Source: an uncultured Candidatus Saccharibacteria bacterium (GTDB taxonomy: Bacteria; Patescibacteriota; Minisyncoccia; Phycocordibacterales; Zambryskibacteraceae). From it: a stretch of DNA of 64,000 nt. This document shows, piece after piece, positions 1 through 64,000 of this stretch (positions are counted from its first letter, which is position 1; the number at the start of each line of letters is the position of its first letter). Below the pieces are notes generated by a model. The model ran no database searches, was not told where the DNA came from, and saw only the letters and a list, made by a program, of their open reading frames with translations. The position numbers and the translations under genes are program-made. The stretch is taken from NCBI GenBank assembly GCA_964608585.1, contig CAZSOL010000001.1:75666-139665 (forward strand), read 5' to 3'.

Positions 1-1
1 T

Positions 2-2524
2 CTAGCCAAGGATCACACCACTTCTATAGACGATGCATCTATTGAGATACATAAGAGACTTAGAGATGGCGACCTAGCTTCTGCAGAGAACGCTCGCGAG
101 TTCGTGAAGTCTATCTTTGACACTGAGAGATACGACCTCTCTCGTGTTGGACGCTTCCGCTTCAACAATCGCTTTGAGCTAAAGCAGACAGATAAGGAGA
201 TGGATAAGAGAACTCTCTCTCTTGAGGATCTTCGTATTATCGTCTCTCACATCATAACTCTCAACACCACTCCAAACTCAATGGCAGACGACATAGACCA
301 CTTGGGTTCTAGACGTGTTAGGTATGTTGGTGAGCTCTTCCAGCAGAAGATTCGTGTTGGTATGGCTCAGATCAAGAGGAACATCCAAAACAGGATGTCT
401 ACTATTGATACCGACGTCACACTCCCAGTGCAGTTCATCTCTCCTAAGCCACTTCAAGCGAGGATGAAGGAGTTCTTCACCACCAACCAACTCTCGCAGT
501 TTATGCAACAGACCAATGCCCTTGAAGAGCTTGAGCACTTGCGAACTCTCTCAGCCCTAGGTCCTGGAGGTCTTAACCGTGCTCGTGCAGGATACGAGGT
601 GCGCGACGTTCACCCATCTCACTACGGAAGACTTTGCCCTATCCACACCCCAGAAGGTCCAAACATTGGTCTTATCTTGCGTTTAGCTTCTTACGCTAGA
701 GTCAACGACTTCGGCATGATTGAGACTCCTTACGCAGTGGTAAAGGACGGCAAGATTACAAGTGAGATAAAGTATTTAAACGCGCTTGAGGAAGAGCAAT
801 ACAACATTGCTCACGCAGCTACTCCAGTTGAGGGCGACAAGATCGTGCCTGAAATTGTAGATGTTCGTCATAAGGGAGAGCCTCAGACTGTGCGTCGTGC
901 ACAAGTAGACTTCATTGACGTGGCCACCAACCAAGCCTTCTCTATCGCTACATCTTCTATCCCATTCCTTAACCACGATGATGCAAACCGAGCACTCATG
1001 GGTTCTAACATGCAGAAGCAGGGTACTCCATGTATCATCCCAGAGGCACCTCTAGTTGCAACTGGTATTGAGGAGAAGGCAATGAGAGACACAGGTAGAC
1101 TTGTGATAGCTCCAGTAGCCGGCACCATCTCATATGTAGATGGCAAGTCTATCGTGCTTACAGACAATAAGGGAGATGACCACGAGTTTAAGCTTGTGAA
1201 CTTCTCTATGACCAACGGCTTCACCGCTTTCCACCAGAGACCATCTGTTGAGGTTGGACAAAAGGTTAAGAAGGGCGATGTCTTAGCAGACACTTCCTCA
1301 TCTGAGCACGGTCAGTCAGCACTTGGGCAAAACATTTTGGTTGCCTTCATGAGCTGGTCTGGTGCTAACTACGAAGACGCCATCATTGTCTCCGAGAGAT
1401 TGGTGAAGGAGTCCAAGTTCACCTCTATACACATTGAGGACTTTGAGGTCAGTGTTCGAGACACCAAGCTGGGACCTGAGGTTACTACTTGTGACATACC
1501 AAACGTAGGTGAGAGTAAGCTCAAGAACTTGGCAGAGGACGGTATCATCCGTGTTGGAGCAGAGGTTCGCCCTGGAGACATCTTGGTTGGCAAGATTACT
1601 CCAAAGGGTGAGAGTCAGCTAACACCAGAGGAGAGACTCTTGAGGTCACTCTTTGGCGAGAAGGCAAGAGATGTGAAGGATACCTCAAAGAGGATGGAGG
1701 GAGGCAAGCGAGGTCGTGTTATCTCTGTCCAAGTGTTCTCTCGTGAAAGAGGAGACAAGCTAGACAGCGGTATCATCAAGAAGATTTATATTCAAGTTGC
1801 TCAACTAAGGAACGTATCTGTCGGAGATAAGCTCGCAGGACGTCACGGTAACAAGGGAGTTATCTCAAGGATCTTACCTGTTGAAGACATGCCATACATG
1901 GCAGATGGTACTCCTATAGACATCATCCTTACTCCACTCGGCGTGCCAAGCCGTATGAACCTAGGACAAATCTTAGAGCTACACTTAGGTCTTGCTGCTA
2001 ATACTCTAAACTACCAAGCTGTTGTACCTCCATTCGTTGGAGCAAATGATAGCGAGATTAAGGAGGAACTAAAGAAGGCAGGATTCAAAGAAGATGGCAA
2101 GATGAAGCTCTTTGACGGTCGTACTGGAGAGGCCTTTGACCAAGAGATCTCGGTTGGTTACATGTACATCTTGAAGCTCCACCACATGGTTGAGGACAAG
2201 ATACACATGCGTTCTATTGGTCCATACTCACTCATTACCCAGCAACCTTTGGGCGGTAAGGCACAAAACGGAGGTCAGAGGTTCGGAGAGATGGAAGTGT
2301 GGGCACTCCTAGGTCACGGTGTTGGACACACTCTTCGTGAGATGCTTACTATCAAGTCTGACGATATCCAAGGTAGGTCAGCAGCCTTTGACTCTATTGT
2401 TAAGGGAGAGAGGATCCAAGAGCCTGGGACACCAGCATCATTCAACGTCTTAGTGAACAACCTAAGAGGCTTGTCCTTAGATGTGGACGTTAATAAGAGA
2501 CGAGAGGAAACCAATAACCAATAA
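2..2524 (+). CDS. rpoB: DNA-directed RNA polymerase beta subunit, C-terminal ~840 aa (5' end lies upstream of the window)
   Basis: Frame open from window start; motifs GDKLAGRHGNKGVISRILP, DGTPIDIILTPLGVPSRMNLGQILE, NGGQRFGEMEVWAL. Confidence 0.95.
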   Translation, partial: LAKDHTTSIDDASIEIHKRLRDGDLASAENAREFVKSIFDTERYDLSRVGRFRFNNRFELKQTDKEMDKRTLSLEDLRIIVSHIITLNTTPNSMADDIDHLGSRRVRYVGELFQQKIRVGMAQIKRNIQNRMSTIDTDVTLPVQFISPKPLQARMKEFFTTNQLSQFMQQTNALEELEHLRTLSALGPGGLNRARAGYEVRDVHPSHYGRLCPIHTPEGPNIGLILRLASYARVNDFGMIETPYAVVKDGKITSEIKYLNALEEEQYNIAHAATPVEGDKIVPEIVDVRHKGEPQTVRRAQVDFIDVATNQAFSIATSSIPFLNHDDANRALMGSNMQKQGTPCIIPEAPLVATGIEEKAMRDTGRLVIAPVAGTISYVDGKSIVLTDNKGDDHEFKLVNFSMTNGFTAFHQRPSVEVGQKVKKGDVLADTSSSEHGQSALGQNILVAFMSWSGANYEDAIIVSERLVKESKFTSIHIEDFEVSVRDTKLGPEVTTCDIPNVGESKLKNLAEDGIIRVGAEVRPGDILVGKITPKGESQLTPEERLLRSLFGEKARDVKDTSKRMEGGKRGRVISVQVFSRERGDKLDSGIIKKIYIQVAQLRNVSVGDKLAGRHGNKGVISRILPVEDMPYMADGTPIDIILTPLGVPSRMNLGQILELHLGLAANTLNYQAVVPPFVGANDSEIKEELKKAGFKEDGKMKLFDGRTGEAFDQEISVGYMYILKLHHMVEDKIHMRSIGPYSLITQQPLGGKAQNGGQRFGEMEVWALLGHGVGHTLREMLTIKSDDIQGRSAAFDSIVKGERIQEPGTPASFNVLVNNLRGLSLDVDVNKRREETNNQ

Positions 2525-2529
2525 CGACC

Positions 2530-5500
2530 ATGACTAACAACAACAAGAAAACAATTGATACCAAGGACTTCACCTCGCTTACAATAAAGCTTGCAAGTCC
2601 AGAGCGCATCAAGGAGTGGTCGTTCGGTGAGGTGACCAAGCCGGAGACCATCAACTACAGGACTCAGAGAAGCGAGAGGAACGGACTCTTTGACGAGAAG
2701 ATCTTCGGTCCAGACAAGGACTTTGAGTGTTACTGCGGTAAGTATAGAGGTATTAGATACAAGGGTATTGTATGTGAGAAGTGTGGAGTGGAGATTACTC
2801 GCTCTATAGTTCGTCGTGAGAGGATGGGCCACATTGAGCTCGCTTCTCCGGTTGCGCACATTTGGTTCCTTAAGAACGTACCATCAAGGATCTCTCTTGT
2901 GATGGGTATCCCAGTAGCAGACCTTGAGAAGGTTATCTACTTTGCTGGTTACATTGTTACCTCTGTATCAGAGTCAGAGAAGAATAGGGTCTTGAAGGAT
3001 TTGGACTCTGAGTTCAAGAGTAAGGTTAAGAGCTTGCATGATGACAAGGCTAAGGAGGCTCTAAAGGAGCTCGCTCAGCAAGCTAAGAAGGATATAGAGT
3101 CTCTTGTGCCAGGAAGGGTCTTGGATGAAGTTGAGTACCATCGTTTTGGTATGAAGTACTCAACTATCTTTGAGGCGGGTATTGGTGCAGAAGCAATCTT
3201 TGAAATCCTAAAGTCTTTGGATCTCAAGAAGTTACATGCCGAGATAGAAGAGCAGATAACTAGAGCTCCTGCTACAGAGTTGGTCCGTCTACACAAGAGA
3301 GCTTCTACCGTACAGTGGTTGATTAGCTCAAACATCCGTCCTGAGTGGATGTTCCTTACTCGTATACCGGTTATCCCTCCAGCAATTAGACCAATGGTTC
3401 CACTAGATGGAGGTAGATACGCAACATCTGATGTAAACGACCTATACCGTCGTGTGATAAACAGGAACAACCGCTTGAGGAAACTTAAAGAGATTAATGC
3501 TCCAGATGTGATCCTCCGCAATGAGAAAAGAATTCTTCAGGAGGCAGTAGATGCACTTATAGACAACACTATAAGACATGGAAGCGCTGGTGGAAGTCAG
3601 GCACAGAGGAGACCTCTTAAGAGTTTGTCTGACAACCTCAAGGGTAAACGCGGTCTCTTCCGTCAGAATCTTTTGGGTAAGAGAGTAGACTACTCTGGTC
3701 GCTCAGTTATCGTTGTTGGTCCAGAACTCAAGCTCCATCAGTGTGGACTTCCAAAGCATATGGCCTTGGAACTCTTCAAACCTTTCGTCATTTCAGAGCT
3801 ATTGAAGCGCGAGCTAGCTTACAACATCCCTGGTGCAAGACGTCTTATTGAGGATGCTATACCAGAGGTATGGGCAATCTTAGAAGAGATTATTAAGAAC
3901 AAGTATGTGCTCCTAAACCGCGCACCTACACTACACCGCTTGGGTATACAAGCCTTCCAGCCAATCTTGATTGAGGGTAATGCGATACAACTTCACCCTC
4001 TAGTATGTACAGCCTTCAACGCGGACTTCGATGGAGACCAGATGGCTGTACACGTGCCACTCTCGGACGAGGCTCAAGCTGAGGCTAGACTCATTATGGC
4101 AGCGGACAAAAACATCCTAAAGCCGGGTAACGGTGAGCCTGTTGTCACCAACAAGATGCTAGACATCGTCCTTGGTACTTACTGGATGACTCGCATTATT
4201 GCAGGAGAAAAGGGAGAGAACTCCTTCCACTCAAGTCCAAACGCATCTATTACAGCATACGACTTCGGAGCTGTGGCTATGAGAGCCAAGATAAAGGTCT
4301 TGGCAACTGACTCAGAGAAGTACAAGCATCTTGACGGTAAGATCTTTGAGACATCTGTCGGTAGGCTACTGTTCAACTCTGTGCTTCCTTCGGACTACCC
4401 ATACATCAACCATGAGATGGATAAGAAGAAGATGGGAGAGTTGGTAGACGACCTTATTGAGAAGTATGGCATTGAGAACTTGCCTGCAATCGCTGACAAG
4501 ATCAAGAGCTTCGGCTTCAAGTATGCAACTCAGTCTGGAGTTACATGGGGGTTAGACGACGTTAAGATCCCTGAGGAAAAGTCTAAACTTGTAGAGAAGG
4601 GTAGAAAGGAGGTTGAGAAGGTTATAGAGCAGTGGAACGACGGACTTCTCTCTGAGAACGAGAGGATACAAAAGTCTGTTGAGATCTGGCAGTCCATAAA
4701 GTCTGAGATTGAGGTATTGATCCCAGCTACATTGGATATAAAAGATTCTGTATACGACATGACTTACTCTGGAGCTAGAGGAACCATGGGCAACCTTACT
4801 CAGATGGTGGGTATGAAGGGTATCATTGCTAACGTCTCTGGAGAGTCGCTAGAGTTCCCTATTACATCTTGTTACAAGGAAGGCCTTACTCCACTTGAGT
4901 ACTTCATCACCACTCACGGTTCTAGAAAGGGTCTAACAGACACAGCACTTAACACTGCTAAGGCCGGATATCTTACAAGACGTCTCTTCGATGTGGCACA
5001 AGACGAGATGATTACTGAACATGATTGTGGCACTAAGGAAGGAATCCTTATAACTAGAGAGTCTGCTTCTGGTATTCAGATTCCGATCTCTAAGTCGGTG
5101 AAGGGGCGCTTCTTGGCTCAAGATGTCTCAGATGATAAGGGTAATGTGATCTTCAAAGCGGGCCACTTCTTGACCAAGGCTGATGCTGACTCTCTTGAGA
5201 AGGCTAATGTAGAGGAGGTTGTGGTACGAAGCCCAATGACCTGTAAGTCGGAGCAGGGGCTATGTGTGAAGTGCTATGGTGCCGATCTTGGTAACAACAA
5301 GGTGATAGAACTAGGTGAGGCTGTTGGTACAGTAGCTGCTCAAGCCATTGGTGAGCCAGGTACACAGCTAACAATGAGAACCTTCCACGCTGGAGGAGTG
5401 GCAGCTCAAGGAGGAGACATTACTCAAGGTCTACCAAGAGTTGAAGAAATCTTTGAGAAGAGGAAGCCTAAGAGCCAGGCTCTCATCGCCCATGTTGATG

Positions 5501-6162
5501 GTACAGTGTCTGAGATTAGATTAGATGGTCACGACAAGGTGATAGTGCTATTGCCGAATGAAGGAGAGACAAAGTCAAAGACTAAGAAACTGGATACAGA
5601 GTATACAGTTGCTCCAAACAGAAGCATCTTGGTTAAGGTTGGAAGCGAGGTAAAGAAGGGTGACTTCCTTACTGACGGCTCTGCTGATCTGGATGAACTC
5701 TTCAAGTTTGCAGGTCGCGAGGTTACAGCCAAGTACATCATCCATGAGGTGTCAAAGCTCTATGAGCTCCAAGGAGCAGCCGTCTCGCACAAGCATATTG
5801 AGCTTATCATTAGACAAATGTTTGCTCGTAGAAGGATCAAGGACCCAGGCTCTACCACCTTTACTCGAGGTGACGTAGTAGAACTCTCAGATGTCTTGCA
5901 CACAGATGCTAAGGCTGACCCAGTTATCATGGGTATATCAGAGGTGTCTCTCTCAAGAGCATCCTTCCTCTCCGCAGCATCCTTCCAGCACACTCCAAGA
6001 GTGCTTATCCAAGCAGCTATTAGAGGGGCTGAGGACGAGCTCCTAGGACTAAAGGAAAATGTTATCATTGGTAGGATTATCCCTGCCGGTACAGGCTTCC
6101 CGGGTGGTTACAAACAAAAACTCATATGGGAGGAAATGTCGAAGAAATCAAACAACGCTTAG
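2530..6162 (+). CDS. rpoC: DNA-directed RNA polymerase beta' subunit
   Basis: 1210 aa; zinc-finger CYCGKYRGIRYKGIVCEKCGVEIT; catalytic NADFDGDQMAVHVPLS; starts 5 nt after rpoB stop. Confidence 0.95.
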   Translation: MTNNNKKTIDTKDFTSLTIKLASPERIKEWSFGEVTKPETINYRTQRSERNGLFDEKIFGPDKDFECYCGKYRGIRYKGIVCEKCGVEITRSIVRRERMGHIELASPVAHIWFLKNVPSRISLVMGIPVADLEKVIYFAGYIVTSVSESEKNRVLKDLDSEFKSKVKSLHDDKAKEALKELAQQAKKDIESLVPGRVLDEVEYHRFGMKYSTIFEAGIGAEAIFEILKSLDLKKLHAEIEEQITRAPATELVRLHKRASTVQWLISSNIRPEWMFLTRIPVIPPAIRPMVPLDGGRYATSDVNDLYRRVINRNNRLRKLKEINAPDVILRNEKRILQEAVDALIDNTIRHGSAGGSQAQRRPLKSLSDNLKGKRGLFRQNLLGKRVDYSGRSVIVVGPELKLHQCGLPKHMALELFKPFVISELLKRELAYNIPGARRLIEDAIPEVWAILEEIIKNKYVLLNRAPTLHRLGIQAFQPILIEGNAIQLHPLVCTAFNADFDGDQMAVHVPLSDEAQAEARLIMAADKNILKPGNGEPVVTNKMLDIVLGTYWMTRIIAGEKGENSFHSSPNASITAYDFGAVAMRAKIKVLATDSEKYKHLDGKIFETSVGRLLFNSVLPSDYPYINHEMDKKKMGELVDDLIEKYGIENLPAIADKIKSFGFKYATQSGVTWGLDDVKIPEEKSKLVEKGRKEVEKVIEQWNDGLLSENERIQKSVEIWQSIKSEIEVLIPATLDIKDSVYDMTYSGARGTMGNLTQMVGMKGIIANVSGESLEFPITSCYKEGLTPLEYFITTHGSRKGLTDTALNTAKAGYLTRRLFDVAQDEMITEHDCGTKEGILITRESASGIQIPISKSVKGRFLAQDVSDDKGNVIFKAGHFLTKADADSLEKANVEEVVVRSPMTCKSEQGLCVKCYGADLGNNKVIELGEAVGTVAAQAIGEPGTQLTMRTFHAGGVAAQGGDITQGLPRVEEIFEKRKPKSQALIAHVDGTVSEIRLDGHDKVIVLLPNEGETKSKTKKLDTEYTVAPNRSILVKVGSEVKKGDFLTDGSADLDELFKFAGREVTAKYIIHEVSKLYELQGAAVSHKHIELIIRQMFARRRIKDPGSTTFTRGDVVELSDVLHTDAKADPVIMGISEVSLSRASFLSAASFQHTPRVLIQAAIRGAEDELLGLKENVIIGRIIPAGTGFPGGYKQKLIWEEMSKKSNNA

Positions 6163-7715
6163 ATATTGCCGAAGTCGTAGGAGGATACATTAAACTCGAG
6201 AAATCAGGGATCAACTTCAAAGCCAAGTGTCCCTTCCATACAGAGAAGACTCCGAGTTTCTTTGTTTCCACCAACAGACAAGGCTACTACTGTTTTGGTT
6301 GTGGGGAGAAGGGAGACATCTTCACCTTCGTGGAGAAGATGGAGGGGGTAGACTTCAAGGAAGCTCTTAAGATCTTGGCGGATAAGGCTGGAGTAGAACT
6401 CAAAAATGATAGAAGTAGTGAGAAGCGAGATAACTCAAGACTATACCAAGCTCTTGAAGAAGCAACGAAATATTATCAGGAAAGGTTAAGACAAAATCCA
6501 GAGGCAGAGAAGTACTTGAAGTCCAGAGGCATCTCTGAGGAGAGTATAAAGAGTTGGAGACTTGGTTTCGCTGACGATGATTGGAGACTTTTGCGAACGA
6601 AGCTAAACTCTTTAGGTTACTCAGACTTAGAGCTCACTCAAGCTGGTCTCATTAAGAAAAGTGTTGAGCGCGAGAGTTCGGAGCCTTACGATGTCTTTAG
6701 GGGGAGGTTGATGTTTCCGATCTTTGACACTAGGGGAGAAGTGGTCGCCTTCTCGGGGAGAGCTTTGTCTAAGGATACAGAGCCAAAATACTTAAACAGT
6801 CCAGACACAGAACTCTTCAACAAAAGTGAGACTCTGTATGGCTTTGACAAAGCCAAAGAAGAGATAAGGAAGAAGGATTACACTATCCTTGTTGAGGGAC
6901 AGTTGGATCTTGTGCTCTCTCATCAGTCTGGAGTTAAGAATACAGTGGCCTCCTCTGGCACAGCCTTTACCCAAGGTCATCTTGAGAAGCTGAAGAAACT
7001 CTCTTCACGAATTCTTCTTGCTTTTGATGGAGATGAGGCGGGGATGAAGGCTTCGGAGAGGAGTACTCTCTTAGCTCACTCGCTCGGTATGGAGGTGAAG
7101 ATCGCTCAAATACCTAAGGGTTTGGATCCTGCTGACATGGTTAAGGAAGATTCAGAAAGTTGGAAGACTGCTTTGAGAGAGGCCAAGAGTGCGGTTGAGA
7201 CCTTTATAGAGTATGTTTTGTCTGTTGAGAGAGATGCCAATAAGGTTTCAAGATTGGTGGAGAGGAAGATCCTCCCCATCATTGCTGTGATGACCTCCAA
7301 GTTTGAGAAGGAGAATGCTGTATCTAAAGTAGCAAGTCTTCTTGGTCGAAGTCCAGCTATTGTAGCTGAGATGGTCTCTAAGATCCCTGTCCTTGGACAA
7401 ACATTTGGTCAAATACCAAGTGGGGATACAGCTGGTGAGGTAGAGACATTTAATGAGAGCCGTATAGAGAAGATAGAGAGAGAGCTTGCTACCGTGGAAG
7501 AATTGCAAAAGGACTTTGAGAAAGGGTCTAAGGAATACTCTCTAGCTCTCAAAAACAAGAGCGAACTTGAGAGTAACCTAAGAATTGCCAAGCTTGAGGA
7601 GAAGAGGGAGTCCTTGCTTGTAGATCTTGCGAGGGGTGGCGAGGCAGAGAGGCTACATAAGGAGATTATAGAGCTTGGGCGAGAGATAGATGACGAAAGG
7701 AGGAAATTATTGTAA
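6126..7715 (+). CDS. dnaG: DNA primase
   Basis: CHC2 zinc finger CPFHTEKTPSF...CFGCGEKGD; TOPRIM ILVEGQLD...LAFDGDEAG; overlaps rpoC 3' end by 37 nt. Confidence 0.9.
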   Translation: MGGNVEEIKQRLDIAEVVGGYIKLEKSGINFKAKCPFHTEKTPSFFVSTNRQGYYCFGCGEKGDIFTFVEKMEGVDFKEALKILADKAGVELKNDRSSEKRDNSRLYQALEEATKYYQERLRQNPEAEKYLKSRGISEESIKSWRLGFADDDWRLLRTKLNSLGYSDLELTQAGLIKKSVERESSEPYDVFRGRLMFPIFDTRGEVVAFSGRALSKDTEPKYLNSPDTELFNKSETLYGFDKAKEEIRKKDYTILVEGQLDLVLSHQSGVKNTVASSGTAFTQGHLEKLKKLSSRILLAFDGDEAGMKASERSTLLAHSLGMEVKIAQIPKGLDPADMVKEDSESWKTALREAKSAVETFIEYVLSVERDANKVSRLVERKILPIIAVMTSKFEKENAVSKVASLLGRSPAIVAEMVSKIPVLGQTFGQIPSGDTAGEVETFNESRIEKIERELATVEELQKDFEKGSKEYSLALKNKSELESNLRIAKLEEKRESLLVDLARGGEAERLHKEIIELGREIDDERRKLL

Positions 7716-7730
7716 AATATCCAGCTATTA

Positions 7731-8972
7731 ATGGTAAAGAAAAAAACCAAGAAGAATAAGGCCAGTAAAAAGACTAGCGTAAAATCGCGAGTCAAAAAGG
7801 TTAAGGCCAAGAAGTTGGTTAAGAAGGCAACAAAGAAATCCGCCAAAGTAGGAGGAGGCAAGAAGCTTAAGGCCAAGAAGTTAACAAAGAAAGTTACAAA
7901 GAAGAACCAAGAGCAAGACACAAAGACAAATCGTCTCATTGCTCGTGGTAAGGAGAGAGGGTTTATCACATATGACGAGATTCTTAAGGAGTTCCCAACC
8001 ATTGAGACCAATATCATCTTCTTGGATGACTTGTATCAGAAGTTCCAACAAGCAGGGGTAGATGTGCTTGAGGGAGGAGGCCTCTTGGAGATACCTACAT
8101 CGGACGATGATAAGAAGTTTTACTCCAAGAGTGACTCAGCTTATGACTCTATCCAGATGTATCTCAAGGAGATCGGCAGGTATCCTCTAATCTCCGGCAA
8201 TATGGAGAAGGAGCTTGCCAAGCGTATTGAGGACGGTGACGTGGAGGCAAGGAACTTGCTAGCACAGGCCAACTTGCGTCTCGTCGTCTCTATCGCCAAG
8301 AAGTATGCCAACAGGAGTCCTGACTTAACACTCCTAGACCTAATACAGGAGGGGAACCTTGGACTATATAAAGCCGTGGAGAAGTTTGATAGGACTAAGG
8401 GATTCAAGTTCTCTACCTATGCTACTTGGTGGATACGCCAAGCTATCACCCGTGCACTAGCAGACCAGTCTCGTACTATCCGTGTGCCGGTGCATATGGT
8501 GGAGACTATTGCTAAGTACAAGCAAGTTGTAAGACGCCTTACCCAAGACCTAGGGCGTGAGCCCTTGCCAGAGGAGATTGCAATGGAGATGAACCTTGAT
8601 GTAGAGAAGATCTATCAGATAGAGAAGATAGATCAGTCTACTGTATCCTTGGAGAGTCCGGTGGGGGACGAGGGAGATGATGGTAAGAGTAAGCTCGGCG
8701 ACTTCCTCGCAGACGACAAGATACTCTCTCCAGCAGAGGAGTCTTCTCGCAGAATTATTTCTGACCAAGTGAAGGAGATACTAAACGACCTCCCTCCAAA
8801 GGAGAGAAAGATTTTGGAAATGAGACACGGTCTTACAGATGGATATACTCACACACTAGAGGAGGTGGGCAAAGTTTTCGGTGTTACTCGTGAGCGTATA
8901 AGACAGATTGAGGCCAAGGCGCACGAGAAGATACGCCAACACGAGAAGATAAATAGACTAAGAGGATACTAA
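7731..8972 (+). CDS. rpoD: Primary sigma-70 factor with a lysine-rich ~65-aa N-terminal extension
   Basis: Region 2 ([14 protein letters not shown]), region 3, region 4 ([19 protein letters not shown]); dnaG-rpoD synteny; N-terminus [28 protein letters not shown]... Confidence 0.9.
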
Positions 8973-8980
8973 ACGTTGAA

Positions 8981-9009
8981 GCCCCGCACAGAATTTGTGC
9001 GGGGCTTTG
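8981..9009 (+). terminator. rpoD intrinsic terminator hairpin gccccgcaca-gaattt-gtgcggggc plus T-rich tract; core of direct-repeat copy 1 (8971..9016)
   Basis: Perfect 10-bp GC-rich stem followed by tttggttgtcttt; a near-identical copy occurs at 9484..9526. Confidence 0.75.
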
Positions 9010-9021
9010 GTTGTCTTTGAG

Positions 9022-9399
9022 CTATGCTTGACGCATCAGCTTGACGCTTGGGAGTGTGTTCTCCTCCCGAGGGATGAGACACTTGGCGAGCTCATCGCGG
9101 ATGATTCGCCGCACCTCGTTCTCGAGACCAGCTCTGATGAGGGGTCCGAGAGCTTCAGCGAGTTCGGGCCACACCTTCTCGTCCATGAGCCCAACCTCGA
9201 ACCCCCATTCTTGGAGATCGATCAGGCACTTCTGGATCTGGCCGAGAAGATGCATGATCAGGCCGTGTTTGCCGTTCCCCCTGCAGGTGAGACACTGGAT
9301 CTCCCACGTCATTGCTCTGAGTAGGTTTCGACCCGCCTCCTCACGCATCTGGGGGGTGGCGTTGAAGAACGGATTGTCCTTCGGCAGTCTGTCGCTCAT
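9022..9399 (-). CDS. Hypothetical 125-aa protein with one CxxCxGxG motif (CLTCRGNGKH); locally GC-rich cassette gene
   Basis: ATG at 9399 preceded by GAGGAG; upstream minus-strand TTGACA-18 nt-TATAAT promoter; about 62% GC in a 60-nt sample versus about 42% in adjacent rpoD; flanked by 45-bp direct repeats. Confidence 0.6.
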   Translation of the reverse strand: MSDRLPKDNPFFNATPQMREEAGRNLLRAMTWEIQCLTCRGNGKHGLIMHLLGQIQKCLIDLQEWGFEVGLMDEKVWPELAEALGPLIRAGLENEVRRIIRDELAKCLIPREENTLPSVKLMRQA

Positions 9400-9447
9400 G
9401 GACTCCTCAAGGGTTGGGGGGCGGAGCTTCGATGAACATCTACTTAA

Positions 9448-9477
9448 ATTATACTACACAAAATGTATTTTTGTCAA
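9448..9477 (-). promoter_or_regulatory. Near-consensus sigma-70 promoter for the 9022..9399 gene (-35 TTGACA at 9472..9477, -10 TATAAT at 9448..9453, minus strand)
   Basis: Minus-strand read: TTGACAaaaatacattttgtgtagTATAAT, 18-nt spacer, about 45 nt upstream of the ATG. Confidence 0.6.
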
Positions 9478-9483
9478 GTATAA

Positions 9484-9526
9484 AAACGTTGAAGCCCCGC
9501 ACAGAATTGTGCGGGGCTTGGTGTCT
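9484..9526. repeat. Direct-repeat copy 2 of the terminator-hairpin element (aaacgttgaagccccgcacagaattgtgcggggcttggtgtct); also the terminator of the minus-strand gene 9532..9780
   Basis: About 90% identical to 8971..9016 in the same orientation; together they bracket the 467-bp GC-rich insert. Confidence 0.7.
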
Positions 9527-9531
9527 CGTGG

Positions 9532-9780
9532 TCACTTTTTCAAAAATCTAGGGAGGTAGTATCCCAAGAAGAGGAAAAGCGTACCGGAGGCGAAGAGCAA
9601 GAGGGGAGCCAGCTCCATGTTGGGGATCGGACGGAAGATGGTTTCGATCCCTCTTACGATGATCAGCATACCGAATAGCATGAAGAAAAGGCTAATGAGT
9701 AGAACCATAAGACTCTTTGACACAGGTGAGCTCCTTTTGAAGTCTACCTTAATCATATCACCAAACACACCAAAAGTCAA
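9532..9780 (-). CDS. Small membrane protein (82 aa, two predicted TM helices), hypothetical
   Basis: Hydrophobic segments LMVLLISLFFMLFGMLIIV and LAPLLLFASGTLFLFLGYY; last gene of the minus-strand block. Confidence 0.5.
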   Translation of the reverse strand: MTFGVFGDMIKVDFKRSSPVSKSLMVLLISLFFMLFGMLIIVRGIETIFRPIPNMELAPLLLFASGTLFLFLGYYLPRFLKK

Positions 9781-9794
9781 GTATTAAAATAAGC

Positions 9795-11321
9795 CTAGAA
9801 TACTAGCCCAAAAAACTCTTTCCAAATTCTATACATAGCATAGGTGTCTAGCTTGCAGTACTCAAGCATCTCCTTCTCCTTTGCTTCTATTTCAGCTTTG
9901 CTTAGTTTGCCGGAATTTATCTTTCTGTACGAGTCAATGGCATCTGTACCACTCTTGACTCCAAGTTCTGCGTAACTTAGTTCTGGCACAAGGACTGGCA
10001 AGACCTTCTTGATAGATGACTTGCCCTTGAAGTCTGGATGGACGAAGTACTGCTTCTCCACGATATCCTTGAGGTCATAAGTTCTAGCTACTAAGTTTTG
10101 CAGGAAGGCGCTGTACTCAGGTACTATCCTTGCAAGTTCTTTGTTGCGACTGTTCTCAAAGGCTTTGTGCCAAGAGACCACACTGCCTCTCTCTCCAATA
10201 TTCTCTCTCAAGCTCTCCACAATTTTCTTTGATGGGTCACCTTCTAGGATTAAGCACTCCTTATGTATTGGCTCAGAGTCGGCTGACTCAAGAATGTGGA
10301 GTGAGTATTGGAAGACAATATGCTGGTAAGGGCTATACCCATCAAAGGGCGGGATGGGGGTAGGGTAGGTCTCGTAGTCTAGGAAATAGAGGGGGAATTG
10401 GAGAGTCTCAAGCTCCTCCCTTATCTTGTCTGTGTCAGCTATAGCCGAACCCTTCCTATAGGCCATTATTTGGCTCAATTTGGCCCCTTTTAGCCTATCA
10501 TCTACAGGGACGTCCTCTATGGATAGAACCCCCTGATCTATGAGTTCTTCGAGGTATTTCTTGCTATTGCCGATACGATTTAGGTCATGGACACTATACT
10601 CTGGTACATTGGGGTTTATGAGTGCAAAGGCGGTGCAGTGGGATGAGCGACCTTTGTAGTAACAAGGGCAGGGAGCCTTCGGTAGGTCTTCGCTACTTAG
10701 ATACTTATGGGCCTCTTCCATAAGAAGGGTTGCTTGGGGTCTTAGTGCATCTATGGCCTCAGACTTGTCTTCTTCTATAAATAGTTTGCTGAAGTCTAGC
10801 TCTCCGCGCCTTACATATTTTCGGTTTAATCTGATCAAATATTTTTTGTTCAGCTTCACACCGCATTCTTCTATAACGTTTGTTTGGAAGGCGAGATCGT
10901 GTTCAAACTGCAGTTCTTTCTTTTTGTTTATTCTGACTTCACCGTTCTCATCCTCTTCCTCAGATGAAGACATCTTTATTTCAAAAATGTCATAGGCCCC
11001 CGCATCCTCATTCCACTTCATAACATCCGCCGCTGCTAGATACTTGTCTGTAGAGAATACTGCTTGGAAGATGATTGGATGTTTTTCCGAGATCAGCTTC
11101 TGGGTTAGCTCTTGAGCCCCAGGGCTACGTCTTTCTACAAGGAAACCATTGGGGAACTTGCCCCGAGCTAACTCTTCTATCTCATTACCTTGAACGGCCA
11201 GAGATAGCTCAAATTCTGAAACTTCAAGCTTTGAGTAGTCTTCCTTCCTATGGTTTTTAAACCAAACATTGTTTGGGCATTCTCGGTAAAGTATGTAGTC
11301 AGTCTTAGAAAGTTTATACAC
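9795..11321 (-). CDS. DUF2779-family protein with an N-terminal PD-(D/E)xK (RecB-like) nuclease-type domain
   Basis: N-terminus MYKLSKTDYILYRECPNNVWFK; D..EIK motif (AAADVMKW...YDIFEIKMSS); C-terminal FLDYETYPTPIPPFDGYSPYQHIVFQYSLH matches the DUF2779 signature. Confidence 0.6.
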   Translation of the reverse strand: MYKLSKTDYILYRECPNNVWFKNHRKEDYSKLEVSEFELSLAVQGNEIEELARGKFPNGFLVERRSPGAQELTQKLISEKHPIIFQAVFSTDKYLAAADVMKWNEDAGAYDIFEIKMSSSEEEDENGEVRINKKKELQFEHDLAFQTNVIEECGVKLNKKYLIRLNRKYVRRGELDFSKLFIEEDKSEAIDALRPQATLLMEEAHKYLSSEDLPKAPCPCYYKGRSSHCTAFALINPNVPEYSVHDLNRIGNSKKYLEELIDQGVLSIEDVPVDDRLKGAKLSQIMAYRKGSAIADTDKIREELETLQFPLYFLDYETYPTPIPPFDGYSPYQHIVFQYSLHILESADSEPIHKECLILEGDPSKKIVESLRENIGERGSVVSWHKAFENSRNKELARIVPEYSAFLQNLVARTYDLKDIVEKQYFVHPDFKGKSSIKKVLPVLVPELSYAELGVKSGTDAIDSYRKINSGKLSKAEIEAKEKEMLEYCKLDTYAMYRIWKEFFGLVF

Positions 11322-12017
11322 TTATTCTAACGCCTCGCTTATTCTTATCCTCATCTCTTCTATTGGGGCTGCTCCTCTTATAGGTATTTGCTCACCATCT
11401 TTGTTTATTATCATTGAGTAGGGAGTGCCTTGTGGTATTCCGTCTTCTCTAGCTTGTTTTATAGAGTCTTCTATCTTTTGAGTATACTTGCCACTACTTA
11501 GGCAAGCATTGAACCTCTCTACATCTAAACCTAGGTTGCCAGCAATCTTTGGCAACTCAGCTGGGTCTAGAGAGTCGTTACCTTGTGTTGTAGCAAAGAT
11601 CTGGTCAGCATACTTCCAGAAGATGGTGTTACCACCTTGCTCAGCGGCGCACTCCGAGGCCTCAGCCTCCTTCTTAGCTCTGGCATGGAGCTCTGGTATG
11701 GGCATATGTCTGAAGACCCAAGCCACTCTGTCTCCATACTCACTTACAATTTGGTGCATTGTGTTGTGGAAGATCTTGCAGAAGGGGCACTCAAAGTCGG
11801 AGTACTCTATAACCACGACTTCGGCTTGAGGGTTACCCAGTATATGGTCTTCGGTAGTAACGGGGCTTACGACAATCTTCTCTTCTGCTATCTGGTTTGG
11901 GCTTCTAACTGGGCCTCCACCGGTGAAGTAGACCGCCACCGCTACCATCGCCCCAGCTAGGATAATAGATATGGGGACAAGGACACTACTCGTCTTGCTT
12001 TGTGGTTCTGGATTCAT
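11322..12017 (-). CDS. DsbA-like thiol:disulfide oxidoreductase, membrane-anchored
   Basis: N-terminal TM helix; thioredoxin active site DFECPFCKIF. Confidence 0.75.
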   Translation of the reverse strand: MNPEPQSKTSSVLVPISIILAGAMVAVAVYFTGGGPVRSPNQIAEEKIVVSPVTTEDHILGNPQAEVVVIEYSDFECPFCKIFHNTMHQIVSEYGDRVAWVFRHMPIPELHARAKKEAEASECAAEQGGNTIFWKYADQIFATTQGNDSLDPAELPKIAGNLGLDVERFNACLSSGKYTQKIEDSIKQAREDGIPQGTPYSMIINKDGEQIPIRGAAPIEEMRIRISEALE

Positions 12018-12459
12018 TGTTTTGTTTGTTACTCAAGAAGTATATCACCCCAACTGAAGTGATAGAAATGAGGATACTTGCTAACACGTCTAGCAGGTGG
12101 TGGACCCCAACTCCGACTCTAGATAAGGCTACTACTAAGGCTACGGCCCACATTAACAACCCGATTTTTTTGTTAAAAATGGTTGAGATTCCTGCCAAAG
12201 TCGCGACAAGAAGAGTGTGGTCGGAGGGGAAGCCGTTGTCAGCCACATGCTCTATGAGAGGTGTAATCCCATCTACGACAAAGGGTCTTGGATTGTTGTA
12301 TAAGCTTCTAGCTAGTAGCCCTAAGACATAAGAAACAGGTAGAGCCAAGACACTTATCTTTATAAATTTTCTCCTATCTGTATTGAAAAACACAAAGACG
12401 AAGATGCCTACAGGTACAATCCATAAGTATTTTGCGCCGAAGATTAATAAATGTTCCAT
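11986..12459 (-). CDS. PAP2-family phosphatase (undecaprenyl-diphosphate or lipid phosphatase type)
   Basis: PAP2 motifs FPSDHT and SRVGVGVHHLLDV; multi-TM; overlaps the downstream gene by 32 nt. Confidence 0.7.
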   Translation of the reverse strand: MEHLLIFGAKYLWIVPVGIFVFVFFNTDRRKFIKISVLALPVSYVLGLLARSLYNNPRPFVVDGITPLIEHVADNGFPSDHTLLVATLAGISTIFNKKIGLLMWAVALVVALSRVGVGVHHLLDVLASILISITSVGVIYFLSNKQNNESRTTKQDE

Positions 12460-13034
12460 TAGAAAGGTAGGGTAAAAGTTAGTTTGCTGTCGTTCATATC
12501 CTCCCAGTTTGAGGTATCTAGTTTTATTTCATAGAGTTTGCCCCCCTCTTTGAAGGTTAATTTGTTGTTCTCTCGAGCAAAGTCGTATAGCTCTTTGGTG
12601 AGCCTTACATCATCAAGGCAGTATTGTCTTATCTTCTCTATCTCGCCCTTCTTCCACCACTCTATAGCTTCTAGGCCGTGGCCACTCTTCTTCTTCCCGA
12701 GAGTCCCTTCGGCTAGTTGGTCTAGCTTCATCCTTCTACCATAGGCTTTTTGTATCTCCTTTAGGATATCCAAGCTCTTTAGTTTCGTCAGGTCTCCGGG
12801 GTAGTACTTGTTTAGTATGGGTATGTCAAAGTGGTCAGAGTTGAAGCCTATGAGCACGTCTGCTCTCTCTATGATTGGCCAGAGAAGACCAAGCTCTTCT
12901 TGTAAGTAGCTCGTATAAGCATCTGTCTCAGAGTCCCAAACTCCGATAAGAGAGAGGTCTAAGAGAGTTGGGTCACTCCCACCAACGTCGGCGAAGACGT
13001 TCTTCGTCTCAATATCAAAAACAATTTTACGCAT
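12459..13034 (-). CDS. DEDD-type 3'-5' exonuclease, RNase H-like fold (PolB-exonuclease-like, DNA_pol_B_exo2 type)
   Basis: IVFDIETKN (Exo I), GFNSDHFDIPIL (Exo II), YCLDDVRLTKELY (Exo III); a paralogue lies at 53500..54195. Confidence 0.7.
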   Translation of the reverse strand: MRKIVFDIETKNVFADVGGSDPTLLDLSLIGVWDSETDAYTSYLQEELGLLWPIIERADVLIGFNSDHFDIPILNKYYPGDLTKLKSLDILKEIQKAYGRRMKLDQLAEGTLGKKKSGHGLEAIEWWKKGEIEKIRQYCLDDVRLTKELYDFARENNKLTFKEGGKLYEIKLDTSNWEDMNDSKLTFTLPF

Positions 13035-13791
13035 TCGGCAAAAGGTTGTGAGTTTCTAAGAAGTCGCGCATAGTAATGTCGCCCATACCAAAGCCAACCG
13101 CAGGCACCGGCTCTACATCAAAGAGCTCAAGCAAGTTGTCGTACCGACCTCCTCCAGCTAATGCTCTGGGGTTCTCGCTGTTTTTATCAAAGACTTCAAA
13201 GACGATGCCGGTATAGTAAGTCTGCCCTCGAGCCAAGGAGTCGTCGAAGACTATATTTGGAGAGACATCCTTCACATCGTCTAGGTTGCAGTTGTTCACT
13301 CTTATCTCAAAGTCTTCATCCTTGGCACCAAACTCCTTCATCACTTTGTAGAGGAGAGAGAGCATTTCTTTGTCGCCATCTAATCCTGAGACTCCCAAGA
13401 GATCTGCATTGAGTTGCCAGTGCTCACGCTTCCTGCCTCTTTGAGGCTTCTCGTATCTAAAGAGGTTGGGGATAGAGAACCAGCGAAGAGGGAACTTGAG
13501 ACCCTTCCTCTTGCCAGCTACCATACGGGCAAGAGTGGGAGTCATCTCGGGGCGTAGAGTTACACTCCTCTCGCCTCTGTCTATGAAGGTGAAGGTTTGC
13601 TCGCTGACTATTTCTTCGCCAGATTTTTCTGTATAAAGCTCTGTAGGCTCAAGGGGAGACGCACCATACTCTTGGTAACCCTCTCTCTCAGCAACTTTCT
13701 TCCACACACCGAAGATATAGTTTTGTATTGCCATATCCTCGGGGTAGAAGTCGCGCACGCCCTTGTATGGCTCTGTACTTAGCTTTGACAT
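13027..13791 (-). CDS. Histidyl-tRNA synthetase-like class II catalytic core (254 aa) lacking an anticodon-binding domain
   Basis: Motif 2 TLRPEMT...FRYEKPQRGRKREHWQLNADLLG; motif 3 LAGGGRYDNL; GFGMGDITM; ORF ends about 20 aa later and overlaps the exonuclease start by 8 nt. Confidence 0.75.
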   Translation of the reverse strand: MSKLSTEPYKGVRDFYPEDMAIQNYIFGVWKKVAEREGYQEYGASPLEPTELYTEKSGEEIVSEQTFTFIDRGERSVTLRPEMTPTLARMVAGKRKGLKFPLRWFSIPNLFRYEKPQRGRKREHWQLNADLLGVSGLDGDKEMLSLLYKVMKEFGAKDEDFEIRVNNCNLDDVKDVSPNIVFDDSLARGQTYYTGIVFEVFDKNSENPRALAGGGRYDNLLELFDVEPVPAVGFGMGDITMRDFLETHNLLPNA

Positions 13792-13888
13792 ATAGAGATT
13801 ATATCAAATTTAGACCAAACAGAGCCATTGTTGACTAGATTATGACGTTGTTATATATTGCGTCAGGACATTCAACTGAGAGGTCTTT

Positions 13889-14059
13889 GTGAGTACAGAG
13901 TCAGGTAGTGACATCGGTCGTGGTAGTGGGAAACCAGACTGGGTATTTGTTTTGCTGGGTTGTGCTGTACTTCTGGCTGCGGTGCTCGTGATTGGTGTTG
14001 TCGGTCCGCATCTCTTCAAGGTTGAGAGGGTGATACCTCCAGTTCGGACTCCGAGGTAA
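13889..14059 (+). CDS. Candidate small hydrophobic peptide (56 aa, GTG start), not in the ORF track
   Basis: GAGAGG SD 5 nt upstream of GTG; in-frame TGA just upstream; TM-like WVFVLLGCAVLLAAVLVIGVVG; GC-richer than flanks; intrinsic terminator follows. Confidence 0.4.
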   Translation: MSTESGSDIGRGSGKPDWVFVLLGCAVLLAAVLVIGVVGPHLFKVERVIPPVRTPR

Positions 14060-14071
14060 CTCGGAGTTTTT
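14048..14071 (+). terminator. Intrinsic terminator actccgag-gtaa-ctcggagt followed by TTTTT, immediately before the truB start
   Basis: 8-bp stem, tetraloop, T5; plus-strand specific because there is no A-run upstream. Confidence 0.7.
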
Positions 14072-14079
14072 CATAAGAT

Positions 14080-14811
14080 ATGAAAGAAGAAATATTAAAA
14101 CTTTATAAAAATCTAGGCGAGACACCTCTTGAGTGTATTGATCGTTTTAGACTTGAGAGGCCAGAATACAAAGACACAAACATGACCTACTTGGGACGCC
14201 TTGACCCTATGGCCGAAGGTCTCATGCTTGTGCTTGCGGGCGATACAAGAGATAAGGATAAATACTTGAGCTTAGACAAGACGTATGAGTTTGAGGTGCT
14301 TTGGGGCTTTGCTACCGATACTTACGACATCTTGGGGCTAGTGACAGATACAGGCCCAATGCCGACAAAGCTTGATTTCAAGATGGAGAAGCTCTTGGAG
14401 GAGATAAGAGAGAAGAAGACTCAGAAGTATCCTCCCTTTTCTTCCAAAGTTTTTAACAAAGACTTTATGAAGGTAAGAGGGCAGACCCACGAGTTAGACA
14501 CTCCAGAACGAGGGATAAAGATATTTTCTATAGAGCACATAAACACAAGGCTAGAGAATCAAGAGGATGTTTTGGTACAAATTTTAAACAAAATAGATTT
14601 GGTAAGGGGTAATTTTAGGCAAGATGAAATTAAACAAAAGTGGGAAGAAGCAATAATCGCTGGAGAGAAAGTTTTGATCTCCCACTTTAGAGCTAGCGTC
14701 TCAAGTGGTACATATATTCGCTCTCTAGCAAACGAAATGGGTCAGAAGCTTGGTACTGTTGCCTTGGCTTACAGCATCAAGCGCACAAGGGTCGGGGAGT
14801 ACAAGATATAA
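14080..14811 (+). CDS. truB: tRNA pseudouridine(55) synthase
   Basis: YLGRLDPMAEGLMLVLAGD and KTYEFEVLWGFATDTYD motifs. Confidence 0.85.
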   Translation: MKEEILKLYKNLGETPLECIDRFRLERPEYKDTNMTYLGRLDPMAEGLMLVLAGDTRDKDKYLSLDKTYEFEVLWGFATDTYDILGLVTDTGPMPTKLDFKMEKLLEEIREKKTQKYPPFSSKVFNKDFMKVRGQTHELDTPERGIKIFSIEHINTRLENQEDVLVQILNKIDLVRGNFRQDEIKQKWEEAIIAGEKVLISHFRASVSSGTYIRSLANEMGQKLGTVALAYSIKRTRVGEYKI

Positions 14812-14839
14812 AAATAACTCACACAATGTTCTGTGTGAG

Positions 14840-15049
14840 TTATGAGAGCTCCTTCATCCGGAGATAGAAGCCAGATACAGACAACCAGAGAAAGTAACTC
14901 CCAAAAACAAGGTCAAGTGTGCCCAAGATGCGCATGCCCGTAGTATTATCCTCTATGGAAAGAAGAAATACTCCGTAGTAGATGGCACCGAGACTTATCA
15001 AACTGAAGACAATGAGTCCAACTACAGCACCAATTTTTTGCAAAAGCAT
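14840..15049 (-). CDS. Small membrane protein (69 aa), hypothetical
   Basis: Two hydrophobic helices; flanked by a bidirectional hairpin at about 14818..14846. Confidence 0.4.
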   Translation of the reverse strand: MLLQKIGAVVGLIVFSLISLGAIYYGVFLLSIEDNTTGMRILGTLDLVFGSYFLWLSVSGFYLRMKELS

Positions 15050-15113
15050 TAGGCCTCCAGAGAAGAGACTAAGTCTTTTTTGATTGTATAAGCTTAGAGC
15101 TTTTTGTCAAGTG

Positions 15114-16904
15114 TTACTTCAGGTCCTTTCGAGTGGCTTTAGAACGGGCTTGCTGGGTTAGAAGCTGTTTCCTCAAGCGCACAGAAGTAGGGGTGATCTC
15201 TATGTATTCGTCATCCTTCATAATCTCCATAGCCCTCTCAATATCTAGTTTGTAAGGAGGGACGAGGAAGATACCTTCGTCAGAGCCGGAGGCACGCATG
15301 TTGGTAAGTTGCTTACCTTTTGTAGGGTTTACATACAAGTCCTCACCCTTAGAAGTGTTGCCGATAACCTGACCTTCATATATCTCCGTGGCTGGCTCTA
15401 TGTAGAGCACTCCTCTCTGTTGGAGATTATCAAGAGCAAAGGCGAGAGCCTTACCGTTCTCCATAGAGATCATAGAGCCCACGTCGTGATGGTCTATCAC
15501 TCCAGCATACTCCTTGAAGGCGATAAAGCGTGAGGAGAAGATGCCTAGCCCTTTAGTATCAACAACGAACTGACCTCGATAGCCCAAAAGCCCTCTTGTG
15601 GGTGCTTCTAATATCAAACGAGTTTGACCGTTCTCGGTCTTCATATCCATAAGTTGAGCACGACGAGAGGTGAGGGTAGAGATAACGGTACCACTCATCT
15701 CCTCCGGCACGTCTATCACCACCTCCTCATATGGCTCGGTCTTCTTGCCGTTCTCCTCCTTAATAATTACGTGAGGTTGTGAGACCTGAAGCTCAAAGCC
15801 CTCACGACGCATGTTCTCACAGAGTATTGCGATGTGGAGCTCTCCACGACCGTATACGGTCATATACTCACTAGAGGAGAAGTCCACCTTGAGTCCCACG
15901 TTCACCTCAAGCTCCTTCTCAAGTCTCTCGCGGATTTGGCGACCTGTGACGAACTTGCCTTCTTTGCCAGCGAAGGGTGAGTCGTTTACAAGGAAGCGAA
16001 GTGAGATGGTAGGCTCGTCTACGTTGATAGCGGGTAAGCTCTCACCCTTTTGATCTCCAAGTATTGTGTCGCCTATATATATCTCTGGAAGTCCTGCTAG
16101 CATAACGATGTCTCCCGCTACAGCCTCGTTGCTCTCAACACGTTTTATCCCTTCAAAGGTGTAGAGTTTGGTGATCTTCCCTTTGTAACTCTCGCCATTT
16201 TGTTTCTTTACAAAGACTTCTTGGCCCATCTTTAGCACTCCTTCGTATACACGAGCAATGGCCAAACGTCCAAGGAAGTTGTCGTATGCAAGGTTAAATG
16301 GTTGGAGTCTTACTGGCACGTCTAACTTTTGCTCGGCTGGAGGTACGTGCTCGAGTACAACATCTAGAAGTGGGTTAAGGTCTTTGGACTCTTGAGATAA
16401 ACTCTTCTTAGCTACACCCTCGCGTCCAATAGCGTAGACGGTGGAGAAGTCTATTTGGGTATTGTCGGCTCCAAGCTCTAGGAAGAGCTCAAGTACCATC
16501 TCGTGTACTACGTCTGGTCTTGCGGCAGGCTTGTCTATTTTGTTTATAACTACTATTGGCTTTAGTCCAAGTTCAAGAGACTTCTTGAGCACGAAGCGAG
16601 TTTGAGGCATAGGACCTTCTTGAGCATCTACAACAAGAAGTACTGTATCTATAGAGCGTAGGACTCGCTCAACCTCACTTCCGAAGTCGGAGTGTCCGGG
16701 GGTATCTACAATATTAATTTTTGTATCTTTATAGAAAAGTGATGTGTTCTTGGAGTAGATAGTGATACCTCTTTCCTTCTCCAGAGCATTGGAGTCCATA
16801 CTCTCTCCTTCGGCGAACATGCCATTTTGGCGGAGGAGGGCGTCTGTGAGAGTCGTCTTACCGTGGTCGACGTGCGCAATAATAGCGATATTTCTGATTT
16901 GCAT
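15114..16904 (-). CDS. typA: Translational GTPase TypA/BipA
   Basis: [22 protein letters not shown]; 596 aa; EF-G-like domain order. Confidence 0.9.
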
Positions 16905-16927
16905 GAGCGACTATTAAAGCACAAAAT

Positions 16928-17470
16928 CTATCTTTCCTCAAGTCTACCGTCTTCGTACACAAAGGTCTTTGTTGTTGAGACACTTGGGTCTACTGCCATA
17001 GCCTCGCTTGGTAATCTATCTAGGTACCTAACAGTGATCATTCCTGCTTCGTCTATACTTACAGACTCTGGAGAAATCCTGTCTCCAACAAAGATTGCGT
17101 TAGAGCCCTTATATTCCACATTTCCAGATACATAAGCTATTAGGAAGACGAATGTGCCAGAGCCTCCTCCTTCTTGTATCACCAAGCCTACAGCATCGTT
17201 TTTCTTGTCTCCGTTAATGTCTCCGTATTCTATCTTTTTTGTGAGGAGAGTCTCTATACTTATAGCAGAGTTTGGAGAGATTTTGGTTGTCGCCTTACCA
17301 TTAGTTAGTTTTATTTCCTCTCCCTCAAAGTTGAAGGTCCCGTTGGCTATATCTGGCTTTGAGACAGTCTCCATAATTTCTACACGAGGCTCCTTTGTTT
17401 GCTTATCTTTGTGCCAAAAGAAGCTGAATCCCAATGCAACAAGAACAACGACAAGTAGTAACTTATTCAT
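16928..17470 (-). CDS. Secreted or membrane-anchored hypothetical protein (180 aa)
   Basis: N-terminal signal or TM MNKLLLVVVLVALGFSFF; no recognisable domain. Confidence 0.4.
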   Translation of the reverse strand: MNKLLLVVVLVALGFSFFWHKDKQTKEPRVEIMETVSKPDIANGTFNFEGEEIKLTNGKATTKISPNSAISIETLLTKKIEYGDINGDKKNDAVGLVIQEGGGSGTFVFLIAYVSGNVEYKGSNAIFVGDRISPESVSIDEAGMITVRYLDRLPSEAMAVDPSVSTTKTFVYEDGRLEER

Positions 17471-18228
17471 GGTTGTATTATCTCACGGATGAGCTTTTTA
17501 GTCTCCTCTATATCTTTGACAGGAACGCATTGAATACCTGTCTCCTTAGCCGGCTCGTCATTGCCTCCTTCATAAAGAGCATCACCGACAAACATCATTT
17601 TGGGTATATCAATACCTAGCTCTTTGCTGGCTCGTCTAATGCCGTAGGCTTTGTTGATCCCTTTCTTCGTGACGTCTATAGAAGTCATCCCACCCATATG
17701 GATCTCAAACTCAGGTATCTTGTCTTGCAAGAACTTTATAAGTATTTCGCGCTTCCTTCGGTCCGGGTCCCACTTCTCCTTCTCCTTTACTGGAGCATTT
17801 TGCCCCAAGGCAGAGAAGGTGATCTCTACATCTCTATCCTCAATCCTTTCTCCATAAGGGAAGTCGGGTAAGTTGAAGGGAGCTCTCTCTAATGCGTAGT
17901 AGAAAGCTGAGAAGATCCTATCCTTGTCTTCTTGTGAGAGCAGGTCGGCATATATGAGCTCTTCTCTATTGCCATTAAATTTGTACATACTAGACCCTGC
18001 TCCTGGCATGATGAAGAAGTTCGCAAAAGTCTCAGGAGTTAAGTTCATCCTCTTTATAACTTGCTTATCAAACTGCTTTAGATGCCCTCCAGATATAATA
18101 ATCACCTTGCGACGACGAAGGAGTTCTACAAGCAACCCAGCCATCTCTTCGTCTATGGGTGACTTACTTATAGCTAGAGTGCCATCCAGGTCGAAGATGA
18201 CAACCTCTTTGTCTCCATAGGCACTCAT
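17467..18228 (-). CDS. HAD-superfamily hydrolase (IIB or phosphomannomutase-like)
   Basis: VVIFDLDGTLA motif I; FVGDALYEGGNDEPA motif IV region; start overlaps the upstream GH130 gene stop. Confidence 0.6.
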   Translation of the reverse strand: MSAYGDKEVVIFDLDGTLAISKSPIDEEMAGLLVELLRRRKVIIISGGHLKQFDKQVIKRMNLTPETFANFFIMPGAGSSMYKFNGNREELIYADLLSQEDKDRIFSAFYYALERAPFNLPDFPYGERIEDRDVEITFSALGQNAPVKEKEKWDPDRRKREILIKFLQDKIPEFEIHMGGMTSIDVTKKGINKAYGIRRASKELGIDIPKMMFVGDALYEGGNDEPAKETGIQCVPVKDIEETKKLIREIIQP

Positions 18229-20120
18229 GAGAGGATTTTGAGTAAGTTTTTAAGTGAGAGAGTGGCCACTCCTACAACAGCATCAGCTCCTCCATAGTAA
18301 AGATAGATCTTGTCTCCACGTATGATGTTCCCACAAGGGAAGACCACCTTAGGTACAACCCCCTTCTTCTCATAATCTTCTTCTGGTTCAAAAAGTGGGA
18401 CTGCTGTACGAGCAAGGATATTAGTTGGATCTTTAAGATCTAAGAGGACGGCTCCAACTCTATAAGTACTTGTCTCAGATACTCCGTGGTAGAAGAGGAG
18501 CCAACCCTTAGGAGTTTTCATCGGAGGTCCAGAGATACCAACTTTGTGTCCATCCCACATACCACGTCTTGGTTGTATAAGTTCTATACAGCGGACAACC
18601 TTCTCCTTCTCAAAATCAAGAGAGCTCAATATATCGGCACAAACACTTTCGTTTATACGATGGAGGAATATGTATCCTGCAGGGGTCTTCTCCGGTATGA
18701 TGCTGGCATCTTTGTTTGTAACATCCATTGGAGTGATAATGATAGGCATACTCCATGCTCCCCACTTCTTCTTCAAAAAGTTTTCTTTAGAGATTTTGGT
18801 CACTGCGACTCTTGGTACATAGCCGTCATAGGCTGTGTAGGTCATAAGAATATCTCTACCTATCTGCATGAGTCTTGGATCTTCACAACCAGAGTTGCCT
18901 TGCTGATGCTTCTTCTCAAAGTCAGCACGAGGTGTGTAGATAGGCTCATCACTTCTTTCTTTGATGACGAAGCCGTCTTTACTTGAGGCGTATCCAAAGG
19001 TTGATGTGTCGTCATCACCCATAGCTCTATAGATAATGTGGATCATCCCTCCAAGGTCTATTGCTCCGGGGTTTAAGGTGCCGTGGGCTTCCCAGTTTTT
19101 GCCTTGTCTTGGGGTTATTATTGGGTTCCCAACAAAACGAGTGGTGAAGTGCTTCTTGTCAGGAAGCATGCTTTTTATAAGATCGTTTAGTCTTATGGTT
19201 GCTTTGCAGGAGTGAGTGTCTGCTCCACCATAATAGACCTCTAGGTTAGTTCCTTTTATAAGCGCTCCTGATGGGAAGACAATGTTTGGTATGAGTCCTG
19301 TGGTCTCATAGTATAGCTCTGGGACGAGGAAGGCTCCTTTGGTTCTACCTATGATGAGTCTTGGGTTCTTCTTATCAAGCAAGACTGCCTCAATACCGAA
19401 GGTGGTGTTGCCTTGTCCATAGTGGCTTATGTGAGAGTAGAGGACCAGCCAGCCAAATTTGGTCTTAAGTGGAGGTGCACCTAGCTCAACGTGGTCGTCT
19501 CCAAGTCTGTGGAAGTTTATGATGTGCGAGTCCTTCTCGCTGTACCACTTGTCCCAGAATTCTTTGGACCAAAGATCTTCTATCTTATTGAACTCGGCAT
19601 AAGCGATATTGGATGGAGGTCTGTCTGTGTCTATGGTAAGTAGGGCTGCATACTTACCATTAACCTTTTCTGGAAAGAGGCCCATAGCTTTAGCGTTGAA
19701 GGGGGTAACCAAGTGCTTCTCATCTACTGTCTTCATATCCTTGCTTATAGCCACAGCCACTTTGATATTGTCGGCATTGAAGGGGTAGTCTCCTAAGGCG
19801 GTATAGAAGGTGTAGTACTTCCTACCAATTTTTGTAACCCTTGGGTCTTCGCAACCAAACTTTTCAAAATCTTTTTCTGGAACGATGAAGGGGGCTCTGT
19901 CGAAGAAGTCCTTGCCGTTCTTTGTAGTAGCACGACCAATGATAGAGCGATGTATCTTAGGCTCTTCTAAAAGCTCTCTCTCAGAGAGTGCTCTGTAAGC
20001 AACATGAGTGAGAGCACCGCTCTTCACAGGAGACCAGTTGAAGGCTGCTGCCGCCTCCCAAGGGTGTTCTTTCCTTGGAGAGAGTAGGGGATTATCTTCT
20101 GATCTTTTTACAGTGAACAT
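18225..20120 (-). CDS. Tandem double GH130-family (PF04041-like) glycoside phosphorylase/glycosidase
   Basis: Two repeats of the NPLLSP...W..NP[SG]A...YRA core (AAAFNWSPV...HVAYRA and GTLNPGAID...IIYRAMG). Confidence 0.7.
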   Translation of the reverse strand: MFTVKRSEDNPLLSPRKEHPWEAAAAFNWSPVKSGALTHVAYRALSERELLEEPKIHRSIIGRATTKNGKDFFDRAPFIVPEKDFEKFGCEDPRVTKIGRKYYTFYTALGDYPFNADNIKVAVAISKDMKTVDEKHLVTPFNAKAMGLFPEKVNGKYAALLTIDTDRPPSNIAYAEFNKIEDLWSKEFWDKWYSEKDSHIINFHRLGDDHVELGAPPLKTKFGWLVLYSHISHYGQGNTTFGIEAVLLDKKNPRLIIGRTKGAFLVPELYYETTGLIPNIVFPSGALIKGTNLEVYYGGADTHSCKATIRLNDLIKSMLPDKKHFTTRFVGNPIITPRQGKNWEAHGTLNPGAIDLGGMIHIIYRAMGDDDTSTFGYASSKDGFVIKERSDEPIYTPRADFEKKHQQGNSGCEDPRLMQIGRDILMTYTAYDGYVPRVAVTKISKENFLKKKWGAWSMPIIITPMDVTNKDASIIPEKTPAGYIFLHRINESVCADILSSLDFEKEKVVRCIELIQPRRGMWDGHKVGISGPPMKTPKGWLLFYHGVSETSTYRVGAVLLDLKDPTNILARTAVPLFEPEEDYEKKGVVPKVVFPCGNIIRGDKIYLYYGGADAVVGVATLSLKNLLKILS

Positions 20121-20134
20121 AATTTATATTTATT

Positions 20135-21238
20135 CTACACCCTACCTTCGTTAGTAAGCCAGTTTAGTAATTCTTTTAAGTTGGCAGTAGCTGCACAGAT
20201 ATACTTGTCTCCTCCACCATAGTAGACATGGAGGTCGTCTCCTATGACCACTGCACCAGAGGCGTAGATTACTCCGGGTTTGCTGTCGTTCTCATAGTGC
20301 ATGTCTGGAGAAAGTATGGGGGAAGGAGATCGGTGGGTTATCTTGGTTGGATCATTTATATCAAGTAGCATCGCACCAAGTTTGTACTTATTGGGGTCGT
20401 TCTTATCCATCGCATGGTACAGAAGGAGCCACCCCTTGTCTGTCCTTATGGGTGGGGCCGCTGCTCCACGCATCCAGTTGTCCCAGTGAGTCTCTCGACC
20501 GCCTTTGGTAGGGGCATTCTGGCTTTGAATGAACTTGGTTCTCCCTAGAGAGTCAAGGTTTTCTACATAGTCTATCTTTATCTCTGGAGAGATGCTGTGT
20601 AGGATGGCGAATTTACCATCAATCTTTTCTGGGAAGAGTACCCAGTTCTTCTCCACGGTGTTTGGCGCAGAGAGGAAGAGAGGCTTCTTCCAGTTCCATT
20701 TGCCTTGCTTAAAGTCGGTGAGACCGATGGAGGTGAGAGCAATACGCACGGAGTGCCAGCCTTCAAAGGCTGTGTAGCTCATATACACCTTGTCTTCTAT
20801 CCTTACGGTGCGAGGGTCCTCACACCCTCCCCAGCCACCCCCAGACACATACAAAGCAGGGTTATACTTCTTCTCTCTTTCGTCCACTACATTGGTGGAG
20901 CTTGGTGTCTGATGATAAACGGGGTAGTTGTAAGGCTTCTCAAAGTTCTTGCCATCATCACTCCTTGCGTGGCCGATCTTTGAGAGACCATCTAGCCCTA
21001 TAGCTCTGTATAAGAGATGCACGGCTCCCTCGTCGTCCATAAAGGCTCCAGGGTTAAAGACGGAGTGTGTCTCCCAGTCGTTTAAGCCGTGTGGTGAGAG
21101 TAGTGGATTGTGAGCAACTCTCTGTAGAGGGAAGTGATGGGCAAGTCTTTTTATAGGCTCGGCAAGCAACCACAACACAAACAATAGGAAAACAATTATT
21201 CCCGCAATCAGAAGTTCATTGAAAAGAAGCTCACTCAT
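20135..21238 (-). CDS. GH130-family glycoside phosphorylase/glycosidase with an N-terminal TM anchor
   Basis: RVAHNPLLSPHGLNDWETHSVFNPGAFMDDEGAVHLLYRAIG. Confidence 0.7.
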   Translation of the reverse strand: MSELLFNELLIAGIIVFLLFVLWLLAEPIKRLAHHFPLQRVAHNPLLSPHGLNDWETHSVFNPGAFMDDEGAVHLLYRAIGLDGLSKIGHARSDDGKNFEKPYNYPVYHQTPSSTNVVDEREKKYNPALYVSGGGWGGCEDPRTVRIEDKVYMSYTAFEGWHSVRIALTSIGLTDFKQGKWNWKKPLFLSAPNTVEKNWVLFPEKIDGKFAILHSISPEIKIDYVENLDSLGRTKFIQSQNAPTKGGRETHWDNWMRGAAAPPIRTDKGWLLLYHAMDKNDPNKYKLGAMLLDINDPTKITHRSPSPILSPDMHYENDSKPGVIYASGAVVIGDDLHVYYGGGDKYICAATANLKELLNWLTNEGRV

Positions 21239-21596
21239 TTTTTACTCGCCCATACTTGTCTTCTAATCGCACAATATCGTCCTCATCAAACCCTCCAGTA
21301 GAGACCTCAAGTACTACAACCTTCTCGCTTCCGGCGGTTATCCTGTGTTTGGTGTTTGGTGGGATGACGAAGTTCGCGTTTGGTTTGATCTCAAACTTTT
21401 CTTCGCCTATCTCTATGGTTCCGGAGCCGGATATAACATACCAAGCTTCTGTGCGCTTCTCGTGATACTGGAGGCTGAAGGCTTCGTTCGGATTTACTTC
21501 CAATATCTTAACTGTTGAAGGAGAGTCCTTGGTAAATTGGATGAACTTACCCCAAGGTCTAGAAACTTCAAAATGCGAGTCGTGTGTAAGGCTCAT
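21231..21596 (-). CDS. Stand-alone cupin related to the C-terminal domain of type II phosphomannose isomerase / mannose-1-P guanylyltransferase
   Basis: RPWGKF...SLQYHEKRTEAWYVISGSG...KHRITAGSEKVVVLEVSTGGFDEDDIVRLEDKYGR. Confidence 0.75.
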   Translation of the reverse strand: MSLTHDSHFEVSRPWGKFIQFTKDSPSTVKILEVNPNEAFSLQYHEKRTEAWYVISGSGTIEIGEEKFEIKPNANFVIPPNTKHRITAGSEKVVVLEVSTGGFDEDDIVRLEDKYGRVKNE

Positions 21597-21647
21597 TAGC
21601 CTTTATTTTATAAGGATTTTTGGCTTATAGCTAGTCTTGGCTGTGTA

Positions 21648-22145
21648 TTACTTTCTGAACCTCTCCACATCATTCTTCCAAGCCTCTCTGGTGATTGGTC
21701 CAACTATCCCTTCTGGCTCTATACCGAGTGACTCTTGATACCTCTTCACACTCTCTAGAGTTACTTCGCCAAAGTAACTAGTCAGCTCTTCTTCCTCAGG
21801 CCAGAACCCTTTCCACATTAAGAAATCTTGGAGGAGCAAAACCTCTCTACTTCTCTCACCGAGAACCAAGCTTCTCTCTGGCACCTCAAACGAGGGGGGT
21901 GGGGTTCTCTTAGTGTGGTTTATAAGAGCTGGGGCTACGTCTCTGTCGATCTCTTCAAACACCAAGGTTACGTTGTGGACAAATATGTCGCCAGAGACGA
22001 TAAGACCAAGTACTCCAACTAGGAGCAAGAAGTGTAGTGAGTGAGTGGATAGGTGTTTCCTTGTGAAAGTCCTAAAGGAATTCATTACAAATATTGTACC
22101 AAAGAAATTTGATTTGAATCGTATTTTTGGTATGATTTTCCACAT
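21648..22145 (-). CDS. Membrane-anchored protein with a C-terminal peptidoglycan-binding (PG_binding_1-like) domain
   Basis: VLLLQDFLMWKGFWP...SYFGEVTLESVKRYQESLGIEPEGIVGPITREAW. Confidence 0.55.
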   Translation of the reverse strand: MWKIIPKIRFKSNFFGTIFVMNSFRTFTRKHLSTHSLHFLLLVGVLGLIVSGDIFVHNVTLVFEEIDRDVAPALINHTKRTPPPSFEVPERSLVLGERSREVLLLQDFLMWKGFWPEEEELTSYFGEVTLESVKRYQESLGIEPEGIVGPITREAWKNDVERFRK

Positions 22146-22218
22146 TCCGCGTTAGCTCAGTTGGTAGAGCGCCTCCCTGTTAAGGAGGATGTCCTAGGTT
22201 CGAGCCCTAGACGCGGAG
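22146..22218 (+). tRNA. tRNA-Asn (anticodon GTT)
   Basis: Cloverleaf: acceptor TCCGCGT/ACGCGGA, D-arm GCTC/GAGC, anticodon stem CCTCC/GGAGG with loop CTGTTAA, T-arm CTAGG-TTCGAGC-CCTAG; no encoded CCA. Confidence 0.85.
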
Positions 22219-22223
22219 CTCGG

Positions 22224-22691
22224 TTAGCCTCTTAGCTTGTTGTATCTCTCAATCCAATACTTGAGAAGTTCTTTAGGAGTACCTCCAGAGAAGAAGCTTC
22301 TACGATGATATAGGTATATTGTGATCCCGATAGGGAGTAGAGCCACTACTGGGTTTATAGCAAAGCTGACAACACTCACTCCTCCATAGAGCCACAAGGA
22401 CCACTCGCGCTTCTTCATCATCCCGTAACCAATAGAGAGCATAAGCAGACCTGTAATGAGTCTCAATATATAGAAGGGGAGCAGCATCTCTTGCGGACTC
22501 ACAATGTCGGCTAGGATAGAGGCCACGATACTGAGACCTCCTAAGGCAGATAAGAGAGAGATGATTCTTATAGGTAGTGGGAGATTGTTTTCCGGTATGG
22601 AGATGTTGAGGGTCTTGCTGATTTCCTCCACCTTCTTCTCTTCTGTTTGTGTCATAAGCTTAAGCATTATATCAGAGTGGTTATAAAGCAA
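22224..22691 (-). CDS. Polytopic membrane protein, hypothetical (155 aa)
   Basis: Four hydrophobic helices; no known motif recognised. Confidence 0.45.
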   Translation of the reverse strand: MLYNHSDIMLKLMTQTEEKKVEEISKTLNISIPENNLPLPIRIISLLSALGGLSIVASILADIVSPQEMLLPFYILRLITGLLMLSIGYGMMKKREWSLWLYGGVSVVSFAINPVVALLPIGITIYLYHRRSFFSGGTPKELLKYWIERYNKLRG

Positions 22692-22741
22692 AAACCCGCT
22701 AATTAGCGGGTTTTTGCAATCTCAACTCTTAGGGTTAGATC

Positions 22742-23125
22742 TTACCAACCTAGGAGGCTAAGCCAGTTTTGAGAGTTGAAGTGGGAGTGCATAGCGATTT
22801 TGGTTAATGGGCCAAAATAACCACTTGCGGGGAAGACCCCTTGAGCCGATTGGTATCGCGCTAGGGCTCCTTGTGTTAGTTGTCCGAAGTATCCCAGTGG
22901 CACACCTCGTGGCACCTCAAGATATCCTAACTCAGAGAGTAACCCTTGTAGCACCACCACATCTTGCCCAGTAGAGCCTATTGTCATGTCTCGGCCAGAG
23001 AGGATGTTTACTTCCTTGGCTGAGACAACGTGCACTGTGGCAATGGCAAATATCATCAAAGACACTATGCCGGCCACAACGAATATTCTGTTTTTCATGT
23101 GTGTTAGCAACTTAAACACACTCAA
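22742..23125 (-). CDS. Signal-anchored protein with a peptidoglycan-binding (PG_binding_1-like) domain
   Basis: DVVVLQGLLSELGYL...GYFGQLTQGALARYQSAQGVFPASGYFGPLT. Confidence 0.55.
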   Translation of the reverse strand: MSVFKLLTHMKNRIFVVAGIVSLMIFAIATVHVVSAKEVNILSGRDMTIGSTGQDVVVLQGLLSELGYLEVPRGVPLGYFGQLTQGALARYQSAQGVFPASGYFGPLTKIAMHSHFNSQNWLSLLGW

Positions 23126-23414
23126 CTGTTGAGTATGTCTTTGTAGTAATTTAACTTGTAACGTCTACTTTCTTTCCTTGAGAGTCTGTAATGAGTTAAC
23201 GAATTAAGTTGAACCGAAATAGATTTATCTACCGTTCATTCTGTTTGAGACGATAGACTTGGGAAGAGCGACTATTGTCCACTAAGCCTATAGTCCAATG
23301 CAACCATATCTGACTGGCTAAATCAAACCAAACTATGGATAAGCTGTGGAAAACATGTGGATTTCTTCAAATTGTGAGTAATAGACTTTTTCTGTGTTAT
23401 TCTAGAGCACAAAT

Positions 23415-24284
23415 ATGTCCGAGAAGGTCTCTCTTCACAGGAGTTTGGTCATCATAGCTTCTTTTGTGGTGGTTACCTTTCTAGTTGCTGGTTTGTACTT
23501 CTATACCAAGCTAAATGGGGAGAAGAACGATCTAAGTAATAAGTTAAGTCTTACAAGAGCCGACTTGACGGAAGCTCTGGAAACAAATTTGAAGTTAAGT
23601 GAGGAGCTCAACATTGCCAAGGGAGATATAAACGAATACAGCTCTCAGCTAGAGAGTACTCTAGAGAAGTTTAAGAAGCTTGCTGAGACAGACGATGAGC
23701 TCTTGAAGCAGTATTCCAAGGTTTATTTCTTAAACGAGAACTACGTACCAAGAGGTCTTACTGAGATAAGTCCACTCTTTTTATCCAACCCAACCAAACC
23801 CCAGCAGATTTTGGTATTAGTATATCCATTTCTCCAGAGACTGCTTGAGGAGGCAAGAGCTTTTGGTATGGACTTGAAGATTTTGTCGGCGTACAGATCC
23901 TTTGGCGAGCAGACAGTTATCAAGGACTCTTATACAGTGACGTATGGAGCTGACACCGCCAACAGCTTCTCGGCTGATCAAGGATACTCTGAGCATCAAC
24001 TTGGTACGACCGTTGACTTCACCACCTCAAAACTTGGCTCAAACCTATCAAATTTTGACGAGACGAAGGAGTATAAGTGGTTACTAGAGAAGGCGTGGGA
24101 GCATGGCTTTGTTCTAACCTATCCTGAGGACAATCCTTCGTACATCTACGAGCCGTGGCATTGGAGGTTTGTCGGTGTAGAGCTTGCCAAGAGACTCTTT
24201 GAGGAGAAGCAAGAGTTCTATACTCTTAGACAAAGACAAATAGATGCTTATCTTCTAAATCTTTTTGAAAGTGAGGTTGAATAG
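23415..24284 (+). CDS. VanY/M15B-family D-alanyl-D-alanine carboxypeptidase, membrane-anchored with a coiled-coil linker
   Basis: SAYRSFGEQ, SEHQLGTTVDF and EPWHWRFVG motifs. Confidence 0.75.
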   Translation: MSEKVSLHRSLVIIASFVVVTFLVAGLYFYTKLNGEKNDLSNKLSLTRADLTEALETNLKLSEELNIAKGDINEYSSQLESTLEKFKKLAETDDELLKQYSKVYFLNENYVPRGLTEISPLFLSNPTKPQQILVLVYPFLQRLLEEARAFGMDLKILSAYRSFGEQTVIKDSYTVTYGADTANSFSADQGYSEHQLGTTVDFTTSKLGSNLSNFDETKEYKWLLEKAWEHGFVLTYPEDNPSYIYEPWHWRFVGVELAKRLFEEKQEFYTLRQRQIDAYLLNLFESEVE

Positions 24285-24300
24285 GGTAAAATGTGACTAA

Positions 24301-25686
24301 ATGATTCCCAATTTCTCGCCTTGGATAAAGCAACTCAATCGCACAAGGCCAGTGGTTCCATTAGATCAAGATCTTTCTACAGATGTAGCCATCGTTGGTG
24401 GAGGTATTGCCGGAGTGGTTACAGCTTTCTTTACTCTTAGAGATACACTAAACAAAGTTGTGCTTATAGAGGCAGACAAGGTGGCGCATGGAGCCACCGG
24501 TCACAATGCGGGGCAACTTGCTAGTTACTTTGAGAGACCGCTGCCTAGTATGGTAGAGGAGTTTGGTGAGAAGCTCGCCCTAGAAGCAGTGCGTGATGTT
24601 GAGTCAGCTTGGCTCTTGCTGGACGAGATAGTAGATGAGACTAAGATTCGCACCCCAATACATCGTTTTACCGGTTACGCTGGTGTAACGGATATGGGCA
24701 AGCTTTTGGATTTCTTAGAGTCCAATAAGTATCGTGAGAGGAATGGGATACCAAGAGAGTCAATAATTATTTCCGAAAGCTGGGAAGAGCTTAAGGACAT
24801 ACCAGAGGAGTACCAACCTTTTTACTCTGTTGCCAAGCATGAGGATATTCTGGGTCTTTTGGACACTAACAATTCTAACTTTATTGCTTGTGTGTCTTAC
24901 CAGAAGGGGTGTACCAACAGCGCTTTATTGACCGAGGAGTTGATCGGCTATCTTATAGCCAATTACAAAGACAGATTCTCTTTTTTTGAAGAGAGTCCTC
25001 TGAAGATTGTTAGGTTAGACGAAGACTCTGCCAAGCTTGAGGTGTTGAACAAAACTATTAGTGCCAAGCGAGTAGTGCTTTGCACCAATGGATTTGAGAA
25101 CTTCTCTATAGACAACAACGTTGGCCAAGACATCAACACTGAGTTCCATCACTCTGTGGCAGGACGTATTGGCTATATGGCTGGCTATATCCAACCACTA
25201 AACCACCCTCCAACAGCTATTAGTTATTTTTTGAAAGATAAGATCGGAGGAAGCGACCCCACAGGAGACACCTACTTTTACCTCACTCGTCGTCCACATG
25301 AGAATGAGGGTACCGAAGACATAGACTTCAATCTTGTCTGTGCTGGTGGTCCTGAGAAGGTACTACCCAATTGGGCTCTATACTCTCGGGCTCATGCTTG
25401 TGACGAGGATGTGAGACAGAGTATAGATGACTTCCTTGAGACAAATTATGGTAAACATCAAAGGGATACCGAGTACGCCTTCTGTTGGCACGGTCTTATG
25501 GGTTATACACCAAGTGGGGTTAGGAGGATCGGTCCGGAGCCACTAAATCCAGTACTTTTGTACAACTTGGGGTGTAACGGAGTTGGCATCTTACCCTCCA
25601 TTTTTGGCGGGAAAAAGATTGCTAGGTTTTTAAACGAAGAGAAGATGGAAGTTTCAATCTTTGACCCTCATGACCAGAGCAAATAA
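24301..25686 (+). CDS. FAD-dependent oxidoreductase (DAO family)
   Basis: Rossmann dinucleotide motif VAIVGGGIAGVVTA near the N-terminus. Confidence 0.6.
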   Translation: MIPNFSPWIKQLNRTRPVVPLDQDLSTDVAIVGGGIAGVVTAFFTLRDTLNKVVLIEADKVAHGATGHNAGQLASYFERPLPSMVEEFGEKLALEAVRDVESAWLLLDEIVDETKIRTPIHRFTGYAGVTDMGKLLDFLESNKYRERNGIPRESIIISESWEELKDIPEEYQPFYSVAKHEDILGLLDTNNSNFIACVSYQKGCTNSALLTEELIGYLIANYKDRFSFFEESPLKIVRLDEDSAKLEVLNKTISAKRVVLCTNGFENFSIDNNVGQDINTEFHHSVAGRIGYMAGYIQPLNHPPTAISYFLKDKIGGSDPTGDTYFYLTRRPHENEGTEDIDFNLVCAGGPEKVLPNWALYSRAHACDEDVRQSIDDFLETNYGKHQRDTEYAFCWHGLMGYTPSGVRRIGPEPLNPVLLYNLGCNGVGILPSIFGGKKIARFLNEEKMEVSIFDPHDQSK

Positions 25687-25700
25687 GTTATAATAAGTAT

Positions 25701-26072
25701 ATGAAAACCAATATCAAAGCAACCAATATAGAGCTGACGGAAGCCATTAGAGAGTATGCAATGAAGAGGTTATCTAAGTTGGACAAATATTTAAGCGATG
25801 ACGTTGTGGTGTCCGTAGAGCTTGGCAAGACCTCTGACCACCACAAACAAGGAGATATCTTTAGGGCTGAGGTTCAAGTGTTGGGAGATGGTTTGGATCA
25901 TTATGCTTCTCGTCAGTCAGATAATTTGTATACAGCAATAGATCAAGTAGAGGGTGACATCGTCCAAGAGGTTACCAAAGACAAGAGCAAGAAACGCCAA
26001 CTATTGAGAAGAGGTGAGAGAGCTATCAAGGATATGATGAGAGGCTTTCCTTGGTTTGGCAGGAAGAGTTAG
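25701..26072 (+). CDS. hpf: Ribosome hibernation-promoting factor (RaiA/HPF family)
   Basis: MKTNIKATNIELTEAIREYAMKRLSKLDKYL; 123 aa. Confidence 0.8.
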   Translation: MKTNIKATNIELTEAIREYAMKRLSKLDKYLSDDVVVSVELGKTSDHHKQGDIFRAEVQVLGDGLDHYASRQSDNLYTAIDQVEGDIVQEVTKDKSKKRQLLRRGERAIKDMMRGFPWFGRKS

Positions 26073-26788
26073 TGCTTGCCTCGCAGGTAGTCCTTATAAA
26101 CCATCTCCTTCTTACCTGGGGGGATAACTCTGTCTAACACAAGCTTACCGTCTTCAATATGTGCATCAGTGACAATGAGATCTCCAAGACGTGCTCTAGG
26201 CCAGACTTCGTAGGCACGAATCTTTCTTAAAGCTTGCTCTGGGGTGTCGTTGGTGATATCCGAGTCCTCCTTCTTTATCATCTTGGTATAAGTTGCAAGA
26301 GAGTCATCTTGAGACACTTCTTCTATCTCACCACTCAACCACTTGGGTAGTACTTCTGCTAAGAGTTCTCCTCCTGACTTACCGAGTAATTCCTCAGCCT
26401 TAGAGTAGGGTGTTGGGTCTTCTGGCATCTCAACTTCTCTTTGAGCTAAGACAGGACCTTGGTCCATCTTTTCGTTTAAGCGCATAATACTGACACCAGT
26501 CTTCTCACCAGAGAGTATTGCTCCTTGTATAGGAGCTGGGCCACGAAGTTTGGGCAGGAGGGATGGATGAACGTTTAAGGTTTTGAACTTTGGTTTATAT
26601 ATGAGTGACTCTGGTAGTATTTTGCCAAAGGAGGCTACTACATAGACATCTGCATCAGGTATTTCTGGTAGTGGTCCCTTGGCTTTGTTTATGCAAAGTT
26701 TGGGTTCAAAACCTTTTTCTCGCAAAGTGTTCAAAACGTATTCAGAAAACTTAGAAGAGCCAAAGAAGACAAAGTCTATGTTACTCAT
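26069..26788 (-). CDS. fmt: Methionyl-tRNA formyltransferase, compact (239 aa from the MSNIDF start)
   Basis: NVHPSLLPKLRGPAPIQ catalytic motif; def-fmt synteny; start taken at the second in-frame Met to avoid overlap with def. Confidence 0.8.
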   Translation of the reverse strand: MSNIDFVFFGSSKFSEYVLNTLREKGFEPKLCINKAKGPLPEIPDADVYVVASFGKILPESLIYKPKFKTLNVHPSLLPKLRGPAPIQGAILSGEKTGVSIMRLNEKMDQGPVLAQREVEMPEDPTPYSKAEELLGKSGGELLAEVLPKWLSGEIEEVSQDDSLATYTKMIKKEDSDITNDTPEQALRKIRAYEVWPRARLGDLIVTDAHIEDGKLVLDRVIPPGKKEMVYKDYLRGKH

Positions 26789-27317
26789 GATGTTTGTGTG
26801 GAGGTAAGTCCTCAAGGTCAGACGCCTTGTCGGTAAAGAGAACTCCGTCTAGGTGGTCAACTTCGTGTTGGAAGATTTGGGCCAAGAGTCCAGAGGCCCC
26901 CCTCGCCACCTTGTTGCCATGCTCGTCCAACGCCTTGATACTAGCTCTTTCGTGGCGCACCACCTTGCCGTAGAGCCAGCGCACAGAGAGACATCCTTCC
27001 TCCATGCTCTTCTTCTTTTTTGAGAGCTTGGTAATCTCTGGGTTGATGAAGACAAGATCTGGATAGACCTTCTCTTTGTCCTTATCTTTCATCGCTTGGA
27101 CTTGGCCAGAGACCACGAAGATCCTTAGACTCTCACCAATCTGAGGGGCTGCTATAGCTACCCCGTCCTCCTCTCTATGCATGGCGATCTTCATCCTTTC
27201 TATGATGTTTTGGATCTTTTTGGTGCCAATAACTTTTTGGGGTACTTCCTTAGCTATCTCCCTTAGGACGGGGGAGTCTTTTTGCAAAATCTTTGTCTTT
27301 TTTGTTTCTTTTGGCAT
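26781..27317 (-). CDS. def: Peptide deformylase
   Basis: GVAIAAPQIG, EGCLS and HEVDHLDG motifs. Confidence 0.9.
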   Translation of the reverse strand: MPKETKKTKILQKDSPVLREIAKEVPQKVIGTKKIQNIIERMKIAMHREEDGVAIAAPQIGESLRIFVVSGQVQAMKDKDKEKVYPDLVFINPEITKLSKKKKSMEEGCLSVRWLYGKVVRHERASIKALDEHGNKVARGASGLLAQIFQHEVDHLDGVLFTDKASDLEDLPPHKHHE

Positions 27318-29164
27318 TAGAGGATACTCTCAGGATCTACTTTAATCAAAAAGTCTGGAGTTAGCAAAAGGAGTTTGTCCAAAAGATTTTTGTCTGGCCA
27401 GCCCTCTTTCTTTAATCTTATTATCATGGACAGAGTTTCTACATCCTTGCCACCTCTCTTACCGAGTATAAAGTGGGGTTCATACTCTAGGAAGTTGCTC
27501 TTGAGCTCGGCTGAAGCTCTCTCTAGTCTACCTCTTTTACCCTCCAAGCTTACTTTGATAAAGATGGAGAAGGGTGGGTACGACAACTCCTCTCTATCTT
27601 TGATCTCTTCTCTATAAAAGTCTAAGACATTACCAGTGGCAGCATTCTTTAGTATCTGAGCACCGGCGTTCCTTGTTTGGATGAGGAAGTTGTCCTTACT
27701 CTTCTCTCTTAGGTGGGTTATGAGGTGGAAGATTTTCTCGTTTATAAGGAAGTCGGGTATAGAGAAGAGAGGGTCTAAGGATACTACTCCGATTAGAGAG
27801 ACCTTCTTTATGTTGCTTAGGGCGAGCTCTGTGCCTACGAGGATGCTACCTTTGGAGCTTTCAAACTTCTTTAGAGTTTCTTTGACCTTACTTTTTGTGT
27901 TTGTTGTATCTTTGTCTATTACAAAGACGTTAGTCTCTGGGAAGTGGGTTTGGCACTCCTCAACGATCTTGTCTATGCCAATACCTAAGGGGTTCAACTT
28001 CCAGCTTTGGCAAGTATCGCATCTTGTCTCGGTACTTCTTTTGGCCCCGCAATGGTGGCAGAGATAAGTGTCTTTGTGCAAGACAAGAGGAGCCGAACAG
28101 TTCCTACAAAGGAGTAGTGAGGCACAATCCCCACAAATGGTTGTGGGGGAGACTCCTTTGCGTACACCAAAGAGGAAGACATTCTTACCGTCGGTTAAGG
28201 TTGCATTTATTGAGGCCACGAGCTTGTCGGAGATAACTTGGAAGTCTTTCTTCTCCCGCATGTCCATAACCTCAACATTTGAGTCAATCTTTTGTCTCCA
28301 AGAGATGGGGGTTAGCTCTGTATAATGCCCTTCTCTTTCGTGCCATAAAGTCTCTATAGAAAGAACTGAATCTCCTAGGATCAAATTAGCTCCAGAGCTC
28401 TTAGAGTAATACTTCAAAAAGGTTTTGAAGTTTATATATGGTCTAGAGAGAGTTCTGTAAGCTCTTGAACTTTCTCGCTCTATGATAAAGGTTCTTAAGT
28501 CTGTACGACTAAAGGAGGCAAAAAGCGGTGTAGTAATAAAAAGTATTGGATGCTTCTCATCCTGTGCTTTGTTTAGCACCTTACTTAACTCTTTGGGTTT
28601 AGCCAAGGTTGGGGTATAGACGAAGTCTTCTATACCCATTACAAGTTCCTCCTTAGCCAAGACAGCGTCATCGTTGTTTGGGACGACAAAGAGCACCGAG
28701 GACCCCTTGGCAAAACTCTCTCTAATAACTCCTCGGTATTCCCTGAAGCGCTCACTAATCGGAAGTTGGATAACCTTTATATCTCTGACTCCAGTCTTCT
28801 TAACGTTTATAGGCTTGCCTAATAGACTTGGATCATCAAGCAGTTTTTTTGCTAAGACTACACTCAGTACACTGCCAATAGTTGTTGCATAGTATTCCGC
28901 TGTTTGCTCTATAGCTTTGAGTAGCGAGGGGGGGATACCGCTTGATCCATTGGACAAAGAGATCTTCTTCAAGCTGAAGTCGGCCTTCTTTATAGAGCTT
29001 TTGGCTAGACGAGCGTCCTTTGACCCCACAACAAGTCCTTGAGAGTAGCCATTTCTAACTGGTATTCTCACGAAGCTTCCTAGAGGGAGCTTGTCCTTAC
29101 TAAAGTAGCTTAGAGTCGCCTTGGTGATGCCTTTAACTATGGGTATAACCTCAATGACTCGCAT
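27317..29164 (-). CDS. priA: Primosomal protein N' (PriA) homologue with degenerate helicase motifs I and II
   Basis: N-terminal 3'-DNA-binding domain; zinc ribbon CGDC...CRNC...CHHC...CDTC; C-terminal domain; Walker A position reads FAKGSS and DEAH position reads IIERESS; priA-def-fmt synteny. Confidence 0.75.
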   Translation of the reverse strand: MRVIEVIPIVKGITKATLSYFSKDKLPLGSFVRIPVRNGYSQGLVVGSKDARLAKSSIKKADFSLKKISLSNGSSGIPPSLLKAIEQTAEYYATTIGSVLSVVLAKKLLDDPSLLGKPINVKKTGVRDIKVIQLPISERFREYRGVIRESFAKGSSVLFVVPNNDDAVLAKEELVMGIEDFVYTPTLAKPKELSKVLNKAQDEKHPILFITTPLFASFSRTDLRTFIIERESSRAYRTLSRPYINFKTFLKYYSKSSGANLILGDSVLSIETLWHEREGHYTELTPISWRQKIDSNVEVMDMREKKDFQVISDKLVASINATLTDGKNVFLFGVRKGVSPTTICGDCASLLLCRNCSAPLVLHKDTYLCHHCGAKRSTETRCDTCQSWKLNPLGIGIDKIVEECQTHFPETNVFVIDKDTTNTKSKVKETLKKFESSKGSILVGTELALSNIKKVSLIGVVSLDPLFSIPDFLINEKIFHLITHLREKSKDNFLIQTRNAGAQILKNAATGNVLDFYREEIKDREELSYPPFSIFIKVSLEGKRGRLERASAELKSNFLEYEPHFILGKRGGKDVETLSMIIRLKKEGWPDKNLLDKLLLLTPDFLIKVDPESIL

Positions 29165-29190
29165 GATTGCCTCATTATAGCGGAGGAGCT

Positions 29191-31418
<2,228 letters not shown>

Positions 31419-31458
31419 AAAACCGCCCGCGAAGCGAGCGGCTTCGACGGGCGGGTTG
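31419..31458. terminator. GC-rich nested hairpin (aaccgcccg-cgaagcgagcggcttcg-acgggcgggtt), bidirectional terminator between tgt and the convergent small gene
   Basis: 9-bp outer stem with an inner 7-bp hairpin; A-rich upstream, T-rich downstream. Confidence 0.65.
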
Positions 31459-31459
31459 G

Positions 31460-31678
31460 TTACTTCTTTCCCTCGATCACACTTTCGAGCTTGCTCATGG
31501 CCGCAGTGATGAACATTGAGATCGACATTAGAGCGTTGAAGGTTGCGAGGCCGTACTGGTTACTCTCAACGTAGGACCCTGCAATTGCCGCCAGGATTAG
31601 CCCTAAAACGAACCACAAAGCAGGCATAGTGTCTCCAAATAGGTGAGAGTCGAAGAACATCTTTATTAACTTTATCAT
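31460..31678 (-). CDS. Small membrane protein (66-72 aa, start uncertain), hypothetical
   Basis: Two TM helices; minus-strand TTGACA -35 (31692..31697) only about 14-32 nt upstream, so the leader is short or the mRNA is leaderless from the second Met. Confidence 0.45.
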   Translation of the reverse strand: MIKLIKMFFDSHLFGDTMPALWFVLGLILAAIAGSYVESNQYGLATFNALMSISMFITAAMSKLESVIEGKK

Positions 31679-31742
31679 ATTACATAAGTATTGTCAAGTA
31701 CCAATTGAATACATCTAAGAAACGTTGTAATATAGGCTTTAA

Positions 31743-33785
31743 ATGAGCATTTTTAAGATAAACAACGAGTTTAAGCCTGCGGGGGACCAGCCCAAGGCCA
31801 TCAAGGAGCTCACAGAAGGGGTCAAGAAAGGGTTAAGGTATCAGACCCTTCTTGGAGTTACCGGCTCGGGCAAGACCTTCACCGCGGCCAATGTGATAGC
31901 AAACATCGGCAAACCTACTCTCGTCATTGCGCACAACAAGACTCTCGCCGCACAACTCGCACAAGAGTATAGAGAGTTCTTCCCAGAGAACGCGGTGCAC
32001 TACTTCGTCTCATACTACGACTTCTACCAACCAGAGGCCTATATGCCAGTGACAGATACTTATATAGAGAAGGAGGCCATGATAAACGAAGAGATAGACC
32101 GTCTCCGTCACGCCTCCACACAAGCCTTACTCACTCGTAAAGATGTAATCATCGTCGCATCTGTATCTTGTATTTACGGATTAGGAAGCCCTGAGGAGTA
32201 TGAGAAGGTCAATATCAAAATAGAAGTTGGGCAAAAGATTTCTAGAGCTGACTTTATACGAGAGCTTATCCGCATCCACTTCTCTAGGACGAATGCTGAT
32301 GTTACCCCTGGTACCTTCCGCGCGCTTGGTAACTCTATAGAGTTTATGCCTACAGGAGAGAGGGTTATATATAGGATAGAGATAGAGGGCAATCTTATAG
32401 AGAGTATCAAGAAGATAGATGCCGTCTCGCACTCCATCATCTCCAAGCCCACTAGCTACTTCATCTTTCCAGCCAAGCACTTTATCACAGAGGACGAGCA
32501 GTCCAAGCGTGCCTTTGAGACTATCAAGAAGGAGTTAGACGAAAGACTTAAGGAGTTAAACAAAGCGGGGAAGATCCTAGAAGCCGAAAGGTTAAAGCGT
32601 CGCACTACTTACGACCTCGCGATGATAAAGCAGATAGGCTACACAAGCGGGATAGAGAACTACTCTCGCCACTTCTCTGGCAAGAAGGCTGGAGAAGCCC
32701 CAGATACACTACTCTCCTACTTTCCACACAAGGCCGACGGCAGACCTGACTTCCTCACCGTTATAGATGAGTCGCACGTCTCTGTGCCACAGATTGGTGG
32801 TATGTATGCTGGAGACCAGTCTAGGAAGACAACTCTAGTTGAGCACGGCTTCAGACTCCCAAGCGCCAAGGATAACAGACCTCTAAGGTTTGAGGAGTTT
32901 GAGGAGAGAGTGGGGCAAGTCATCTTCACCTCCGCAACCCCCGGAGTTTATGAGAAGGAGCACTCAGACAAAGTGGTGGAGCAAGTTATCCGCCCTACAG
33001 GGCTTATAGATCCAGAGGTGACAGTAAGACCTATTCAGGAGAAGGGTAATTACAAGGGCCAAATATTTGATTTTATAGAAGAGGCGGAGAAGGTGATCAA
33101 GAAGGGCGGTAGAGCCATAGCCACCACTCTCACTAAGAAGATGGCTGAAGACCTTTCTGAATATTTGAAAGAGAAGAAGATCAAGGCCACCTATCTGCAC
33201 AGCGATATCAAGACTATTGAGAGGATAGAAATACTCACTGCATTTAGAAGGGGTGAGTTTGATGTCCTTGTGGGAGTGAATCTCTTAAGAGAGGGCTTGG
33301 ACTTACCGGAGGTGATGTTTATAGGGATATTAGATGCAGATAAGGAGGGCTTCCTCCGCTCTGAGACCTCTCTCATACAGATCATTGGTCGTGCTGCGAG
33401 GAACGTGGAAGGTAAGGTCTACCTCTATGCCGACAACGTTACAGGCTCTATAGAGCGTGCGATAGGTGAGACCAACAGAAGGCGCTCAATACAGCTTGCT
33501 TACAACAAAGAGCATGGCATTACTCCCAAGACTATCCTCAAGAAGATTAAGGATATTACTGATACCTTGAAGCGAGAGCACGAGCAGGCTGTGGGTGTAC
33601 TTCTCCAGACTGATGAGGAGTTCTTCAAAAAGAATCCAAAGAAACTTATCAAAGATAAGATGAAGGAGATGGAGGATGCGGTCCACGATCTAGACTTTGA
33701 AACCGCAGCAATACTTAGGGACGAAATCCGTGCTCTAGAGGAAAGGCTAAAAAAAAGCGCCCCCCGACCGAAGCCGAGGGGGTAG
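31743..33785 (+). CDS. uvrB: Excinuclease ABC subunit B
   Basis: [10 protein letters not shown] Walker A; helicase motifs; C-terminal UVR domain [16 protein letters not shown]. Confidence 0.95.
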
Positions 33786-33794
33786 TGCAACCAG

Positions 33795-33965
33795 CGGAAT
33801 GGATCACCTCCCGGTGCAGTATTGGCCATGATGTCGGTACCACATCCTACGTTGTCTCCTCTTCAGGTTCAGGTGAGGAAGGAAGAAACGGAAGTGCGGG
33901 CACACAATCATGATGTCACCATGGATTACTGTCTCCGGGCAGAGGGTGGACGTACGGTACTGCTC
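33795..33965 (+). ncRNA. Candidate structured small RNA, possibly SRP RNA (ffs); alternative 6S-like long hairpin
   Basis: GC-rich 250-bp uvrB-uvrA spacer; long imperfect hairpin (cacctcccgg...ccgggcagagggtg; ccatg...catgg); apex carries CAGGTTCAGGTGAGGAAGGAAG, resembling E. coli 4.5S CAGGUCAGGUCCGGAAGGAAGCAGCC. Confidence 0.35.
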
Positions 33966-34041
33966 TATTTCATATCATAAACCTAAGGCGAGAAGTGTCC
34001 AGAAAGTAATACACATGCTATAGTGCTCTGTACTAACCCCT

Positions 34042-36708
34042 ATGCGTCAAGCTAGGGGCGATAACCGTATGGCCAAAGACAAAAAGACTGATACAGAGGG
34101 CAAAATAATAGTGAAGGGAGCTCGCACCCACAACCTGAAGAACATCAGCGTGGAGATGCCGAGGAACAAGATGGTGGTCTTCACCGGTCTTTCGGGCTCG
34201 GGCAAGTCCTCACTCGCTTTTGACACCATCTTCGCCGAGGGACAGCGCAGGTATGTAGAGAGCCTCTCCTCTTATGCGCGTCAGTTCCTCCACCAGATGC
34301 AGAAGCCAGATGTAGACGAGATCATTGGCCTCTCACCAGCCATCTCCATAGACCAGAAGAGTCGCTCCAACAACCCACGCTCTACCGTGGCGACTATTAC
34401 AGAAATTTATGACTACTTAAGAATCTTGTACGCGCGTATTGGTCGCCCACACTGTCTTGTCTGTGGTAGGGAGATACAAAAGCTCTCAAACGAGGAGATA
34501 AAAAATTTCATATTAGAAAAGATAGAGGAGAAGGCGAAGGTTGTAACCAAAGGCAAGAAGATAGACTTCCCATATTATGCTGAGATCTTCTCTCCAGTCG
34601 TACGAGGCAGGAAGGGGGAGTACTACCAACTTCTATACGATCTACTTGGTAAGGGCTACATAGAAGTGTTGGTAGATGGTAAGCGTCACAACCTTCGCGA
34701 GAGGATAGAGCTCACCAAGACGAAGACCCACAGTATCTCGGTATTAGTAGACGCTATTAGTCTAGGAGACTTTGCTAGTGATGCTAAGTCAGCCAATGAG
34801 AGACTTAGCGAGGCAGTGGAGAAGGCTGTGCAAGAGTCAGAGGGGTTGGTCGTACTACGCTTCCGAGATATGGCCAAGGGAGAGAAGGGGAAGAACAAGA
34901 AGGAGGAGGTAGACAACACCGAGTTCCTCATGTCGGCCAAGTGGTCTTGTCCTCACGACGGCTTCTCCTTCCCTGAGATAGAGCCGAGACTCTTCTCCTT
35001 CAACTCACCATATGGAGCGTGTCCGGAGTGTAATGGTCTTGGGACTAAGTACTTCTTCGGTACAGAGCCATGTCCGAAGTGTAAGGGCAAACGCTTGCGT
35101 GAGGAGGCCTTGAACGTGCTTGTGGGAGGCAAGAATATTGTGGAGCTCACCACTCTCTCTATCAAGGATTGTGATGAGTTCTTCAAGAAGCTTAAGTTAA
35201 CAGCCAGAGAGAAGGGGATCTCAAACGTCGTGACAAAGGAGATATCCTCTCGCCTAGACTTTATGCTAAACGTGGGTATTGAGTACCTCTCTTTGGATAG
35301 ACGCGCGCACACTCTCTCAGGAGGAGAGGCTCAGCGCATACGTTTGGCTAGCCAGCTCGGCTCTGGTCTTGTTGGAGCTCTCTATGTGTTAGACGAGCCA
35401 ACTATAGGTCTTCATGCTAGAGACAACGACAGACTTATAAAGACTTTAGTGAACCTTCGTGATCTTGGGAACACCATACTAATAGTCGAGCACGACGAAG
35501 ACACCATCTACTCCTCTGATTACATCGTAGACATCGGTCCGGGTGCAGGTAGACACGGTGGAGAGGTGGTAGTAGCCGGCGACTTGGAGGAGCTCCTAAC
35601 TGCGAAGAAGAACACTTCGGGCTCCCTTACTCTCGCATATCTTCGTGGTGAGGAGGAGGTAACGATACCCGAGGAGAGGCGCGAGAGCGACAAGGGCACC
35701 ATACAGATACGAGGGGGGAACATCTTCAACATCAAGCATATGAACGTGGATGTCCCACTCGGCAAGCTCATCTCTGTTACCGGAGTATCTGGTTCGGGTA
35801 AATCTTCTTTTGTCTACGAAATACTTTATAAAAACCTTCAAGCCAGACTGGAGAAGAGGTATAGGAGTGCACAAACCTTTAATGCCCAAAGCTTCACAGG
35901 GAGTGAGTATATCTCTCGTGCAATACTCATAGACCAGTCACCAATAGGTAGGACACCGAGGAGTAACCCAGCGACATACACAGGGGCCTTCACCTTCATC
36001 CGAGATATGTTTGCCACGAGCGAGGAGGCGAGAGCTCGGGGTTGGAAGGCGAACCGCTTCTCCTTCAACGTGAAGGGTGGAAGGTGTGAGACTTGCCAAG
36101 GTAATGGCCTTATAGAGGTGGAGATGCACTTCCTGCCCACCGTCTATGTACCGTGTGATGTCTGCCAAGGTAAGAGGTTTATGAAGGAGACTCTGGAGGT
36201 GAAGTACAAGAAGAAGAGTATCTACGATGTGCTAGAGATGACTATAGAGGAGGCCATTAACTTCTTTGAGGACATTCCTGCGATATATGACAGACTCAAG
36301 ACTCTTGGAGACGTGGGTCTTGGATATCTTAAGCTTGGACAATCTGCTACAACCCTTTCTGGAGGAGAGGCACAGAGGGTTAAGATTGCTTCGGAGCTAT
36401 ATCGACCGCACTTAGCGAAGACGATTTATATTTTAGACGAGCCAACCATCGGTCTCCACTATGCCGATGTGAAGAAGCTTATTGAGATATTGCAGAAGCT
36501 AGTAGAGAAGGGTAACACCGTGCTTGTGATAGAACACAACTTAGATCTTATAAAATCTTCTGACTACATTATTGATATCGGCCCTGAAGGAGGAGATGGG
36601 GGAGGTAAGCTTGTGGCTAAGGGTACTCCAGAGGAGGTGGCAAATACTGATACACACACAGGCGAGTATCTCCGAAAACTTTTGAGGAAAAAGAAAAAGA
36701 GCAACTAG
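34042..36708 (+). CDS. uvrA: Excinuclease ABC subunit A
   Basis: Two ABC cassettes (GLSGSGKSSL, GVSGSGKSSF); zinc fingers; LSGGEAQR signatures; an alternative start at 34069 is possible. Confidence 0.95.
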   Translation: MRQARGDNRMAKDKKTDTEGKIIVKGARTHNLKNISVEMPRNKMVVFTGLSGSGKSSLAFDTIFAEGQRRYVESLSSYARQFLHQMQKPDVDEIIGLSPAISIDQKSRSNNPRSTVATITEIYDYLRILYARIGRPHCLVCGREIQKLSNEEIKNFILEKIEEKAKVVTKGKKIDFPYYAEIFSPVVRGRKGEYYQLLYDLLGKGYIEVLVDGKRHNLRERIELTKTKTHSISVLVDAISLGDFASDAKSANERLSEAVEKAVQESEGLVVLRFRDMAKGEKGKNKKEEVDNTEFLMSAKWSCPHDGFSFPEIEPRLFSFNSPYGACPECNGLGTKYFFGTEPCPKCKGKRLREEALNVLVGGKNIVELTTLSIKDCDEFFKKLKLTAREKGISNVVTKEISSRLDFMLNVGIEYLSLDRRAHTLSGGEAQRIRLASQLGSGLVGALYVLDEPTIGLHARDNDRLIKTLVNLRDLGNTILIVEHDEDTIYSSDYIVDIGPGAGRHGGEVVVAGDLEELLTAKKNTSGSLTLAYLRGEEEVTIPEERRESDKGTIQIRGGNIFNIKHMNVDVPLGKLISVTGVSGSGKSSFVYEILYKNLQARLEKRYRSAQTFNAQSFTGSEYISRAILIDQSPIGRTPRSNPATYTGAFTFIRDMFATSEEARARGWKANRFSFNVKGGRCETCQGNGLIEVEMHFLPTVYVPCDVCQGKRFMKETLEVKYKKKSIYDVLEMTIEEAINFFEDIPAIYDRLKTLGDVGLGYLKLGQSATTLSGGEAQRVKIASELYRPHLAKTIYILDEPTIGLHYADVKKLIEILQKLVEKGNTVLVIEHNLDLIKSSDYIIDIGPEGGDGGGKLVAKGTPEEVANTDTHTGEYLRKLLRKKKKSN

Positions 36709-36730
36709 ACTTCAGTTGCTCTTCTGCATC

Positions 36731-36982
36731 TCAACACGGCTTGTGGTCGTTGATGAAGATGCTTCCTGGTTCAAAGCCGTCCATGAGAGGACGAAATTCT
36801 GGATCCGCCTTCTCTTGAGTTGGCGGAGCTGGCATCAAGGCCTGCTCGACAGACTTGAGTGGGTTCTGCCTACCAATGTTCTCAGCAAGCCCACTCGGCC
36901 CTTCAGCGATCTGGATGATCTCATCCACTTGCTGGTCGAGATCATTGGAGATCTCCTCATCAGACAAGAATCTCTGGCGCAT
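36731..36982 (-). CDS. Hypothetical acidic 83-aa protein in the uvrA-uvrC spacer; locally GC-rich
   Basis: Perfect SD AAAGGAGGAAAT before the ATG at 36982; the upstream sequence gaccccgcaca resembles a half of the 8981/9494 hairpin; about 58% GC in a 60-nt sample. Confidence 0.45.
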   Translation of the reverse strand: MRQRFLSDEEISNDLDQQVDEIIQIAEGPSGLAENIGRQNPLKSVEQALMPAPPTQEKADPEFRPLMDGFEPGSIFINDHKPC

Positions 36983-37025
36983 ATTTCCTCCTTTGTGCGG
37001 GGTCTTTAAATATAGTAGAATAGAA

Positions 37026-38213
37026 ATGGTGAATAGTCAAGCATACAAATCCACAGCCTTACCAGACTCCCCAGGTGTCTATTACTTCCTTGGACCCAAG
37101 AAAGAGGTTTTGTATGTGGGTAAGGCCACCTCACTTAAGGACAGGGTCAAGAGCTACTTTGGCAAGGACCTCATACTTACTCGTGGACCCCTCTTGGTCA
37201 AAATGGTTACAGAGGCAGAGAGTATAGAGTTTATCTCTACCGACTCGGTCCTTGAGGCATTGATGCTCGAGGCCTACCAGATAAAGCAGTATCAACCCTA
37301 CTACAACTCCAAGGCAAAGGACGACAAGAGCTACAACTTTGTCACCATTACTGATGAGGACTTCCCTAAGATAGTTGTAACTCGTGGTGCGGGGACGTAC
37401 GGACCCTTCCCACACTCGGGAGAGCTCAAGGAGGCCTTGAAGATTATTCGCAAGATCTTCCCCTATAGAGATGAGAAGTGTAAGCTCACTGGTAAACCTT
37501 GTTTTAACGCTCAACTCGGGCTGTGTCCAGGACCTTGTGCTGGTTTAATTTCTAAGACTGAATACAGTAAGCAGATAAAGAAGATCAAACTCTTCTTTGA
37601 AGCGAAGAAGTCAGAGCTTATAAAGACATTGGACAAGGAGATGAAGTCTTTGGCCAAGAGTCAGAAGTTTGAGGAGGCAGAGAGGGTCAAGAGGCAAATC
37701 TTTGCCCTAGAGCATATCCACGACATGGCTTTGATAAAGCGCGACCTAGAAGCTAGAAGCAATAAGCTAGAACCTGTATTTAGAATTGAGGCTTACGACA
37801 TCGCACATCTATCAGGCAAGGATACTGTGGGAGTGATGGTGGTTGTAGAGGACGGTGAGCGAGCCCCGAGTCAGTACAGGAAGTTTAAGATCAAGGTAGA
37901 CAAGAACGATGATGTAGGTAATTTGAAGGAGGTGCTAACAAGACGACTTAACCATCCTGAGTGGAGGATGCCAGATGTTGTAGTAATAGACGGAGGAGTG
38001 GGTCAGATAAATGTGGCCAAAGAAGTTTTGAAGGACACTAAGCTAGACATAGTAGCAGTAACGAAGGATGAGAGACATAAAGCAAGAGATTTGGTGGGGG
38101 ACAAGGAGATAATAAAAAAGTGGGAGAAGTCTATACTCTTAGCCAACGCAGAGGCACACCGCTTCGCAATAAGTTATCATCGCAAATTGCGTGGCAAAGG
38201 TTTTAGAATATAA
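37026..38213 (+). CDS. uvrC: Excinuclease ABC subunit C, short form (395 aa, no C-terminal HhH region)
   Basis: GIY-YIG (GVYYF...LYVGKA); UVR domain QKFEEAERVKRQIFALE; RNase H-like endonuclease region IEAYDIAHLSGKDTVGVMVVV; start at the internal Met of the longer track ORF. Confidence 0.85.
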   Translation: MVNSQAYKSTALPDSPGVYYFLGPKKEVLYVGKATSLKDRVKSYFGKDLILTRGPLLVKMVTEAESIEFISTDSVLEALMLEAYQIKQYQPYYNSKAKDDKSYNFVTITDEDFPKIVVTRGAGTYGPFPHSGELKEALKIIRKIFPYRDEKCKLTGKPCFNAQLGLCPGPCAGLISKTEYSKQIKKIKLFFEAKKSELIKTLDKEMKSLAKSQKFEEAERVKRQIFALEHIHDMALIKRDLEARSNKLEPVFRIEAYDIAHLSGKDTVGVMVVVEDGERAPSQYRKFKIKVDKNDDVGNLKEVLTRRLNHPEWRMPDVVVIDGGVGQINVAKEVLKDTKLDIVAVTKDERHKARDLVGDKEIIKKWEKSILLANAEAHRFAISYHRKLRGKGFRI

Positions 38214-38225
38214 ATCAACAAAACT

Positions 38226-38612
38226 ATGAAAAGAATCATTATCTCTGGCTTTATTTTGGTGGTGATAGCTGTCATTATCGCCAATGTATACTCCGACTCC
38301 TCTACGCTCACTCCAGCTTCTCTTGGCCCTATTACTAAAGTTGTTGTAGACGGGGAGGAGAAAAATGCTATATCAATAAACCTAAACGATGCTGACCGCG
38401 TTTATATGGGCACTCGTTGTCCAGGAAATCTGAGTCAACAAGACAATAGCTCTTACATAACAAGAGAGATGGCCCCAGAAGGATATGGAGTTATCTTCCA
38501 TTACGATAACGTAGGAGAGTGCATCTACAAACTTAGATCAGTTGACCAGTTCGGAAAGGATATCCCAACAGAGCACGGAGATCTCTACTACGGTTCGTTC
38601 ATTCTTGAATAA
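38226..38612 (+). CDS. Signal-anchored hypothetical protein (128 aa)
   Basis: N-terminal TM IIISGFILVVIAVIIANV; two Cys pairs; no known domain. Confidence 0.4.
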   Translation: MKRIIISGFILVVIAVIIANVYSDSSTLTPASLGPITKVVVDGEEKNAISINLNDADRVYMGTRCPGNLSQQDNSSYITREMAPEGYGVIFHYDNVGECIYKLRSVDQFGKDIPTEHGDLYYGSFILE

Positions 38613-38661
38613 AGAACTGGTTAAATGTAGGACTTTTACGAAGTGAGGTATAATTTCTAAT

Positions 38662-39558
38662 ATGAGAATTGCAGTCCTTCGCGGAGGGCCATCCGAGCAC
38701 TATGAGGAGTCGCTTAAGACTGGTAACACGGTCTTGTCTATCCTGCGTGAGGAGCCGAAGTTTAGACCCTTAGACATCTTCATCTCCAGAGACGGCGAGT
38801 GGCACCACATGGGTAAGCCCTATGAGCCACACAATCTACTCAAGCATGTGGACTTAGTATGGAATGCTCTCCACGGCGAGTATGGCGAGGACGGCAAGCT
38901 TAGCCAACTCCTACATCAGCTAAACGTCCCATACACTGGTTCTACTCCTATGCACTTGGCCATGGCGATGAACAAGGATATGAGCAAGCGTATCTATGAG
39001 CAAAGTGGCCTACTAACCCCCAAGCACGAGGTACTCTTAGGTCATGTGTCGGAGGATGACCTTGTCAGGGTCTTTCGCAACTACTTGCACCCAGTAATGG
39101 TGAAGCCTGTAACTGGCCGAGGAGGTATAGGAATGAAGATAGCCCACTCCTTTGAGGAGCTCAAGGAGGCGGTGATACACGCCTTCAAGCACGCAGAGAG
39201 GGTCTTGGTAGAGGAGTTTGTGCGGGGGATAGAAGCTAGGTGCTCCGTGGCAGAGGGCTTCAGAGGCAAGAAGATGTACACCTTCCTCCCTATGCCAAAC
39301 GACCCGCTTTATCGGGCAGGCTTCAAATCTGATACACACAAGGAGATAGAGAGGATGGCCGAGCTCGCTCACCGCTCGCTCGGGCTTCGCCACTACTCAT
39401 CCTCTGACTTCGTTATAACCCCCAAGGGTAAGGTGTATATATTGGAGACAAACGCTCTTCCGTCTCTCGCCCCCGACTCGCATCTCCACAACTCACTTCT
39501 ACAAGTAGGTACCACCCCCAAGGAGTTTGTGCATCATGTGATTTCGTTGGTTGTGTAG
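38662..39558 (+). CDS. ddl: D-alanine--D-alanine ligase
   Basis: IAVLRGGPSEHYEESLKTG, HGEYGEDGKLSQLLHQLNVPYTGS and ATP-grasp features. Confidence 0.85.
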   Translation: MRIAVLRGGPSEHYEESLKTGNTVLSILREEPKFRPLDIFISRDGEWHHMGKPYEPHNLLKHVDLVWNALHGEYGEDGKLSQLLHQLNVPYTGSTPMHLAMAMNKDMSKRIYEQSGLLTPKHEVLLGHVSEDDLVRVFRNYLHPVMVKPVTGRGGIGMKIAHSFEELKEAVIHAFKHAERVLVEEFVRGIEARCSVAEGFRGKKMYTFLPMPNDPLYRAGFKSDTHKEIERMAELAHRSLGLRHYSSSDFVITPKGKVYILETNALPSLAPDSHLHNSLLQVGTTPKEFVHHVISLVV

Positions 39559-39561
39559 AGT

Positions 39562-39632
39562 GGACCTACGGGGAGTCGAACCCCGACCTGTTCCATGCCA
39601 TGGAACCGTTCTACCGCTATACTATAGGCCCT
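39562..39632 (-). tRNA. tRNA-Ala (anticodon GGC)
   Basis: Acceptor GGGCCTA/TAGGTCC with a G3:U70 wobble pair (Ala identity element); anticodon stem GTTCC/GGAAC with loop ATGGCAT; T-arm CGGGG-TTCGACT-CCCCG; D-stem imperfect. Confidence 0.75.
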
Positions 39633-39686
39633 GACAGCACTATTTTTATTGATTTTCGGCCTGTTGTCGAGTATATTAAAGCCCTT

Positions 39687-39759
39687 GGGCCCTTAGCTTA
39701 GTTGGTAGAGCGCCTCATTTGCAATGAGGAGGTCATCGGTTCGAATCCGATAGGGTCCA
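39687..39759 (+). tRNA. tRNA-Ala (anticodon TGC)
   Basis: Acceptor GGGCCCT/AGGGTCC with G3:U70; D-arm GCTT/GAGC; anticodon stem CCTCA/TGAGG with loop TTTGCAA; T-arm ATCGG-TTCGAAT-CCGAT. Confidence 0.85.
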
Positions 39760-39817
39760 CCCAATTTGAGCTCAAAATGTGGTAAGATAGTCGAGGTTAG
39801 CTAATATAATCAATTTT

Positions 39818-39976
39818 ATGGATCAAGTAATAGGATACTGTGTTAAGTGCAAGGAGAAGCGTGAGATGAAGGATGTACAGAAGGTAGAGATCAAGCCTGG
39901 ACGCCCAGCGGCTAAGGGTACTTGCTCTGTCTGCGGTACAGGTATGTACAAGATTCTCCCTAAGGCACAAGCCTAA
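39818..39976 (+). CDS. Small zinc-ribbon protein (52 aa, CxxC...CxxC; DUF5679-like), not in the ORF track
   Basis: MDQVIGYCVKCKEKREMKDVQKVEIKPGRPAAKGTCSVCGTGMYKILPKAQA; TATAAT 10 nt upstream. Confidence 0.5.
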   Translation: MDQVIGYCVKCKEKREMKDVQKVEIKPGRPAAKGTCSVCGTGMYKILPKAQA

Positions 39977-39994
39977 CTTTTAGAGGATAAAACG

Positions 39995-40225
39995 ATGGGT
40001 ATTAAGGACTTCATGATGAAGCAGGTTCTTAAGCATAAGCTAAAGAACCTTCCAGAGGCTCAAAGAGAGGCTATTATTGGCGCTGTGGAGAAGAACCCTG
40101 ACTTCTTCAAGCGGATAGGCGACGAGATAGAGAAGAGGAAGAAGAGTGGTCAGAGCGAGATGGAGGCTACTATGGCCGTCATGCGTGAGAACCAGAAGGA
40201 GTTACAGAACTTAATGATGCAATAA
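39995..40225 (+). CDS. Small helical hypothetical protein (76 aa)
   Basis: Open frame with K/E-rich helical character; no known motif. Confidence 0.4.
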   Translation: MGIKDFMMKQVLKHKLKNLPEAQREAIIGAVEKNPDFFKRIGDEIEKRKKSGQSEMEATMAVMRENQKELQNLMMQ

Positions 40226-40227
40226 TA

Positions 40228-40809
40228 ATGAAGAAAAAGAAGATATTTATCCTACTTGGGCACCCAGACAAGGACACTCTTAACGGCACTCTAGCTAGTG
40301 AGTACGAGCGCGGAGCCGAGGAGGTAGGACACGAGACAAGGAGGATGAACCTAGGCGACATGCAGTTTGACCCCATACTCCACAAGGGGTACAAGGTTAT
40401 CCAAGAGCTAGAGCCAGACCTAAAGGCCTTCCAAGAGAACGTGAAGTGGGCTGACCACTTCATCATCTTCTATCCATCTTGGTGGTCTACTATGCCAGCT
40501 CTTCTTAAGGGACTCATAGACCGCGTGTGGCTACCCGGCTTCGCCTACCACTTTACCCACAACGGCAACTGGTGGCAGAAGCTCCTTAAGGGGCGCTCGG
40601 CGACTATGGTGGTGACCTCCGATACTATGCCTATCATTCAGAGGATTATGTTTGGCGATACGACTAACGAGCTTAGGAAGGGTATCTTGGGCTTCTCTGG
40701 CTTCTCTCCTGTGAGGGTATACAAGTTTGGCTACCTCAAGCACTTCGGCATGTGGGCAAGCGATAGGATGAAGCGAAAGGTCTACAGACTCGGCCAAAAG
40801 GCAAAGTAA
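40228..40809 (+). CDS. Flavodoxin-like-fold NAD(P)H-dependent oxidoreductase (FMN reductase / NAD(P)H dehydrogenase (quinone) family)
   Basis: KIFILLGHPDKDTLNGTLA...HFIIFYPSWWSTMPALLKGLIDRVWLPGFAY. Confidence 0.7.
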   Translation: MKKKKIFILLGHPDKDTLNGTLASEYERGAEEVGHETRRMNLGDMQFDPILHKGYKVIQELEPDLKAFQENVKWADHFIIFYPSWWSTMPALLKGLIDRVWLPGFAYHFTHNGNWWQKLLKGRSATMVVTSDTMPIIQRIMFGDTTNELRKGILGFSGFSPVRVYKFGYLKHFGMWASDRMKRKVYRLGQKAK

Positions 40810-40816
40810 CTCACCC

Positions 40817-40852
40817 GACAAGGCAACGCCTTGTCGCAAATCTGTGGATAAC
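40817..40852 (+). repeat. Hairpin (gacaaggc-aac-gccttgtc) plus perfect DnaA-box (TGTGGATAA at 40843..40851) element, copy 1
   Basis: Near-identical copy at 51278..51312 (acaaggc-gtt-gccttgtc gcaaacctgtggataac); the loop triplet is inverted between the copies. Confidence 0.7.
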
Positions 40853-40855
40853 AAA

Positions 40856-40879
40856 AAACACGGGAACTCCGTGTTTTTT
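40856..40879. terminator. Bidirectional intrinsic terminator aaaaaacacgg-gaact-ccgtgttttttg
   Basis: 6-bp stem flanked by an A-run and a T-run; lies between convergent genes. Confidence 0.7.
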
Positions 40880-40899
40880 GTTTGCTTAACTACTTACTT

Positions 40900-41916
40900 C
40901 TAGAGACCAGAGGTAGTAGTAGCGGTGAACTCTGGAGAGTTGGTGATGTTGCCAGAGTTGTCAGTAGACTGGACTACGAAGGCGTAGGCTGTGCTTGTGG
41001 CCAGACCTGTTGCTTGTAGGCTATGACTCATGGTGGATGTACCCGAGGCAACTACGTTTGTCGTAGAAGCAGTGAGTACTAGTGGGCTCACAGTAGAGTA
41101 GAAGAGCTTAGAGGTTGCTTGCTCATTCGTACTCCAAGCAACGTTCACCGTAGAGGTGCCAACTACAAGTGCTACAGAGGAGATAACTGGAGCGACAGTG
41201 TCTGTAGGTAGACCCTTGGTGGTGAAGGAGAACTGATTAGAAGTGGCTGTGTTACCTGCTTTGTCCTTAGAGCTGACCACGGCGTAGTAGGTGGTGCTTG
41301 CTTGTAAGCCAGAGACGATGATCTTGTGGTCTCGGGTGAGGTTGCTCTTGGTACTTGAGGATGCAGTGCTCATATCTACTGGTGAGACCTTGCTCCAGAA
41401 GATGGTGCTGTCCGCCTTCTCGTTTGTGTTCCACTTCACTACCACATCGTTTATACCTGTAACACTGGTGATGCTTGTTATCACAGGAGCTATTGTGTCG
41501 GGAGTAGTGGTGCCGTTGTTCCATCCGCCAAACTTCTTAGCAATACCGAAGGGGAGGAAGCAGTAACTAGAAGGGTTTAACTCTCCGTTCTTCTTAATAA
41601 ATCCGGGAGCGATGAGATGGCCGAAGGCCTTGAGACAGCTCTTGGTGCTCTCTCTTACCTTTTCTGCCCTCTCTTTAGCTTCTTCTCTTTTATCTTCTCT
41701 CTTATCCTTCTTCTCCTCTCTATCGTCCTCATCTCTCTCCCTTTTATCCTCCTTCTTTTCTAATTTGTTTTCTAACTTTTGGACTTGAGCAACTTGAGAC
41801 TTACCTCTGTTGCCGTTGTTACTCTTCTCGTTCTTGGCGAAGGCGAGTGCAGGGGAGAAGCCAATAGTGAGTAAGAGTGCAAGTGTTACGAAACTCTGGT
41901 AACGATTTTTAGACAT
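40900..41916 (-). CDS. Secreted protein with two fibronectin-type-III-like repeats and a highly charged K/E/R/D-rich N-terminal linker
   Basis: Signal peptide; two about 95-aa repeats (TIAPVITSITSV...FSFTTKG / TVAPVISSVALV...FTATTTSG). Confidence 0.6.
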   Translation of the reverse strand: MSKNRYQSFVTLALLLTIGFSPALAFAKNEKSNNGNRGKSQVAQVQKLENKLEKKEDKRERDEDDREEKKDKREDKREEAKERAEKVRESTKSCLKAFGHLIAPGFIKKNGELNPSSYCFLPFGIAKKFGGWNNGTTTPDTIAPVITSITSVTGINDVVVKWNTNEKADSTIFWSKVSPVDMSTASSSTKSNLTRDHKIIVSGLQASTTYYAVVSSKDKAGNTATSNQFSFTTKGLPTDTVAPVISSVALVVGTSTVNVAWSTNEQATSKLFYSTVSPLVLTASTTNVVASGTSTMSHSLQATGLATSTAYAFVVQSTDNSGNITNSPEFTATTTSGL

Positions 41917-42081
41917 AATTTGTTGTTGAATGTTAATCTAAGCGGAAGATGTATATTTGGTATCCGCTTGATTGACTAAACGTATAAGCAGGCAAACTCT
42001 TTCGTAGACAAGCTTCCTTTTATATAGTACGGTTTAGAAAATTAAGACTACTTTCTGTAAGAGAACGACTACAAAATCGTT

Positions 42082-42606
42082 ATGTATATCAATGACCGCA
42101 AAAAGGATTTCACTCTCATATACGAGGCAGAGCACGATGCGGTCTTTAGGTTTTGCTTCTTTAGAGTCTCTGATAGAGAGAAGGCGCTTGATCTTACCCA
42201 AGAGTCATTCGTCAAACTCTGGAAGCATATGCTTGAGAATACTAAGGTCGATAATCCCAAAGCCTTTCTCTTTGTTGTGGCAAGACATCTCATTATTGAC
42301 TGGTATAGAAAGAAGAAGACTCTCTCACTTGATTTCTACAACTCAAATGAGCTTGGCAAAGGGTTTGATGTCGCAGATGAGAGTGGCGCAAGTGAGATTG
42401 AGACAAGTTCGGATGCTAAGCGCGTCACCTCTATGATAAGCAAACTTCCTCCACAATACAGAGATGCTGTGTATCTAAGGTTTGTGGAAGACTTACCACC
42501 TAGAGACATTGCCCAGATACTCAAGCTTAGTACTGGAGTGGTCTCTGTGCGTATTACCAGAGGGATACAGGAGCTTAGGCGTATGCTTGGTATAAATAAT
42601 AGATAA
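42082..42606 (+). CDS. ECF (sigma-24 type) RNA polymerase sigma factor
   Basis: Region 2 FVKLWKHM...ARHLIIDWYRKK; region 4 DAVYLRFVEDLPPRDIAQILKLSTGVVSVRITRGIQELRRML. Confidence 0.8.
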   Translation: MYINDRKKDFTLIYEAEHDAVFRFCFFRVSDREKALDLTQESFVKLWKHMLENTKVDNPKAFLFVVARHLIIDWYRKKKTLSLDFYNSNELGKGFDVADESGASEIETSSDAKRVTSMISKLPPQYRDAVYLRFVEDLPPRDIAQILKLSTGVVSVRITRGIQELRRMLGINNR

Positions 42607-42608
42607 AT

Positions 42609-43331
42609 ATGAAAGAAGAAGACTTAAAGAAGGCTCTAAACGAGCTCAAGGAAGTGAGGATGACCAATCTTGAGACAGAGGCGATGCTCGAGCAGGTCTT
42701 CCGTGCACCCATACCATCACCGTATTTCAAGCGCAATAAAGTCTTTGCTCTTGTGATGGTCTTGGTCCTTGTCTTCTCCACAGGTGGTGTGACCTACGCT
42801 TCAAACGATGCTCTCCCTGGAGACATTCTCTATCCGGTGAAGGTCAAGGTTGTTGAGCCTATACTTGATGTGGTTAATGCAAGCCCAGAGAAGAAGGTGG
42901 CATGGAGCGAGGAGAAGGTGACAAGACGTATCGAGGAAGCTGATGCACTAGCAAGGGAAGATAAGTTGGACGACAAGAAGGCAGAGGAGTTGGAGAAGGA
43001 GATAAGGAAGAGCTCTATAGAGTTCGCCAAGGCGGTAGAAGATAGAGATGAAGAGGATGAAGAAGAGAAGGAGAAGAGGAAGGAGGAGTTCAGGAAGAAG
43101 GTAGAGGCCAAAGAGTTTGAGGTAAAGGTGGAGTATATAGAGGAGAAGCAAGAAGGCAAAGCAGAGGAGAAGGAAGAAAAATTTAAGGAAGATATAGAGA
43201 AGCAAGAGAAGAAGGAGGAGCAGAGCGAGAAGGTGAGGAAGATCAAGGACACTGCTATAAACGCTCTAGACAAGGAGGATAGAAAGAAAAACATGAAGGA
43301 AGAGGATCGAGGTCGAAATAAAAACAAATAA
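42609..43331 (+). CDS. Single-pass membrane protein adjacent to the ECF sigma gene, putative anti-sigma factor (DUF5667-like ectodomain), with a low-complexity E/K-rich C-terminal tail
   Basis: TM helix ALVMVLVLVFSTGGV; GDILYPVKVKV segment; position after the ECF sigma gene. Confidence 0.45.
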   Translation: MKEEDLKKALNELKEVRMTNLETEAMLEQVFRAPIPSPYFKRNKVFALVMVLVLVFSTGGVTYASNDALPGDILYPVKVKVVEPILDVVNASPEKKVAWSEEKVTRRIEEADALAREDKLDDKKAEELEKEIRKSSIEFAKAVEDRDEEDEEEKEKRKEEFRKKVEAKEFEVKVEYIEEKQEGKAEEKEEKFKEDIEKQEKKEEQSEKVRKIKDTAINALDKEDRKKNMKEEDRGRNKNK

Positions 43332-43337
43332 CAAAAA

Positions 43338-43368
43338 ACCGCAATCTTCGTGATTGCGGTTTAAATTC
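43338..43368 (-). terminator. Intrinsic terminator aaccgcaatc-ttcgt-gattgcggtt; the T6 run lies on the minus strand
   Basis: Terminates the minus-strand 53-aa ORF and also abuts the 42609..43331 stop. Confidence 0.65.
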
Positions 43369-43522
43369 TGGCTTCTGCCCGATGCTTAGCTCTCAAGGTC
43401 TCAAGCACTCTCTGCTTCTCCTTGAATTCAGGCGAGTCTGGACCGTGGGTAGTCTTTGCTTCCAGAGCCTCTCTTAAGGCACGGGCCTCAGCTACAAGAA
43501 TGTTATCTCCTTCATAAGACAT
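43361..43522 (-). CDS. Candidate 53-aa protein (MSYEGDNILVAEARALREALEAKTTHGPDSPEFKEKQRVLETLRAKHRAEARI), not in the ORF track
   Basis: AAGGAG SD 5 nt upstream of the ATG; in-frame TAA immediately upstream; intrinsic terminator directly downstream; about 55% GC in a 60-nt sample. Confidence 0.45.
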   Translation of the reverse strand: MSYEGDNILVAEARALREALEAKTTHGPDSPEFKEKQRVLETLRAKHRAEARI

Positions 43523-43583
43523 TTAGTCTCCTTGTGGAAGGATGAATCTTTGGTTACAATACTGACTCAACCAAACCCTGTCA

Positions 43584-44402
43584 ATGAGTAAGCTTTCTGT
43601 CGGTATTGTTGGTCTCCCAAACGTAGGTAAGTCTACGCTCTTCAACGCACTGACCAAGAAGAGTGTGCCAGCAGAGAACTACCCCTTCTGCACCATAGAC
43701 CCCTCTGTGGGTATTGTGCCCGTGCCAGACACTCGTTTGGATAAGCTCGCAGAGATGAGCAAGTCTAAGAAGGTTGTGCCAGCAGTTGTGGAGTTCGTAG
43801 ACATCGCAGGGCTCGTGAAGGGTGCGAGTGAGGGGGCTGGGCTCGGTAACAAGTTCCTCCAGAACATCCGCGAGGTAGACGCTATCATTCAAGTGGTAAG
43901 AATCTTTGAAGATAAGGACATAATCCACGTACACGACAAGGTGGACCCACTCTTTGATATTGAGGTGATAAACATGGAGCTCCAAGCCGGAGGTATCAAC
44001 AAACCCACACTCTACGTGGTCAATACTTCTGAGATAGCGGAGAACAAGCGCGATGTGCTTGATAAGATCCTAGGGCCATACATAGAGATAGATGCAGTCT
44101 TCGGCAAGGGCTTGGACAACCTTATCAAGGCAAGCTATGACCTACTGAACCTCATAACCTTCTTCACTACAGGAGAGAAGGAGTCTAGAGCTTGGACCAC
44201 AAGGAGGAATGCCACTGCTCCCGAGGCAGGTAAGTCCATCCATACAGATTTTCAGGAAAAATTTATTCGTGCAGAGGTGGTGGCTTACGACAAGCTTATA
44301 GAAGTAGGCTCCTTCGCCAACGCACGAGCAAAAGGCCTAGTCCGCACAGAAGGCAAGGAGTATATAGTCCAAGACGGCGACGTTATAGAATTTTTGGTAT
44401 AA
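43584..44402 (+). CDS. ychF: Ribosome-binding ATPase YchF/OLA1, minimal form lacking most of the coiled-coil insertion
   Basis: GIVGLPNVGKSTLFNALT, DIAGLVKGASEGAGLGNKFL, C-terminal TGS domain GKEYIVQDGDVIEFL; 272 aa. Confidence 0.85.
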   Translation: MSKLSVGIVGLPNVGKSTLFNALTKKSVPAENYPFCTIDPSVGIVPVPDTRLDKLAEMSKSKKVVPAVVEFVDIAGLVKGASEGAGLGNKFLQNIREVDAIIQVVRIFEDKDIIHVHDKVDPLFDIEVINMELQAGGINKPTLYVVNTSEIAENKRDVLDKILGPYIEIDAVFGKGLDNLIKASYDLLNLITFFTTGEKESRAWTTRRNATAPEAGKSIHTDFQEKFIRAEVVAYDKLIEVGSFANARAKGLVRTEGKEYIVQDGDVIEFLV

Positions 44403-44411
44403 TGTGACCTT

Positions 44412-45344
44412 ATGAACAACAAAATAACCGCAAGGGACTTCTTCTTGCACTTGGGCGCTATTGTGAGCTTCTATGCCAGCGTTATTGCTCTTATCACACT
44501 GCTCTTCGAGGTTATCAACTTCGCATACCCTAAGGTGACAAATGCGTATATGTACGCCTTCCCATCTATCAGTATGCAGGTGGCCATACTCGTCGTCGCT
44601 CTACCCATATTCCTCCTCATATCTAGGTTCTTTGAGAAGGCGTATGCCGTGGATGCATCACTTCGCGAGATGCCACTCAAGAGGTGGCTTAGCTTCATCA
44701 CTATCTTTATTGCTGGTACCATCGTCGCTGGGGACCTCGTCACTGTTATATACATGTTCCTAGACGGACAAGAGCTAACCACAGCCTTCCTACTTAAGGT
44801 GCTTACTCTCCTCATCATCTCCTCCGGAGTCTTCATTTACTACATGAGGGAGATAAAGAACATCATTCTCCCCAAGGAGAGGACTATGTGGAGAGCTCTA
44901 GTACTCATCTTCACCCTTACGTCTATCGTCCTTGGCTTTGTGGTTATCGGCTCACCTCGTGCACAGCGTGAGTACAGATACGACTCACAGAAGGTTTCCG
45001 ATCTACAGAACATTCAGTGGCAGGTTATAAATTACTACCAAATGAAGGGGATTCTTCCGGAGGCACTTACGGACTTGGACGACTCTCTAAAACCAGGGCT
45101 TGTATCCAACGACCCACAAACTGGAGATGCCTACGTGTATAAGAAGACGGGGGCACTAGCCTTCGAGCTCTGTGCCGACTTCAACCGTGAGACAAGACTT
45201 GGTATCCCTATGAGTGAGGGAGACCTCGCAGCTCGAAGCAGTGTCTACTATGGAAGACAAGAAGAGAATTGGGACCACGAAGCTGGTGAGCACTGCTTCT
45301 CTCGTACGATAGACCCACTCTTGTATCCTCAAATTAAGAGGTAA
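44412..45344 (+). CDS. Polytopic membrane protein, hypothetical (DUF5671-like)
   Basis: Four N-terminal TM helices then a soluble C-terminal region; no catalytic motif seen. Confidence 0.45.
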   Translation: MNNKITARDFFLHLGAIVSFYASVIALITLLFEVINFAYPKVTNAYMYAFPSISMQVAILVVALPIFLLISRFFEKAYAVDASLREMPLKRWLSFITIFIAGTIVAGDLVTVIYMFLDGQELTTAFLLKVLTLLIISSGVFIYYMREIKNIILPKERTMWRALVLIFTLTSIVLGFVVIGSPRAQREYRYDSQKVSDLQNIQWQVINYYQMKGILPEALTDLDDSLKPGLVSNDPQTGDAYVYKKTGALAFELCADFNRETRLGIPMSEGDLAARSSVYYGRQEENWDHEAGEHCFSRTIDPLLYPQIKR

Positions 45345-45352
45345 CTTAAGTA

Positions 45353-48037
45353 ATGAAGGAGTACGACCCAAAGGATATAGAAACCAAGTGGCAGGCGGAG
45401 TGGGAGAAGAGTGGAATATACAAAGCCAAAGGAAAGGGGGAGAAGTATTACTCTCTTATTGAGTTCCCGTACCCTTCTGGAGACGGGCTTCATGTAGGTC
45501 ACCCAAGGCCTTATATAGGTATGGATGTTGTCTCTAGGAAGAGGCGTATGGAGGGTTACGACGTGCTTTACCCCATAGGTTGGGACGCCTTTGGTCTTCC
45601 TACGGAGAACTATGCCCTAAAGACTGGCAAAGACCCAAGACAAGTTACTAAAGAGAATTCGGAGAACTTCAAAAGACAGATAAAGTCTCTAGGCATATCT
45701 TTTGACTGGTCTCGTGAGGTGAACACCACTGACCCCAAGTACTACAAGTGGACGCAGTGGCTCTTCCTTAAGTTTTTGGAGGAGGGCTTGGCTTATAAAG
45801 CCAAGATGCCTATCAATTGGTGCCCAAAGGACAAGATTGGTCTTGCTAATGAGGAGGTGGTGGATGGTAAGTGCGAGAGGTGTGGTACAGAGGTAGAGCT
45901 AAGAGAGCGTGAGCAGTGGATGCTCAAGATTACTGCGTACGCAGAGCGACTCCTTAAAGACTTGGACGAGGTAGACTACCCCGAGCGAGTGAAGGCTCAA
46001 CAGAGGAATTGGATAGGCAAGAGCGAGGGCGCGCTTATAAAGTTCGACGATATCGAAGTATTCACAACTCGACCCGACACCATATACGGAGCAACCTTTA
46101 TTGTTGTGTCTGGCAAAGAGGATAGATTTACTGGTAGGTATGTGACGAACCCCGCCACGAAGGAGAAGATTCCCGTCTGGGAAGCAGAGTACGTACTCTC
46201 TGACTATGGCACCGGAGCTATTATGGCTGTACCTGCGCACGATGAGAGAGACTTTGAGTTTGCTAAGAAGCACGATTTGCCTATAAAGGAAGTGGTTATC
46301 GAGAGGATGATAGATAAAAGTAATCCTCACGTAGAAGGAAAGAAAATAATTTTTAGAGACGCAATTATTGCAGCAGTTAGGAATCCTAAGGACGGCAAAT
46401 ACATTTGCTTGAAGTGGAAGAAGCAACCATGGACCACCTTTGTCATGGGAGGTATTGAGGGAGAAGAGGATCCTGTTGTTGCAGCATTGAGGGAAGTCAA
46501 AGAAGAAACTGGATATAAAAATATAAAACATATACAAACTCTAAAGGATGCACAGTCTGAGTTTTTTGCTGCACATAAGGATGTAAATAGGGTAGCTCAC
46601 ACAAGAAACTTAATCTTTGAGCTAATAGACGAAGAGCGCGAGGAAATCTCGAACGAGGAAAAGGATACCCACGAGATAGTCTGGATGTCTGTTGATGAAA
46701 TTTTGGCTACCAAGATGACCCACAGTGAGATGCCGATATTTGTGGATTGGTTTAACGGGACAAGTAACCCCTTTGTAGGTATTGGTGTGTTAATAAATTC
46801 TGGTAAGTTTGATGGCTTAGAGTCGGAAGATGCTAAGAAGAAGATTACTAAGGCGGTTAAAGGCGAGTGGGTTACAAAGTTTAAGCTTAGAGACTGGGTC
46901 TTTAGCCGTCAGAGATATTGGGGAGAGCCTATACCAGTCATCCTTTGTAAGAAGTGCGGGATAGTGCCAGTACCAGAGAGTGACCTACCTGTAGAGCTTC
47001 CAGTTGTGGAGAAGTACGAGCCGACAGAAACAGGCGACTCCCCACTAGCCAAGATTGAGAGTTGGGTCAATGTGAGATGTCCACTTTGTGGTGATAAGGC
47101 CAAGAGAGAGACAGACGTAATGCCCAACTGGGCTGGCTCCTCTTGGTACTTCATGCGCTATACAGACCCAGAGAACGATAAGGAATTCGCTTCCAAGAAG
47201 GCCTTGAAGCACTGGATGCCAGTAGACTGGTATAACGGTGGCATGGAGCACACGACTTTGCACCTCTTGTACTCAAGATTTTGGAACAAGTTCCTCTTTG
47301 ATTTGAAATTAGTGCCTACAAGCGAGCCATACAAGAAGCGCACCTCACATGGACTCATCTTGGCAGAGGGAGGAGAGAAGATGAGTAAGTCCAAAGGCAA
47401 TGTGGTGAACCCAGACGATATTGTAGATCGTTTCGGTGCGGATACCTTACGACTCTACGAGATGTTTATGGGCCCATTTGAGCAGGCTATAGCTTGGAGT
47501 GAGTCTAGTCTTGTCGGACCAAGGCGTTTTATAGAGAGGGTGTGGAAGTTGAGAGGCAAGGTTGGTGAGGTAGAACCAAGCAACTTTCTAATGCACTCCA
47601 CAATCAAGAAGGTATCAGAAGACATAGAGAGCATGGGCTTCAACACAGCCGTATCTGCCATGATGGTTTGGGCTAATGAGTTAGATAAGAGGGAGGTTGT
47701 CTCTAGTGTTGAATATGAGACCTTACTCAAGCTTCTCTCTCCTTTTGCTCCACATGTGACAGAAGAGCTTTGGGCTAACCTTGGTCACAAAGAGTCTATC
47801 CATGAGAGTGAGTGGCCAAAGTGGGAAGAGAAGTATTTGGTCCAAGACGAGGTAACTATAGCTGTACAGATAAACGGGAAGGTGAGAGGGAAACTTGTAG
47901 TTTCTAGGAATACAGAAGAAGCAGAAGTAGAGAAGTTGGCTAAGCAACTACCAAATATTCTTAAGTGGATAGAGGGTAAAGATGTGAAGAAAGTGATAGT
48001 CGTCCCTCAAAAAATAGTAAATATTGTTATCGCTTGA
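45353..48037 (+). CDS. leuS: Leucyl-tRNA synthetase with an embedded Nudix hydrolase domain and a drastically shortened CP1 editing region
   Basis: HVGH (HIGH-type) and KMSKS; LeuRS blocks WCPKDKIGLANEEV, TTRPDT, GTGAIMAVPAHDERDFEFA, RDWVFSRQRYWGEPIP; Nudix box GGIEGEEDPVVAALREVKEETGY at about aa 366-388. Confidence 0.9.
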   Translation: MKEYDPKDIETKWQAEWEKSGIYKAKGKGEKYYSLIEFPYPSGDGLHVGHPRPYIGMDVVSRKRRMEGYDVLYPIGWDAFGLPTENYALKTGKDPRQVTKENSENFKRQIKSLGISFDWSREVNTTDPKYYKWTQWLFLKFLEEGLAYKAKMPINWCPKDKIGLANEEVVDGKCERCGTEVELREREQWMLKITAYAERLLKDLDEVDYPERVKAQQRNWIGKSEGALIKFDDIEVFTTRPDTIYGATFIVVSGKEDRFTGRYVTNPATKEKIPVWEAEYVLSDYGTGAIMAVPAHDERDFEFAKKHDLPIKEVVIERMIDKSNPHVEGKKIIFRDAIIAAVRNPKDGKYICLKWKKQPWTTFVMGGIEGEEDPVVAALREVKEETGYKNIKHIQTLKDAQSEFFAAHKDVNRVAHTRNLIFELIDEEREEISNEEKDTHEIVWMSVDEILATKMTHSEMPIFVDWFNGTSNPFVGIGVLINSGKFDGLESEDAKKKITKAVKGEWVTKFKLRDWVFSRQRYWGEPIPVILCKKCGIVPVPESDLPVELPVVEKYEPTETGDSPLAKIESWVNVRCPLCGDKAKRETDVMPNWAGSSWYFMRYTDPENDKEFASKKALKHWMPVDWYNGGMEHTTLHLLYSRFWNKFLFDLKLVPTSEPYKKRTSHGLILAEGGEKMSKSKGNVVNPDDIVDRFGADTLRLYEMFMGPFEQAIAWSESSLVGPRRFIERVWKLRGKVGEVEPSNFLMHSTIKKVSEDIESMGFNTAVSAMMVWANELDKREVVSSVEYETLLKLLSPFAPHVTEELWANLGHKESIHESEWPKWEEKYLVQDEVTIAVQINGKVRGKLVVSRNTEEAEVEKLAKQLPNILKWIEGKDVKKVIVVPQKIVNIVIA

Positions 48038-48077
48038 CACCTTGTCAAGCGGGTGATAGAAATAGGAGAAGCTAATT

Positions 48078-49115
48078 ATGAGCGAAAAGATTACACTTAC
48101 GTTCAAACCTAAGGCCGTCACGAAACGCCTCCTTTCTGTTCTAACAAAAAGAGGTGCCGATGTTATAGAGAACCGCTATGGTCTTGGTGCAAAGGCTACC
48201 AGGATGACACTAGATGCCATCGGTAAGAAGTACGATATTACTCGTGAGAGAGTCCGTCAGATTGAGAACCACTCTCTAGCTCTCATCAGGAAGTCTAAGG
48301 AGTATAAGCAAGAGCAAGATGTCTTTGATGAGCTAAAGGCTTTGGTACTTGAGCTTGGTGGTATTGTCGCTGAGAAGGATCTCTTGAAGCACATCGCTAA
48401 GGATGTTCCAACCCAAAACCAAATACATTTCCTCTTAACTATTGGTGAAGCTTTCACGCGAGAGAAGGAAGACGAAGACTTCAAGCACCGCTGGCATGTA
48501 GATGGAGAGTTGGCCAAGAAGATCCACAACTCTCTTAGGAAGCTTTACTCCAAACTTTCTGATGATGAGCTTGTACTAGAAGCTGATCTTATAGACGACT
48601 TCTTGGAAGAGATCAAGGACATGAACGACAAGTACAAGAACGAGGAGGTTATAAAGCGCTGGTTATCTATCTCAAACAAGATTGATAAGAACCCACTAGG
48701 TGAGTGGGGCAGGAGCACCTCTCCAAACGTGAACGCCAAGGGTATGCGAGATTACGCCTTCTTGGTTATAAGGAAGCACGGCTCTCCTATCCACTTCAAG
48801 GAGGTGGCTAAGGCTATATCTCAGTATTTTGATAAGAAGGCTCATGTCGCTACAACTCACAACGAACTTATAAAGGATCCACGCTTTGTGCTTGTAGGAC
48901 GTGGTCTATATGCTCTTGCAGAGTGGGGTTATATGTCTGGTGTAGTCAAAGACGTTATAAAGAAAATCATTGAGAAGAATGGACCTCTCACTAAGGACGA
49001 GATTATTAAGAAGGTGTTGAAGGAGCGTTATGTAAAGGAGAACACCATTATGGTTAATCTCCAGAACCCAAAGTATTTCAAGAAAGACAAGGAAGGTCGT
49101 TACAGCATTGCCTAA
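48078..49115 (+). CDS. Sigma-70 region-4-like HTH fused to a C-terminal HARE-HTH domain (transcription-associated protein)
   Basis: N-terminus LDAIGKKYDITRERVRQIENHSL (sigma region-4-like); C-terminus PIHFKEVAKAI...RFVLVGRGLYALAEWGY (HARE-HTH signature). Confidence 0.65.
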   Translation: MSEKITLTFKPKAVTKRLLSVLTKRGADVIENRYGLGAKATRMTLDAIGKKYDITRERVRQIENHSLALIRKSKEYKQEQDVFDELKALVLELGGIVAEKDLLKHIAKDVPTQNQIHFLLTIGEAFTREKEDEDFKHRWHVDGELAKKIHNSLRKLYSKLSDDELVLEADLIDDFLEEIKDMNDKYKNEEVIKRWLSISNKIDKNPLGEWGRSTSPNVNAKGMRDYAFLVIRKHGSPIHFKEVAKAISQYFDKKAHVATTHNELIKDPRFVLVGRGLYALAEWGYMSGVVKDVIKKIIEKNGPLTKDEIIKKVLKERYVKENTIMVNLQNPKYFKKDKEGRYSIA

Positions 49116-49135
49116 TCTTTTGGTAGAATAAAAGA

Positions 49136-50377
49136 ATGCTATTTGAAGTGTTCTCCCCTTTGTTCAATCAAACTTTTTTTTGGGAGTTTATTGATATTGC
49201 TAAGGTCAGTGCACCGGTATGGATCCCTGTATTGCTGGGAGCTGTTTTCTTCGAAGTTTGGATTAGTTTGAAGCAAAGAGAGTGGGTCGCCTCACAAGGA
49301 AGCGTACTCCTTGAGATAAAGTTGCCCAGAGAGCAGATGAAGTCTCCTGTGGCGATGGAGATGTTCTTAAACCACTTAAACCAAGGTGGGGTGGGAACAC
49401 TTCTTGATGTGTATCTTAAGGGTAGAGTGAGGACGTGGTTCTCACTTGAGCTTGTCAGTATTGGTGGAGCAGTCAAGTTTTATATATGGATGCACAAATC
49501 CCATCGTACAAGAGTAGAGGCCCAACTATATGCTCAGTTCCCCAATATTGAGATCCACGAGGTTGAGGATTATGCTATGAAGGTTGACCACAACCCAGAG
49601 AAGTGGAAGTTTGGTAAGTTGCTCCAGTTTACTCTCACTAAGCCCGATGCTTATCCGATAAAGACTTATGTTGATTATGGTTTGGACAAGGATCCGAAGG
49701 AGGAGTATAAAAACGATCCAATAGTTTCTGTTATAGAGTATCTTGGCTCTCTCAAGGCTGGTGAGCAGGCTTGGATACAAATACTTGTAAGATCACACGC
49801 TAAGGAAGGACTTAAGCTTGGTAGGATATTCGTCAAACCAGACTGGAAGAAGGCTGTTGAGAGTGAGGTCAAGAAGATTCTTAAGGAAGCTCGCTTTAAG
49901 GTAGATGAGGAGAAGGCTCCTAGTGGTCAACACATGTCGGAGGGCCAGAAGGATGTAGTAAGGGCTATAGAGCGGACTACAGGCAAGATTGCTTTTGACA
50001 CAATGATTAGAGCTTTCTACTTTGCAGAGAAGGATAGTTTTAACGGAGCAAGTATCGGAGGTCTTATCGGCACAATGACCCAGTATAATTCGGCATCTTT
50101 GAACGGTTTCAGGCCAGACTTTAGTGCTGATTATGACTATCCGTGGCAGGACCCCTTTGGCAAGAAGAGGTTAAGTAATGAGAGGAAGCTCCTAGAGGCA
50201 TACAAGAGGAGATCCTTCTTCGCTCCACCATTTAGAAACTTTAAGGGCAAACCTTTCATCCTTACAACAGAAGAGCTTGCTACAATCTTCCACTTCCCAG
50301 GAGAGGTGGCTGCTACACCTTCTCTCTCTCGCATACCTTCGAAGAAGGCCGAGGCCCCCTCAAACCTACCCATATAA
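49136..50377 (+). CDS. Membrane-anchored hypothetical protein (413 aa)
   Basis: N-terminal TM APVWIPVLLGAVFFEVWI; no recognised domain; conserved-looking C-terminal LTTEELATIFHFPGE. Confidence 0.4.
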   Translation: MLFEVFSPLFNQTFFWEFIDIAKVSAPVWIPVLLGAVFFEVWISLKQREWVASQGSVLLEIKLPREQMKSPVAMEMFLNHLNQGGVGTLLDVYLKGRVRTWFSLELVSIGGAVKFYIWMHKSHRTRVEAQLYAQFPNIEIHEVEDYAMKVDHNPEKWKFGKLLQFTLTKPDAYPIKTYVDYGLDKDPKEEYKNDPIVSVIEYLGSLKAGEQAWIQILVRSHAKEGLKLGRIFVKPDWKKAVESEVKKILKEARFKVDEEKAPSGQHMSEGQKDVVRAIERTTGKIAFDTMIRAFYFAEKDSFNGASIGGLIGTMTQYNSASLNGFRPDFSADYDYPWQDPFGKKRLSNERKLLEAYKRRSFFAPPFRNFKGKPFILTTEELATIFHFPGEVAATPSLSRIPSKKAEAPSNLPI

Positions 50378-51264
50378 TGCCACCGATAGAATTACCAAAA
50401 GACAAGAGGATATACGTGTTTGGGGGTCTTTTTTTCTTCCTATTTTTGTACGCCTTCGCCTTCTCATCTCCGAGGAACTTCCCAGTTGATACTATTATTA
50501 CTTTGGAGAAGGGGGCTGGGCTGACTCAATTAGCAAACAAGTTGGAAGATATGGGAGTGATACGTTCCAAACTTTGGTTTAGGACAGCAGTCATACTCTT
50601 TGAAAGTGAGAGAGGGATACAAGCAGGAGATTACTATCTGTCTAGAAGACAAAATGCCATCTCTCTAGCGTGGCGGATGACTCATGGTCGGCACGGCTTG
50701 GCGGAGATAAAGATCACTGTCCCAGAAGGTTTTACTAATCAAGAGATATCAGACCTCTTTGATGAGAGATTCTCTAATTTTGAAAGAGAGAGGTTCTTGG
50801 AGTTGTCTCAAGAGGGATATATGTTCCCTGATACATATTTCGTAAGAGTTAATGCTACGACCGAAGATGTAGTAGAACTCTTCAAGAGCAATTATGAGAA
50901 GAAGGTCTCTCCACTCAGAGAGAGGATGAGAGAGTTCGGAAAGACAGAAGAAGAGATTATCAAGATGGCTTCTATCATAGAAGGGGAGGTACAAACTTTT
51001 GAGGACAAGCAGACCATCTCTGGTATTCTCTGGAAGCGCCTATCTATTGGTATGGCCTTACAAGTAGATGCAGACCCAAAGACTTATGAAGAGCCGGGGT
51101 TACCAAAGCAACCTATCAACAATCCCGGGCTTCTCTCTATAGAGGCGGCTCTCACCCCCAAGAGCTCCCCGTACTTCTACTTCTTAAATGCGAAGTCGGA
51201 TGGTGCAACTTACTTTGCCGAAACCTTAGAGGAGCATATCTTAAATATCCAAAAACATCTCTAA
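50377..51264 (+). CDS. mltG: Endolytic murein transglycosylase MltG (YceG family)
   Basis: N-terminal TM; YceG-like segments IQAGDYYL, PEGFTNQEI, MASIIEGE, GLPKQPINNPG. Confidence 0.75.
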   Translation: MPPIELPKDKRIYVFGGLFFFLFLYAFAFSSPRNFPVDTIITLEKGAGLTQLANKLEDMGVIRSKLWFRTAVILFESERGIQAGDYYLSRRQNAISLAWRMTHGRHGLAEIKITVPEGFTNQEISDLFDERFSNFERERFLELSQEGYMFPDTYFVRVNATTEDVVELFKSNYEKKVSPLRERMREFGKTEEEIIKMASIIEGEVQTFEDKQTISGILWKRLSIGMALQVDADPKTYEEPGLPKQPINNPGLLSIEAALTPKSSPYFYFLNAKSDGATYFAETLEEHILNIQKHL

Positions 51265-51277
51265 CCTCAGCCCCCAA

Positions 51278-51312
51278 ACAAGGCGTTGCCTTGTCGCAAA
51301 CCTGTGGATAAC
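51278..51312 (+). repeat. Hairpin plus perfect DnaA-box (TGTGGATAA at 51303..51311) element, copy 2
   Basis: See 40817..40852; again placed directly after a plus-strand stop codon (mltG). Confidence 0.7.
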
Positions 51313-51336
51313 TTTTTATGATAGAGTCACTAGGCT

Positions 51337-52374
51337 ATGAATAAAGGGAAGAAGGTCTTTGTGGGGCTTTCAGGAGGAGTGGACTCGGCCGTGAGCGCTG
51401 CCCTGCTAAAAGAACAAGGCTACGACGTCACAGGGGTGTTTATCAAAGTCTGGCAACCAGACTTTTTGACCTGTACTTGGAGAGAGGAGAGGCGAGACGC
51501 TATGCGTGTAGCCTCCAAGCTAGAGATCCCCTTCCTCTTCTTTGACTTCTCTGAAGAGTATAAGAAGGGTGTAGCAGACTACATGATAGAAGAGTACAAG
51601 AACGGAAGAACTCCTAATCCAGATGTGATGTGTAATAGGGAGGTGAAGTTTGGCGCCTTCTGGAACAAGGCTAAGGAGATGGGAGCGGACTTCATCGCTA
51701 CAGGTCACTATGTCAGAAATGAAGATGGGAGGCTTATGGAAGGGGTAGATAGCAACAAAGATCAGAGTTACTTCCTCTATACTCTCACTCAAGAGGACTT
51801 AGAGCACATCCTCTTCCCTATAGGGCACTTGAAGAAGGATGAAGTTAGGAGGCTAGCTAAGAAGTTTGGTCTTTCTAATGCCGACAAGGCTGATAGTCAA
51901 GGCATCTGCTTCTTGGGTGATGTAGACTTAGAAACTTTCTTGTCTAACTTTATAAAAGTGGAGAGGGGAGACGTGCTTAGTGTAGATGGAGAGGTTATCG
52001 GTAAGCACAAGGGGGCACTCTACTACACTCTTGGAGAGCGACATGGTTTTGAAATATTTAAGAAAGGTGTTGTTTCTAAACCCTTCTATGTAGTGAGTAA
52101 GGATATGAAGGCAAACACCATCATTGTCTCAAACAAAGAGAAAGAGATAGAAGACTTCAAGAAAAAGGATATTGTTGTAACAAAAATAAACTGGATAAAC
52201 AAACTAAAATCTAATGATCTAGAAGCAAGAGTAAGATACAGACAAGAGAGGCTACAAATAAAATTAGAAAATAGCCGAGTCATCTTCAAAAATCCTCAAA
52301 CCGTCGCATCTGGCCAAGCTATCGTCTTTTATCATGCTGATGAATGTTTGGGGGGTGGTATAATTGAGAAATGA
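51337..52374 (+). CDS. mnmA: tRNA-specific 2-thiouridylase MnmA
   Basis: PP-loop VFVGLSGGVDSAV; CNREVKFGAF; C-terminal thiouridylase domain. Confidence 0.9.
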   Translation: MNKGKKVFVGLSGGVDSAVSAALLKEQGYDVTGVFIKVWQPDFLTCTWREERRDAMRVASKLEIPFLFFDFSEEYKKGVADYMIEEYKNGRTPNPDVMCNREVKFGAFWNKAKEMGADFIATGHYVRNEDGRLMEGVDSNKDQSYFLYTLTQEDLEHILFPIGHLKKDEVRRLAKKFGLSNADKADSQGICFLGDVDLETFLSNFIKVERGDVLSVDGEVIGKHKGALYYTLGERHGFEIFKKGVVSKPFYVVSKDMKANTIIVSNKEKEIEDFKKKDIVVTKINWINKLKSNDLEARVRYRQERLQIKLENSRVIFKNPQTVASGQAIVFYHADECLGGGIIEK

Positions 52375-53066
52375 ATATAGTAAAAGCCGATGGAACTGTA
52401 GCCATCTTTGACCCCTCTAAGCTTCGGGCATCGCTTCTTAGAGCTAAGGCGAGCGAGGAGGCAACAGAGAAGGTGATGAGTCAGATCATGCCTGAAATTC
52501 GTGAGGGGATGACAACAAAAGAGATATATAACCACGCCTTTAGGTATCTAGTAGAGCACCAAAAACCGGTAGCTCAGAGGTATTCTGTGAGACGTGCTCT
52601 TCTTGATATGGGGCCAACAGGCTTCCCCTTTGAGGACTTTGTAGCAGAAACTCTAAAGGTGAGAGGATACGAAACTCTAACAAGACAAAATGTACTTGGT
52701 GGGTGCGTTCAACATGAGGTAGATGTCGTGGCTTGGAACAAGGACGAACTCATAATGGTTGAGGCTAAGTTCCACAACGGACTTGGAGTTAAGTCGGATC
52801 TCAAGGTGGCCTTGTATGTCAAAGCAAGGATGGACGACATTAAGGAGAACGTCTTTGACTATGGAGGAGAGAACAGGAAGGTTACGGATGGATGGCTCGT
52901 GACCAACACCAAGTTCTCCTCTACTGCTCTACACTATGGACTTTGCCAAAAGTTAACCATGATAGGATGGAATTATCCGGAGAAGGGGAATCTCCAAGAC
53001 ATGATAGAGGAGAACCCCGAACTTCTAGACTTAATCTTTAAAAAACATATAGAGCAAAACTTATGA
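52371..53066 (+). CDS. ATP-cone domain fused to an Mrr-like PD-(D/E)xK restriction-endonuclease-type domain
   Basis: ATP-cone MNIVKADGTVAIFDPSKLRASLLRA; nuclease core FEDFVAETLKVRGYE...VDVVAW...IMVEAKFH; 4-nt overlap with the mnmA stop. Confidence 0.6.
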   Translation: MNIVKADGTVAIFDPSKLRASLLRAKASEEATEKVMSQIMPEIREGMTTKEIYNHAFRYLVEHQKPVAQRYSVRRALLDMGPTGFPFEDFVAETLKVRGYETLTRQNVLGGCVQHEVDVVAWNKDELIMVEAKFHNGLGVKSDLKVALYVKARMDDIKENVFDYGGENRKVTDGWLVTNTKFSSTALHYGLCQKLTMIGWNYPEKGNLQDMIEENPELLDLIFKKHIEQNL

Positions 53067-53503
53067 TGACTTATATAGAACCTTATTACATAAACCTTAT
53101 CATCGCCCTTGCTCTTGGAGTGATCATCGGGCTTGAGCGCACCATTGCTCACAAGACAGCGGGCATGCGCACATATGGGCTTGTCTCTATGGGCTCTTGT
53201 CTCTTCATTATCCTCTCTCAAATAGCTGTAGCTAACAGTGGTTTGTATGACTTTGACCCCATGCGTACAGCAGCGGGCGTCATTATGGGTATAGGCTTCC
53301 TCTGTGGAGGGGTTATCATCTTCCAGAACCATGAGCTTACAGGACTCACCACAGCGGCAGGTCTCTGGGTCTCAGCTGGTATTGGTATGGCGGTAGGCTT
53401 TGGACAAGTCGGCCTTGCAACCTTCGCCACTATAGCCACTCTACTCGTCTTCACTCTCCTCTGGACAGTGGAACATCTTATAATCAAGAGGAAAGAGAGA
53501 TGA
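53063..53503 (+). CDS. mgtC: MgtC/SapB-family membrane protein
   Basis: GLERTIAHKTAGMRTYGLVSMGSCLF and four TM helices typical of the MgtC N-domain. Confidence 0.7.
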   Translation: MMTYIEPYYINLIIALALGVIIGLERTIAHKTAGMRTYGLVSMGSCLFIILSQIAVANSGLYDFDPMRTAAGVIMGIGFLCGGVIIFQNHELTGLTTAAGLWVSAGIGMAVGFGQVGLATFATIATLLVFTLLWTVEHLIIKRKER

Positions 53504-54195
53504 CTAAACTATTTTTTGATATAGAGACGCTTCCGGCTGACAAGGACTCGTTACCTAAGCTTAAGTATCTTTATGACAAAAAAGTATCAAAGTTAGATCC
53601 AGATTCCGAAAAAGTAATAGAATCTTTTGAGAAATTTGTAGAGAAGACATCCTTTGATGGAGCCTTCGGCCGTGTGTGCTGTATTGCTTATGCGATAAAC
53701 GATAAGCCAGCAGAGTGTCTCTCTGGAGACGAGAAGGAGATAGTACAGAAGTTTTGGCAGATTGCGGGTAAGGCCGATCTTATAATCGGTCACAACATTA
53801 GAGACTTTGACCTACCCTTCGTTATGCAGAGATCTGCTATCTTGGGAGTCAAGCCAACTTGGAACAAGTTTGAGGAACCCGGTAAGAAACCTTGGGATAT
53901 GGTCAAGTTCCTCTCCTTTGCTAGATACAAGAACGCACCAATCTTTGACACTATGCACGAGTGGAGCAATTGGGGCGATACTAGAAACAACAAAAGCTTA
54001 GAGCATCTGGCTTTAGCGATGGGGATACCAACGCCTAAGGAGGGTATAGACGGCTCACAGGTGGCCAAGTTTTTTGAAGAGGGAAAGATCAAAGAAATTT
54101 GCGACTATTGCATGAGAGATGTAGAGACCACAAGAGATGTCTATAAGAGGATGACTTTTGAGGGCTTGCCGGAGACCGAATCAGAACCATTTTAA
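53500..54195 (+). CDS. DEDD-type 3'-5' exonuclease, PolB-exonuclease-like (paralogue of 12459..13034)
   Basis: LFFDIETLP, IGHNIRDFDLPFV, YCMRDVETTRDVY. Confidence 0.7.
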   Translation: MTKLFFDIETLPADKDSLPKLKYLYDKKVSKLDPDSEKVIESFEKFVEKTSFDGAFGRVCCIAYAINDKPAECLSGDEKEIVQKFWQIAGKADLIIGHNIRDFDLPFVMQRSAILGVKPTWNKFEEPGKKPWDMVKFLSFARYKNAPIFDTMHEWSNWGDTRNNKSLEHLALAMGIPTPKEGIDGSQVAKFFEEGKIKEICDYCMRDVETTRDVYKRMTFEGLPETESEPF

Positions 54196-54196
54196 T

Positions 54197-54778
54197 ATGG
54201 ATAAGGAGGGTGAGTTAAAGAAAATAAGAGACGAAGTGATAGATATAGGAGGTGAGTTGGCTGGTCTGAGAAGGTCTGGTGCTTATTTGCCCGTAATAGG
54301 AGAGGGGAGCCACTCACCCAAGATAATGTTTATCGGTGAGGCCCCAGGGGAGAAGGAGTCAAAGACAGGCAGACCCTTTGTTGGTCGAGCGGGGCAACTT
54401 CTAAACGAGCTTCTAGAGTATATAAACATAAAGAGAGAAGATGTGTACATCACCAACATTGTGAAGGATCGCCCTCCGAAGAACAGGGATCCATTACCAG
54501 ATGAGATAGACTTATACGCTCCACTCCTAGATAAGCAGATAGAGGTGATGAAGCCTGAGGTGGTGGCTACTCTAGGGCGCTTCTCTATGGAGTATGTGAT
54601 GAAGCGGTATGGATTAGAGAGTGAGCTGGGGCCAATAAGTGCTCTCCACGGCAAGGTCTTCGACTCTCCTCAAGGATTTAAGGTTGTACCCCTCTTCCAC
54701 CCCGCCGCCGCTATATATAACCAACACTTAAAGCCAGAGCTCTTCCTAGACTTCAAAGTTCTGAAAACCCTTATTTAG
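54197..54778 (+). CDS. Family-4 uracil-DNA glycosylase
   Basis: GEGSHSPKIMFIGEAPGEKE, GRPFVGRAGQLL, HPAA; start taken at MDKEGE right after the exonuclease stop. Confidence 0.8.
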   Translation: MDKEGELKKIRDEVIDIGGELAGLRRSGAYLPVIGEGSHSPKIMFIGEAPGEKESKTGRPFVGRAGQLLNELLEYINIKREDVYITNIVKDRPPKNRDPLPDEIDLYAPLLDKQIEVMKPEVVATLGRFSMEYVMKRYGLESELGPISALHGKVFDSPQGFKVVPLFHPAAAIYNQHLKPELFLDFKVLKTLI

Positions 54779-54795
54779 TGATATATTAGGCTCAA

Positions 54796-56358
54796 ATGAA
54801 ATCAGAGGAAATACGTAAGCGGTTCTTAACCTTTTTTGAGAAGCACGGGCACAAGGTGGTGCCATCTTCACCCTTGGTGACAGACGACCCATCTGTCCTC
54901 TTTACCACCGCAGGCATGCAACAATTCAAGCCTTATTACTTAGGAAAGCCCTCTCCTTATGGGCAGAATGTCGTCTCTATACAGAAGTGCGTCAGAACTT
55001 CGGATATTGAGGAAGTGGGTGATGAGAGGCATCTAACCTTCTTTGAGATGCTGGGGAACTTCTCCTTCGCTGGATACTGGAAGGAGAAAGCCATCAAGCT
55101 TGCCCACGAGTTTGTAACCAAAGAGATGGGACTCACTATAGATTACGTGACTATATTTGAGGGAGAGGAGGGTGTACCAAGAGATGATGAGTCAGAAAGA
55201 ATTTGGAAGTCTATAGATCCAAACATAAAGATTAAAGAGTTTGGTCGAGCAGACAACTTCTGGGGCCCAACTGGGGAAGAGGGTCCTTGCGGTCCAACTT
55301 CAGAGATTTATGTAGGGGGTATAGAGATCTGGAACTTGGTCTTCAACGAGTTCTACCAGAACAAAGACAAAACCTTAAAGCCATTAGAGATGAAGGGGAT
55401 AGACACAGGCATGGGTCTTGAGCGCCTTGCGATGGTAGTACAAAAAGTTCCAACCGTGTTTGATACAGATTTGTTTGATAAACCAAAAACGAGAGAGGAG
55501 AGGATCGTTGCCGACCATGCGCGTACAGCTGTTTTTATGATTATGGATGGAGTTAGACCATCTAATACCGAACGAGGATATGTTCTAAGAAGAATTATTA
55601 GACGAGCCTTTGTTAATTCTAACAACTTTCCCGAAGCAACCCAAAGAGTAATTGATCTTTATGGTTTGGATAGTAAGGAGATCCTCACTGTTGTCCAAGA
55701 AGAGATACAGAAGTTTGCAGAAGCATTAGCACAAGGAACCAAAGAAGCAAAGAAGGGGGGCGACCCATTTATCCTTTTTACCTCTTATGGCTTACCACTA
55801 GAGATTATAAAAACAATTGGTATCAAAATTGACGAAAAGGATTTTGAAGAGAAGTTCAAAAAACACCAAGAGCTGTCTAAGGCAGGTGCAGAGCAGAAGT
55901 TTAAGGGAGGCTTGGCGGGGCACTCGGAGATTGAGGTTAAGTACCACACTGCTACACACCTCTTACACCAAGCACTTAGAGATGTTTTGGGGGCTGAAGT
56001 GAGTCAGAAGGGCTCCAACATTACTCCGGAGAGACTCCGCTTTGACTTCTCCTTCCCTCGCAAGATGACAGATGAGGAGAAGAAGAAGGTAGAGGAGATT
56101 GTAAACTCTAAAATAGAAGAGGCCCTGCCTGTAGAGAACCTCGTGATGAACAAAGAGGAGGCTATAAACTCAGGTGCACTGCACTTCTTTGACCAGAAGT
56201 ATCCAGATCAAGTCTCGGTCTACAAGATAGGCGAGTACTCCAAAGAGTTTTGTGGTGGACCTCACGTCAAGAACACAAGTGAGATAGGAAAAATAAAAAT
56301 AGACAAGGAAGAAGCCGTATCGGCAGGTGTTCGTCGTATCAAAGCTACGTTACAATAA
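54796..56358 (+). CDS. alaS: Alanyl-tRNA synthetase, compact 520-aa form (catalytic + tRNA-recognition + editing-type HxxxH/CxxxH motifs; no long C-terminal extension)
   Basis: FTTAGMQQFKPYYLG, WGPTGEEGPCGPTSEIY, editing-type HTATHLLHQAL and CGGPHV. Confidence 0.85.
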   Translation: MKSEEIRKRFLTFFEKHGHKVVPSSPLVTDDPSVLFTTAGMQQFKPYYLGKPSPYGQNVVSIQKCVRTSDIEEVGDERHLTFFEMLGNFSFAGYWKEKAIKLAHEFVTKEMGLTIDYVTIFEGEEGVPRDDESERIWKSIDPNIKIKEFGRADNFWGPTGEEGPCGPTSEIYVGGIEIWNLVFNEFYQNKDKTLKPLEMKGIDTGMGLERLAMVVQKVPTVFDTDLFDKPKTREERIVADHARTAVFMIMDGVRPSNTERGYVLRRIIRRAFVNSNNFPEATQRVIDLYGLDSKEILTVVQEEIQKFAEALAQGTKEAKKGGDPFILFTSYGLPLEIIKTIGIKIDEKDFEEKFKKHQELSKAGAEQKFKGGLAGHSEIEVKYHTATHLLHQALRDVLGAEVSQKGSNITPERLRFDFSFPRKMTDEEKKKVEEIVNSKIEEALPVENLVMNKEEAINSGALHFFDQKYPDQVSVYKIGEYSKEFCGGPHVKNTSEIGKIKIDKEEAVSAGVRRIKATLQ

Positions 56359-56362
56359 AGGA

Positions 56363-57532
56363 ATGGGTTTATTCTTTGGAAAGAAGAAGGGGAGAAATAC
56401 TTTGGTTCTAGATATTTCATCAGGATCTACATCAGCCGCTATTGTTTGTACACACAAGCAAGACATGCCTGAGATTATCACCAGAGTTAGAACTCCATAT
56501 TTTGTAAAAGGGGAGCCTAATGGCGAGAACTTGGAGAAGGCGATGCTTGCCTCTCTTAAGACCACGCTACAATTTGTCCTAGCTCAGACACCAACTCTCA
56601 AGAGCAGAGGTCTTGAGAGTAAGATTGATAAGGGGCTCGTAACCCTCTCCTCTCCTTGGGCAGACTCGTATCTCAAGACGGTCCATGTGGAGAAGGAGGA
56701 GAACTTCGTCTTTGATATGGAAGCGCTTATACAAACAATCAACGACGAGAGGGACGACTTCCAAAAGAAGTTGAAGGAAAACTTTGAGGAGGAGGGAGAG
56801 ATCTTTGAAGCGGCGGTGATGGATTTGTACCTCAACGGTTACTCAGCTCCTGCTCCAACTAAGGAGAAGGTTAAGGAAGTTGAGATAAGCTTCATCTTAA
56901 GTGCCACAACCAAAGAGTTTCTGCACAAGATAGAACTTGAGATATCAAAGTCTCTCGCTATAAATCATGGTGTAATCTTCCACAGCTTCCTCTTTGCCTT
57001 CTACAAAGTGCTCTCACACTCCTTTAGGAACTTACACTCAGCTCTGCTTATCAACATGAGTTCAGAGATCACCGACATCCTCTTCCTAAGACATGGTAAG
57101 TCTGCTATAAACGCATCTCTACCCTTCGGTCCAGCTACCATTGCAAGAAGCGTGGCAGAGAGACTCCGTATCCCTTTGGAAATCGCTTACTCTTACCTTG
57201 CCTTGTTTGCAGAAGGGTCGCTAGACAAGGCTACGACAGACTCTGTAGACGCTATTATTGTTGAGAGAGAGGATGAGTGGAAGGCCTTGTGGTCTAACCT
57301 CGGACAAAAGATCCAGAAGGAGACAGACGTACCGTACTCTATCTTCCTCGTGGTGCGTAGTAGCTTTGGAAGATTGATGGAGACGTTCCTCCAGAGTGTC
57401 TTCCCCAACAGAAACATTATTGTCGTTGGAGATACGAACACCTTTACCAAAGAGTTGGTGAGAGGAGATACAGAGAATATGGGCGATGAGAAGATCTTGA
57501 TCTTATCCTCATTCTCAAATATTTTGAATTGA
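56363..57532 (+). CDS. Actin-like ATPase fold protein (FtsA/PilM-like), hypothetical
   Basis: Phosphate-1-like LVLDISSGSTSAAIV and phosphate-2-like LLINMSSEITDILFL; start at MGLFFGK after the alaS stop. Confidence 0.4.
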   Translation: MGLFFGKKKGRNTLVLDISSGSTSAAIVCTHKQDMPEIITRVRTPYFVKGEPNGENLEKAMLASLKTTLQFVLAQTPTLKSRGLESKIDKGLVTLSSPWADSYLKTVHVEKEENFVFDMEALIQTINDERDDFQKKLKENFEEEGEIFEAAVMDLYLNGYSAPAPTKEKVKEVEISFILSATTKEFLHKIELEISKSLAINHGVIFHSFLFAFYKVLSHSFRNLHSALLINMSSEITDILFLRHGKSAINASLPFGPATIARSVAERLRIPLEIAYSYLALFAEGSLDKATTDSVDAIIVEREDEWKALWSNLGQKIQKETDVPYSIFLVVRSSFGRLMETFLQSVFPNRNIIVVGDTNTFTKELVRGDTENMGDEKILILSSFSNILN

Positions 57533-57546
57533 TATACAATTAGCTT

Positions 57547-58830
57547 ATGCCAAAGAAGATAGAAGACATCGTACCCTCAAATAGAAAATCAATTAGAGAC
57601 ATACCTGTGCCTGTTAGACGTTCTAGAGTTGAACCTCAAGAAGAAGCACCAGTGAGTTACTCTGCTCCTGTTATGCCCCCTCCTCTAGAGCCAAGGTTTA
57701 ACTACAATACTCCACTGCCAAAAGAGAGGAAGAAGAAGGGCTTCTGGGTTTGGTCTGGAGTCGTCTTGATACTTATCGCCTTCGCCTTTGTCTCACTTAG
57801 GAGCGGGGCAGTTGTTTCTTATAAGCCGAAGGTCTACTCTGTTGCCTTCGCTAATGAAGTTGTAAATGCTGGGCAAAATGCTACTACAAGTGTCATAGCC
57901 TATAGCACTATCAAGCTCTCAAAGGAGAAGAGTGCTGAGGTTGTCGCAAGTGGAGAGGAGACGGTATCTCTCAAGGCCCAAGGACAGATAGTTGTATACA
58001 ACGAGCAGTCCTCAGCTCAACAACTTATAAGTAGTACTAGGTTTGAGACTCCAGATGGCAAGATATACAGGATAGAGGAAGACATCACTGTACCGGCCAA
58101 CGGTAACTTAGAGGTTAAGGTAGTAGCCGATGTAGCTGGAGAAGAGCAGAACATAGGACTCTCAGACTTTACTCTCCCTGGACTCAAAGGATCTGCTCGG
58201 TTTGAAAAAGTTTTTGGTAGGTCTAAGACTCCTATGACCGGAGGCTTCGTTGGTACAAGGAAGAAGGTTGAAGCAGGAGACTTAGCCAAAGCCAGAACCT
58301 CTCTAGAGGAGATCTTGAGAAGCGAGCTGACCGCAGAGGTGGCTACTCAAGTTCCTTTGGACTTTATCCTCTTCCCAAATCTTGTAGAAGTAAGCTACGA
58401 AATGTTACCAGTAGAGAACTCTGGTACAAACATGGCTAGAGTTACCCTTAGGGGCAACTTGAATGCTGTGATATTTAAGAAGAACGACTTAGCTCTATTC
58501 TTGGCTATACAAAAGTTAGGAGCAAACAATATAGGTAGCGAGGTTACTATGCTAGACACCTCAAAGCTCAACGCCTCTCTAATAAATGGCATCCCAAGCC
58601 AAACAAGCTCCTCAACTCTAAAGGTCAACTTCATCGGCTCTACAGACATAGTTTCGGTCACAGATGAGAAAGCCTTGGCTCAAGATCTTCTAGGTAGGCC
58701 TAAGGCAGACCTCATCAACATCATAGAGGCTTATCCATCTATAAGTGAGGCTAGTGCCGTGATAAGACCCTTCTGGAAGTCGGTCTTCCCAACAGAGGAA
58801 ACAAAGATTAAGATAGAGGCACGTAGATAA
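57547..58830 (+). CDS. Bitopic membrane protein with a large extracytoplasmic domain, hypothetical
   Basis: Pro-rich cytoplasmic N-terminus, TM WVWSGVVLILIAFAFVSL, about 350-aa beta-rich ectodomain. Confidence 0.4.
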   Translation: MPKKIEDIVPSNRKSIRDIPVPVRRSRVEPQEEAPVSYSAPVMPPPLEPRFNYNTPLPKERKKKGFWVWSGVVLILIAFAFVSLRSGAVVSYKPKVYSVAFANEVVNAGQNATTSVIAYSTIKLSKEKSAEVVASGEETVSLKAQGQIVVYNEQSSAQQLISSTRFETPDGKIYRIEEDITVPANGNLEVKVVADVAGEEQNIGLSDFTLPGLKGSARFEKVFGRSKTPMTGGFVGTRKKVEAGDLAKARTSLEEILRSELTAEVATQVPLDFILFPNLVEVSYEMLPVENSGTNMARVTLRGNLNAVIFKKNDLALFLAIQKLGANNIGSEVTMLDTSKLNASLINGIPSQTSSSTLKVNFIGSTDIVSVTDEKALAQDLLGRPKADLINIIEAYPSISEASAVIRPFWKSVFPTEETKIKIEARR

Positions 58831-59045
58831 TGGCACAAAACCCAGAACTTGAGAGAACAGGTGTCGTCACAGAAGCCCTGCCAAACATAATGTTTAAGGT
58901 TAAACTCGACAATACAGACGAAGAGATTTTGACTTATCTCTCTGGGAAGATGCGCTTGCATAGAATAAGGGTTTTGGTGGGGGACAAGGTCCAGCTTGAG
59001 CTTGAGCCATATGGGGGCAAGGCCCGTATAACCAAGCGCCTATAG
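58830..59045 (+). CDS. infA: Translation initiation factor IF-1
   Basis: TGVVTEALPNIMFKVKLDN...ILTYLSGKMRLHRIRVLVGDKVQLELEPY (S1-like IF-1 fold). Confidence 0.9.
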   Translation: MAQNPELERTGVVTEALPNIMFKVKLDNTDEEILTYLSGKMRLHRIRVLVGDKVQLELEPYGGKARITKRL

Positions 59046-59090
59046 GCGGTTGACAGGAAATGGGGGTTTGAGTTACAATACATCTTCCCA

Positions 59091-59207
59091 ATGAAAGTCA
59101 AGGCGTCAGTCAAAAAGATGTGCAGTAAGTGCCAGATTGTCAGGCGCAAGGGCTATGTTTATGTAATTTGTAAGGGTAACGCTAGACACAAGCAGCGACA
59201 AGGCTAA
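59091..59207 (+). CDS. rpmJ: 50S ribosomal protein L36
   Basis: [38 protein letters not shown]; not in the ORF track (38 aa). Confidence 0.9.
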
Positions 59208-59587
59208 TGAGACTACTCGGCATAACTATCCCAGAGGATAAGCGTATTGATATCGGCTTAACGGTGCTCTTTGGCATTGGTCGCTCTCAAGCAAGCTCTA
59301 TCCTAGAGGAGGCAAAGGTAGATAGCTCAAAGAAGCCTAAGGATATATCCATAGAAGAGGAGAACGCTATAAGAGGAGTGATAGAGAAGATGACCTTAGA
59401 GGGAGATCTCAAGCGAGAGACTCAAGCCAATGTAAAGCGTCTCAAAGATATTAAGGCATATAGAGGAGTTCGTCATCAGCGTGGGCTCCCTGTAAGAGGT
59501 CAAAGGACCAAGACCAACTCACGTACTCGTCGTGGTAACACAAGGAAGACCATGGGTACTGGTCGTCGTGCAGTAGAGAAGACATAA
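59207..59587 (+). CDS. rpsM: 30S ribosomal protein S13
   Basis: RLLGITIPEDKRIDIGLTVLFGIGRSQA...YRGVRHQRGLPVRGQRTKTNSRTRRG; TAATG overlap with rpmJ. Confidence 0.9.
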   Translation: MRLLGITIPEDKRIDIGLTVLFGIGRSQASSILEEAKVDSSKKPKDISIEEENAIRGVIEKMTLEGDLKRETQANVKRLKDIKAYRGVRHQRGLPVRGQRTKTNSRTRRGNTRKTMGTGRRAVEKT

Positions 59588-59599
59588 AAATATAAAATA

Positions 59600-60040
59600 A
59601 TGGGAAAGAAGAAAATCATCGAAGCAGATAAGGGAGAGGAAGTGGTCAAGACCGCTGAGGCTACACCTGCACCCAAGACAAGCTCCAAGAAGCGTGTTGA
59701 GACAGGCATACTTAACGTAGAGTCTACTTATAACAACACCAAGGTTGTGCTTACAGATGAGAAGGGAGGAGTACTAGCATGGTCTACTTCAGGAGCTCTA
59801 GGCTTCAAGGGGGCTAAGAAGGGTACTCCTTTTGCTGCTGCTAAGATCGGTGAGACCGTTGGAGAGAAGGCAGTGGCACTAGGAATGAAGGAGGTCTCGG
59901 TAAAGGTGAAGGGTGTTGGCTCCGGACGCGAATCTGCGATCCGGGGTTTTATTTCTAAAGGGATCAACCTCACTGTTATTACCGACAAGACTCCTGTCCC
60001 TCACAATGGACCTAAGCCGCCTAAGCCTCGTAGGGCATAA
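59600..60040 (+). CDS. rpsK: 30S ribosomal protein S11
   Basis: STYNNTKVVLTDEKGGVLAWSTSGALGFKGAKKGTPFAA...GSGRESAIRGF...TDKTPVPHNG. Confidence 0.9.
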   Translation: MGKKKIIEADKGEEVVKTAEATPAPKTSSKKRVETGILNVESTYNNTKVVLTDEKGGVLAWSTSGALGFKGAKKGTPFAAAKIGETVGEKAVALGMKEVSVKVKGVGSGRESAIRGFISKGINLTVITDKTPVPHNGPKPPKPRRA

Positions 60041-60042
60041 AT

Positions 60043-60657
60043 TTGAATATCATGAAAATCGGACCAAAATTTAAACTAGCTAGACGACTCGGTGCCCCAA
60101 TCTTTGAGAAGACTCAAGGCCCAAAGTATGCTGCCTCTCTCTCAAGAAAGGAAAAGAACGATCAGATGCCTACTCGTCCTAAGTCTGAGTTCGGCAAGCA
60201 ACTCATAGAGAAGCAGAAGGCCCGCTTCTCCTATGGAGTGATGGAGAAGCAGTTCGCCAAGTATGTGAAGCAGTCTTTGGGTGCAGGAGACCCAACAGAG
60301 AGACTCTTCTATGCTCTTGAGTCTCGCTTAGACAACGTTATCTACAGAGCTGGCTTTGCCAAGACTCGTCTCCAAGCAAGGCAGATGGCCTCACACGGCC
60401 ACACCACTGTCAACGGGCGCCGTGTGACCATCCCCTCAATGGCCTTGAGGGAGGGCGACGTGGTTGGTGTGCGCGAGGGTAGCACCAAGAGTGCTCTCTT
60501 TGCAGGCGTAGACGAGCGCCTCAAGTCGGCTCCACAGCCCACTTGGCTTACCGTAAATCCAAATGAGCTTACAGCCAAAGTCACAGGTAGGCCCACCTAC
60601 GACAAGGCGGCTCAGGTATTTGATTTGGGGGCGGTTATCGAATTTTATAGTAGATAA
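60043..60657 (+). CDS. rpsD: 30S ribosomal protein S4
   Basis: KLARRLG, S4 domain LESRLDNVIYRAGFAKTRLQARQMASHGHTTVNGRRVTIPS. Confidence 0.9.
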   Translation: MNIMKIGPKFKLARRLGAPIFEKTQGPKYAASLSRKEKNDQMPTRPKSEFGKQLIEKQKARFSYGVMEKQFAKYVKQSLGAGDPTERLFYALESRLDNVIYRAGFAKTRLQARQMASHGHTTVNGRRVTIPSMALREGDVVGVREGSTKSALFAGVDERLKSAPQPTWLTVNPNELTAKVTGRPTYDKAAQVFDLGAVIEFYSR

Positions 60658-60682
60658 TTTTAATAATTTATTTATCAAACTT

Positions 60683-61639
60683 ATGGCAGATTACACAATT
60701 CTTCTTCCCAGTAAGCCTAGGATCGTCTCCGAAGAGGGGGTCGTCGGGGTTTATGAAATAGACGGACTTTACCCAGGTTACGGACACACTCTCGGTAACT
60801 CTCTTCGTCGCATAATCCTCTCCTCACTCCCTGGAGTAGCTATCACTTCGGTAAAAATAAACGGAGTCTCTCACGAGTTCTCTGTACTTGATGGTGTTAA
60901 GGAAGATGTCATCACAATACTACTCAACCTAAAGAAGGTGCGTATGCGCTTCTCTACAGACGAAGGACAGACTATCACTCTTAAGGTTAAGGGTGAGAAG
61001 GAGGTTACAGCCTCAGACATTGAGGTTCCAGGTCAAGTTGAGATACTAAACCCTGAGCAGCACATTGCGACCATCACCGACAAGAACACTACTCTTGAGA
61101 TAGAGATGTACGCCGAGAAGGGCTTGGGCTTCGTCCAGAAGGATGCTCTACAGAAGGATAGAGTAGACATAGGCTTCATTGCTCTTGATGCAATCTTTAC
61201 CCCTATACGTCGTGCAAGCTACGAGGTGGAGAACATGCGCGTAGGCGACAGAACCGACTTCAACAAGTTGAAGCTCCACATAGAGACCGACGGAACTATT
61301 ACTCCAAACGAAGCACTCACCAAGTCTATTGAGATCATGATCAACCAACTCAAGGCTGTCATCGGCTTTAAGGAGGAAGAGGTTGTGGTGCCTACTAGCG
61401 CTAAGGTTGGTGAGTCTGAGGATAAGAGTGATATAGACCCAGAGGTACTCAAGACTCGCGTTGAGTCTCTAGACCTCTCAAGCAGAACTCAAAATGCTCT
61501 TGCCAACGGCAACATCCGCACTCTCGGTGGTCTTGCAAGGAAGAAGGAGAAGGATCTCCTAGACATAGAAGGTCTCGGGACCAAGGGTATACAAGAGATA
61601 AGGAAGGCTTTGGGCGAGTTTGGTATAACACTCAAATAG
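60683..61639 (+). CDS. rpoA: DNA-directed RNA polymerase alpha subunit
   Basis: GHTLGNSLRRIILSSLPGVAIT; C-terminal domain LDLSSRTQNALANGNIRTLGGL; start at MADYT (track ORF opens earlier, inside rpsD). Confidence 0.9.
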   Translation: MADYTILLPSKPRIVSEEGVVGVYEIDGLYPGYGHTLGNSLRRIILSSLPGVAITSVKINGVSHEFSVLDGVKEDVITILLNLKKVRMRFSTDEGQTITLKVKGEKEVTASDIEVPGQVEILNPEQHIATITDKNTTLEIEMYAEKGLGFVQKDALQKDRVDIGFIALDAIFTPIRRASYEVENMRVGDRTDFNKLKLHIETDGTITPNEALTKSIEIMINQLKAVIGFKEEEVVVPTSAKVGESEDKSDIDPEVLKTRVESLDLSSRTQNALANGNIRTLGGLARKKEKDLLDIEGLGTKGIQEIRKALGEFGITLK

Positions 61640-61657
61640 TGATAAATTAGTGCTCCA

Positions 61658-62005
61658 ATGAGACATAGCAACGCCAACAGAAAATTCGGAAGAGAGAAGA
61701 ACCAGAGAAAAGCTCTAATGAAGTCTTTGGCGCACAACTTGGTACTCAAGGGCAAGATCAAGACCACCGAGGCTAAGGCCAAGGAGCTCCGCCCCTTCGT
61801 AGAGAAGCTTGTAACCATGGGCAAGAGAGAGACCCCTGCCTCACAGAGACTCTTGGTCTCTCGTGTAGGTAAGATGGCAGCAACTAAGATAACCAACTCT
61901 CTCGCCACCACCTACAAGACACGTGAGGGTGGCTACACTCGCATCACCAAGCTCGTTCGCCGAGCTTCGGATGGAGCTAAGATGGCGGTAATAGAGTTTG
62001 TATAA
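61658..62005 (+). CDS. rplQ: 50S ribosomal protein L17
   Basis: MRHSNANRKFGREKNQRKALMKSLAHNLVLKGKIKTTEAKAKELRPFVEKL. Confidence 0.9.
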   Translation: MRHSNANRKFGREKNQRKALMKSLAHNLVLKGKIKTTEAKAKELRPFVEKLVTMGKRETPASQRLLVSRVGKMAATKITNSLATTYKTREGGYTRITKLVRRASDGAKMAVIEFV

Positions 62006-62010
62006 AGAAT

Positions 62011-62355
62011 ATGAAATACACCTTCGACGCAACAGATAAGAAGCCCGGACGACTCGCCACAGAGCTCGCAGTCTTGCTTATGGGCAAGAACAAGGCTGAC
62101 TTCGCCAAGAACAAGATCCCAGATGTCTCCATTGAGGTTACTAACGCCAATGCTATGAGCTTTGACGCCAAGAAGCTTATAGACAAGAAGTACGCCAGCC
62201 ACTCTGGTTACCCAGGCTCACTCAAGCTCCCAAGTATGCAACAAATGATAGACAAGAAGGGTGGTAAGGAAGTCCTTCGCCGTGCTGTCCTTGGTATGCT
62301 TCCTAAGAACAAGCTTCGACCAAGAATGATAAAGAATTTAAAAATCACCGATTAA
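62011..62355 (+). CDS. rplM: 50S ribosomal protein L13 (short, 114 aa)
   Basis: DATDKKPGRLATELAVLLMGKNKADF...HSGYPGSLK. Confidence 0.8.
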   Translation: MKYTFDATDKKPGRLATELAVLLMGKNKADFAKNKIPDVSIEVTNANAMSFDAKKLIDKKYASHSGYPGSLKLPSMQQMIDKKGGKEVLRRAVLGMLPKNKLRPRMIKNLKITD

Positions 62356-62360
62356 TTTAT

Positions 62361-62765
62361 ATGACAGAGAAGACTGACAAGTACATAGGTGCCACAGGAC
62401 GCAGGAAGACCTCTGTCGCACGTGTTCGTATTACTCCAGCTTCAAAGACTACTATTGAGGTCAACGAGAGAGACTTTACAGACTACTTCCCAGTGGCAGA
62501 GCTTCGTCGCAATGTGACCTCAACCTTTGACGCCGCCGAGGTAACACAGAAGTTCAAGGTTACTGTGAAGGTCGTGGGTGGAGGTATCTCCTCACAGTCT
62601 GTAGCAGTCTCCCACGGTATTGCCAGAGCTCTTGAGATATTTGATAAGGAGCTACGAGGTAAGCTTAAGGCCAAGGGCTTCCTCAAGAGAGACCCTCGAG
62701 CCGTCGAGCGCAAGAAGTTCGGCCTCAAAAAGGCCCGTAAGTCACCTCAGTGGTCAAAACGTTAG
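62361..62765 (+). CDS. rpsI: 30S ribosomal protein S9
   Basis: YIGATGRRKTSVARVRI...GGGISSQSVAVSHGIARAL...ARKSPQWSKR. Confidence 0.9.
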   Translation: MTEKTDKYIGATGRRKTSVARVRITPASKTTIEVNERDFTDYFPVAELRRNVTSTFDAAEVTQKFKVTVKVVGGGISSQSVAVSHGIARALEIFDKELRGKLKAKGFLKRDPRAVERKKFGLKKARKSPQWSKR

Positions 62766-62773
62766 TCACAACA

Positions 62774-62800
62774 ATCCGCCGCAAGGCGGATTTTGTTTTT
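62774..62800 (+). terminator. Intrinsic terminator atccgcc-gcaa-ggcggat followed by TTTGTTTTT after rpsI
   Basis: 7-bp stem, GCAA tetraloop, T-run. Confidence 0.75.
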
Positions 62801-62810
62801 CTAAAATAGA

Positions 62811-62838
62811 AAACCGCCACCGAAGTGTGGTGGCGGGT
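62811..62838 (-). terminator. Intrinsic terminator ccgccacc-gaagtgt-ggtggcgg with a T-run on the minus strand, after the SemiSWEET gene
   Basis: 8-bp GC stem preceded on the plus strand by an A-run. Confidence 0.7.
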
Positions 62839-63116
62839 TAGCGATAGTACAAGATGAGTCCGATGGTCGTGGCGCTCAAGAGAACCGACACAATCATCGA
62901 GGTCATGAGCCCGTAGCTCCGCTTGATGAAGGACTCCACTGCAACTGAGACCTGCACAAGGATGAACAGAACGAACATCCCGATGGAGACCCCGGAAGCG
63001 TTCTGGCTCCGAAGAATTGAGATTGGTTGAGGCAGAATCGCCAACACGTTCACCAACCCCATGAGCCACATCACCTTATCCCAACGAAAGCGTTGGGCAA
63101 ACTCCTCACGAGTCAT
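62838..63116 (-). CDS. SemiSWEET (MtN3/PQ-loop) sugar transporter, three TM helices, 92 aa
   Basis: PQ-loop motif LAILPQPISILRSQNASGVS; three hydrophobic helices. Confidence 0.7.
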   Translation of the reverse strand: MTREEFAQRFRWDKVMWLMGLVNVLAILPQPISILRSQNASGVSIGMFVLFILVQVSVAVESFIKRSYGLMTSMIVSVLLSATTIGLILYYR

Positions 63117-63154
63117 TTGGCACTCCTTGCTAAGAGTTCAAGTATCTATCCTTA

Positions 63155-63183
63155 ATTCTAGTATATTTTATATCGCTTGTCAA
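63155..63183 (-). promoter_or_regulatory. Sigma-70-type promoter for the SemiSWEET gene (-35 TTGACA at 63178..63183, -10 TAGAAT at 63155..63160, minus strand, 17-nt spacer)
   Basis: Minus-strand read: TTGACAagcgatataaaatatacTAGAAT about 40 nt upstream of the start codon. Confidence 0.5.
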
Positions 63184-63229
63184 GTATTTACTTAATAAAT
63201 TCTTGATTTCGGTCTAAAAATCGGTTATA

Positions 63230-64000
<771 letters not shown>

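Follow-up and report, generated by a model that had tools for sequence, protein, structure and literature searches.

In the 64,000-nt stretch of DNA analysed here (hereafter the window), the segment that separates rpoD from a small membrane-protein gene appears to be a hypervariable slot that holds one gene within a vertically inherited frame. In the window itself, the coding segment has probably been replaced or rearranged, and one of the two terminator modules around the gene is a fresh copy of the other; we favour this account as a whole, though by no means with certainty. The slot would belong to a Zambryskibacteria-like clade of CPR bacteria, and its inherited frame would comprise the membrane-protein gene's terminator module (T), a consensus sigma-70 promoter immediately behind T, a normally structured leader, and a family-type terminator (Tc) set against the rpoD stop codon. 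The coding part inside this frame may be exchanged, or may diversify far faster than its flanks. In the window lineage, the segment from just past the transcription start to the rpoD stop would have been replaced or rearranged, and the result would be a divergent allele (orf125), a truncated leader, and a second copy of T (T1) in the place of Tc.

Layout and composition of the locus

Relatives of its rpoD put the window in the Zambryskibacteria-like Patescibacteria (CPR). The features of the slot and its two borders are collected in Table 1.

Table 1. Features of the slot between rpoD and the small membrane-protein gene (positions are those of the window)
Feature	Position	Strand	Details
rpoD, primary sigma-70 factor, 413 aa, left slot border	7731..8972	+	Pfam Sigma70 r1.1, r1.2, r2, r3, r4
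T1, second copy of the terminator module	8971..9016	.	stem 8979-8990 / 8996-9007, loop GAATT
orf125, 125 aa, four-helix protein of a small hypervariable family	9022..9399	-	GC 0.58, GC3 0.74
5' UTR, short, unstructured, without structured leader	9400..9447	-	folding z -0.16; no match to leader model R1
Sigma-70 promoter, TTGACA-18-TATAAT	9448..9477	-	12/12 consensus match
T2, original terminator module, 3' end of the small membrane-protein gene	9484..9526	.	stem 9492-9503 / 9508-9519
Small two-TM membrane-protein gene, 74-82 aa (start uncertain), right slot border	9532..9780	-	homologs in L004, L005, L086

The gene orf125 is real and has the full length of its family. Its unit is compact, with only 5 nt from the stop codon to T1 and 6 nt from the -35 box to T2, and its Shine-Dalgarno (SD) sequence GAGGAG (9403-9408, minus strand) lies only 3 nt from the ATG. 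As the original prediction had claimed, this DNA is GC-richer than its host: orf125 has a GC content of 0.582, whereas the window averages 0.460 (z = 3.8), which makes the ORF the highest peak of the window's GC profile. The profile has one other peak, at 60131-60659, which is rpsD. The GC3 of orf125 (0.74) exceeds that of every other gene (0.51 +/- 0.06), and its codon usage resembles neither bulk usage nor that of the ribosomal-protein genes. A codon-optimised native gene could thus be ruled out, as the ribosomal-protein genes have a GC3 of 0.43-0.62 and the codon usage of orf125 fits neither set.

The original prediction also held that a terminator hairpin with its flanks brackets the ORF in two direct copies, and this was borne out. 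T1 (46 nt) and T2 (43 nt) align without a single substitution and differ only by three single-T changes in run length, with exact blocks of 25 and 13 nt. Both contain a perfect 12-bp stem, AAGCCCCGCACA/TGTGCGGGGCTT, and the hairpin pattern is expected zero times by chance (100 shuffles of the window). The two copies, differences included, were recovered in two independent Logan assemblies (L001 and L002). T1 begins at the second base of the rpoD TAA stop codon. Its predicted folding energies on the two strands are -25.9 and -24.6 kcal/mol (z -4.9 and -6.7), and across both modules the energies of these terminator-like hairpins span -24.6 to -25.9 kcal/mol, with z from -3.8 to -6.7. Rfam returned no match for these hairpins. 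In a scan for intrinsic terminators, which is a prediction from sequence, T1 was recognised on the plus strand and T2 on the minus strand, each with a GC-rich stem-loop and a T-rich tract after a stop codon. T1 may therefore serve as a bidirectional terminator for rpoD (plus strand) and orf125 (minus strand), while T2 would end transcription of the membrane-protein gene and shield the orf125 promoter from read-through.

The slot in related genomes

The closest relatives by DNA are L086, which we obtained by looking up protein P0004, and L092; over dnaG-rpoD, each matches the window at 83-84% identity. In each of them a family member occupies this slot, and T is present only once. The homology of the window with L086 breaks off precisely at the rpoD stop (8973) and picks up again at 9470, in the -35 box, and homology with L092 likewise ends exactly at 8973. 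A three-way alignment shows that the window, L086, and L092 share the junction T|CAACGTTTT.ATACTTGACA, along with the T hairpin, the promoter (-35 box, spacer, and -10 box), and the initial ~15 nucleotides of the transcript. Because junction and promoter are common to all three, the T2|promoter junction appears to be older than the split of their lineages. The original prediction had credited the insert with a promoter and SD of its own. Both signals are present, but the promoter is shared with the relatives and would not have been brought by the insert.

Past the promoter, the order in L086 and L092 is a leader of ~130 nt, the ORF, and then Tc (GAAGAGCCCACAG..CTGTGGGCTCTTC) against the rpoD stop. 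When the window is aligned with these two loci, the leader region appears as a gap, with most of the leader missing, and T1 falls exactly at the position of Tc. T1 and T2 share the flank TTGGT(T)GTCT, which is specific to the window; over the common flank they read TTGGTGTCT, whereas L086 and L092 there read TTTTGCTAG and TTTTGCTTTGG. Since T1 occupies the Tc position and carries the window-specific flanks of T2, it is a copy of T2. The lack of substitutions between the copies, together with a shared flank that differs from those of L086 and L092, places this copying after the split from these relatives. T1 is accordingly no target duplication from the arrival of a cassette but a recent intragenomic copy, the product of a later local duplication rather than the footprint of an insertion. 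The copy most likely arose either by illegitimate recombination or template switching between the two nearby hairpins, or by a tandem duplication of the orf-promoter-T unit and a subsequent deletion. No intermediate of T1 formation was found among the loci compared.

Some relatives lack the gene. In L005, rpoD is followed by one T (94% identical) and then by a homologous membrane-protein gene, with no ORF in between; L004 is likewise without the family gene; and in several relatives rpoD abuts DUF2779. The original prediction had anticipated relatives with a single-copy rpoD terminator and no insert, and L005 is such a case. Among species-representative rpoD loci, the family is present at only 3 of 80. 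Because the ORF is missing from L005 and L004 and rpoD neighbours DUF2779 in several other relatives, the gene is an addition relative to some of these genomes. Exact-protein look-ups of the flanking genes gave matches in the same organism only.

The original prediction took the repeats for a target-site duplication: an autonomous miniature cassette of promoter and ORF would have inserted into the single terminator of rpoD and the membrane-protein gene, duplicated ~45 bp of target, and remained excisable between the repeats. One conceivable route is that a small circle bearing a single T integrated in the Campbell manner. We consider this model quite unlikely. Direct repeats without substitutions, the empty L005 site with its single T, and the very compact unit of atypical composition are what such an event might leave behind. 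However, close relatives that have the gene but lack the repeats had been named in advance as evidence to the contrary, and L086 and L092 are precisely that: with one T each, they share the promoter and the T2|promoter junction, so this junction was there before the duplication, and T1 sits in the place of Tc and reproduces the flanks of T2. Moreover, no second copy turned up in the 64 kb or in a scan of JGI metagenomes, no terminal inverted repeats join 9017-9030 with 9470-9483 (the hairpins are the only strong inverted repeats), and a Pfam scan of the four neighbouring proteins revealed no recombinase or transposase. Nor do flanking repeats surround the members in other contexts that were scanned (L084, L085, L091, and L093; L094 lay outside the repeat scan).

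A second hairpin-bracketed member would also favour the cassette, and L011, which has a variant of T2, contains one: its family member lies between two copies of a hairpin of its own (H). The window and L011 are the only loci in which the gene stands between two copies of the same hairpin. L011 has three copies of H within 11 kb: two flank the family member, and the third, at a distance of 3.4 kb, is next to a further small ORF that is GC-rich. Given this third copy, H seems to behave like a dispersed palindrome, which weakens the case for a cassette, although the bracketing in L011 could hint at a general, hairpin-linked insertion process.

By analogy with H, T itself might be a REP-like mobile palindrome, with T1 a new copy beside rpoD that has nothing to do with the history of the gene. 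The behaviour of H in L011 lends this idea some plausibility, as does the fact that T1 comprises the whole inter-element module, non-palindromic flanks included. Yet T is scarce in the sequence examined. The original prediction had proposed a search for other copies of the 45-bp element: T occurs twice in the 64-kb window and once each in L005, L086, and L092, where the T2 homologs are single-copy, and in the JGI metagenome scan it was found in one contig only, that of L092. A random landing would also leave the exact placement of T1 at the Tc position unexplained, and we regard this explanation as very improbable.

Protein family, leader RNA, and divergence of the coding segment

We assembled 13 family members. 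An exhaustive HMMER scan of 1.84 billion representatives yielded eight small relatives and a profile search two more, and tblastn on the fetched loci added L008, L011, L056, and L092. A word-indexed search with orf125 returned only itself, a scan of viral contigs with the family profile gave no relative, and a literature search returned nothing. The family is clade-restricted and previously undescribed. Members are 114-152 aa long and share the motifs LPxNNPF..TPE, EFG.EV.LLDE, and AEAIG.LKRAGL. Seven genomes, all from one clade, have a member convergent with rpoD (the window, L086, L092, L008, L093, L011, and L056, the last truncated). Other members sit between or beside housekeeping genes: between a D-Ala-D-Ala carboxypeptidase gene (Peptidase_S11) and mraY in L084, upstream of rpsO in L085, between an amidase gene and def in L091, and downstream of map in L094. 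The GC content of the ORF is 0.53-0.58 at 11 of the 13 loci (0.45 in L090 and 0.49 in L091) and holds across host GC from 0.38 (L094) to 0.55 (L093). GC3 is 0.64-0.90 except in L090 (0.42), in hosts of 0.38-0.49 GC or on contigs too short for a host value.

The original prediction saw no recognisable family in orf125, and the protein indeed had no match in Pfam, PHROG, PADLOC, NCBIfam, or a PDB sequence search; it is, however, one of 13 relatives rather than a singleton. Against the same collections, the other members gave isolated single-member matches (best E 0.0018-0.0088), none of which recurred. Profile matches in the PDB to designed helical-repeat and armadillo proteins were discounted because they reflect idealised helices, and six partial matches to the giant protein P0008, a glycosyltransferase-plus-repeats protein, were uninformative. 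The zinc-finger-type CxxCxGxG and the RGNGKH that had been pointed out are present within residues 35-45, but CxxCxGxG is a single unit (residues 35-42) that the family does not conserve, with PGxGE or other residues there in the homologs. An AF2 model of orf125 (pLDDT 88, pTM 0.80) shows a four-helix, helical-repeat-like bundle with CxxCxGxG in the loop between helices 1 and 2. On this model, orf125 would be a cytoplasmic, four-helix binder of helical-repeat-like build. Because the family is hypervariable, patchy, and atypical in GC3, one might further suspect a role in genetic conflict, whether immunity-, defence-, or inhibitor-like.

In all 12 of the other intact members, the ORF is preceded by a structured leader of about 75-130 nt that shows covariation. 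The structure, which lies immediately 5' of the SD, combines the nested helices P1-P3 with a further helix, P4. A covariance model (R1) built from ten leaders recovered two members that were not used in training (E about 1e-19 to 1e-23). In 884 kb that included the window, R1 found no further match, and the window gave none at E <= 1. Paired cells make up 91% of the leader alignment in register, compared with 31-47% when slid, and compensatory changes occur in 9 of 18 pairs with none of 500 shuffles reaching the observed values, in an alignment that was fitted to the model and so favours the structure. No Rfam family matches the leader. One leader contains a hammerhead-like CUGAUGAG, which was dismissed for its lack of conservation. 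In the comparison of L086 with L092, the leader varies less than synonymous sites do, which suggests that it is probably functional. The window allele has lost this family leader, and because the leader is gone, transcription of orf125 may well be constitutive.

Within the family, alleles are hypervariable, with 33-61% identity. The contrast between ORF and frame is clearest for L086 and L092, whose RpoD proteins are identical. Between these two, identity is 84-100% over the T hairpin, promoter, and leader and 93-96% in the alignment windows over Tc and the 3' end of rpoD, whereas the ORF reaches only 42-72% in DNA and 44% in protein. The ORF has a dS of 0.69 and a dN of 0.56 against 0.20-0.39 and 0.002-0.008 in four flanking genes, although the ORF dS comes from 117 poorly conserved codons and these are rough estimates under a Nei-Gojobori calibration. 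Synonymous divergence of the ORF is thus 2-3 times background, while its dN exceeds the background dS and is 70-280 times that of its neighbours. Because dN lies above the neutral background and dS is raised as well, this pattern speaks for diversifying selection, allele exchange, or both, and not for drift.

Allele similarity also departs from host relatedness. The L092 allele is nearest to that of L011 (61%; hosts 77% identical in rpoD DNA) rather than to that of L086 (44%), and the window allele is nearest to that of L093 (47%; hosts 79%) rather than to those of L086 and L092 (33-39%; hosts 89%). These comparisons support the view that the window allele is not the vertical ortholog of its nearest relatives' alleles. 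No donor above 47% identity emerged from the searches. For the window against L086 and L092, the background dS of 0.7-1.7 is near saturation, and the ORF dS of 1.1-1.5 falls inside that range and does not decide between replacement and in-situ divergence of the window's own allele. A reading of 13 four-fold sites as replacement of the window allele was toned down after the Nei-Gojobori calibration and is only suggestive.

The same data bear on a purely vertical history, in which the gene was always in the slot and changed rapidly there because selection was relaxed or diversifying, local gene conversion of Tc by T gave rise to T1, and nothing was acquired. Such a history would sit well with a slot that is filled in all seven genomes of the clade listed above, with a promoter that is homologous across the window, L086, and L092, with an ORF dS between the window and its relatives that stays within background, and with a dN/dS of about 0.7-0.8. 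It accounts poorly for the incongruence between alleles and hosts, for the excess dS and dN between L086 and L092, for the high GC3 of nearly all family ORFs in hosts of lower GC, and for the absence of the gene from L004 and L005, which lie among carriers. On balance, we think it unlikely.

Our preferred account, an inherited frame around a replaced or rearranged coding segment, could be extended to a broader and more speculative one. These CPR bacteria might exchange small ORFs without an integrase, using promoter, leader, terminator, and the T and H hairpins as homology arms or recombination sites; the leader would then be a new class of cis-regulatory RNA that gates a conflict-related protein, and the window would record a by-product of such exchange. 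This is conceivable but rather doubtful. If true, only the coding part would be swapped between lineages, and leader loss and terminator duplication would both be by-products.

Taken alone, the duplicated terminator is a local rearrangement and ordinary once explained. Its context is more useful: an undescribed family of small CPR proteins, a leader RNA unmatched in Rfam, and hypervariability confined to the ORF within a conserved frame. In the CPR bacteria, which are uncultured, the majority of small genes lack annotation, and the locus is a concrete candidate for interaction with phages, hosts, or competitors. The leaderless allele of the window is a natural regulatory mutant for comparison.

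Comparison with known systems

Transposons and MITEs offer a partial match. L005 provides an empty site in which the target is present once, but there are no terminal inverted repeats, no transposase in the family or among the four neighbouring proteins, and no further copies in the 64 kb. The acquired mobile cassette of the original prediction divides along similar lines: atypical composition, an empty site, and a non-orthologous allele speak for acquisition, whereas the lack of terminal inverted repeats, a recombinase, and extra copies speaks against mobility. REP/BIME-type palindromes and MITEs can double as terminators, as Correia elements do. T resembles them as a short, GC-rich, intergenic palindrome that is predicted to terminate, and H of L011 behaves in the same way; by contrast, T is not dispersed in the available sequence, and neither terminal inverted repeats nor short target duplications surround the unit.

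Like the gene cassettes of integrons with their attC sites, the locus has a single ORF bounded by hairpins, and divergent ORFs appear to be exchanged in a constant frame. Unlike them, T and Tc are simple perfect hairpins without R''/L''-L'/R' boxes or a GTTRRRY core, the ORF has its own promoter, and there is one cassette rather than an array, with no integrase among the four neighbours. On these grounds, we would not count it as an integron gene cassette. Nor does orf125 resemble a DnaJ-type zinc finger, which has repeated units and four Cys per zinc, where orf125 has one unconserved CxxCxGxG.

With its GC-rich 12-bp stem, T-rich tails on both strands, and single occurrence in L005, T is much like the bidirectional terminators shared by convergent genes, except that here the module is duplicated, with one copy on each side of an intervening gene. 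The family leader is similarly reminiscent of cis-regulatory leader RNAs, as it has nested, covarying helices upstream of the SD and occurs only with this gene; it differs in that it has no Rfam match and is lacking from the window allele.

Another parallel is with replacement-type flexible genomic islands, where one position between conserved flanks is filled by divergent alleles, as in the O-antigen and surface-protein loci of marine bacteria and archaea. The slot shows conserved flanks, divergent alleles at an identical position, and incongruence between allele and host, as expected of a hypervariable replacement locus: flanks are 83-92% identical in DNA, alleles 33-49% in protein, and presence or absence is polymorphic. 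However, the variable unit here is a single ORF of 0.4 kb and not a cluster of several genes, the promoter, structured leader, and terminator of the gene itself form part of the conserved frame, and the product is predicted to be cytoplasmic and helical rather than a surface structure. Set beside these systems, the arrangement in the window is best described, as far as the alignments can tell, as a lineage-specific rearrangement, combining terminator duplication with leader loss, in a hypervariable single-gene slot.

A structured leader 5' of the family ORFs

All intact members of the orf125 family except the window's carry a conserved structured leader ahead of the ORF, with helices P1 (GCUUA/UAAGC), P2 (CUCAC/GUGAG), P3 (AUCC/GGAU), and P4 (CCCG/CGGG), followed by the SD. 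Covariation was found in 9 of the 18 pairs within the leader's helices. No Rfam family matched the leader, and in 884 kb it was found with no gene other than the family's. Judging from sequence, it is a candidate for a new cis-regulatory RNA.

A GAGCCCACGG-type box occurs in the 5' leader, inside P4, and again directly past the stop codon, where it adjoins the left arm of Tc, the terminator against the rpoD stop in the window's closest relatives (L086 and L092). The arm is nearly identical in sequence to the box. These paired boxes may serve 5'-3' UTR pairing or, alternatively, be recombination boxes bordering the ORF.

Locations of leaders and other features in the window and in relatives' loci (L-numbers)
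Feature	Location	Strand	Context
Leader	L086:3925-4027	+	5' of family ORF
Leader	L092:6471-6573	+	5' of family ORF
Leader	L011:7144-7247	-	5' of family ORF
Leader	L008:6853-6952	-	5' of family ORF
Leader	L084:3963-4066		5' of family ORF
Leader	L085:546-645		5' of family ORF
Leader	L087:313-411		5' of family ORF
Leader	L088:181-268		5' of family ORF
Leader	L090:692-789		5' of family ORF
Leader	L091:1301-1395		5' of family ORF
Leader	L093:506-603		5' of family ORF
Leader	L094:501-600		5' of family ORF
GAGCCCACGG-type box	L011:6762-6781		
GAGCCCACGG-type box	L011:7173-7192		
GAGCCCACGG-type box	L086 and L092		3' UTRs
CCCCCGTGTCAACCTGGCAGGTTGACACGGGGG palindrome	L011:6668-6705		
CCCCCGTGTCAACCTGGCAGGTTGACACGGGGG palindrome	L011:7327-7364		
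CCCCCGTGTCAACCTGGCAGGTTGACACGGGGG palindrome	L011:10775-10807		
Small membrane-protein gene	window 9532-9780	-	adjoins slot

Partial copies and neighboring genes

One relative has a truncated member of 86 aa 3' of rpoD (L056:2583-2843, minus strand), which is missing the LPxNNPF motif and has a marginal leader match (E 0.11). By its sequence this is a decaying copy, consistent with the gene being dispensable. Outside the window, six stretches of P0008, a giant glycosyltransferase-containing protein (2696 aa), match orf125 residues 58-96 (E 2.5e-8), so the helix 3-4 unit may be a repeat module also used elsewhere.

The slot-adjacent membrane-protein gene also diverges strongly: L086 and L092, whose genomes are near twins, share 14-54% DNA identity in it (50-column windows). 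In the window, a promoter-like site (9780..9752) overlaps its annotated ATG (9756), and its start may therefore instead be Met17. At its N terminus the window's RpoD is extended by some 58 Lys-rich residues (7731-7905), for which most relatives give a poor alignment or none. The two Logan contigs of the locus each break within rpoD.

GC-rich genes and the L011 palindrome

Across the family loci, which include L084-L094, L008 and L011, the ORF has a GC of 0.53-0.58 and a GC3 of 0.64-0.90 in 11 of 13 cases (all but L090 and L091), steady across host DNA of 0.38 to 0.55 GC; neither its promoter nor its leader is GC-rich. Frequent exchange may explain this, as may mRNA constraint. The window's second-highest GC peak proved to be an ordinary gene, rpsD (ribosomal protein S4, 60043-60657, plus strand; GC 0.51, GC3 0.56). 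Two more window genes, beside two tRNA genes, are mildly GC3-rich and, judged by eye only, D-Ala-D-Ala-ligase-like (38662-39558) and flavodoxin-like (40228-40809).

Within 11 kb of L011 lie three copies of CCCCCGTGTCAACCTGGCAGGTTGACACGGGGG, a 33-nt perfect palindrome, two of them flanking the family member. The third has a TTGACA promoter on one side and, on the other, a second small GC-rich ORF (about 10840-11052) with its own terminator. From its sequence and placement, the palindrome looks REP-like and associated with small GC-rich genes.

Follow-up and report, generated by a model that had tools for sequence, protein, structure and literature searches.

The minus strand of the analysed window (the whole 64-kb stretch of DNA under study) carries a gene, hisS-mini, which specifies a 254-aa catalytic core of histidyl-tRNA synthetase (HisRS) devoid of both an insertion domain and an anticodon-binding domain (ABD), followed by a gene for a 191-aa stand-alone DEDDy 3'-5' exonuclease resembling the PolB proofreading type (Table 1). 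The overlap between this short HisRS core gene and the exonuclease gene is a confirmed feature of the DNA, the stop of the first reading frame and the start of the second sharing the 8 nt that the original prediction had specified.

Table 1. Features of the hisS-exonuclease locus (window coordinates)
Feature	Position	Strand	Basis
hisS-mini, 254-aa HisRS catalytic core without insertion domain or ABD	13027..13791	minus	ORF, Pfam, NCBIfam, structure match
Extended -10-like element TGATATAAT	13798..13806	minus	Sequence read directly; stops 6 nt short of the hisS ATG
Loop residues 94-99 (KRKGLK)	13495..13512	minus	Counterpart of T. thermophilus Gly94'-Pro99'
Motif 2 and loop, residues 112-126 (RYEKPQRGRKREHWQ), including K121	13414..13458	minus	Alignments
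Scar of deleted insertion domain, residues 169-178	13258..13287	minus	About 8 residues against about 83-88 in full-length relatives
HisA (LARGQTYYTGIVFE, residues 186-199), HisB (GGGRYD, 213-218) and motif 3 (GFGMGD, 233-238)	13078..13236	minus	Alignments
8-nt overlap ATGCGTAA, exonuclease start codon within the end of hisS	13027..13034	minus	Sequence read directly
191-aa stand-alone DEDDy 3'-5' exonuclease, PolB-proofreading-like	12459..13034	minus	ORF, Pfam

The same locus was compared in 80 related Patescibacteria genomes (L001-L080), among which the exonuclease, a DsbA-like protein, TruB and TypA are conserved as neighbours. Conservation of the gene pair in relatives, a check proposed together with the original prediction, was indeed observed, as the exonuclease gene is located after hisS in 69 of the 73 informative loci, the two genes overlapping by 4-20 nt in 36 of these 69 loci and lying within 25 nt in 55 of them. 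Since these loci include full-length hisS genes, the pairing is older than the truncation. The two genes form part of a five-gene array in which every junction overlaps or abuts, and the 8-nt overlap is therefore uninformative. Upstream, the proximity of the -10-like element to the ATG, together with the absence of a Shine-Dalgarno sequence before this codon, suggests that the hisS mRNA may have little or no leader; a consensus promoter scan of the region was not enriched over shuffles, and no Rfam leader RNA or T-box was found upstream of hisS.

Domain architecture of the 254-aa protein and its relatives

Pfam analysis of the 254-aa product returned matches to PF13393 (tRNA-synt_His, E = 4e-36, as two stretches) and to PF00587, and none to HGTP_anticodon (PF03129). 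The Thermoplasma HisRS structure 1wu7 aligns with the product (E = 6.8e-62) in two blocks, residues 2-169 corresponding to 1wu7 residues 2-166 and residues 178-249 to 1wu7 residues 255-325, with the insertion domain being reduced from approximately 88 residues to approximately 8 and with 1wu7 residues ~330-434, constituting the ABD, having no counterpart. The original description of a HisRS core with no ABD and only a short insertion domain is thus borne out by both Pfam and this alignment; the end of the protein, originally placed about 20 aa past the GFGMGDITM block, lies 16 residues after GFGMGD. Against NCBIfam, the product scores 235.9 bits for hisS (TIGR00442, cut-off 286.75 bits) and 156.8 bits for hisZ (TIGR00443, cut-off 271.65 bits), the former value falling under the equivalog cut-off, as is expected because approximately 170 residues are missing from the protein. 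AlphaFold modelled the core poorly (pLDDT 56.6) from a shallow alignment of 43 sequences, none with less than 74% identity.

One database entry (P0001) is identical to the 254-aa protein, and the best 120 database matches listed are, except for two of 288 and 316 aa, 253-258 aa in length. The same bare-core architecture recurs in over 100 independent assemblies, as well as in 18 species-level genomes (L001-L018), and this ultra-small (CPR) bacterium probably shares it with thousands of relatives. The closest database representatives are HisRS proteins of 410-445 aa with 50-68% identity, and the best solved-structure matches are the genuine HisRS enzymes of Thermoplasma and Trypanosoma.

Across the 80 genomes, the HisRS encoded at this locus assumes four forms which constitute a graded series: a full form of about 430 aa (PF13393 and PF03129), a form of about 355 aa composed of core and ABD without the insertion domain, a form of about 306 aa composed of the core and part of the insertion domain without the ABD, and the core-only form of 254 aa. 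The exonuclease gene follows hisS in all four, and PF03129 is present in the syntenic orthologues of L026, L034 and L061, while in one relative (L077) the ABD is frameshifted. Neighbour-joining analysis of the core groups the 57 proteins without an ABD into a single clade nested among the 22 proteins that carry one, so that the ABD was probably lost once; deletions of the insertion domain fall at about four separate places on the resulting tree, which points to several losses of this domain. Median identity among the 18 core-only genomes is 76% for hisS-mini, as compared to 81% for TypA, 65% for TruB, 52% for DsbA and 46% for PAP2, placing its conservation at a level comparable to that of the GTPase TypA. 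The dN/dS ratio, where dS was measurable, is 0.03-0.08, and judged by these values hisS-mini is under strong purifying selection.

Searches for additional domains and genes employed an HMM built from 20 of the clade's own ABDs, which was run against six-frame translations. This HMM identified no ABD in the window, whichever of the six frames was translated, and no stand-alone ABD in the ABD-less loci (±10 kb flanks), the only matches being the C-termini of other class IIa synthetases. Neither the window nor the ±10 kb flanks of the ABD-less loci contained a second HisRS-like gene. A Pfam scan of 46 window ORFs revealed neither hisG (PF01634) nor any other histidine-biosynthesis gene, and hisG is likewise absent from the ±10 kb flanks of relatives. 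A tRNA-His gene was found neither in the window nor in the 80 related loci.

Active-site and tRNA-contact residues

Both halves of the core match class IIa HisRS of the Thermoplasma/trypanosomatid type (1wu7, 3hri and 3hrk) with E values of 6.8e-62 to 1.7e-60, sharing with these enzymes motifs 1-3, HisA (RGxxYYTG), HisB (GGGRYD) and the LRPEMT histidine loop; the three motifs, HisA and HisB align residue for residue with 1wu7 and 4rdx. Apart from the missing insertion domain and the missing C-terminal HGTP ABD of about 100 residues, the 254-aa protein differs from this enzyme class by the presence of K99 and K/R121 and the loss of E97. Invariant in 43 family members are R112, E114, Q117, R120, R122, Q126, D130, E82, T84 and D71-R72, as well as R188, Y192, Y193, G213-G215, R216, Y217 and GFGMGD (including G233, F234, G237 and D238). 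The residues responsible for histidine and ATP binding (E82, T84, R112, E114, Q126, R188, Y192, Y193 and G213-D218), whose conservation had been singled out for verification, are retained in every architecture.

In the T. thermophilus enzyme, E114, Q117, R120 and R122 contact A76, C72/A71, C74 and the G-1 phosphate, respectively, the tripeptide 70'DRG72' contacts G-1, and the Gly94'-Pro99' loop touches the end of the tRNA D-stem (PMC4357726). The acceptor-end contacts E114, Q117, R120 and R122 are present in the 254-aa protein, as is the D71-R72-G73 tripeptide, which aligns with 70'DRG72', with K10 replacing R7. At the position of the second G-1 pocket glycine (G73' in T. thermophilus), the clade has D, E, G or N; the dipeptide consists of two aspartates in Caulobacter, which goes along with a loss of G-1 recognition (PMC4357726). 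HisRS is furthermore known to charge mini- and microhelices, the anticodon being a weak determinant, and the insertion-domain contact mutants R197A and K209A retain half or more of its activity (PMC4357726).

The ABD-less clade is distinguished by S, G or N instead of E at position 97, K instead of A or G at position 99 and K or R instead of L at position 121, all located in known tRNA-contact elements, with position 121 being K or R in 57 of 57 ABD-less proteins and L, V or T in 22 of 22 proteins with an ABD, although these charge changes have no statistical weight since they stem from a single evolutionary event.

The downstream exonuclease

The 191-aa product is matched by PF13482 and PF10108, and has no match in NCBIfam. 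It contains the motifs Exo I (FDIET, with D7 and E9), Exo II (NSDHFD, with D70) and Exo III (YCLDD, with Y138 and D142), and all five of these DEDDy residues are invariant in 42 homologues. Sequence profiles favour the exonuclease families of DNA polymerases and the RNase H-like fold agrees with proofreading domains, these also being the top structural matches, while RNase D is matched as well when the fold is considered by itself. The closest known kind with which it was compared are the stand-alone PolB-exonuclease-like DEDD exonucleases (PF10108, PF13482; MrfB core 8un9), from which it differs by its size of only 191 aa, by the absence of a fused polymerase, helicase or TPR domain, and by the position of its gene in a conserved operon with hisS. 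The second PF10108 exonuclease encoded by the window (53500..54195) is only 23% identical to it. Comparison between ABD-containing and ABD-less lineages revealed no discriminating positions and no change in length or charge of the exonuclease, and none of the ten long HisRS relatives, which carry extra NUDIX, GNAT, ankyrin, tRNA_SAD, ASL_C2 or Spt5 domains, represents a HisRS-exonuclease fusion. Most likely, the 191-aa product is an active DEDDy exonuclease in its own right, of the type that proofreads for DNA polymerases, with a role in DNA repair or proofreading rather than in aminoacylation.

A probable minimal HisRS and the competing explanations

Considering its orthology, its conservation and the lack of another copy in the 64 kb and the flanks, the 254-aa protein is most likely a functional histidyl-tRNA synthetase, pared down by evolution to the class II core, and probably the only one that the organism has (a reading to which we assign a probability of about 0.72). 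Between the two options of the original prediction, a minimal genuine HisRS relying on acceptor-stem recognition provides the better fit, the gene being a positional orthologue of full-length hisS with invariant contact residues and under purifying selection. Such a core would dimerise through motif 1 and produce histidyl-adenylate in an intact HisRS active site, and it would select tRNA-His at the acceptor end alone, by means of G-1 and the 5' phosphate, the -1:73 pair, G1, C74 and A76, while leaving the anticodon unread. This model assumes that tRNA-His has an encoded G-1 and C73, and the variable residue at the second glycine of the G-1 pocket speaks against it. The basic gain at two tRNA-contact loops, resulting from K99, the loss of E97 and K/R121, may partly offset the binding energy lost with the ABD. 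The exonuclease would be co-transcribed with hisS, in an operon that would have been in place when HisRS was still full length.

The alternative of a HisRS paralogue acting outside translation (HisZ-like, as in the second option of the original prediction, a regulator or sensor of histidine, or a ligase with another acceptor), with the real HisRS encoded elsewhere in the genome, appears unlikely. It would be in keeping with the loss of both tRNA-binding appendages, with the score under the hisS cut-off and with the name 'ATP phosphoribosyltransferase regulatory subunit' given by NCBI's pipeline to several members, and the copy searches covered the window and the ±10 kb flanks of relatives. HisZ, similar to the 254-aa protein, is HisRS-derived and uses no anticodon-binding domain (TIGR00443; 1z7m, 3od1), and is without adenylation activity (PMC9437257). 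However, hisS surpasses hisZ by 79 bits, PDB matches reach E values of about 1e-18 to 1e-20 for HisZ as opposed to 1e-62 for HisRS, the closest relatives are full-length HisRS proteins, and the gene is a syntenic orthologue of full-length hisS. Moreover, the protein retains catalytic and tRNA-contact residues, and a non-tRNA function would not need the invariant contacts to A76, C74, the acceptor backbone and the G-1 phosphate. The absence of hisG and of any other histidine-biosynthesis gene from the scanned window ORFs, and of a second HisRS-like gene from the window and flanks, likewise argues against a paralogue, as does the general lack of amino-acid biosynthesis in CPR bacteria. An ABD encoded separately elsewhere and joining the core in trans seems highly improbable; split synthetases do occur in nature and the search in relatives spanned ±10 kb around the gene, but the clade ABD HMM retrieved no stand-alone copy from the window or the ABD-less loci, and the linker past motif 3 is gone.

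The original prediction had entertained a role possibly linked to the nuclease; a tie of the exonuclease pairing to the truncation is not supported. That the core and the exonuclease act as a pair on tRNA-His, the latter binding the tRNA in lieu of the lost domains or trimming or checking its 3' end, is quite unlikely given that full-length HisRS is equally paired with the exonuclease, that the exonuclease is unchanged between lineages with and without the ABD, that its profiles and top structural matches are of the DNA-polymerase type, that fusions are absent from the ten long relatives and that gene overlap is unremarkable in this array. Very doubtful, too, is a two-protein module of this kind which perhaps permitted the loss of both tRNA-binding domains of HisRS; if true, it would unite an aminoacyl-tRNA synthetase and a DEDD nuclease in a partnership of a new kind. 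Finally, an assembly error, a decaying pseudogene or a frameshift or sequencing error hiding a C-terminal domain, for which the frameshifted ABD of L077 could serve as a precedent, is effectively refuted by the recurrence of the same 253-258-aa ORF in the independent assemblies, by the low dN/dS and by the absence of an ABD remnant in any frame.

If the preferred reading of a minimal genuine HisRS is correct, no natural synthetase of a standard amino acid would, to our knowledge, be smaller than this one of 254 residues, which would also be nature's equivalent of the engineered catalytic-core fragments and urzymes. The N-terminal catalytic-domain fragment of E. coli HisRS (Augustine & Francklyn, 1997) reportedly activates histidine and charges tRNA, and HisRS urzymes (PMC3060492) show that a core without the ABD can still activate histidine. 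These are laboratory constructs of greatly reduced efficiency, in contrast to a natural protein that is under strong purifying selection in a large clade and that, beyond the ABD loss of such fragments, is also without the insertion domain. No description of an ABD-less HisRS in CPR bacteria was found in open-access papers and bioRxiv. As the only HisRS of the cell, it would be a natural enzyme choosing its tRNA from the acceptor end alone, and thereby an evolutionarily validated, testable case of acceptor-stem-only selection and the 'operational RNA code'. Sister lineages supply the intermediates (full, minus insertion domain, minus ABD, minus both), and the clade-specific basic substitutions are candidates for regaining the lost binding energy. 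TIGR00442 is presumably a phylogenomic marker used in completeness estimates. Because the 254-aa protein scores under its cut-off and is often given the HisZ name by NCBI's pipeline, genome surveys may call HisRS missing or imply regulation of histidine biosynthesis, an annotation problem that would touch a large group of Patescibacteria.

Identity of the short HisRS-like protein

The 254-aa product of the window (HisRS-mini, a HisRS catalytic core encoded by hisS-mini) matches PF13393 (tRNA-synt_His, E = 4e-36, in two stretches), while the same Pfam comparison returned no match to HGTP_anticodon, the C-terminal anticodon-binding domain (ABD) of HisRS. Its best solved-structure matches are genuine HisRS, with 1wu7 of Thermoplasma acidophilum at E = 6.8e-62 and Trypanosoma 3hri and 3hrk also among the top matches, followed by bacterial-type HisRS (~1e-25 to 1e-28) and HisZ structures (~1e-18 to 1e-20). 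Alignment to 1wu7 pairs residues 2-169 and 178-249 of HisRS-mini with 1wu7 residues 2-166 and 255-325, respectively, leaving an insertion domain cut to ~8 residues (~88 in 1wu7) and no counterpart to anything beyond 1wu7 residue ~330.

The original prediction had offered two readings of this gene, a minimal genuine HisRS or a HisZ-like paralogue. The latter is unlikely, as the NCBIfam hisS profile scores 235.9 bits against 156.8 bits for hisZ, and the protein does not pass as a HisZ in the tests for that family. The loss of ~170 residues places the hisS score under the cut-off of that profile (286.75 bits). HisRS-mini agrees with the HisRS family in its catalytic definitions, but differs from it in two architectural features, having neither ABD nor insertion domain, and in scoring under the curated cut-off. 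The active site, the conservation of which had been considered informative, proved to be retained, since the HisRS signatures KGVRDFY, LRPEMTPT, FRYExPQRGRxREHWQLN, RGxxYYTG, GGGRYD and GFGMGD are essentially invariant across all architectures of the related loci. A further explanation, that the short length is an artefact concealing a C-terminal domain, was rejected: at least 8000 homologues exist among 5.8 billion proteins searched, and the best 120 of them (74-100% identity) measure 253-258 aa, except two at 288 and 316 aa, and derive from independent assemblies of Parcubacteria, Zambryskibacteria and Patescibacteria, while an HMM built from 20 clade ABDs found no ABD in the six-frame translations of the 64-kb window. 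Within the window, a family HMM detected no second HisRS-like sequence; no tRNA-His was seen there or in 80 related loci. In one related locus (L077, CAZKGX010000006.1, 1..1458) a frameshift splits the HisRS ABD, residues of which continue in another frame at 1222-1458, representing either an assembly error or domain loss in progress.

Numbering of HisRS-mini and Thermus thermophilus HisRS is identical in the alignment over residues ~94-126, and therefore contacts from the T. thermophilus HisRS-tRNA-His crystal structure (PMC4357726) can be mapped directly. Residues E114 (contacting A76), Q117 (C72/A71 backbone), R120 (C74) and R122 (G-1 phosphate) are the same as in T. thermophilus and invariant in the family; the position of R115, which contacts G1, holds K, R or Q, R7 corresponds to K10, and 70'DRG72', touching G-1 from the other subunit (primed numbers), corresponds to D71-R72-G73. 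At the position of the second pocket glycine (G73'), the whole clade has D, E, G or N, a variation that extends to full-length members and is no mark of the truncated form.

Descent and possible compensation for the lost domain

A single scan of species-representative genomes yielded 80 hisS loci, each with flanks of at most 10 kb per side, in which the HisRS gene at the shared locus forms a graded series of four architectures: full-length proteins of ~423-438 aa comprising both a PF03129 ABD and an insertion domain (+83 residues; L061, L065, L067); proteins of ~355 aa that consist of core and ABD, their insertion domain being deleted (L026, L031, L033, L034, L044); ABD-less proteins of ~283-339 aa in which the insertion domain next to the core is shortened (+28 to +77 residues; L024, L032, L070); and the bare core of 253-266 aa (L001-L023 and the window). 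In a neighbour-joining tree built on the shared core, all 57 ABD-less proteins group into one clade that is nested within the 22 ABD-bearing ones, which implies that the ABD was lost once. The insertion domain was deleted almost completely at about four positions of the tree, two of which lie in ABD-keeping lineages; the tree carries no support values, which makes this count approximate. In agreement with this series, when 1.84 billion cluster representatives were searched exhaustively with HMMER, the closest were mostly HisRS of 410-445 aa, with 50-68% identity over the core. HisRS-mini descends from HisRS and probably works like it.

Among 18 bare-core genomes, HisRS-mini has a median identity of 76%, which lies below that of TypA (81%) and above those of the exonuclease (71%), TruB (65%), the DsbA-like protein (52%) and PAP2 (46%); it is conserved about as much as the translational GTPase TypA. 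Where dS is unsaturated (5/45 pairs), dN/dS is 0.03-0.08.

Seven core positions separate ABD-bearing from ABD-less proteins, three of which alter charge at known tRNA-contact elements: L121, situated between R120 and R122, is K/R in 57/57 ABD-less proteins, E97 is S, G or N, and A/G99 is K in 56/57. Positions 97 and 99 belong to a loop which in T. thermophilus (Gly94'-Pro99') contacts the tRNA at the end of its D-stem (PMC4357726). The resulting net change of ~+3 per subunit is suggestive of compensation for the lost ABD; considering that the ABD was lost once, the charge changes represent a single evolutionary event, and the pattern is therefore not statistical evidence. HisRS would be the synthetase most able to shed these domains, since the anticodon counts little as a determinant, the enzyme charges mini- and microhelices, no tRNA other than tRNA-His carries G-1, and mutants of insertion-domain contacts (R197A, K209A) retain at least half of the activity (PMC4357726).

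The reading of HisRS-mini as a minimal genuine HisRS is probable and well supported by orthology, invariant signatures and conservation, and we assign it a probability of roughly 0.7. Engineered HisRS catalytic fragments and urzymes are its nearest functional analogues; a search of open-access papers and bioRxiv turned up no account of CPR bacteria having a natural HisRS without the ABD.

Pairing with the exonuclease

Both overlapping ORFs of the original prediction were recovered, the exonuclease ATG being located within the final hisS codons (CCGA-ATGCGTAA), which generates an 8-nt overlap. All junctions of the five-gene array overlap or abut (exonuclease/PAP2, 1 nt; PAP2/DsbA, 32 nt; DsbA/DUF2779, adjacent), so that the hisS-exonuclease overlap says little in favour of a functional link. 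An extended -10-like TGATATAAT ends 6 nt upstream of the hisS ATG, which no Shine-Dalgarno sequence precedes; together these hint at a possibly leaderless transcript.

The exonuclease matches PF13482, PF10108 and PHROG 403 ('DNA polymerase exonuclease subunit', E = 5e-20) but no NCBIfam family, and its DEDDy residues D7, E9, D70, Y138 and D142 are invariant in homologues. It follows hisS in 69/73 loci with enough downstream sequence (overlapping in 36/69, spaced by ≤25 nt in 55/69), and is missing in L048 and downstream of the three deepest-branching, ABD-keeping HisRS genes (L063, L068 and L076). The suggested pairing thus stands as a real, clade-wide operon. Its proposed tie to the truncated form did not hold: the exonuclease accompanies all four architectures, and the pairing predates truncation. 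Besides the tight packing of the array, two results speak against a special link between the two proteins: no position of the exonuclease discriminates ABD-bearing from ABD-less lineages, its length and charge being unchanged, and ten unusually long HisRS relatives carry other extra domains but never an exonuclease. The second stand-alone, PolB-exonuclease-like enzyme of the window is only 23% identical to the exonuclease beside hisS.

Genomic surroundings

In gene content, the window is an ordinary stretch of a CPR core genome, with rpoB, rpoC, dnaG, rpoD, typA, tgt, uvrABC, leuS, alaS, mnmA and a ribosomal-protein/rpoA block; none of its 46 scanned ORFs is a histidine-biosynthesis gene, and an Rfam scan retrieved three tRNAs only and no leader RNA.

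Coordinates of features in the window
Feature	Position	Strand	Length	Remarks
DUF2779 protein	9795..11321	-	508 aa	closes hisS-exonuclease-PAP2-DsbA array; C-terminal DUF2779, E = 4e-38; NCBIfam UU173 weak (64.7 bits, cut-off 225)
DEDDy exonuclease	12459..13034	-	191 aa	ORF calling
hisS-mini	13027..13791	-	254 aa	ORF calling
ORF between hisS and truB	13889..14059	+	56 aa	direction of truB; hydrophobic transmembrane-like stretch; also called on Logan contig L081
HAD hydrolase	17467..18228			phosphomannomutase-like; adjoins GH130 pair
Two adjacent GH130 genes	18225..21238	-	631 + 367 aa	beta-1,4-mannooligosaccharide phosphorylase family
LeuRS	45353..48037	+	894 aa	TIGR00396, 917 bits
Second exonuclease	53500..54195	+	231 aa	PF10108, E = 3e-23; PHROG 25228; overlaps start of next gene; just upstream of alaS
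UDG-superfamily glycosylase	54158..54778	+
AlaRS	54796..56358	+	520 aa	NF002436, 544.7 bits (cut-off 529)
ORF after AlaRS	56327..57532		401 aa	no Pfam/NCBIfam match
Following ORF	57547..58830		427 aa	no Pfam/NCBIfam match

The AlaRS is a known short type without the C-terminal part, as the short-form alanine--tRNA ligase model matched above its cut-off. In LeuRS, residues 335-466 match a NUDIX domain (PF00293, E = 1.6e-15) that is inserted either within the CP1 editing domain or next to it, and a distant HisRS relative (P0158, 666 aa) combines a HisRS core with NUDIX and has no ABD match; NUDIX-synthetase fusions therefore recur. In a region otherwise made up of informational genes, the GH130 pair and HAD hydrolase constitute a small cluster for mannoside utilisation. 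Many TPA_asm MAG records with a Parcubacteria/Zambryskibacteria-type locus (L001, L003, L005, L007 and others) are titled 'uncultured Candidatus Saccharibacteria bacterium', a title which looks generic or wrong because their HisRS is 75-83% identical to that of Zambryskibacteria.

Follow-up and report, generated by a model that had tools for sequence, protein, structure and literature searches.

A putative small membrane-peptide gene inserted as a cassette between divergent hisS-like and truB genes in a sub-clade of Parcubacteria

The spacer between the divergent hisS-like and truB genes of the DNA considered here raises the question of whether the short open reading frame (ORF) on its plus strand is a gene and, if so, what its product may be and what its presence means for truB. 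The whole stretch that was analysed, 64,000 nucleotides long, is referred to as the window. An earlier note on this DNA had placed in the spacer an unannotated gene for a small hydrophobic peptide, provided with its own Shine-Dalgarno (SD) sequence and an intrinsic terminator. The answer that we regard as likely is that the frame is a coding small membrane-peptide gene equipped with its own signals, that it belongs to an inserted cassette, and that truB would be expressed by read-through from it.

The start signals described earlier (the GTG codon, the GAGAGG motif with its 5-nt spacer, the in-frame TGA, and the frame of 56 codons) can all be read in the sequence, and their coordinates are collected in Table 1 with those of the other features. 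The stretch KPDWVFVLLGCAVLLAAVLVIGVVGPHLF is contained in this same frame. The segment had also been described as richer in GC than its flanks; indeed, GC content is 53% in the small ORF, as compared to 41% in truB and 46% in the whole window. A promoter-like site of the sigma-70 type, absent from the earlier note, lies upstream, and transcription of the small ORF would start near 13866. That note is also silent on the stop codon in the hairpin loop, on a truB gene devoid of SD and promoter just beyond this hairpin, and on the lineage-specific insertion.

Table 1. Coordinates of the features in and around the hisS-like/truB spacer (positions in the window)
Feature	Position	Strand	Details
hisS-like gene	13027-13791	-	
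Extended -10 element TGATATAAT	13798..13806	-	6 nt before the hisS-like ATG (13791)
Sigma-70-type promoter of the small ORF	13831-13859	+	TTGACT, 17 nt, TATATT; 10/12 matches
In-frame TGA 5′ of the small ORF	13877-13879	+	
Shine-Dalgarno sequence GAGAGG	13878-13883	+	5-nt spacer (tcttt) to GTG
GTG start codon	13889-13891	+	Read in the sequence
Small ORF	13889..14059	+	56 codons plus TAA, GTG start; encodes MSTESGSDIGRGSGKPDWVFVLLGCAVLLAAVLVIGVVGPHLFKVERVIPPVRTPR (from the sequence and the ORF list)
Single transmembrane helix	13940..14014	+	Codons 18-42; Kyte-Doolittle, AlphaFold2
Terminator-like hairpin and short T-tract	14046..14071	+	Stem 14048-14055/14060-14067, loop GTAA
truB	14080..14811	+	243 aa; Pfam TruB_N and TIGR00431 matches

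The window taken by itself is only suggestive of a gene, since dinucleotide shuffles of the segment give an open frame this long in 7% of cases and an open frame combined with a hydrophobic stretch of transmembrane (TM) grade in ~1%. The 64-kb window holds no paralogue or second copy of the cassette. The frame could be imagined as a chance opening in a GC-rich transcribed spacer, or the spacer as a noncoding RNA (ncRNA) or 5′ leader of truB. The shuffle rate of 7% for the open frame alone agrees with such a reading, as do the protein searches with the window peptide: a word-indexed search returned its own sequence only, and an exhaustive phmmer search of 1.84 billion representatives returned this sequence together with two spurious long repeat proteins. 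At several of the related loci described below, moreover, other frames and the antisense frame are open as well. Against it, Rfam gives no match in the spacer and, hairpin aside, no excess of structure is found. At gathering scores, the whole window contains three tRNAs, all elsewhere, and a search of 13700-14200 against Rfam 15 with E up to 10 found nothing better than E 4.2 (13-16 bits). A structured ncRNA or riboswitch was considered and rejected, as the putative transcript of 214 nt has z values of -0.75 and -1.0 against shuffles, the terminal hairpin excepted.

The comparison with relatives carries the argument further. Because the peptide stood alone in sequence searches, TruB served as the search handle, and syntenic loci were drawn from GTDB species genomes and JGI metagenomes. 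Six further loci whose TruB is 80-86% identical carry the cassette (L003, L004, L010, L042, L043, and L084, the last of which was reached through a peptide profile search). Their MAG labels are Parcubacteria, Patescibacteria, or (mis)labelled Saccharibacteria. In all six relatives the spacer measures ~290-330 nt, and each contains a sigma-70 promoter, an SD sequence, an ORF of 50-60 codons, and a strong hairpin. The homologous small ORFs that the earlier note had proposed to look for are thus present, and the conservation of the peptide frame favours a gene. L003 encodes a homologue with 42% identity to the window peptide (tblastn 5e-7), separated from it by in-frame indels, and positional homologues of the small ORF occur in L004, L042, L084, L010, and L043. 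Overall, the peptides of the six relatives share 12-42% identity with the window copy. The promoter of the small ORF is found in 7/7 loci with 9-11/12 matches and a spacing of 16-17 nt; the window and L003 have almost the same promoter sequence, although the body of the ORF has diverged, and promoter and 5′ UTR are more conserved than the ORF body. The SD motif GAGAGG is kept in L003, and GGAGGA, AAGGAG, AGGAA, or GAGGA is found at the other loci.

Three subtypes of the cassette can be distinguished. In subtype A1 (window, L003, and L004), the loop of the hairpin contains the stop codon, and the hairpin is followed by (A)TTTTCATAA, 1-3 nt, and the truB ATG. In subtype A2 (L042 and L084), the stop lies ~10-12 nt 5′ of the hairpin, after which come CTTTTC(G/A)TAAA and the ATG. 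Subtype B (L010, L043, and L085) has its stop 8-11 nt 5′ of the hairpin, is devoid of a U-tract after it, and carries CATATAAT 7-8 nt before the truB start. Homology across the three subtypes is argued mainly from position and architecture. A profile search with six peptides recovered the same loci and one close variant only, and the family so far comprises eight loci, all from a single sub-clade of Parcubacteria that is related to Zambryskibacteria.

Several observations indicate that the frame encodes a protein under selection. The frame running from the SD sequence to the hairpin is the only one to be open in 7/7 loci. Indels come in whole codons: window and L003 differ by +2 and -3 codons, L010 and L043 by five, and L043 and its near relative L085 by one. 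Changes are fewest at codon position 2, with 13 versus 24 and 28 at the other positions for window/L003, 11 versus 19 and 25 for L010/L043, and 4 versus 7 and 8 for L042/L084. The dN/dS of the small ORF, estimated by the Nei-Gojobori method, is 0.43-0.59, which corresponds to weak purifying selection; that of truB is 0.03-0.12 in the three pairs with estimable dS and is saturated in the others. At each locus, an open frame that includes a TM-grade stretch arises in 0.05-1.3% of dinucleotide shuffles. All seven diverged loci keep the same frame open, their indels are in frame, and each encodes a TM helix, so that a joint occurrence by chance is negligible and the absence of a gene is highly improbable. 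The recurrence of the same architecture at seven diverged loci is what establishes the gene, whereas the window alone was suggestive; judged by these comparisons, the frame of 56 codons is indeed a small gene that codes for a protein. The description of a hydrophobic-peptide gene with its own SD and a terminator-like hairpin in the divergent spacer was therefore well founded, considering the conserved cassette, the in-frame indels, the constraint at position 2, and a constraint that is stronger in the sense than in the antisense frame. The word "unannotated" holds in part only: gene callers had already picked out this exact ORF on two Logan contigs, and the peptide of one relative is deposited as a "hypothetical protein." The contig was assembled in the Logan runs SRR15237806 and SRR15237804.

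The opposite strand was considered as well. The ORF list contained an antisense ORF of 74 aa at 13901..14125 on the minus strand, and this could be the real gene of the spacer, as the codon-aligned antisense frame is free of stops in 6/7 loci. This openness is attributed to the GC3-rich sense frame, which avoids the codons TTA, CTA, and TCA. The antisense ORFs are devoid of an SD sequence, have inconsistent ends, and start inside truB or the hairpin, and L084 has none of at least 30 aa in frame; a minus-strand promoter for them was not found. Identical residues number 21 in the sense frame versus 15 in the codon-aligned antisense frame in one comparison and 25 versus 20 in another, and pN/pS is lower in the sense frame. 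An antisense gene is hardly credible in the light of these features, and the earlier judgement of this ORF as implausible agrees with them.

Two further observations concern composition and divergence. In five relatives, the GC3 of the small ORF is 0.70-0.89, above every 55-codon stretch of the neighbouring genes. The window copy has an ordinary GC3 of 0.45, and its GC excess is located at codon position 1 instead. L042 and L084 are ~97% identical across the flanks and the first 31 codons and ~72% identical over the last 23 codons, where both synonymous and nonsynonymous changes occur. This mosaic divergence could be the result of recombination or of a hypervariable tail.

The origin of the cassette can be approached through remoter relatives. 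In ~35 of them, whose full-length TruB is ~67% identical or less, the hisS-like and truB genes form the same divergent pair without the cassette. Their start codons are 14-68 nt apart, and in most of them the element GGTATTATAC lies in between. Taken on the minus strand, this element is TATAAT and precedes the hisS-like ATG by 6-7 nt; on the plus strand, it is TATTAT and precedes the truB ATG by the same 6-7 nt, from which we infer that it may act as one shared -10 serving two leaderless mRNAs. In the loci with the cassette, TGnTATAAT is kept at the hisS-like side in 7/7 cases. In the window, where the hisS-like gene is truncated, the extended -10 element at this place would be the promoter of a leaderless hisS-like mRNA, and it is read as the ancestral shared -10 and as the left border of the inserted cassette. 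Because the ~35 relatives are without the cassette and the -10 on the hisS-like side is retained in all seven loci, the cassette is considered a derived insertion. The sequences compared thus indicate that a cassette of ~290 nt is inserted between the shared -10 and the truB ATG in one sub-clade of Parcubacteria.

At its 3′ end, the small ORF runs into a hairpin. The stem has 8 strict base pairs and can be extended by two G-U pairs to 14046-14069. Its ΔG is -15.7 kcal/mol, with z -3.8 in a 40-nt stretch (0/200 shuffles as stable) and z -2.3 in a 50-nt stretch (8/500 shuffles as stable). The hairpin is followed by TTTT(T)C, a T-tract of 4-5 T that reaches 14071. As the minus strand has no T-run after it, the structure would act as a terminator on the plus strand only, and this part of the earlier description stands. 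The earlier note placed the end of the ORF 0-10 nt ahead of the terminator; the TAA (14057-14059) is in fact part of the hairpin loop, and the 5′ arm is made up of the final three to four codons. An automated terminator scan of the window did not list the hairpin 14048-14067, possibly because the G-T extension of the stem consumes part of the T-run. A significant hairpin is found at the same place in 7/7 loci (z -2.3 to -7.2), built from five unrelated stem sequences. In the six other loci, its ΔG in 50-nt stretches ranges from -16 to -23 kcal/mol (z -4.1 to -7.2), and it ends 10-25 nt 5′ of the truB start. The tract of 4-5 U is conserved in all five type A loci and fits a leaky terminator; L010 and L043 have no U-tract.

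The position of truB is of particular relevance in this regard. In the window, its ATG is found 10 nt after the hairpin and 21 nt downstream of the small-ORF stop, and an in-frame TAA (14074-14076) rules out an earlier start. Upstream of the window truB, an SD is absent, and no hexamer at leaderless spacing qualifies as a -10 with A as its second base. At this spacing, L003 and L004 have a weak CATTTT; in L010 and L043 the TATAAT is clear, and the CATATAAT of subtype B, judged by this motif, amounts to a putative new leaderless promoter of truB. The neighbouring genes of the operon are also devoid of SD sequences, with stop and start codons that overlap or are adjacent, which makes coupled initiation at truB plausible. 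Since the window truB has neither promoter nor SD of its own, its transcription would begin at the promoter of the small ORF, or at the relic -10 upstream, and continue through the hairpin. Its expression probably relies on this read-through together with translational coupling to the small ORF.

The following sequence of events can be proposed. The small ORF would be transcribed from the promoter at 13831-13859 and translated from the GTG at 13889 behind GAGAGG. The hairpin with its short U-tract would end the small mRNA only in part, and the window truB, having lost its own promoter, would be expressed as the second cistron by read-through. A ribosome that stops at the TAA in the loop may cover or melt the hairpin, favouring antitermination in a pyrBI-like manner, and the same ribosome could reinitiate at the truB ATG 21 nt downstream. 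In its strictest form, this scheme would mean that in the window, L003, and L004 truB is transcribed and translated only during active translation of the small ORF, which would be a ribosome-occlusion attenuator made out of a membrane-protein gene in a CPR bacterium; we consider this form conceivable but rather doubtful. If it is true, the cassette has switched truB from an ancestral leaderless promoter to the control of an upstream ORF. Since the geometry differs in subtypes A2 and B, occlusion and coupling are regarded as a secondary and unproven consequence of the insertion and not as the reason for which the ORF exists.

The same features could be taken as evidence for a pure leader-peptide attenuator, in which the ORF exists only to be translated and to set the transcription of truB, the peptide itself being functionless. 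The window, L003, and L004 have their stop codon within the terminator loop, the truB gene without promoter or SD lies 10 nt past the hairpin, and the peptide sequence is poorly conserved, all of which would be expected of such a leader. However, a TM-grade helix, a Trp preceding it, and a similar length are found in 7/7 copies despite saturated divergence, and these would be unnecessary for a pure leader. Type B loci (L010 and L043) retain the ORF though their truB has regained its own -10, and in L042 and L084 the stop is too distant from the hairpin for full occlusion. Neither a regulatory codon run nor an alternative antiterminator was recognised, and the whole leader of the window has z values of only -0.75 and -1.0. 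A functionless leader peptide is therefore unlikely, and the reading of the frame as a membrane-peptide gene, on which the window truB probably depends, is preferred.

A TM prediction had been proposed in the earlier note together with one TM-like helix, and both methods used here agree with it: the Kyte-Doolittle maximum over 19 residues is 3.08 in the window peptide, and AlphaFold2 gives one helix at residues 18-42 (block pLDDT 85-89) with disordered tails. Across 7/7 copies, the 19-residue maximum is 1.5-3.1, and the Trp immediately N-terminal to the helix is invariant. The tails of the window peptide carry charges of about -1 (N) and +3 (C); the N-tail is short and slightly acidic, and the C-tail is basic and contains proline. 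Among the seven copies, the charge of the N-tail is 0 to -5 in A1 and B and +2 in A2, and that of the C-tail ranges from 0 to +3. The C-tail exceeds the N-tail in positive charge in A1 and B, whereas L042 and L084 show this asymmetry weakly or in reverse. By the positive-inside rule, an N-out/C-in orientation is therefore suggested for A1 and B, a pattern from which A2 departs, and N-out/C-in is the most likely topology of the window peptide. A motif [KR][IV]x[RH][VC] after the helix is common to A1 and A2. The dN of the peptide is 0.4-0.5 versus 0.1 for TruB, that is, the peptide evolves ~5x faster. As length, TM helix, Trp, and in most copies charge asymmetry are kept in spite of this fast evolution, the peptide is most likely a low-constraint membrane-embedded accessory or modulator, neither an enzyme nor a toxin.

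Searches of sequence collections are consistent with an orphan family. Pfam and NCBIfam gave no meaningful match for the peptide and PDB none at all, and viral contigs and GenBank phages contained no homologue of it. L003 alone matches the uncharacterised phrog_27887 of PHROGs (E 1.2e-5), which the window peptide does not, and one relative has a lone weak match to MgtS (E 0.0055), below any meaningful threshold. The literature on leaderless mRNAs and small proteins in Patescibacteria held nothing specific to a small ORF between hisS-like and truB. The peptide is accordingly placed as a new orphan family among the bacterial small single-pass membrane proteins, matching no known family.

Size and hydrophobicity had led the earlier note to compare the peptide with type I toxins, and a type I toxin-antitoxin locus would consist of a membrane-depolarising peptide toxin held in check by an antisense RNA. 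The length of 56 aa, the single TM helix, the charged tails, and the orphan status are alike. In the seven loci, however, no conserved sigma-70-like or extended -10 promoter was detected on the minus strand within or downstream of the ORF, although atypical promoters may escape the scan. The sole conserved minus-strand element is the -10 of the hisS-like gene, upstream of the small-ORF transcription start; a further minus-strand promoter match in the window (13866..13839) is unconserved and also upstream of this start. The SD pairs with the 3′ part of the ORF no more stably than expected by chance, since a fraction of 0.19-0.99 of the shuffles does as well or better, and SD accessibility, 0.17-0.59 across loci, follows no conserved pattern. 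Promoter and SD are strong and conserved, unlike those of a tightly silenced toxin, and no toxin family of Pfam or NCBIfam was matched. A hydrophilic N-tail of 16-30 residues, as found here, looks atypical for type I toxins. The peptide is thus very unlikely to be such a toxin; with neither a conserved antisense promoter nor an SD-sequestering fold nor a toxin family found, the resemblance does not support identity, and the function of a membrane-embedded accessory or modulator remains the preferred one.

If these readings are correct, the locus adds a family of small membrane proteins to CPR/Parcubacteria, a group rich in uncharacterised membrane proteins. Indeed, one or more TM helices are present in 76 of 106 CPR-enriched families, most of which are uncharacterised membrane proteins (PMC6744442). 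The locus would also offer a natural example of how a small gene arises, or is inserted, amid a divergent pair of leaderless genes with one common -10. The displaced truB would cope by read-through or coupling in one branch, and in another by a leaderless promoter that is newly evolved. For practical work the implications are modest: the small ORF should be annotated, and truB of this clade should be treated as one half of a two-gene unit.

The closest known counterparts can be found among the bacterial small single-pass membrane proteins such as MgtS, AcrZ, KdpF, and CydX. Like them, the peptide has a length in the range of ~30-60 residues and one TM helix, and its gene has its own promoter, SD, and terminator; like them, it is poorly conserved in sequence, restricted to a lineage, and of a kind often missed by annotation. 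It differs in that it has no sequence relationship with any of them and in that its gene is the first cistron directly before a tRNA-modification gene. With Hok, Fst, TxpA, BsrG, and TisB, it shares the character of a small hydrophobic one-helix peptide with charged ends, encoded on the chromosome in a narrow clade. Unlike these toxins, it is accompanied by no antisense RNA signal, SD-sequestering fold, or family match, and its hydrophilic N-tail is long.

In topology only, the peptide also resembles the coat proteins of Pf3/M13 type, an architecture that inserts N-out/C-in through YidC without a signal peptide: ~45-55 residues with a TM helix in the middle, flanked by an N-tail that is acidic and a C-tail that is basic. 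Unlike those coat proteins, it is without phage context and has no homologue in viral collections. Arrest peptides such as SecM, MifM, and VemP have a conserved C-terminal arrest motif, and the gene downstream of them encodes a translocation or insertion factor; here, the C-tails vary among the seven copies and the downstream gene is truB. In the pyrBI leader of E. coli, a ribosome on the 5′ arm of the terminator occludes the intrinsic terminator. The likeness to the present locus lies in a leader ORF of the same strand that, in the window, runs into a terminator-like hairpin just before a structural gene, where a ribosome would block the hairpin. The leader here differs in encoding a conserved TM helix, and no nucleotide- or amino acid-sensing feature was recognised. 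The stop codon lies in the loop at only 3/7 loci, the downstream gene is truB, and the regulation is proposed from sequence.

The spacer between the divergent hisS-like gene and truB is short in the relatives whose syntenic loci (L-numbers, fetched via TruB) do not carry the cassette, i.e., the unit of promoter, Shine-Dalgarno (SD) sequence, small ORF, and hairpin. In L006, L007, L012, L013, L019, L021, and about 30 other such loci, the start codons of the two genes lie 14-68 nt apart. Most cassette-less relatives bear between these starts, directly upstream of the truB match, a GGTATTATAC element which provides a TATAAT or TATTAT -10 at leaderless spacing on both strands. The element looks like a shared bidirectional promoter of two leaderless mRNAs in Parcubacteria, and a relic of it is found in the window. 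In two loci without the cassette, L047 (about 1550-1600) and L048 (about 2040-2085), the spacer is filled with tandemly repeated short units, (GGGGCTA)n and (AGTAAGA)-like. Insertions seem to occur readily in this spacer.

Features of the hisS-like/truB region and of a hairpin-flanked ORF in the window
Feature	Position	Strand	Remarks
hisS-like gene	13027-13791	-	254 aa; TIGR00442 match
Relic of GGTATTATAC element	13798-13810
69-aa ORF, convergent with truB	14840-15049	-	two hydrophobic stretches; SD GGAGG
Terminator of 69-aa ORF	14814-14843	-	hairpin; 12-bp perfect stem
Two near-identical GC-rich hairpins	8979-9007 and 9494-9517	+	AAGCCCCGCACA-GAAT(T)-TGTGCGGGGCTT
125-aa ORF between these hairpins	9022-9399	-

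The 125-aa ORF, together with its flanking hairpins, may be another inserted unit; its GC3 of 0.74 is the maximum in the window (mean 0.51), and a Pfam search with it gave no match. The GC3 of the small ORF of the cassette is 0.70-0.89 in L004, L042, L084, L010, and L043, exceeding every 55-codon stretch of the adjoining genes, and it is an ordinary 0.45 in the window copy. High-expression codon bias or a foreign origin may account for the high values in these five relatives. L042 and L084 are about 97% identical in the flanks and in the first 31 codons of the small ORF, versus about 72% in its final 23 codons (2388-2452 and 3101-3165, respectively), a pattern that marks this 3' part as a putative local divergence hot-spot or recombination mosaic. 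Among the small-ORF peptides, only that of L003 (3810-3974) has a match to phrog_27887 (E 1.2e-5, 26 bits), a phage family that is uncharacterised. This match may be compositional, and the window peptide does not share it.

The 69-aa ORF, for which Pfam and NCBIfam searches returned no match, is predicted to be a second small membrane-protein gene adjoining truB.

On the other side, the TIGR00442 match of the hisS-like product reaches 236 bits, under the cut-off of 287 bits, and covers the catalytic core of HisRS; the anticodon-binding domain is absent, and the 3' end of the gene is overlapped by the next gene. The same length of 254 aa recurs in L001, L084, L085, L086, and L087. The product may be a HisRS that is truncated yet functional, a paralogue resembling HisZ, or half of an enzyme split in two.

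Follow-up and report, generated by a model that had tools for sequence, protein, structure and literature searches.

Within the window, by which we mean the whole stretch of DNA that was analysed (64,000 nucleotides), a priA ORF and its neighbours were located as follows.

27317..29164, minus strand: priA ORF, stop codon included, 615 aa; a PriA orthologue without ATPase motifs
26781..27317, minus strand: def, peptide deformylase, adjoining priA downstream in the same orientation
26069..26815, minus strand: fmt, methionyl-tRNA formyltransferase, downstream of def
29167..30222, plus strand: mreB, divergent, its start abutting the priA start

The ORF product is a PriA homologue. It matched the Pfam PriA_3primeBD profile (PF17764) with 29 bits (cutoff 22.7, E 9.6e-7), and the Zn_ribbon_PriA profile (PF18319) gave 25 bits, just below its cutoff of 26. 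The match to TIGR00595 (priA) started at profile position 16 and reached 208.2 bits (E 1.9e-61), under the trusted cutoff of 230.35, and a sequence search recovered PDB PriA chains at 4e-31. The PRK05580/TIGR00595 models gave about 200 bits, the PRK14873 models about 50. The AlphaFold model (pLDDT 87.5, pTM 0.87) showed two RecA-like SF2 lobes and a PriA-like overall fold. Its top Foldseek matches were the PriA proteins of E. coli and K. pneumoniae (TM 0.75), with 8fak, 6dcr and 4nl4 at E values of 8e-36 to 6e-32; one of these, 6dcr, is a winged-helix-deletion crystal form. The runners-up, Mfd and DEAD-box helicases, were far weaker (E 1e-8). The gene order was also found at related loci: of 71, 67 had def following priA in the same orientation, and fmt accompanied def downstream of priA in the same proportion (67/71); mreB preceded priA in divergent orientation at 68 of 72. 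The gene occupies the ancestral priA position ahead of def-fmt, as in Bacillus velezensis (coaBC-priA-def-fmt), which argues for orthology and not paralogy. Domain order, fold and the priA-def-fmt synteny identify the ORF as a priA orthologue. A first-pass annotation of this DNA had named it PriA, and the profile and PDB matches, the four CxxC pairs described below and the presence of def and fmt directly downstream all agree with that name.

We then mapped the parts of the protein that are retained in comparison with canonical PriA.

28835..29164, minus strand: 3' DNA-binding domain (3'BD), residues 1-110, from PF17764
28676..28699, minus strand: retained motif Ia, S156-VLFVVPN-163, aligned with canonical VPE
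28145..28177, minus strand: retained motif IV, F330-LFGVRKGVSP-340 (canonical NRRGFAP), from the panel alignment
27995..28135, minus strand: cysteine-rich region (CRR), C344-C385, followed by the S387-W-K-L390 patch, from PF18319 and alignment
27821..27844, minus strand: retained motif V, I441-LVGTELA-448 (canonical GTQM), from the panel alignment
27320..27664, minus strand: putative C-terminal domain, residues 501-615, shorter than that of E. coli, from the full-length fold match

The 3'-end pocket was kept, with S19-Y20 at the position of E. coli D17-Y18 and K67 at that of K61; the roles of these E. coli residues in the pocket have been described (PMC5778457). Y20 and K67 were invariant in family alignment A1, and the column of D17 held S or T in the family and D, T or S across the eight canonical PriAs of our reference panel. 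The DNA-contact motifs were strongly conserved among 267 relatives. Motif Ia had the family consensus S-V-x-F-x-V-P-T (S156 100%, P162 96%, T163 82%), motif IV kept R335 (98%), K/R336 (99%) and G337 (100%), and motif V kept G444 (95%), T445 (100%) and E446 (94%). The four CxxC pairs of the CRR are C344/347, C353/356, C369/372 and C382/385, and all eight cysteines were invariant in alignment A1 together with W388 and L390. The last two residues belong to the family-specific patch S387-W-K-L390, which in the panel alignment occupies the position of E. coli S481-T482-H483, where T482 and H483 dock PriB (PMC10175261). PF18074 (PriA_C) gave no match to the ORF itself; P0238 and P0293, two members of the family, carry it. 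The full-length Foldseek match to PriA extends over the C-terminus of the ORF.

The motor region gave a different picture. The reference panel consisted of E. coli PriA and eight canonical PriAs from six phyla, and the sites expected to carry helicase motifs were assigned as follows.

28781..28834, minus strand: short linker, residues 111-128, at the position of the canonical winged-helix domain, from alignment
28295..28780, minus strand: RecA-like lobe 1, residues 129-290, folded in the model and without motifs I, II and III
28745..28768, minus strand: former Walker A, Q133-LPISERF-140 (E. coli G224-VTGSGKT-231), from alignments
28469..28480, minus strand: former Walker B or DEEH box, E229-R-E-S232, from HMMER and MAFFT alignments
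28433..28468, minus strand: remodelled aromatic-rich loop, S233-RAYRTLSRPYI-244, from alignments
28364..28378, minus strand: former motif III, L263-GDSV-267 (canonical LGSAT), from the panel alignment
27695..27724, minus strand: former motif VI, L481-ITHLREKSK-490, from alignments

All eight canonical PriAs contained GxT[GS]SGKT, DEEH, SATP and QVxGRAGR; Parabacteroides and the canonical match P0363 read GxTSSGKT, and the full GSATP was present in seven of the eight, Sinorhizobium having VSATP. At the Walker A site of the ORF the canonical GxTGSGKT is replaced by QLPISERF, with R139 in the column of the catalytic Lys230, and the replacement is itself conserved in the 267 relatives (Q133 94%, E/D138 94%, R139 about 100%). 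The same holds for the former DEEH box (E/D229, R/K230 80%, E231 96%, N/S232 87%) and for motif III, where GSAT has become GDSV (G264 81%, D265 95%). In motif VI (QxxGRAGR) the arginine fingers are gone through a 5-residue deletion. The aromatic-rich loop, whose function in E. coli is known (PMC5175346), keeps Y236 and R/K237 and has an invariant Pro242 in place of E. coli W333. The winged-helix domain, a DNA-binding domain, is absent: the spacer between the 3'BD and lobe 1 measured 18-35 residues in the family versus 106-195 in the eight canonical PriAs. Lobe 1 is modelled with a beta strand at 129-133, a helix at 136-152 and a beta strand at 156-160; its identity was 37% within the family, as in the other domains, versus 17% to canonical PriA. 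The P-loop register depended on the alignment, and in a MAFFT run of 268 sequences the E. coli P-loop fell in an insertion, so conservation was tallied by query columns. The correspondence of R139 to K230 was confirmed by the L-INS-i panel alignment and by the HMMER alignment.

These assignments correct the first-pass annotation in detail. The interval that it had flagged, 28459-28762 on the minus strand, covers residues 135-236 (PISERFREY...FIIERESSRAY). Its reading of the DEEH box as FIIERESSRAY was accurate, the string aligning with E229-R-E-S232. It was also right that Walker A is degenerate but had placed the motif at RESFAKGSSVLFVVP, a string made up of the last part of helix 1 and motif Ia (E. 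coli LENVLAQGKQALVMVPE); Walker A in fact lies at Q133-LPISERF-140. The degeneracy of motif VI likewise stands, although QTRNAGAQ, the string proposed for it, aligns with E. coli LQTHHPEH and the actual site is H484-LREKS, with a 5-residue deletion and no arginines. Because the correct Walker A and motif VI sites are degenerate too, the conclusion drawn from the misplaced strings is unchanged. The loss of motif III, the absence of the winged-helix domain and the clade-wide conservation under purifying selection went beyond that annotation.

No displaced motor motif was found. Neither [AG]xxxxGK[ST], GRxGR nor a conserved DExH was present in the protein or in the other frames of the ORF's DNA. 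The lone DEKH, at residues 202-205, precedes a beta strand and does not follow one, it aligns with 'NGEAA' of E. coli PriA, and both its D and its E vary among relatives. The Pfam DEAD, Helicase_C and ResIII profiles did not match family members, whereas they did match canonical PriAs in the same search. Scored on the PriA family alignment, motifs I, II, III and VI are replaced or deleted, and the protein has lost every class of residue that ATP binding and hydrolysis require. The proposal that the ATPase residues are lost and the fork-recognition parts kept is thus upheld by the family alignments, the confident model, the synteny and the literature; the protein is predicted to fail in ATP hydrolysis and to be able to recruit the primosome.

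The loss was not restricted to this genome. Walker A was missing at the homologous site in 267 of 267 relatives, and at least 504 GTDB species genomes contained a confirmed relative, belonging to the Parcubacteria group where titles were informative. Strings of the form GxxxxGK[ST] did occur in relatives P0038, P0130 and P0200, at non-homologous positions, and were regarded as chance matches. Two independent assemblies carry an identical protein, and a third has one that is 84% identical. Set against an 84%-identical relative, the gene gave pN 0.09 versus pS 0.72 (pN/pS about 0.13), and pN was equally low in lobe 1. A search with the divergent member P0233 revealed a sharp gap without intermediate forms: family members scored at least 236 bits and all were without the motifs, and canonical Bacteroidota PriAs scored at most 146 bits. 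The motif loss is a stable state under purifying selection, not decay. The idea of a pseudogene in decay, or of an artefact of assembly or sequencing confined to this one genome, has nothing in its favour but the missing motifs themselves and can practically be discarded given the intact 615-aa ORF, the independent assemblies, the same motif state in 267 relatives and in the many species genomes with relatives, the low pN/pS and the confident structure prediction.

We consider it highly probable that the ORF encodes the Parcubacteria version of the PriA replication-restart initiator, turned pseudohelicase. By analogy with Deinococcus radiodurans PriA, it would most likely act as an ATP-independent fork-recognition scaffold. 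The two RecA-like lobes may have become a static DNA-binding platform that retains the DNA-contact motifs Ia, IV and V and the basic/aromatic loop. The zinc-binding CRR would still gate the lagging-strand template and offer a docking surface, on which the invariant Trp388 patch, located at the E. coli PriB-binding site, could recruit a DnaB-loading factor. E. coli PriA K230R and K230A have no ATPase and keep primosome assembly and DnaB loading (PMC5778457, PMC10175261). Wild-type E. coli PriA has to unwind a duplex lagging strand first, and movement of the CRR and binding of PriB come afterwards (PMC13594977). [quoted passage not shown] We speculate that a protein with no helicase to steer can afford to lose the winged-helix domain. 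As for a helper, about 25 of the 54 ORFs of at least 150 aa in the window were profiled for helicases, and the sole protein with helicase-type Pfam domains was UvrB; none of these roughly 25 was Rep, UvrD, PcrA, RecG or DnaB. No gene for PriB, DnaT, DnaD or a loader was seen in the 64-kb window, and a second, canonical PriA or a compensating helicase may be encoded outside it.

Two other explanations of the remodelled protein were weighed. It could be a neofunctionalised PriA paralogue, for instance a structural DNA-binding or recombination factor, with restart carried out by another protein encoded elsewhere. The strong divergence of lobe 1, the loss of the winged-helix domain, the family-specific surface patch on the CRR and the score under the NCBIfam cutoff would all be compatible with this, as would the confinement of our view to 64 kb of the genome. 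We judge it improbable, however, given the ancestral position before def-fmt in 67 of 71 genomes, as in Bacillus, and the fact that the parts kept are exactly the fork-recognition elements (the 3'BD pocket, the CRR cysteines and the DNA-contact motifs). No second PriA-like ORF was detected in the window, nor did a tblastn scan of the sequence flanking related loci reveal one. E. coli can restart replication with an ATPase-dead PriA, and Deinococcus has such a protein naturally. The other explanation keeps the ATPase or helicase active through a non-canonical nucleotide site, with Arg139, for example, standing in for the P-loop lysine and Glu229 and Glu231 for the Walker B acids. Acidic residues do persist at E/D229 and E231, a basic residue occupies the Lys230 column, and replacement residues as strongly conserved as these could mark a functional site. 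Against this, there is no glycine-rich phosphate loop; helix 1 of the model reaches residue 136 and only a 2-residue loop follows beta 1. The change K230R alone abolishes the ATPase of E. coli PriA (PMC4504706, PMC5778457), and no ATPase could be measured in D. radiodurans PriA, which carries the same substitution. A basic residue, R/K230 (80%), stands in the column of E. coli Glu321, the second DEEH residue, and motif VI has lost its arginine fingers to the deletion. An active motor is therefore very unlikely.

Canonical PriA structures (4nl4, 6dcr, 6dgd and 8fak) show the same domain order of 3'BD, lobe 1, lobe 2 carrying the CRR as an insertion, and a C-terminal domain that is putative in the ORF, and the E. 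coli and K. pneumoniae proteins have the 3'-end pocket, the eight zinc-binding cysteines and motifs Ia, IV and V in common with the ORF. Unlike them, the ORF is without motifs I, II, III and VI and the winged-helix domain; the aromatic-rich loop tryptophan has been exchanged for proline, and the PriB-docking S-T-H for an S-W-K-L invariant in the ORF's family. The Lys-to-Arg change of the Parcubacteria form is that of E. coli priA300 (K230R), which like K230A is an engineered ATPase-dead protein. These are laboratory point mutants with a motor that is otherwise intact, whereas the Parcubacteria form is natural and extensively remodelled; with the mutants, DnaB can still be loaded through the PriA-PriB pathway (PMC5778457, PMC10175261).

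The precedent named by the first-pass annotation, Deinococcus PriA, proved apt. Experiments by Lopper, Boone and Morrow (2015, PMC4504706) showed that D. radiodurans PriA is devoid of ATPase and helicase activity yet still binds ssDNA, forks and DnaB. Poor Walker A and B motifs and an arginine at the catalytic lysine are common to the Deinococcus-Thermus pseudohelicase and the Parcubacteria form. The latter differs in being also without motifs III and VI and the entire winged-helix domain, in its small size (615 aa), and in replacements (Q-x4-E-R, E-R-E-N/S and G-D) that are kept across hundreds of Parcubacteria species. The absence of the winged-helix domain and the distance between the phyla suggest that the motor was probably lost independently of the loss in Deinococcus. 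The actinobacterial PriA of Tsukamurella tyrosinosolvens (WP_068739079.1) is also without GKT, DEEH, GSAT and GRAGR and has about 40 residues at the winged-helix position. It belongs to a different sequence family (PRK14873 models) with different replacement residues and, unlike the Parcubacteria form, has lost motif V too. PriA of one further lineage, with a 2.56-Mb genome, was likewise without the motor motifs. With the actinobacterial protein and this lineage, the loss looks recurrent. A literature search returned nothing relevant on PriA in CPR/Patescibacteria or on motif loss in actinobacterial PriA.

A broader proposal, which we offer tentatively and consider somewhat doubtful when its two parts are taken jointly, is that loss of the PriA motor has recurred in at least four lineages (Deinococcus-Thermus, Actinomycetota, the lineage with the 2.56-Mb genome and the Parcubacteria family of more than 500 species genomes) and that the Parcubacteria form is a minimal ATP-independent initiator. 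It would lack the winged helix, have its old nucleotide site closed off by conserved Glu/Arg pairs, and use the new, invariant Trp-centred CRR patch to recruit the replicative helicase or its loader directly, without PriB or DnaT.

The several hundred species of Parcubacteria, bacteria with tiny genomes, form a large second group with a motor-dead PriA beside the published Deinococcus case, and Parcubacteria account for a sizeable share of uncultivated bacterial diversity. If confirmed biochemically, the finding would support the view that what makes PriA essential is its recognition of forks and its role as a scaffold and not its unwinding activity. It would also provide a natural minimal PriA of 615 aa without winged-helix domain, useful for structural work, and point to an undiscovered CRR-docking partner in organisms without PriB or DnaT. 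Many family proteins carry the NCBI label 'hypothetical protein', and this, together with scores under the NCBIfam cutoffs, leaves the replication-restart capacity of CPR genomes under-annotated.

The interval 28459-28762 corresponds to residues 135-236 of a single ORF:

27317..29164, minus strand: priA ORF, 615 aa

The first-pass annotation had called this product a PriA with degenerate Walker A and DEAH motifs, and Pfam, phmmer, fold comparison and the priA-def-fmt synteny all agreed on the identification. Pfam detected PriA_3primeBD at residues 15-104 (29 bits, exceeding the cutoff) and the PriA zinc ribbon, and a phmmer search of the PDB returned PriA chains only (K. pneumoniae, E 4e-31; E. 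coli, E 1e-26). The AlphaFold model, built on 72 relatives, was confident (pLDDT 87.5, pTM 0.87). PriA structures were its top Foldseek matches (TM ~0.75), with the engineered winged-helix-deletion PriA 6dcr among the best and non-PriA helicases far behind. The NCBIfam model TIGR00595 (priA) matched only from profile position 16 onwards, with E 1.9e-61 and 208 bits, below the cutoff of 230. Many related proteins in NCBI MAG records are labelled 'hypothetical protein' (the JGI label is primosomal protein N'); taken with the sub-cutoff score, this indicates that PriA is under-annotated in Parcubacteria genomes. The order priA-def-fmt was kept in 67 of 71 related loci and is the same in Bacillus velezensis (coaBC-priA-def-fmt-rsmB), which supports orthology and not paralogy. 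Divergent mreB lay beside priA in 68 of 72 related loci. Public assemblies hold an identical protein (P0001, on a 238-kb contig), and an 84%-identical PriA occurs on another contig with the same gene order. The window, which carries rpoB, rpoC, dnaG, rpoD, typA, fmt, def, priA, mreB, tgt, uvrB, uvrA, uvrC, ddl, leuS, alaS, mnmA and rpoA, is typical of a Patescibacteria chromosome. At 29164-29191 the starts of priA and mreB stand back to back, separated by 2 nt (longest-ORF call) or 26 nt (public gene call), so both promoters must sit within neighbouring coding sequence.

The query PriA was aligned with eight canonical PriAs, namely that of E. coli (from NC_000913) and those of Staphylococcus, Bacillus, Fusobacterium, Parabacteroides, Acaryochloris, Sinorhizobium and Neisseria. 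GxT[GS]SGKT, DEEH, SATP and QVxGRAGR were present in 8/8, the Parabacteroides Walker A being GVTSSGKT; the full GSATP was found in seven, with VSATP in Sinorhizobium. Motifs I, II, III and VI of the query were all degenerate or deleted.

ATPase motifs of canonical PriAs and of the query PriA
Motif I (Walker A): canonical GxTGSGKT; query Q133-LPISERF-140, R139 in the Lys230 column
Motif II (Walker B): canonical DEEH; query E229-R-E-S232
Motif III: canonical GSAT; query G264-D-S-V267
Motif VI: canonical QVxGRAGR; query 5-residue deletion, H484-LREKS remaining

The earlier reading had located the DEEH box correctly. The string that it took for Walker A (RESFAKGSS...) consists of helix 1 and motif Ia, and the stretch that it gave as motif VI (QTRNAGAQ) falls opposite LQTHHPEH of E. 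coli PriA; the conclusion of motif loss survives because the true Walker A and motif VI sites are degenerate too. No [AG]x4GK[ST], GRxGR or conserved DExH was found elsewhere in the whole protein or in other frames. The exact P-loop register varies with the alignment; the absence of the motif does not. Judged from its sequence, the query lacks the residues that bind phosphate, coordinate Mg2+ and carry out catalysis, as well as the arginine fingers.

A P-loop was absent at the homologous site in 267/267 collected relatives, drawn from 120 clusters (90% identity) and 150 representatives (50% identity). The replacement residues were highly conserved at the former Walker A (Q133 94%, E/D138 94%, R139 ~100%, Y143 96%), Walker B (E/D229 100%, R/K230 80%, E231 96%, N/S232 87%) and motif III (D265 95%). 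Among GTDB species genomes, at least 504 relatives were confirmed; the 80 loci retained showed 37-63% identity over the best segment. Informative titles (Parcubacteria, Paceibacterota, Zambryskibacteria, Taylorbacteria, Minisyncoccia) point to the Parcubacteria group of Patescibacteria; generic MAG labels such as 'uncultured Candidatus Saccharibacteria bacterium' stand on many other records. Against the 84%-identical relative, pN was 0.09 and pS 0.72 (saturated); pN stayed just as low in the first RecA-like helicase lobe (lobe 1) and dropped further near the former Walker B. Among canonical PriAs of different phyla no part is better conserved than lobe 1 (46% identity), and between the family and canonical PriA none is less conserved (17%); inside the family the identity of lobe 1 (37%) is on par with other parts. 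This pattern fits a single ancient remodelling followed by renewed constraint. The motor-less PriA of the family is a stable state, not decay. A search started from a divergent member revealed a discrete gap: family scores reached down to 236 bits, and Bacteroidota canonical PriAs with DEAD and Helicase_C domains scored at most 146 bits. The eleven lowest-scoring members, checked by alignment, were all without the motifs and the winged-helix domain. A few family members keep relics, such as DEEH in P0357 and DEEN in P0351 at Walker B, and these two have neither Walker A nor motif VI; another member, P0180, has lost several cysteines of the cysteine-rich region (CRR).

The predicted fork-recognition hardware of the query is present, and the SF2 DNA-contacting motifs are kept.

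Retained DNA-contacting motifs of the query PriA
Motif Ia: S156...P162-T/N163
Motif Ib/Ic: TTP
Motif IV: R335-K-G337
Motif V: G444-T-E446
Motif Va: D464...P470-D-F472 block

The aromatic-rich loop, which in E. coli PriA wedges into the fork junction (PMC5175346, PMC10175261), is remodelled, with Y236 and R/K237 kept and an invariant Pro instead of W333. The E. coli winged-helix domain docks 10-20 bp away from the junction, on the parental duplex (PMC10175261); in its place the query has an 18-residue linker, versus 106-195 residues in canonical PriAs. A family-invariant patch, S387-W-K-L390, sits at the position of E. coli T482/H483, which bind PriB (PMC10175261), and is a candidate docking site for a partner protein.

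The K230R or K230A change abolishes the ATPase of E. coli PriA, and in such ATPase-dead PriA primosome assembly and DnaB loading persist through the PriA-PriB pathway (PMC5778457, PMC10175261). We infer that Parcubacteria PriA would act as an ATP-independent scaffold, in which the S/T19-Y20-K67 pocket would bind the nascent leading-strand 3' end, the static lobes would hold the lagging-strand template across them and the CRR would recruit the next factor. The place of the nucleotide in the former pocket may be taken by salt bridges between its conserved acidic and basic residues. On a duplex lagging arm, E. coli PriA must unwind before CRR rotation and PriB docking (PMC13594977); Parcubacteria PriA would need another helicase to open such an arm and would otherwise act only where the lagging template of the fork or D-loop is already single-stranded. 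A second PriA or compensating helicase may lie outside the 64 kb of genome inspected.

The closest known counterpart is the PriA pseudohelicase of Deinococcus-Thermus, and Parcubacteria PriA is the same kind of entity. PriAs of that group carry the same Lys-to-Arg change, and D. radiodurans PriA has no ATPase or helicase activity and binds ssDNA, forks and DnaB (PMC4504706). Parcubacteria PriA differs in belonging to another, far larger group and in a more extensive loss, which takes in motif III, motif VI and the winged-helix domain. The main review describes PriA helicase activity as conserved 'except in Deinococcus' (PMC5778457), and literature searches for PriA in CPR bacteria found no paper. 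Motif loss was also observed in two further PriAs:

L090:1940-3931 (NZ_LR134460.1): Tsukamurella tyrosinosolvens PriA, WP_068739079.1, 'primosomal protein N''
L092:4001-6271 (ENA ERZ25069326, 2.56-Mb contig, 54.6% GC over the 10-kb locus): P0368 PriA, 756 aa

The Tsukamurella protein has ALPGEDWA for Walker A, WDDG for DEEH and GGFA for GSAT, has lost motifs V and VI, and has ~40 residues where the winged-helix domain belongs; thus Actinomycetota PriA looks like another pseudohelicase lineage. A literature search for actinobacterial PriA motif loss found no paper. P0368 reads GESPHDRT (Lys to Arg) at Walker A, DHEE at Walker B, HSPHPT at motif III and QQAVGLL at motif VI, gave no Pfam DEAD or Helicase_C match, retains the winged-helix region and is a candidate for a further independent motor loss. 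From motif loss in these two proteins, PriA motor loss appears recurrent, which makes the single case less surprising and the general point stronger.

Several other ORFs of the window were recorded. A leucyl-tRNA synthetase ORF (45353-48037, plus strand, 894 aa) contains a NUDIX domain (PF00293, residues 335-466, E 1.6e-15) that is inserted in the CP1 editing domain or directly behind it; its Nudix box, GGIEGEEDPVVAALREVKEETG (residues 366-387), is intact. We know of no LeuRS-Nudix fusion described. Three plus-strand ORFs of 401-427 aa (49136-50377, 56327-57532 and 57547-58830) had no Pfam match at E 1e-5. The alanyl-tRNA synthetase ORF (54796-56358, plus strand) encodes only 520 aa, comprising the catalytic domain and tRNA_SAD without the usual C-terminal part.
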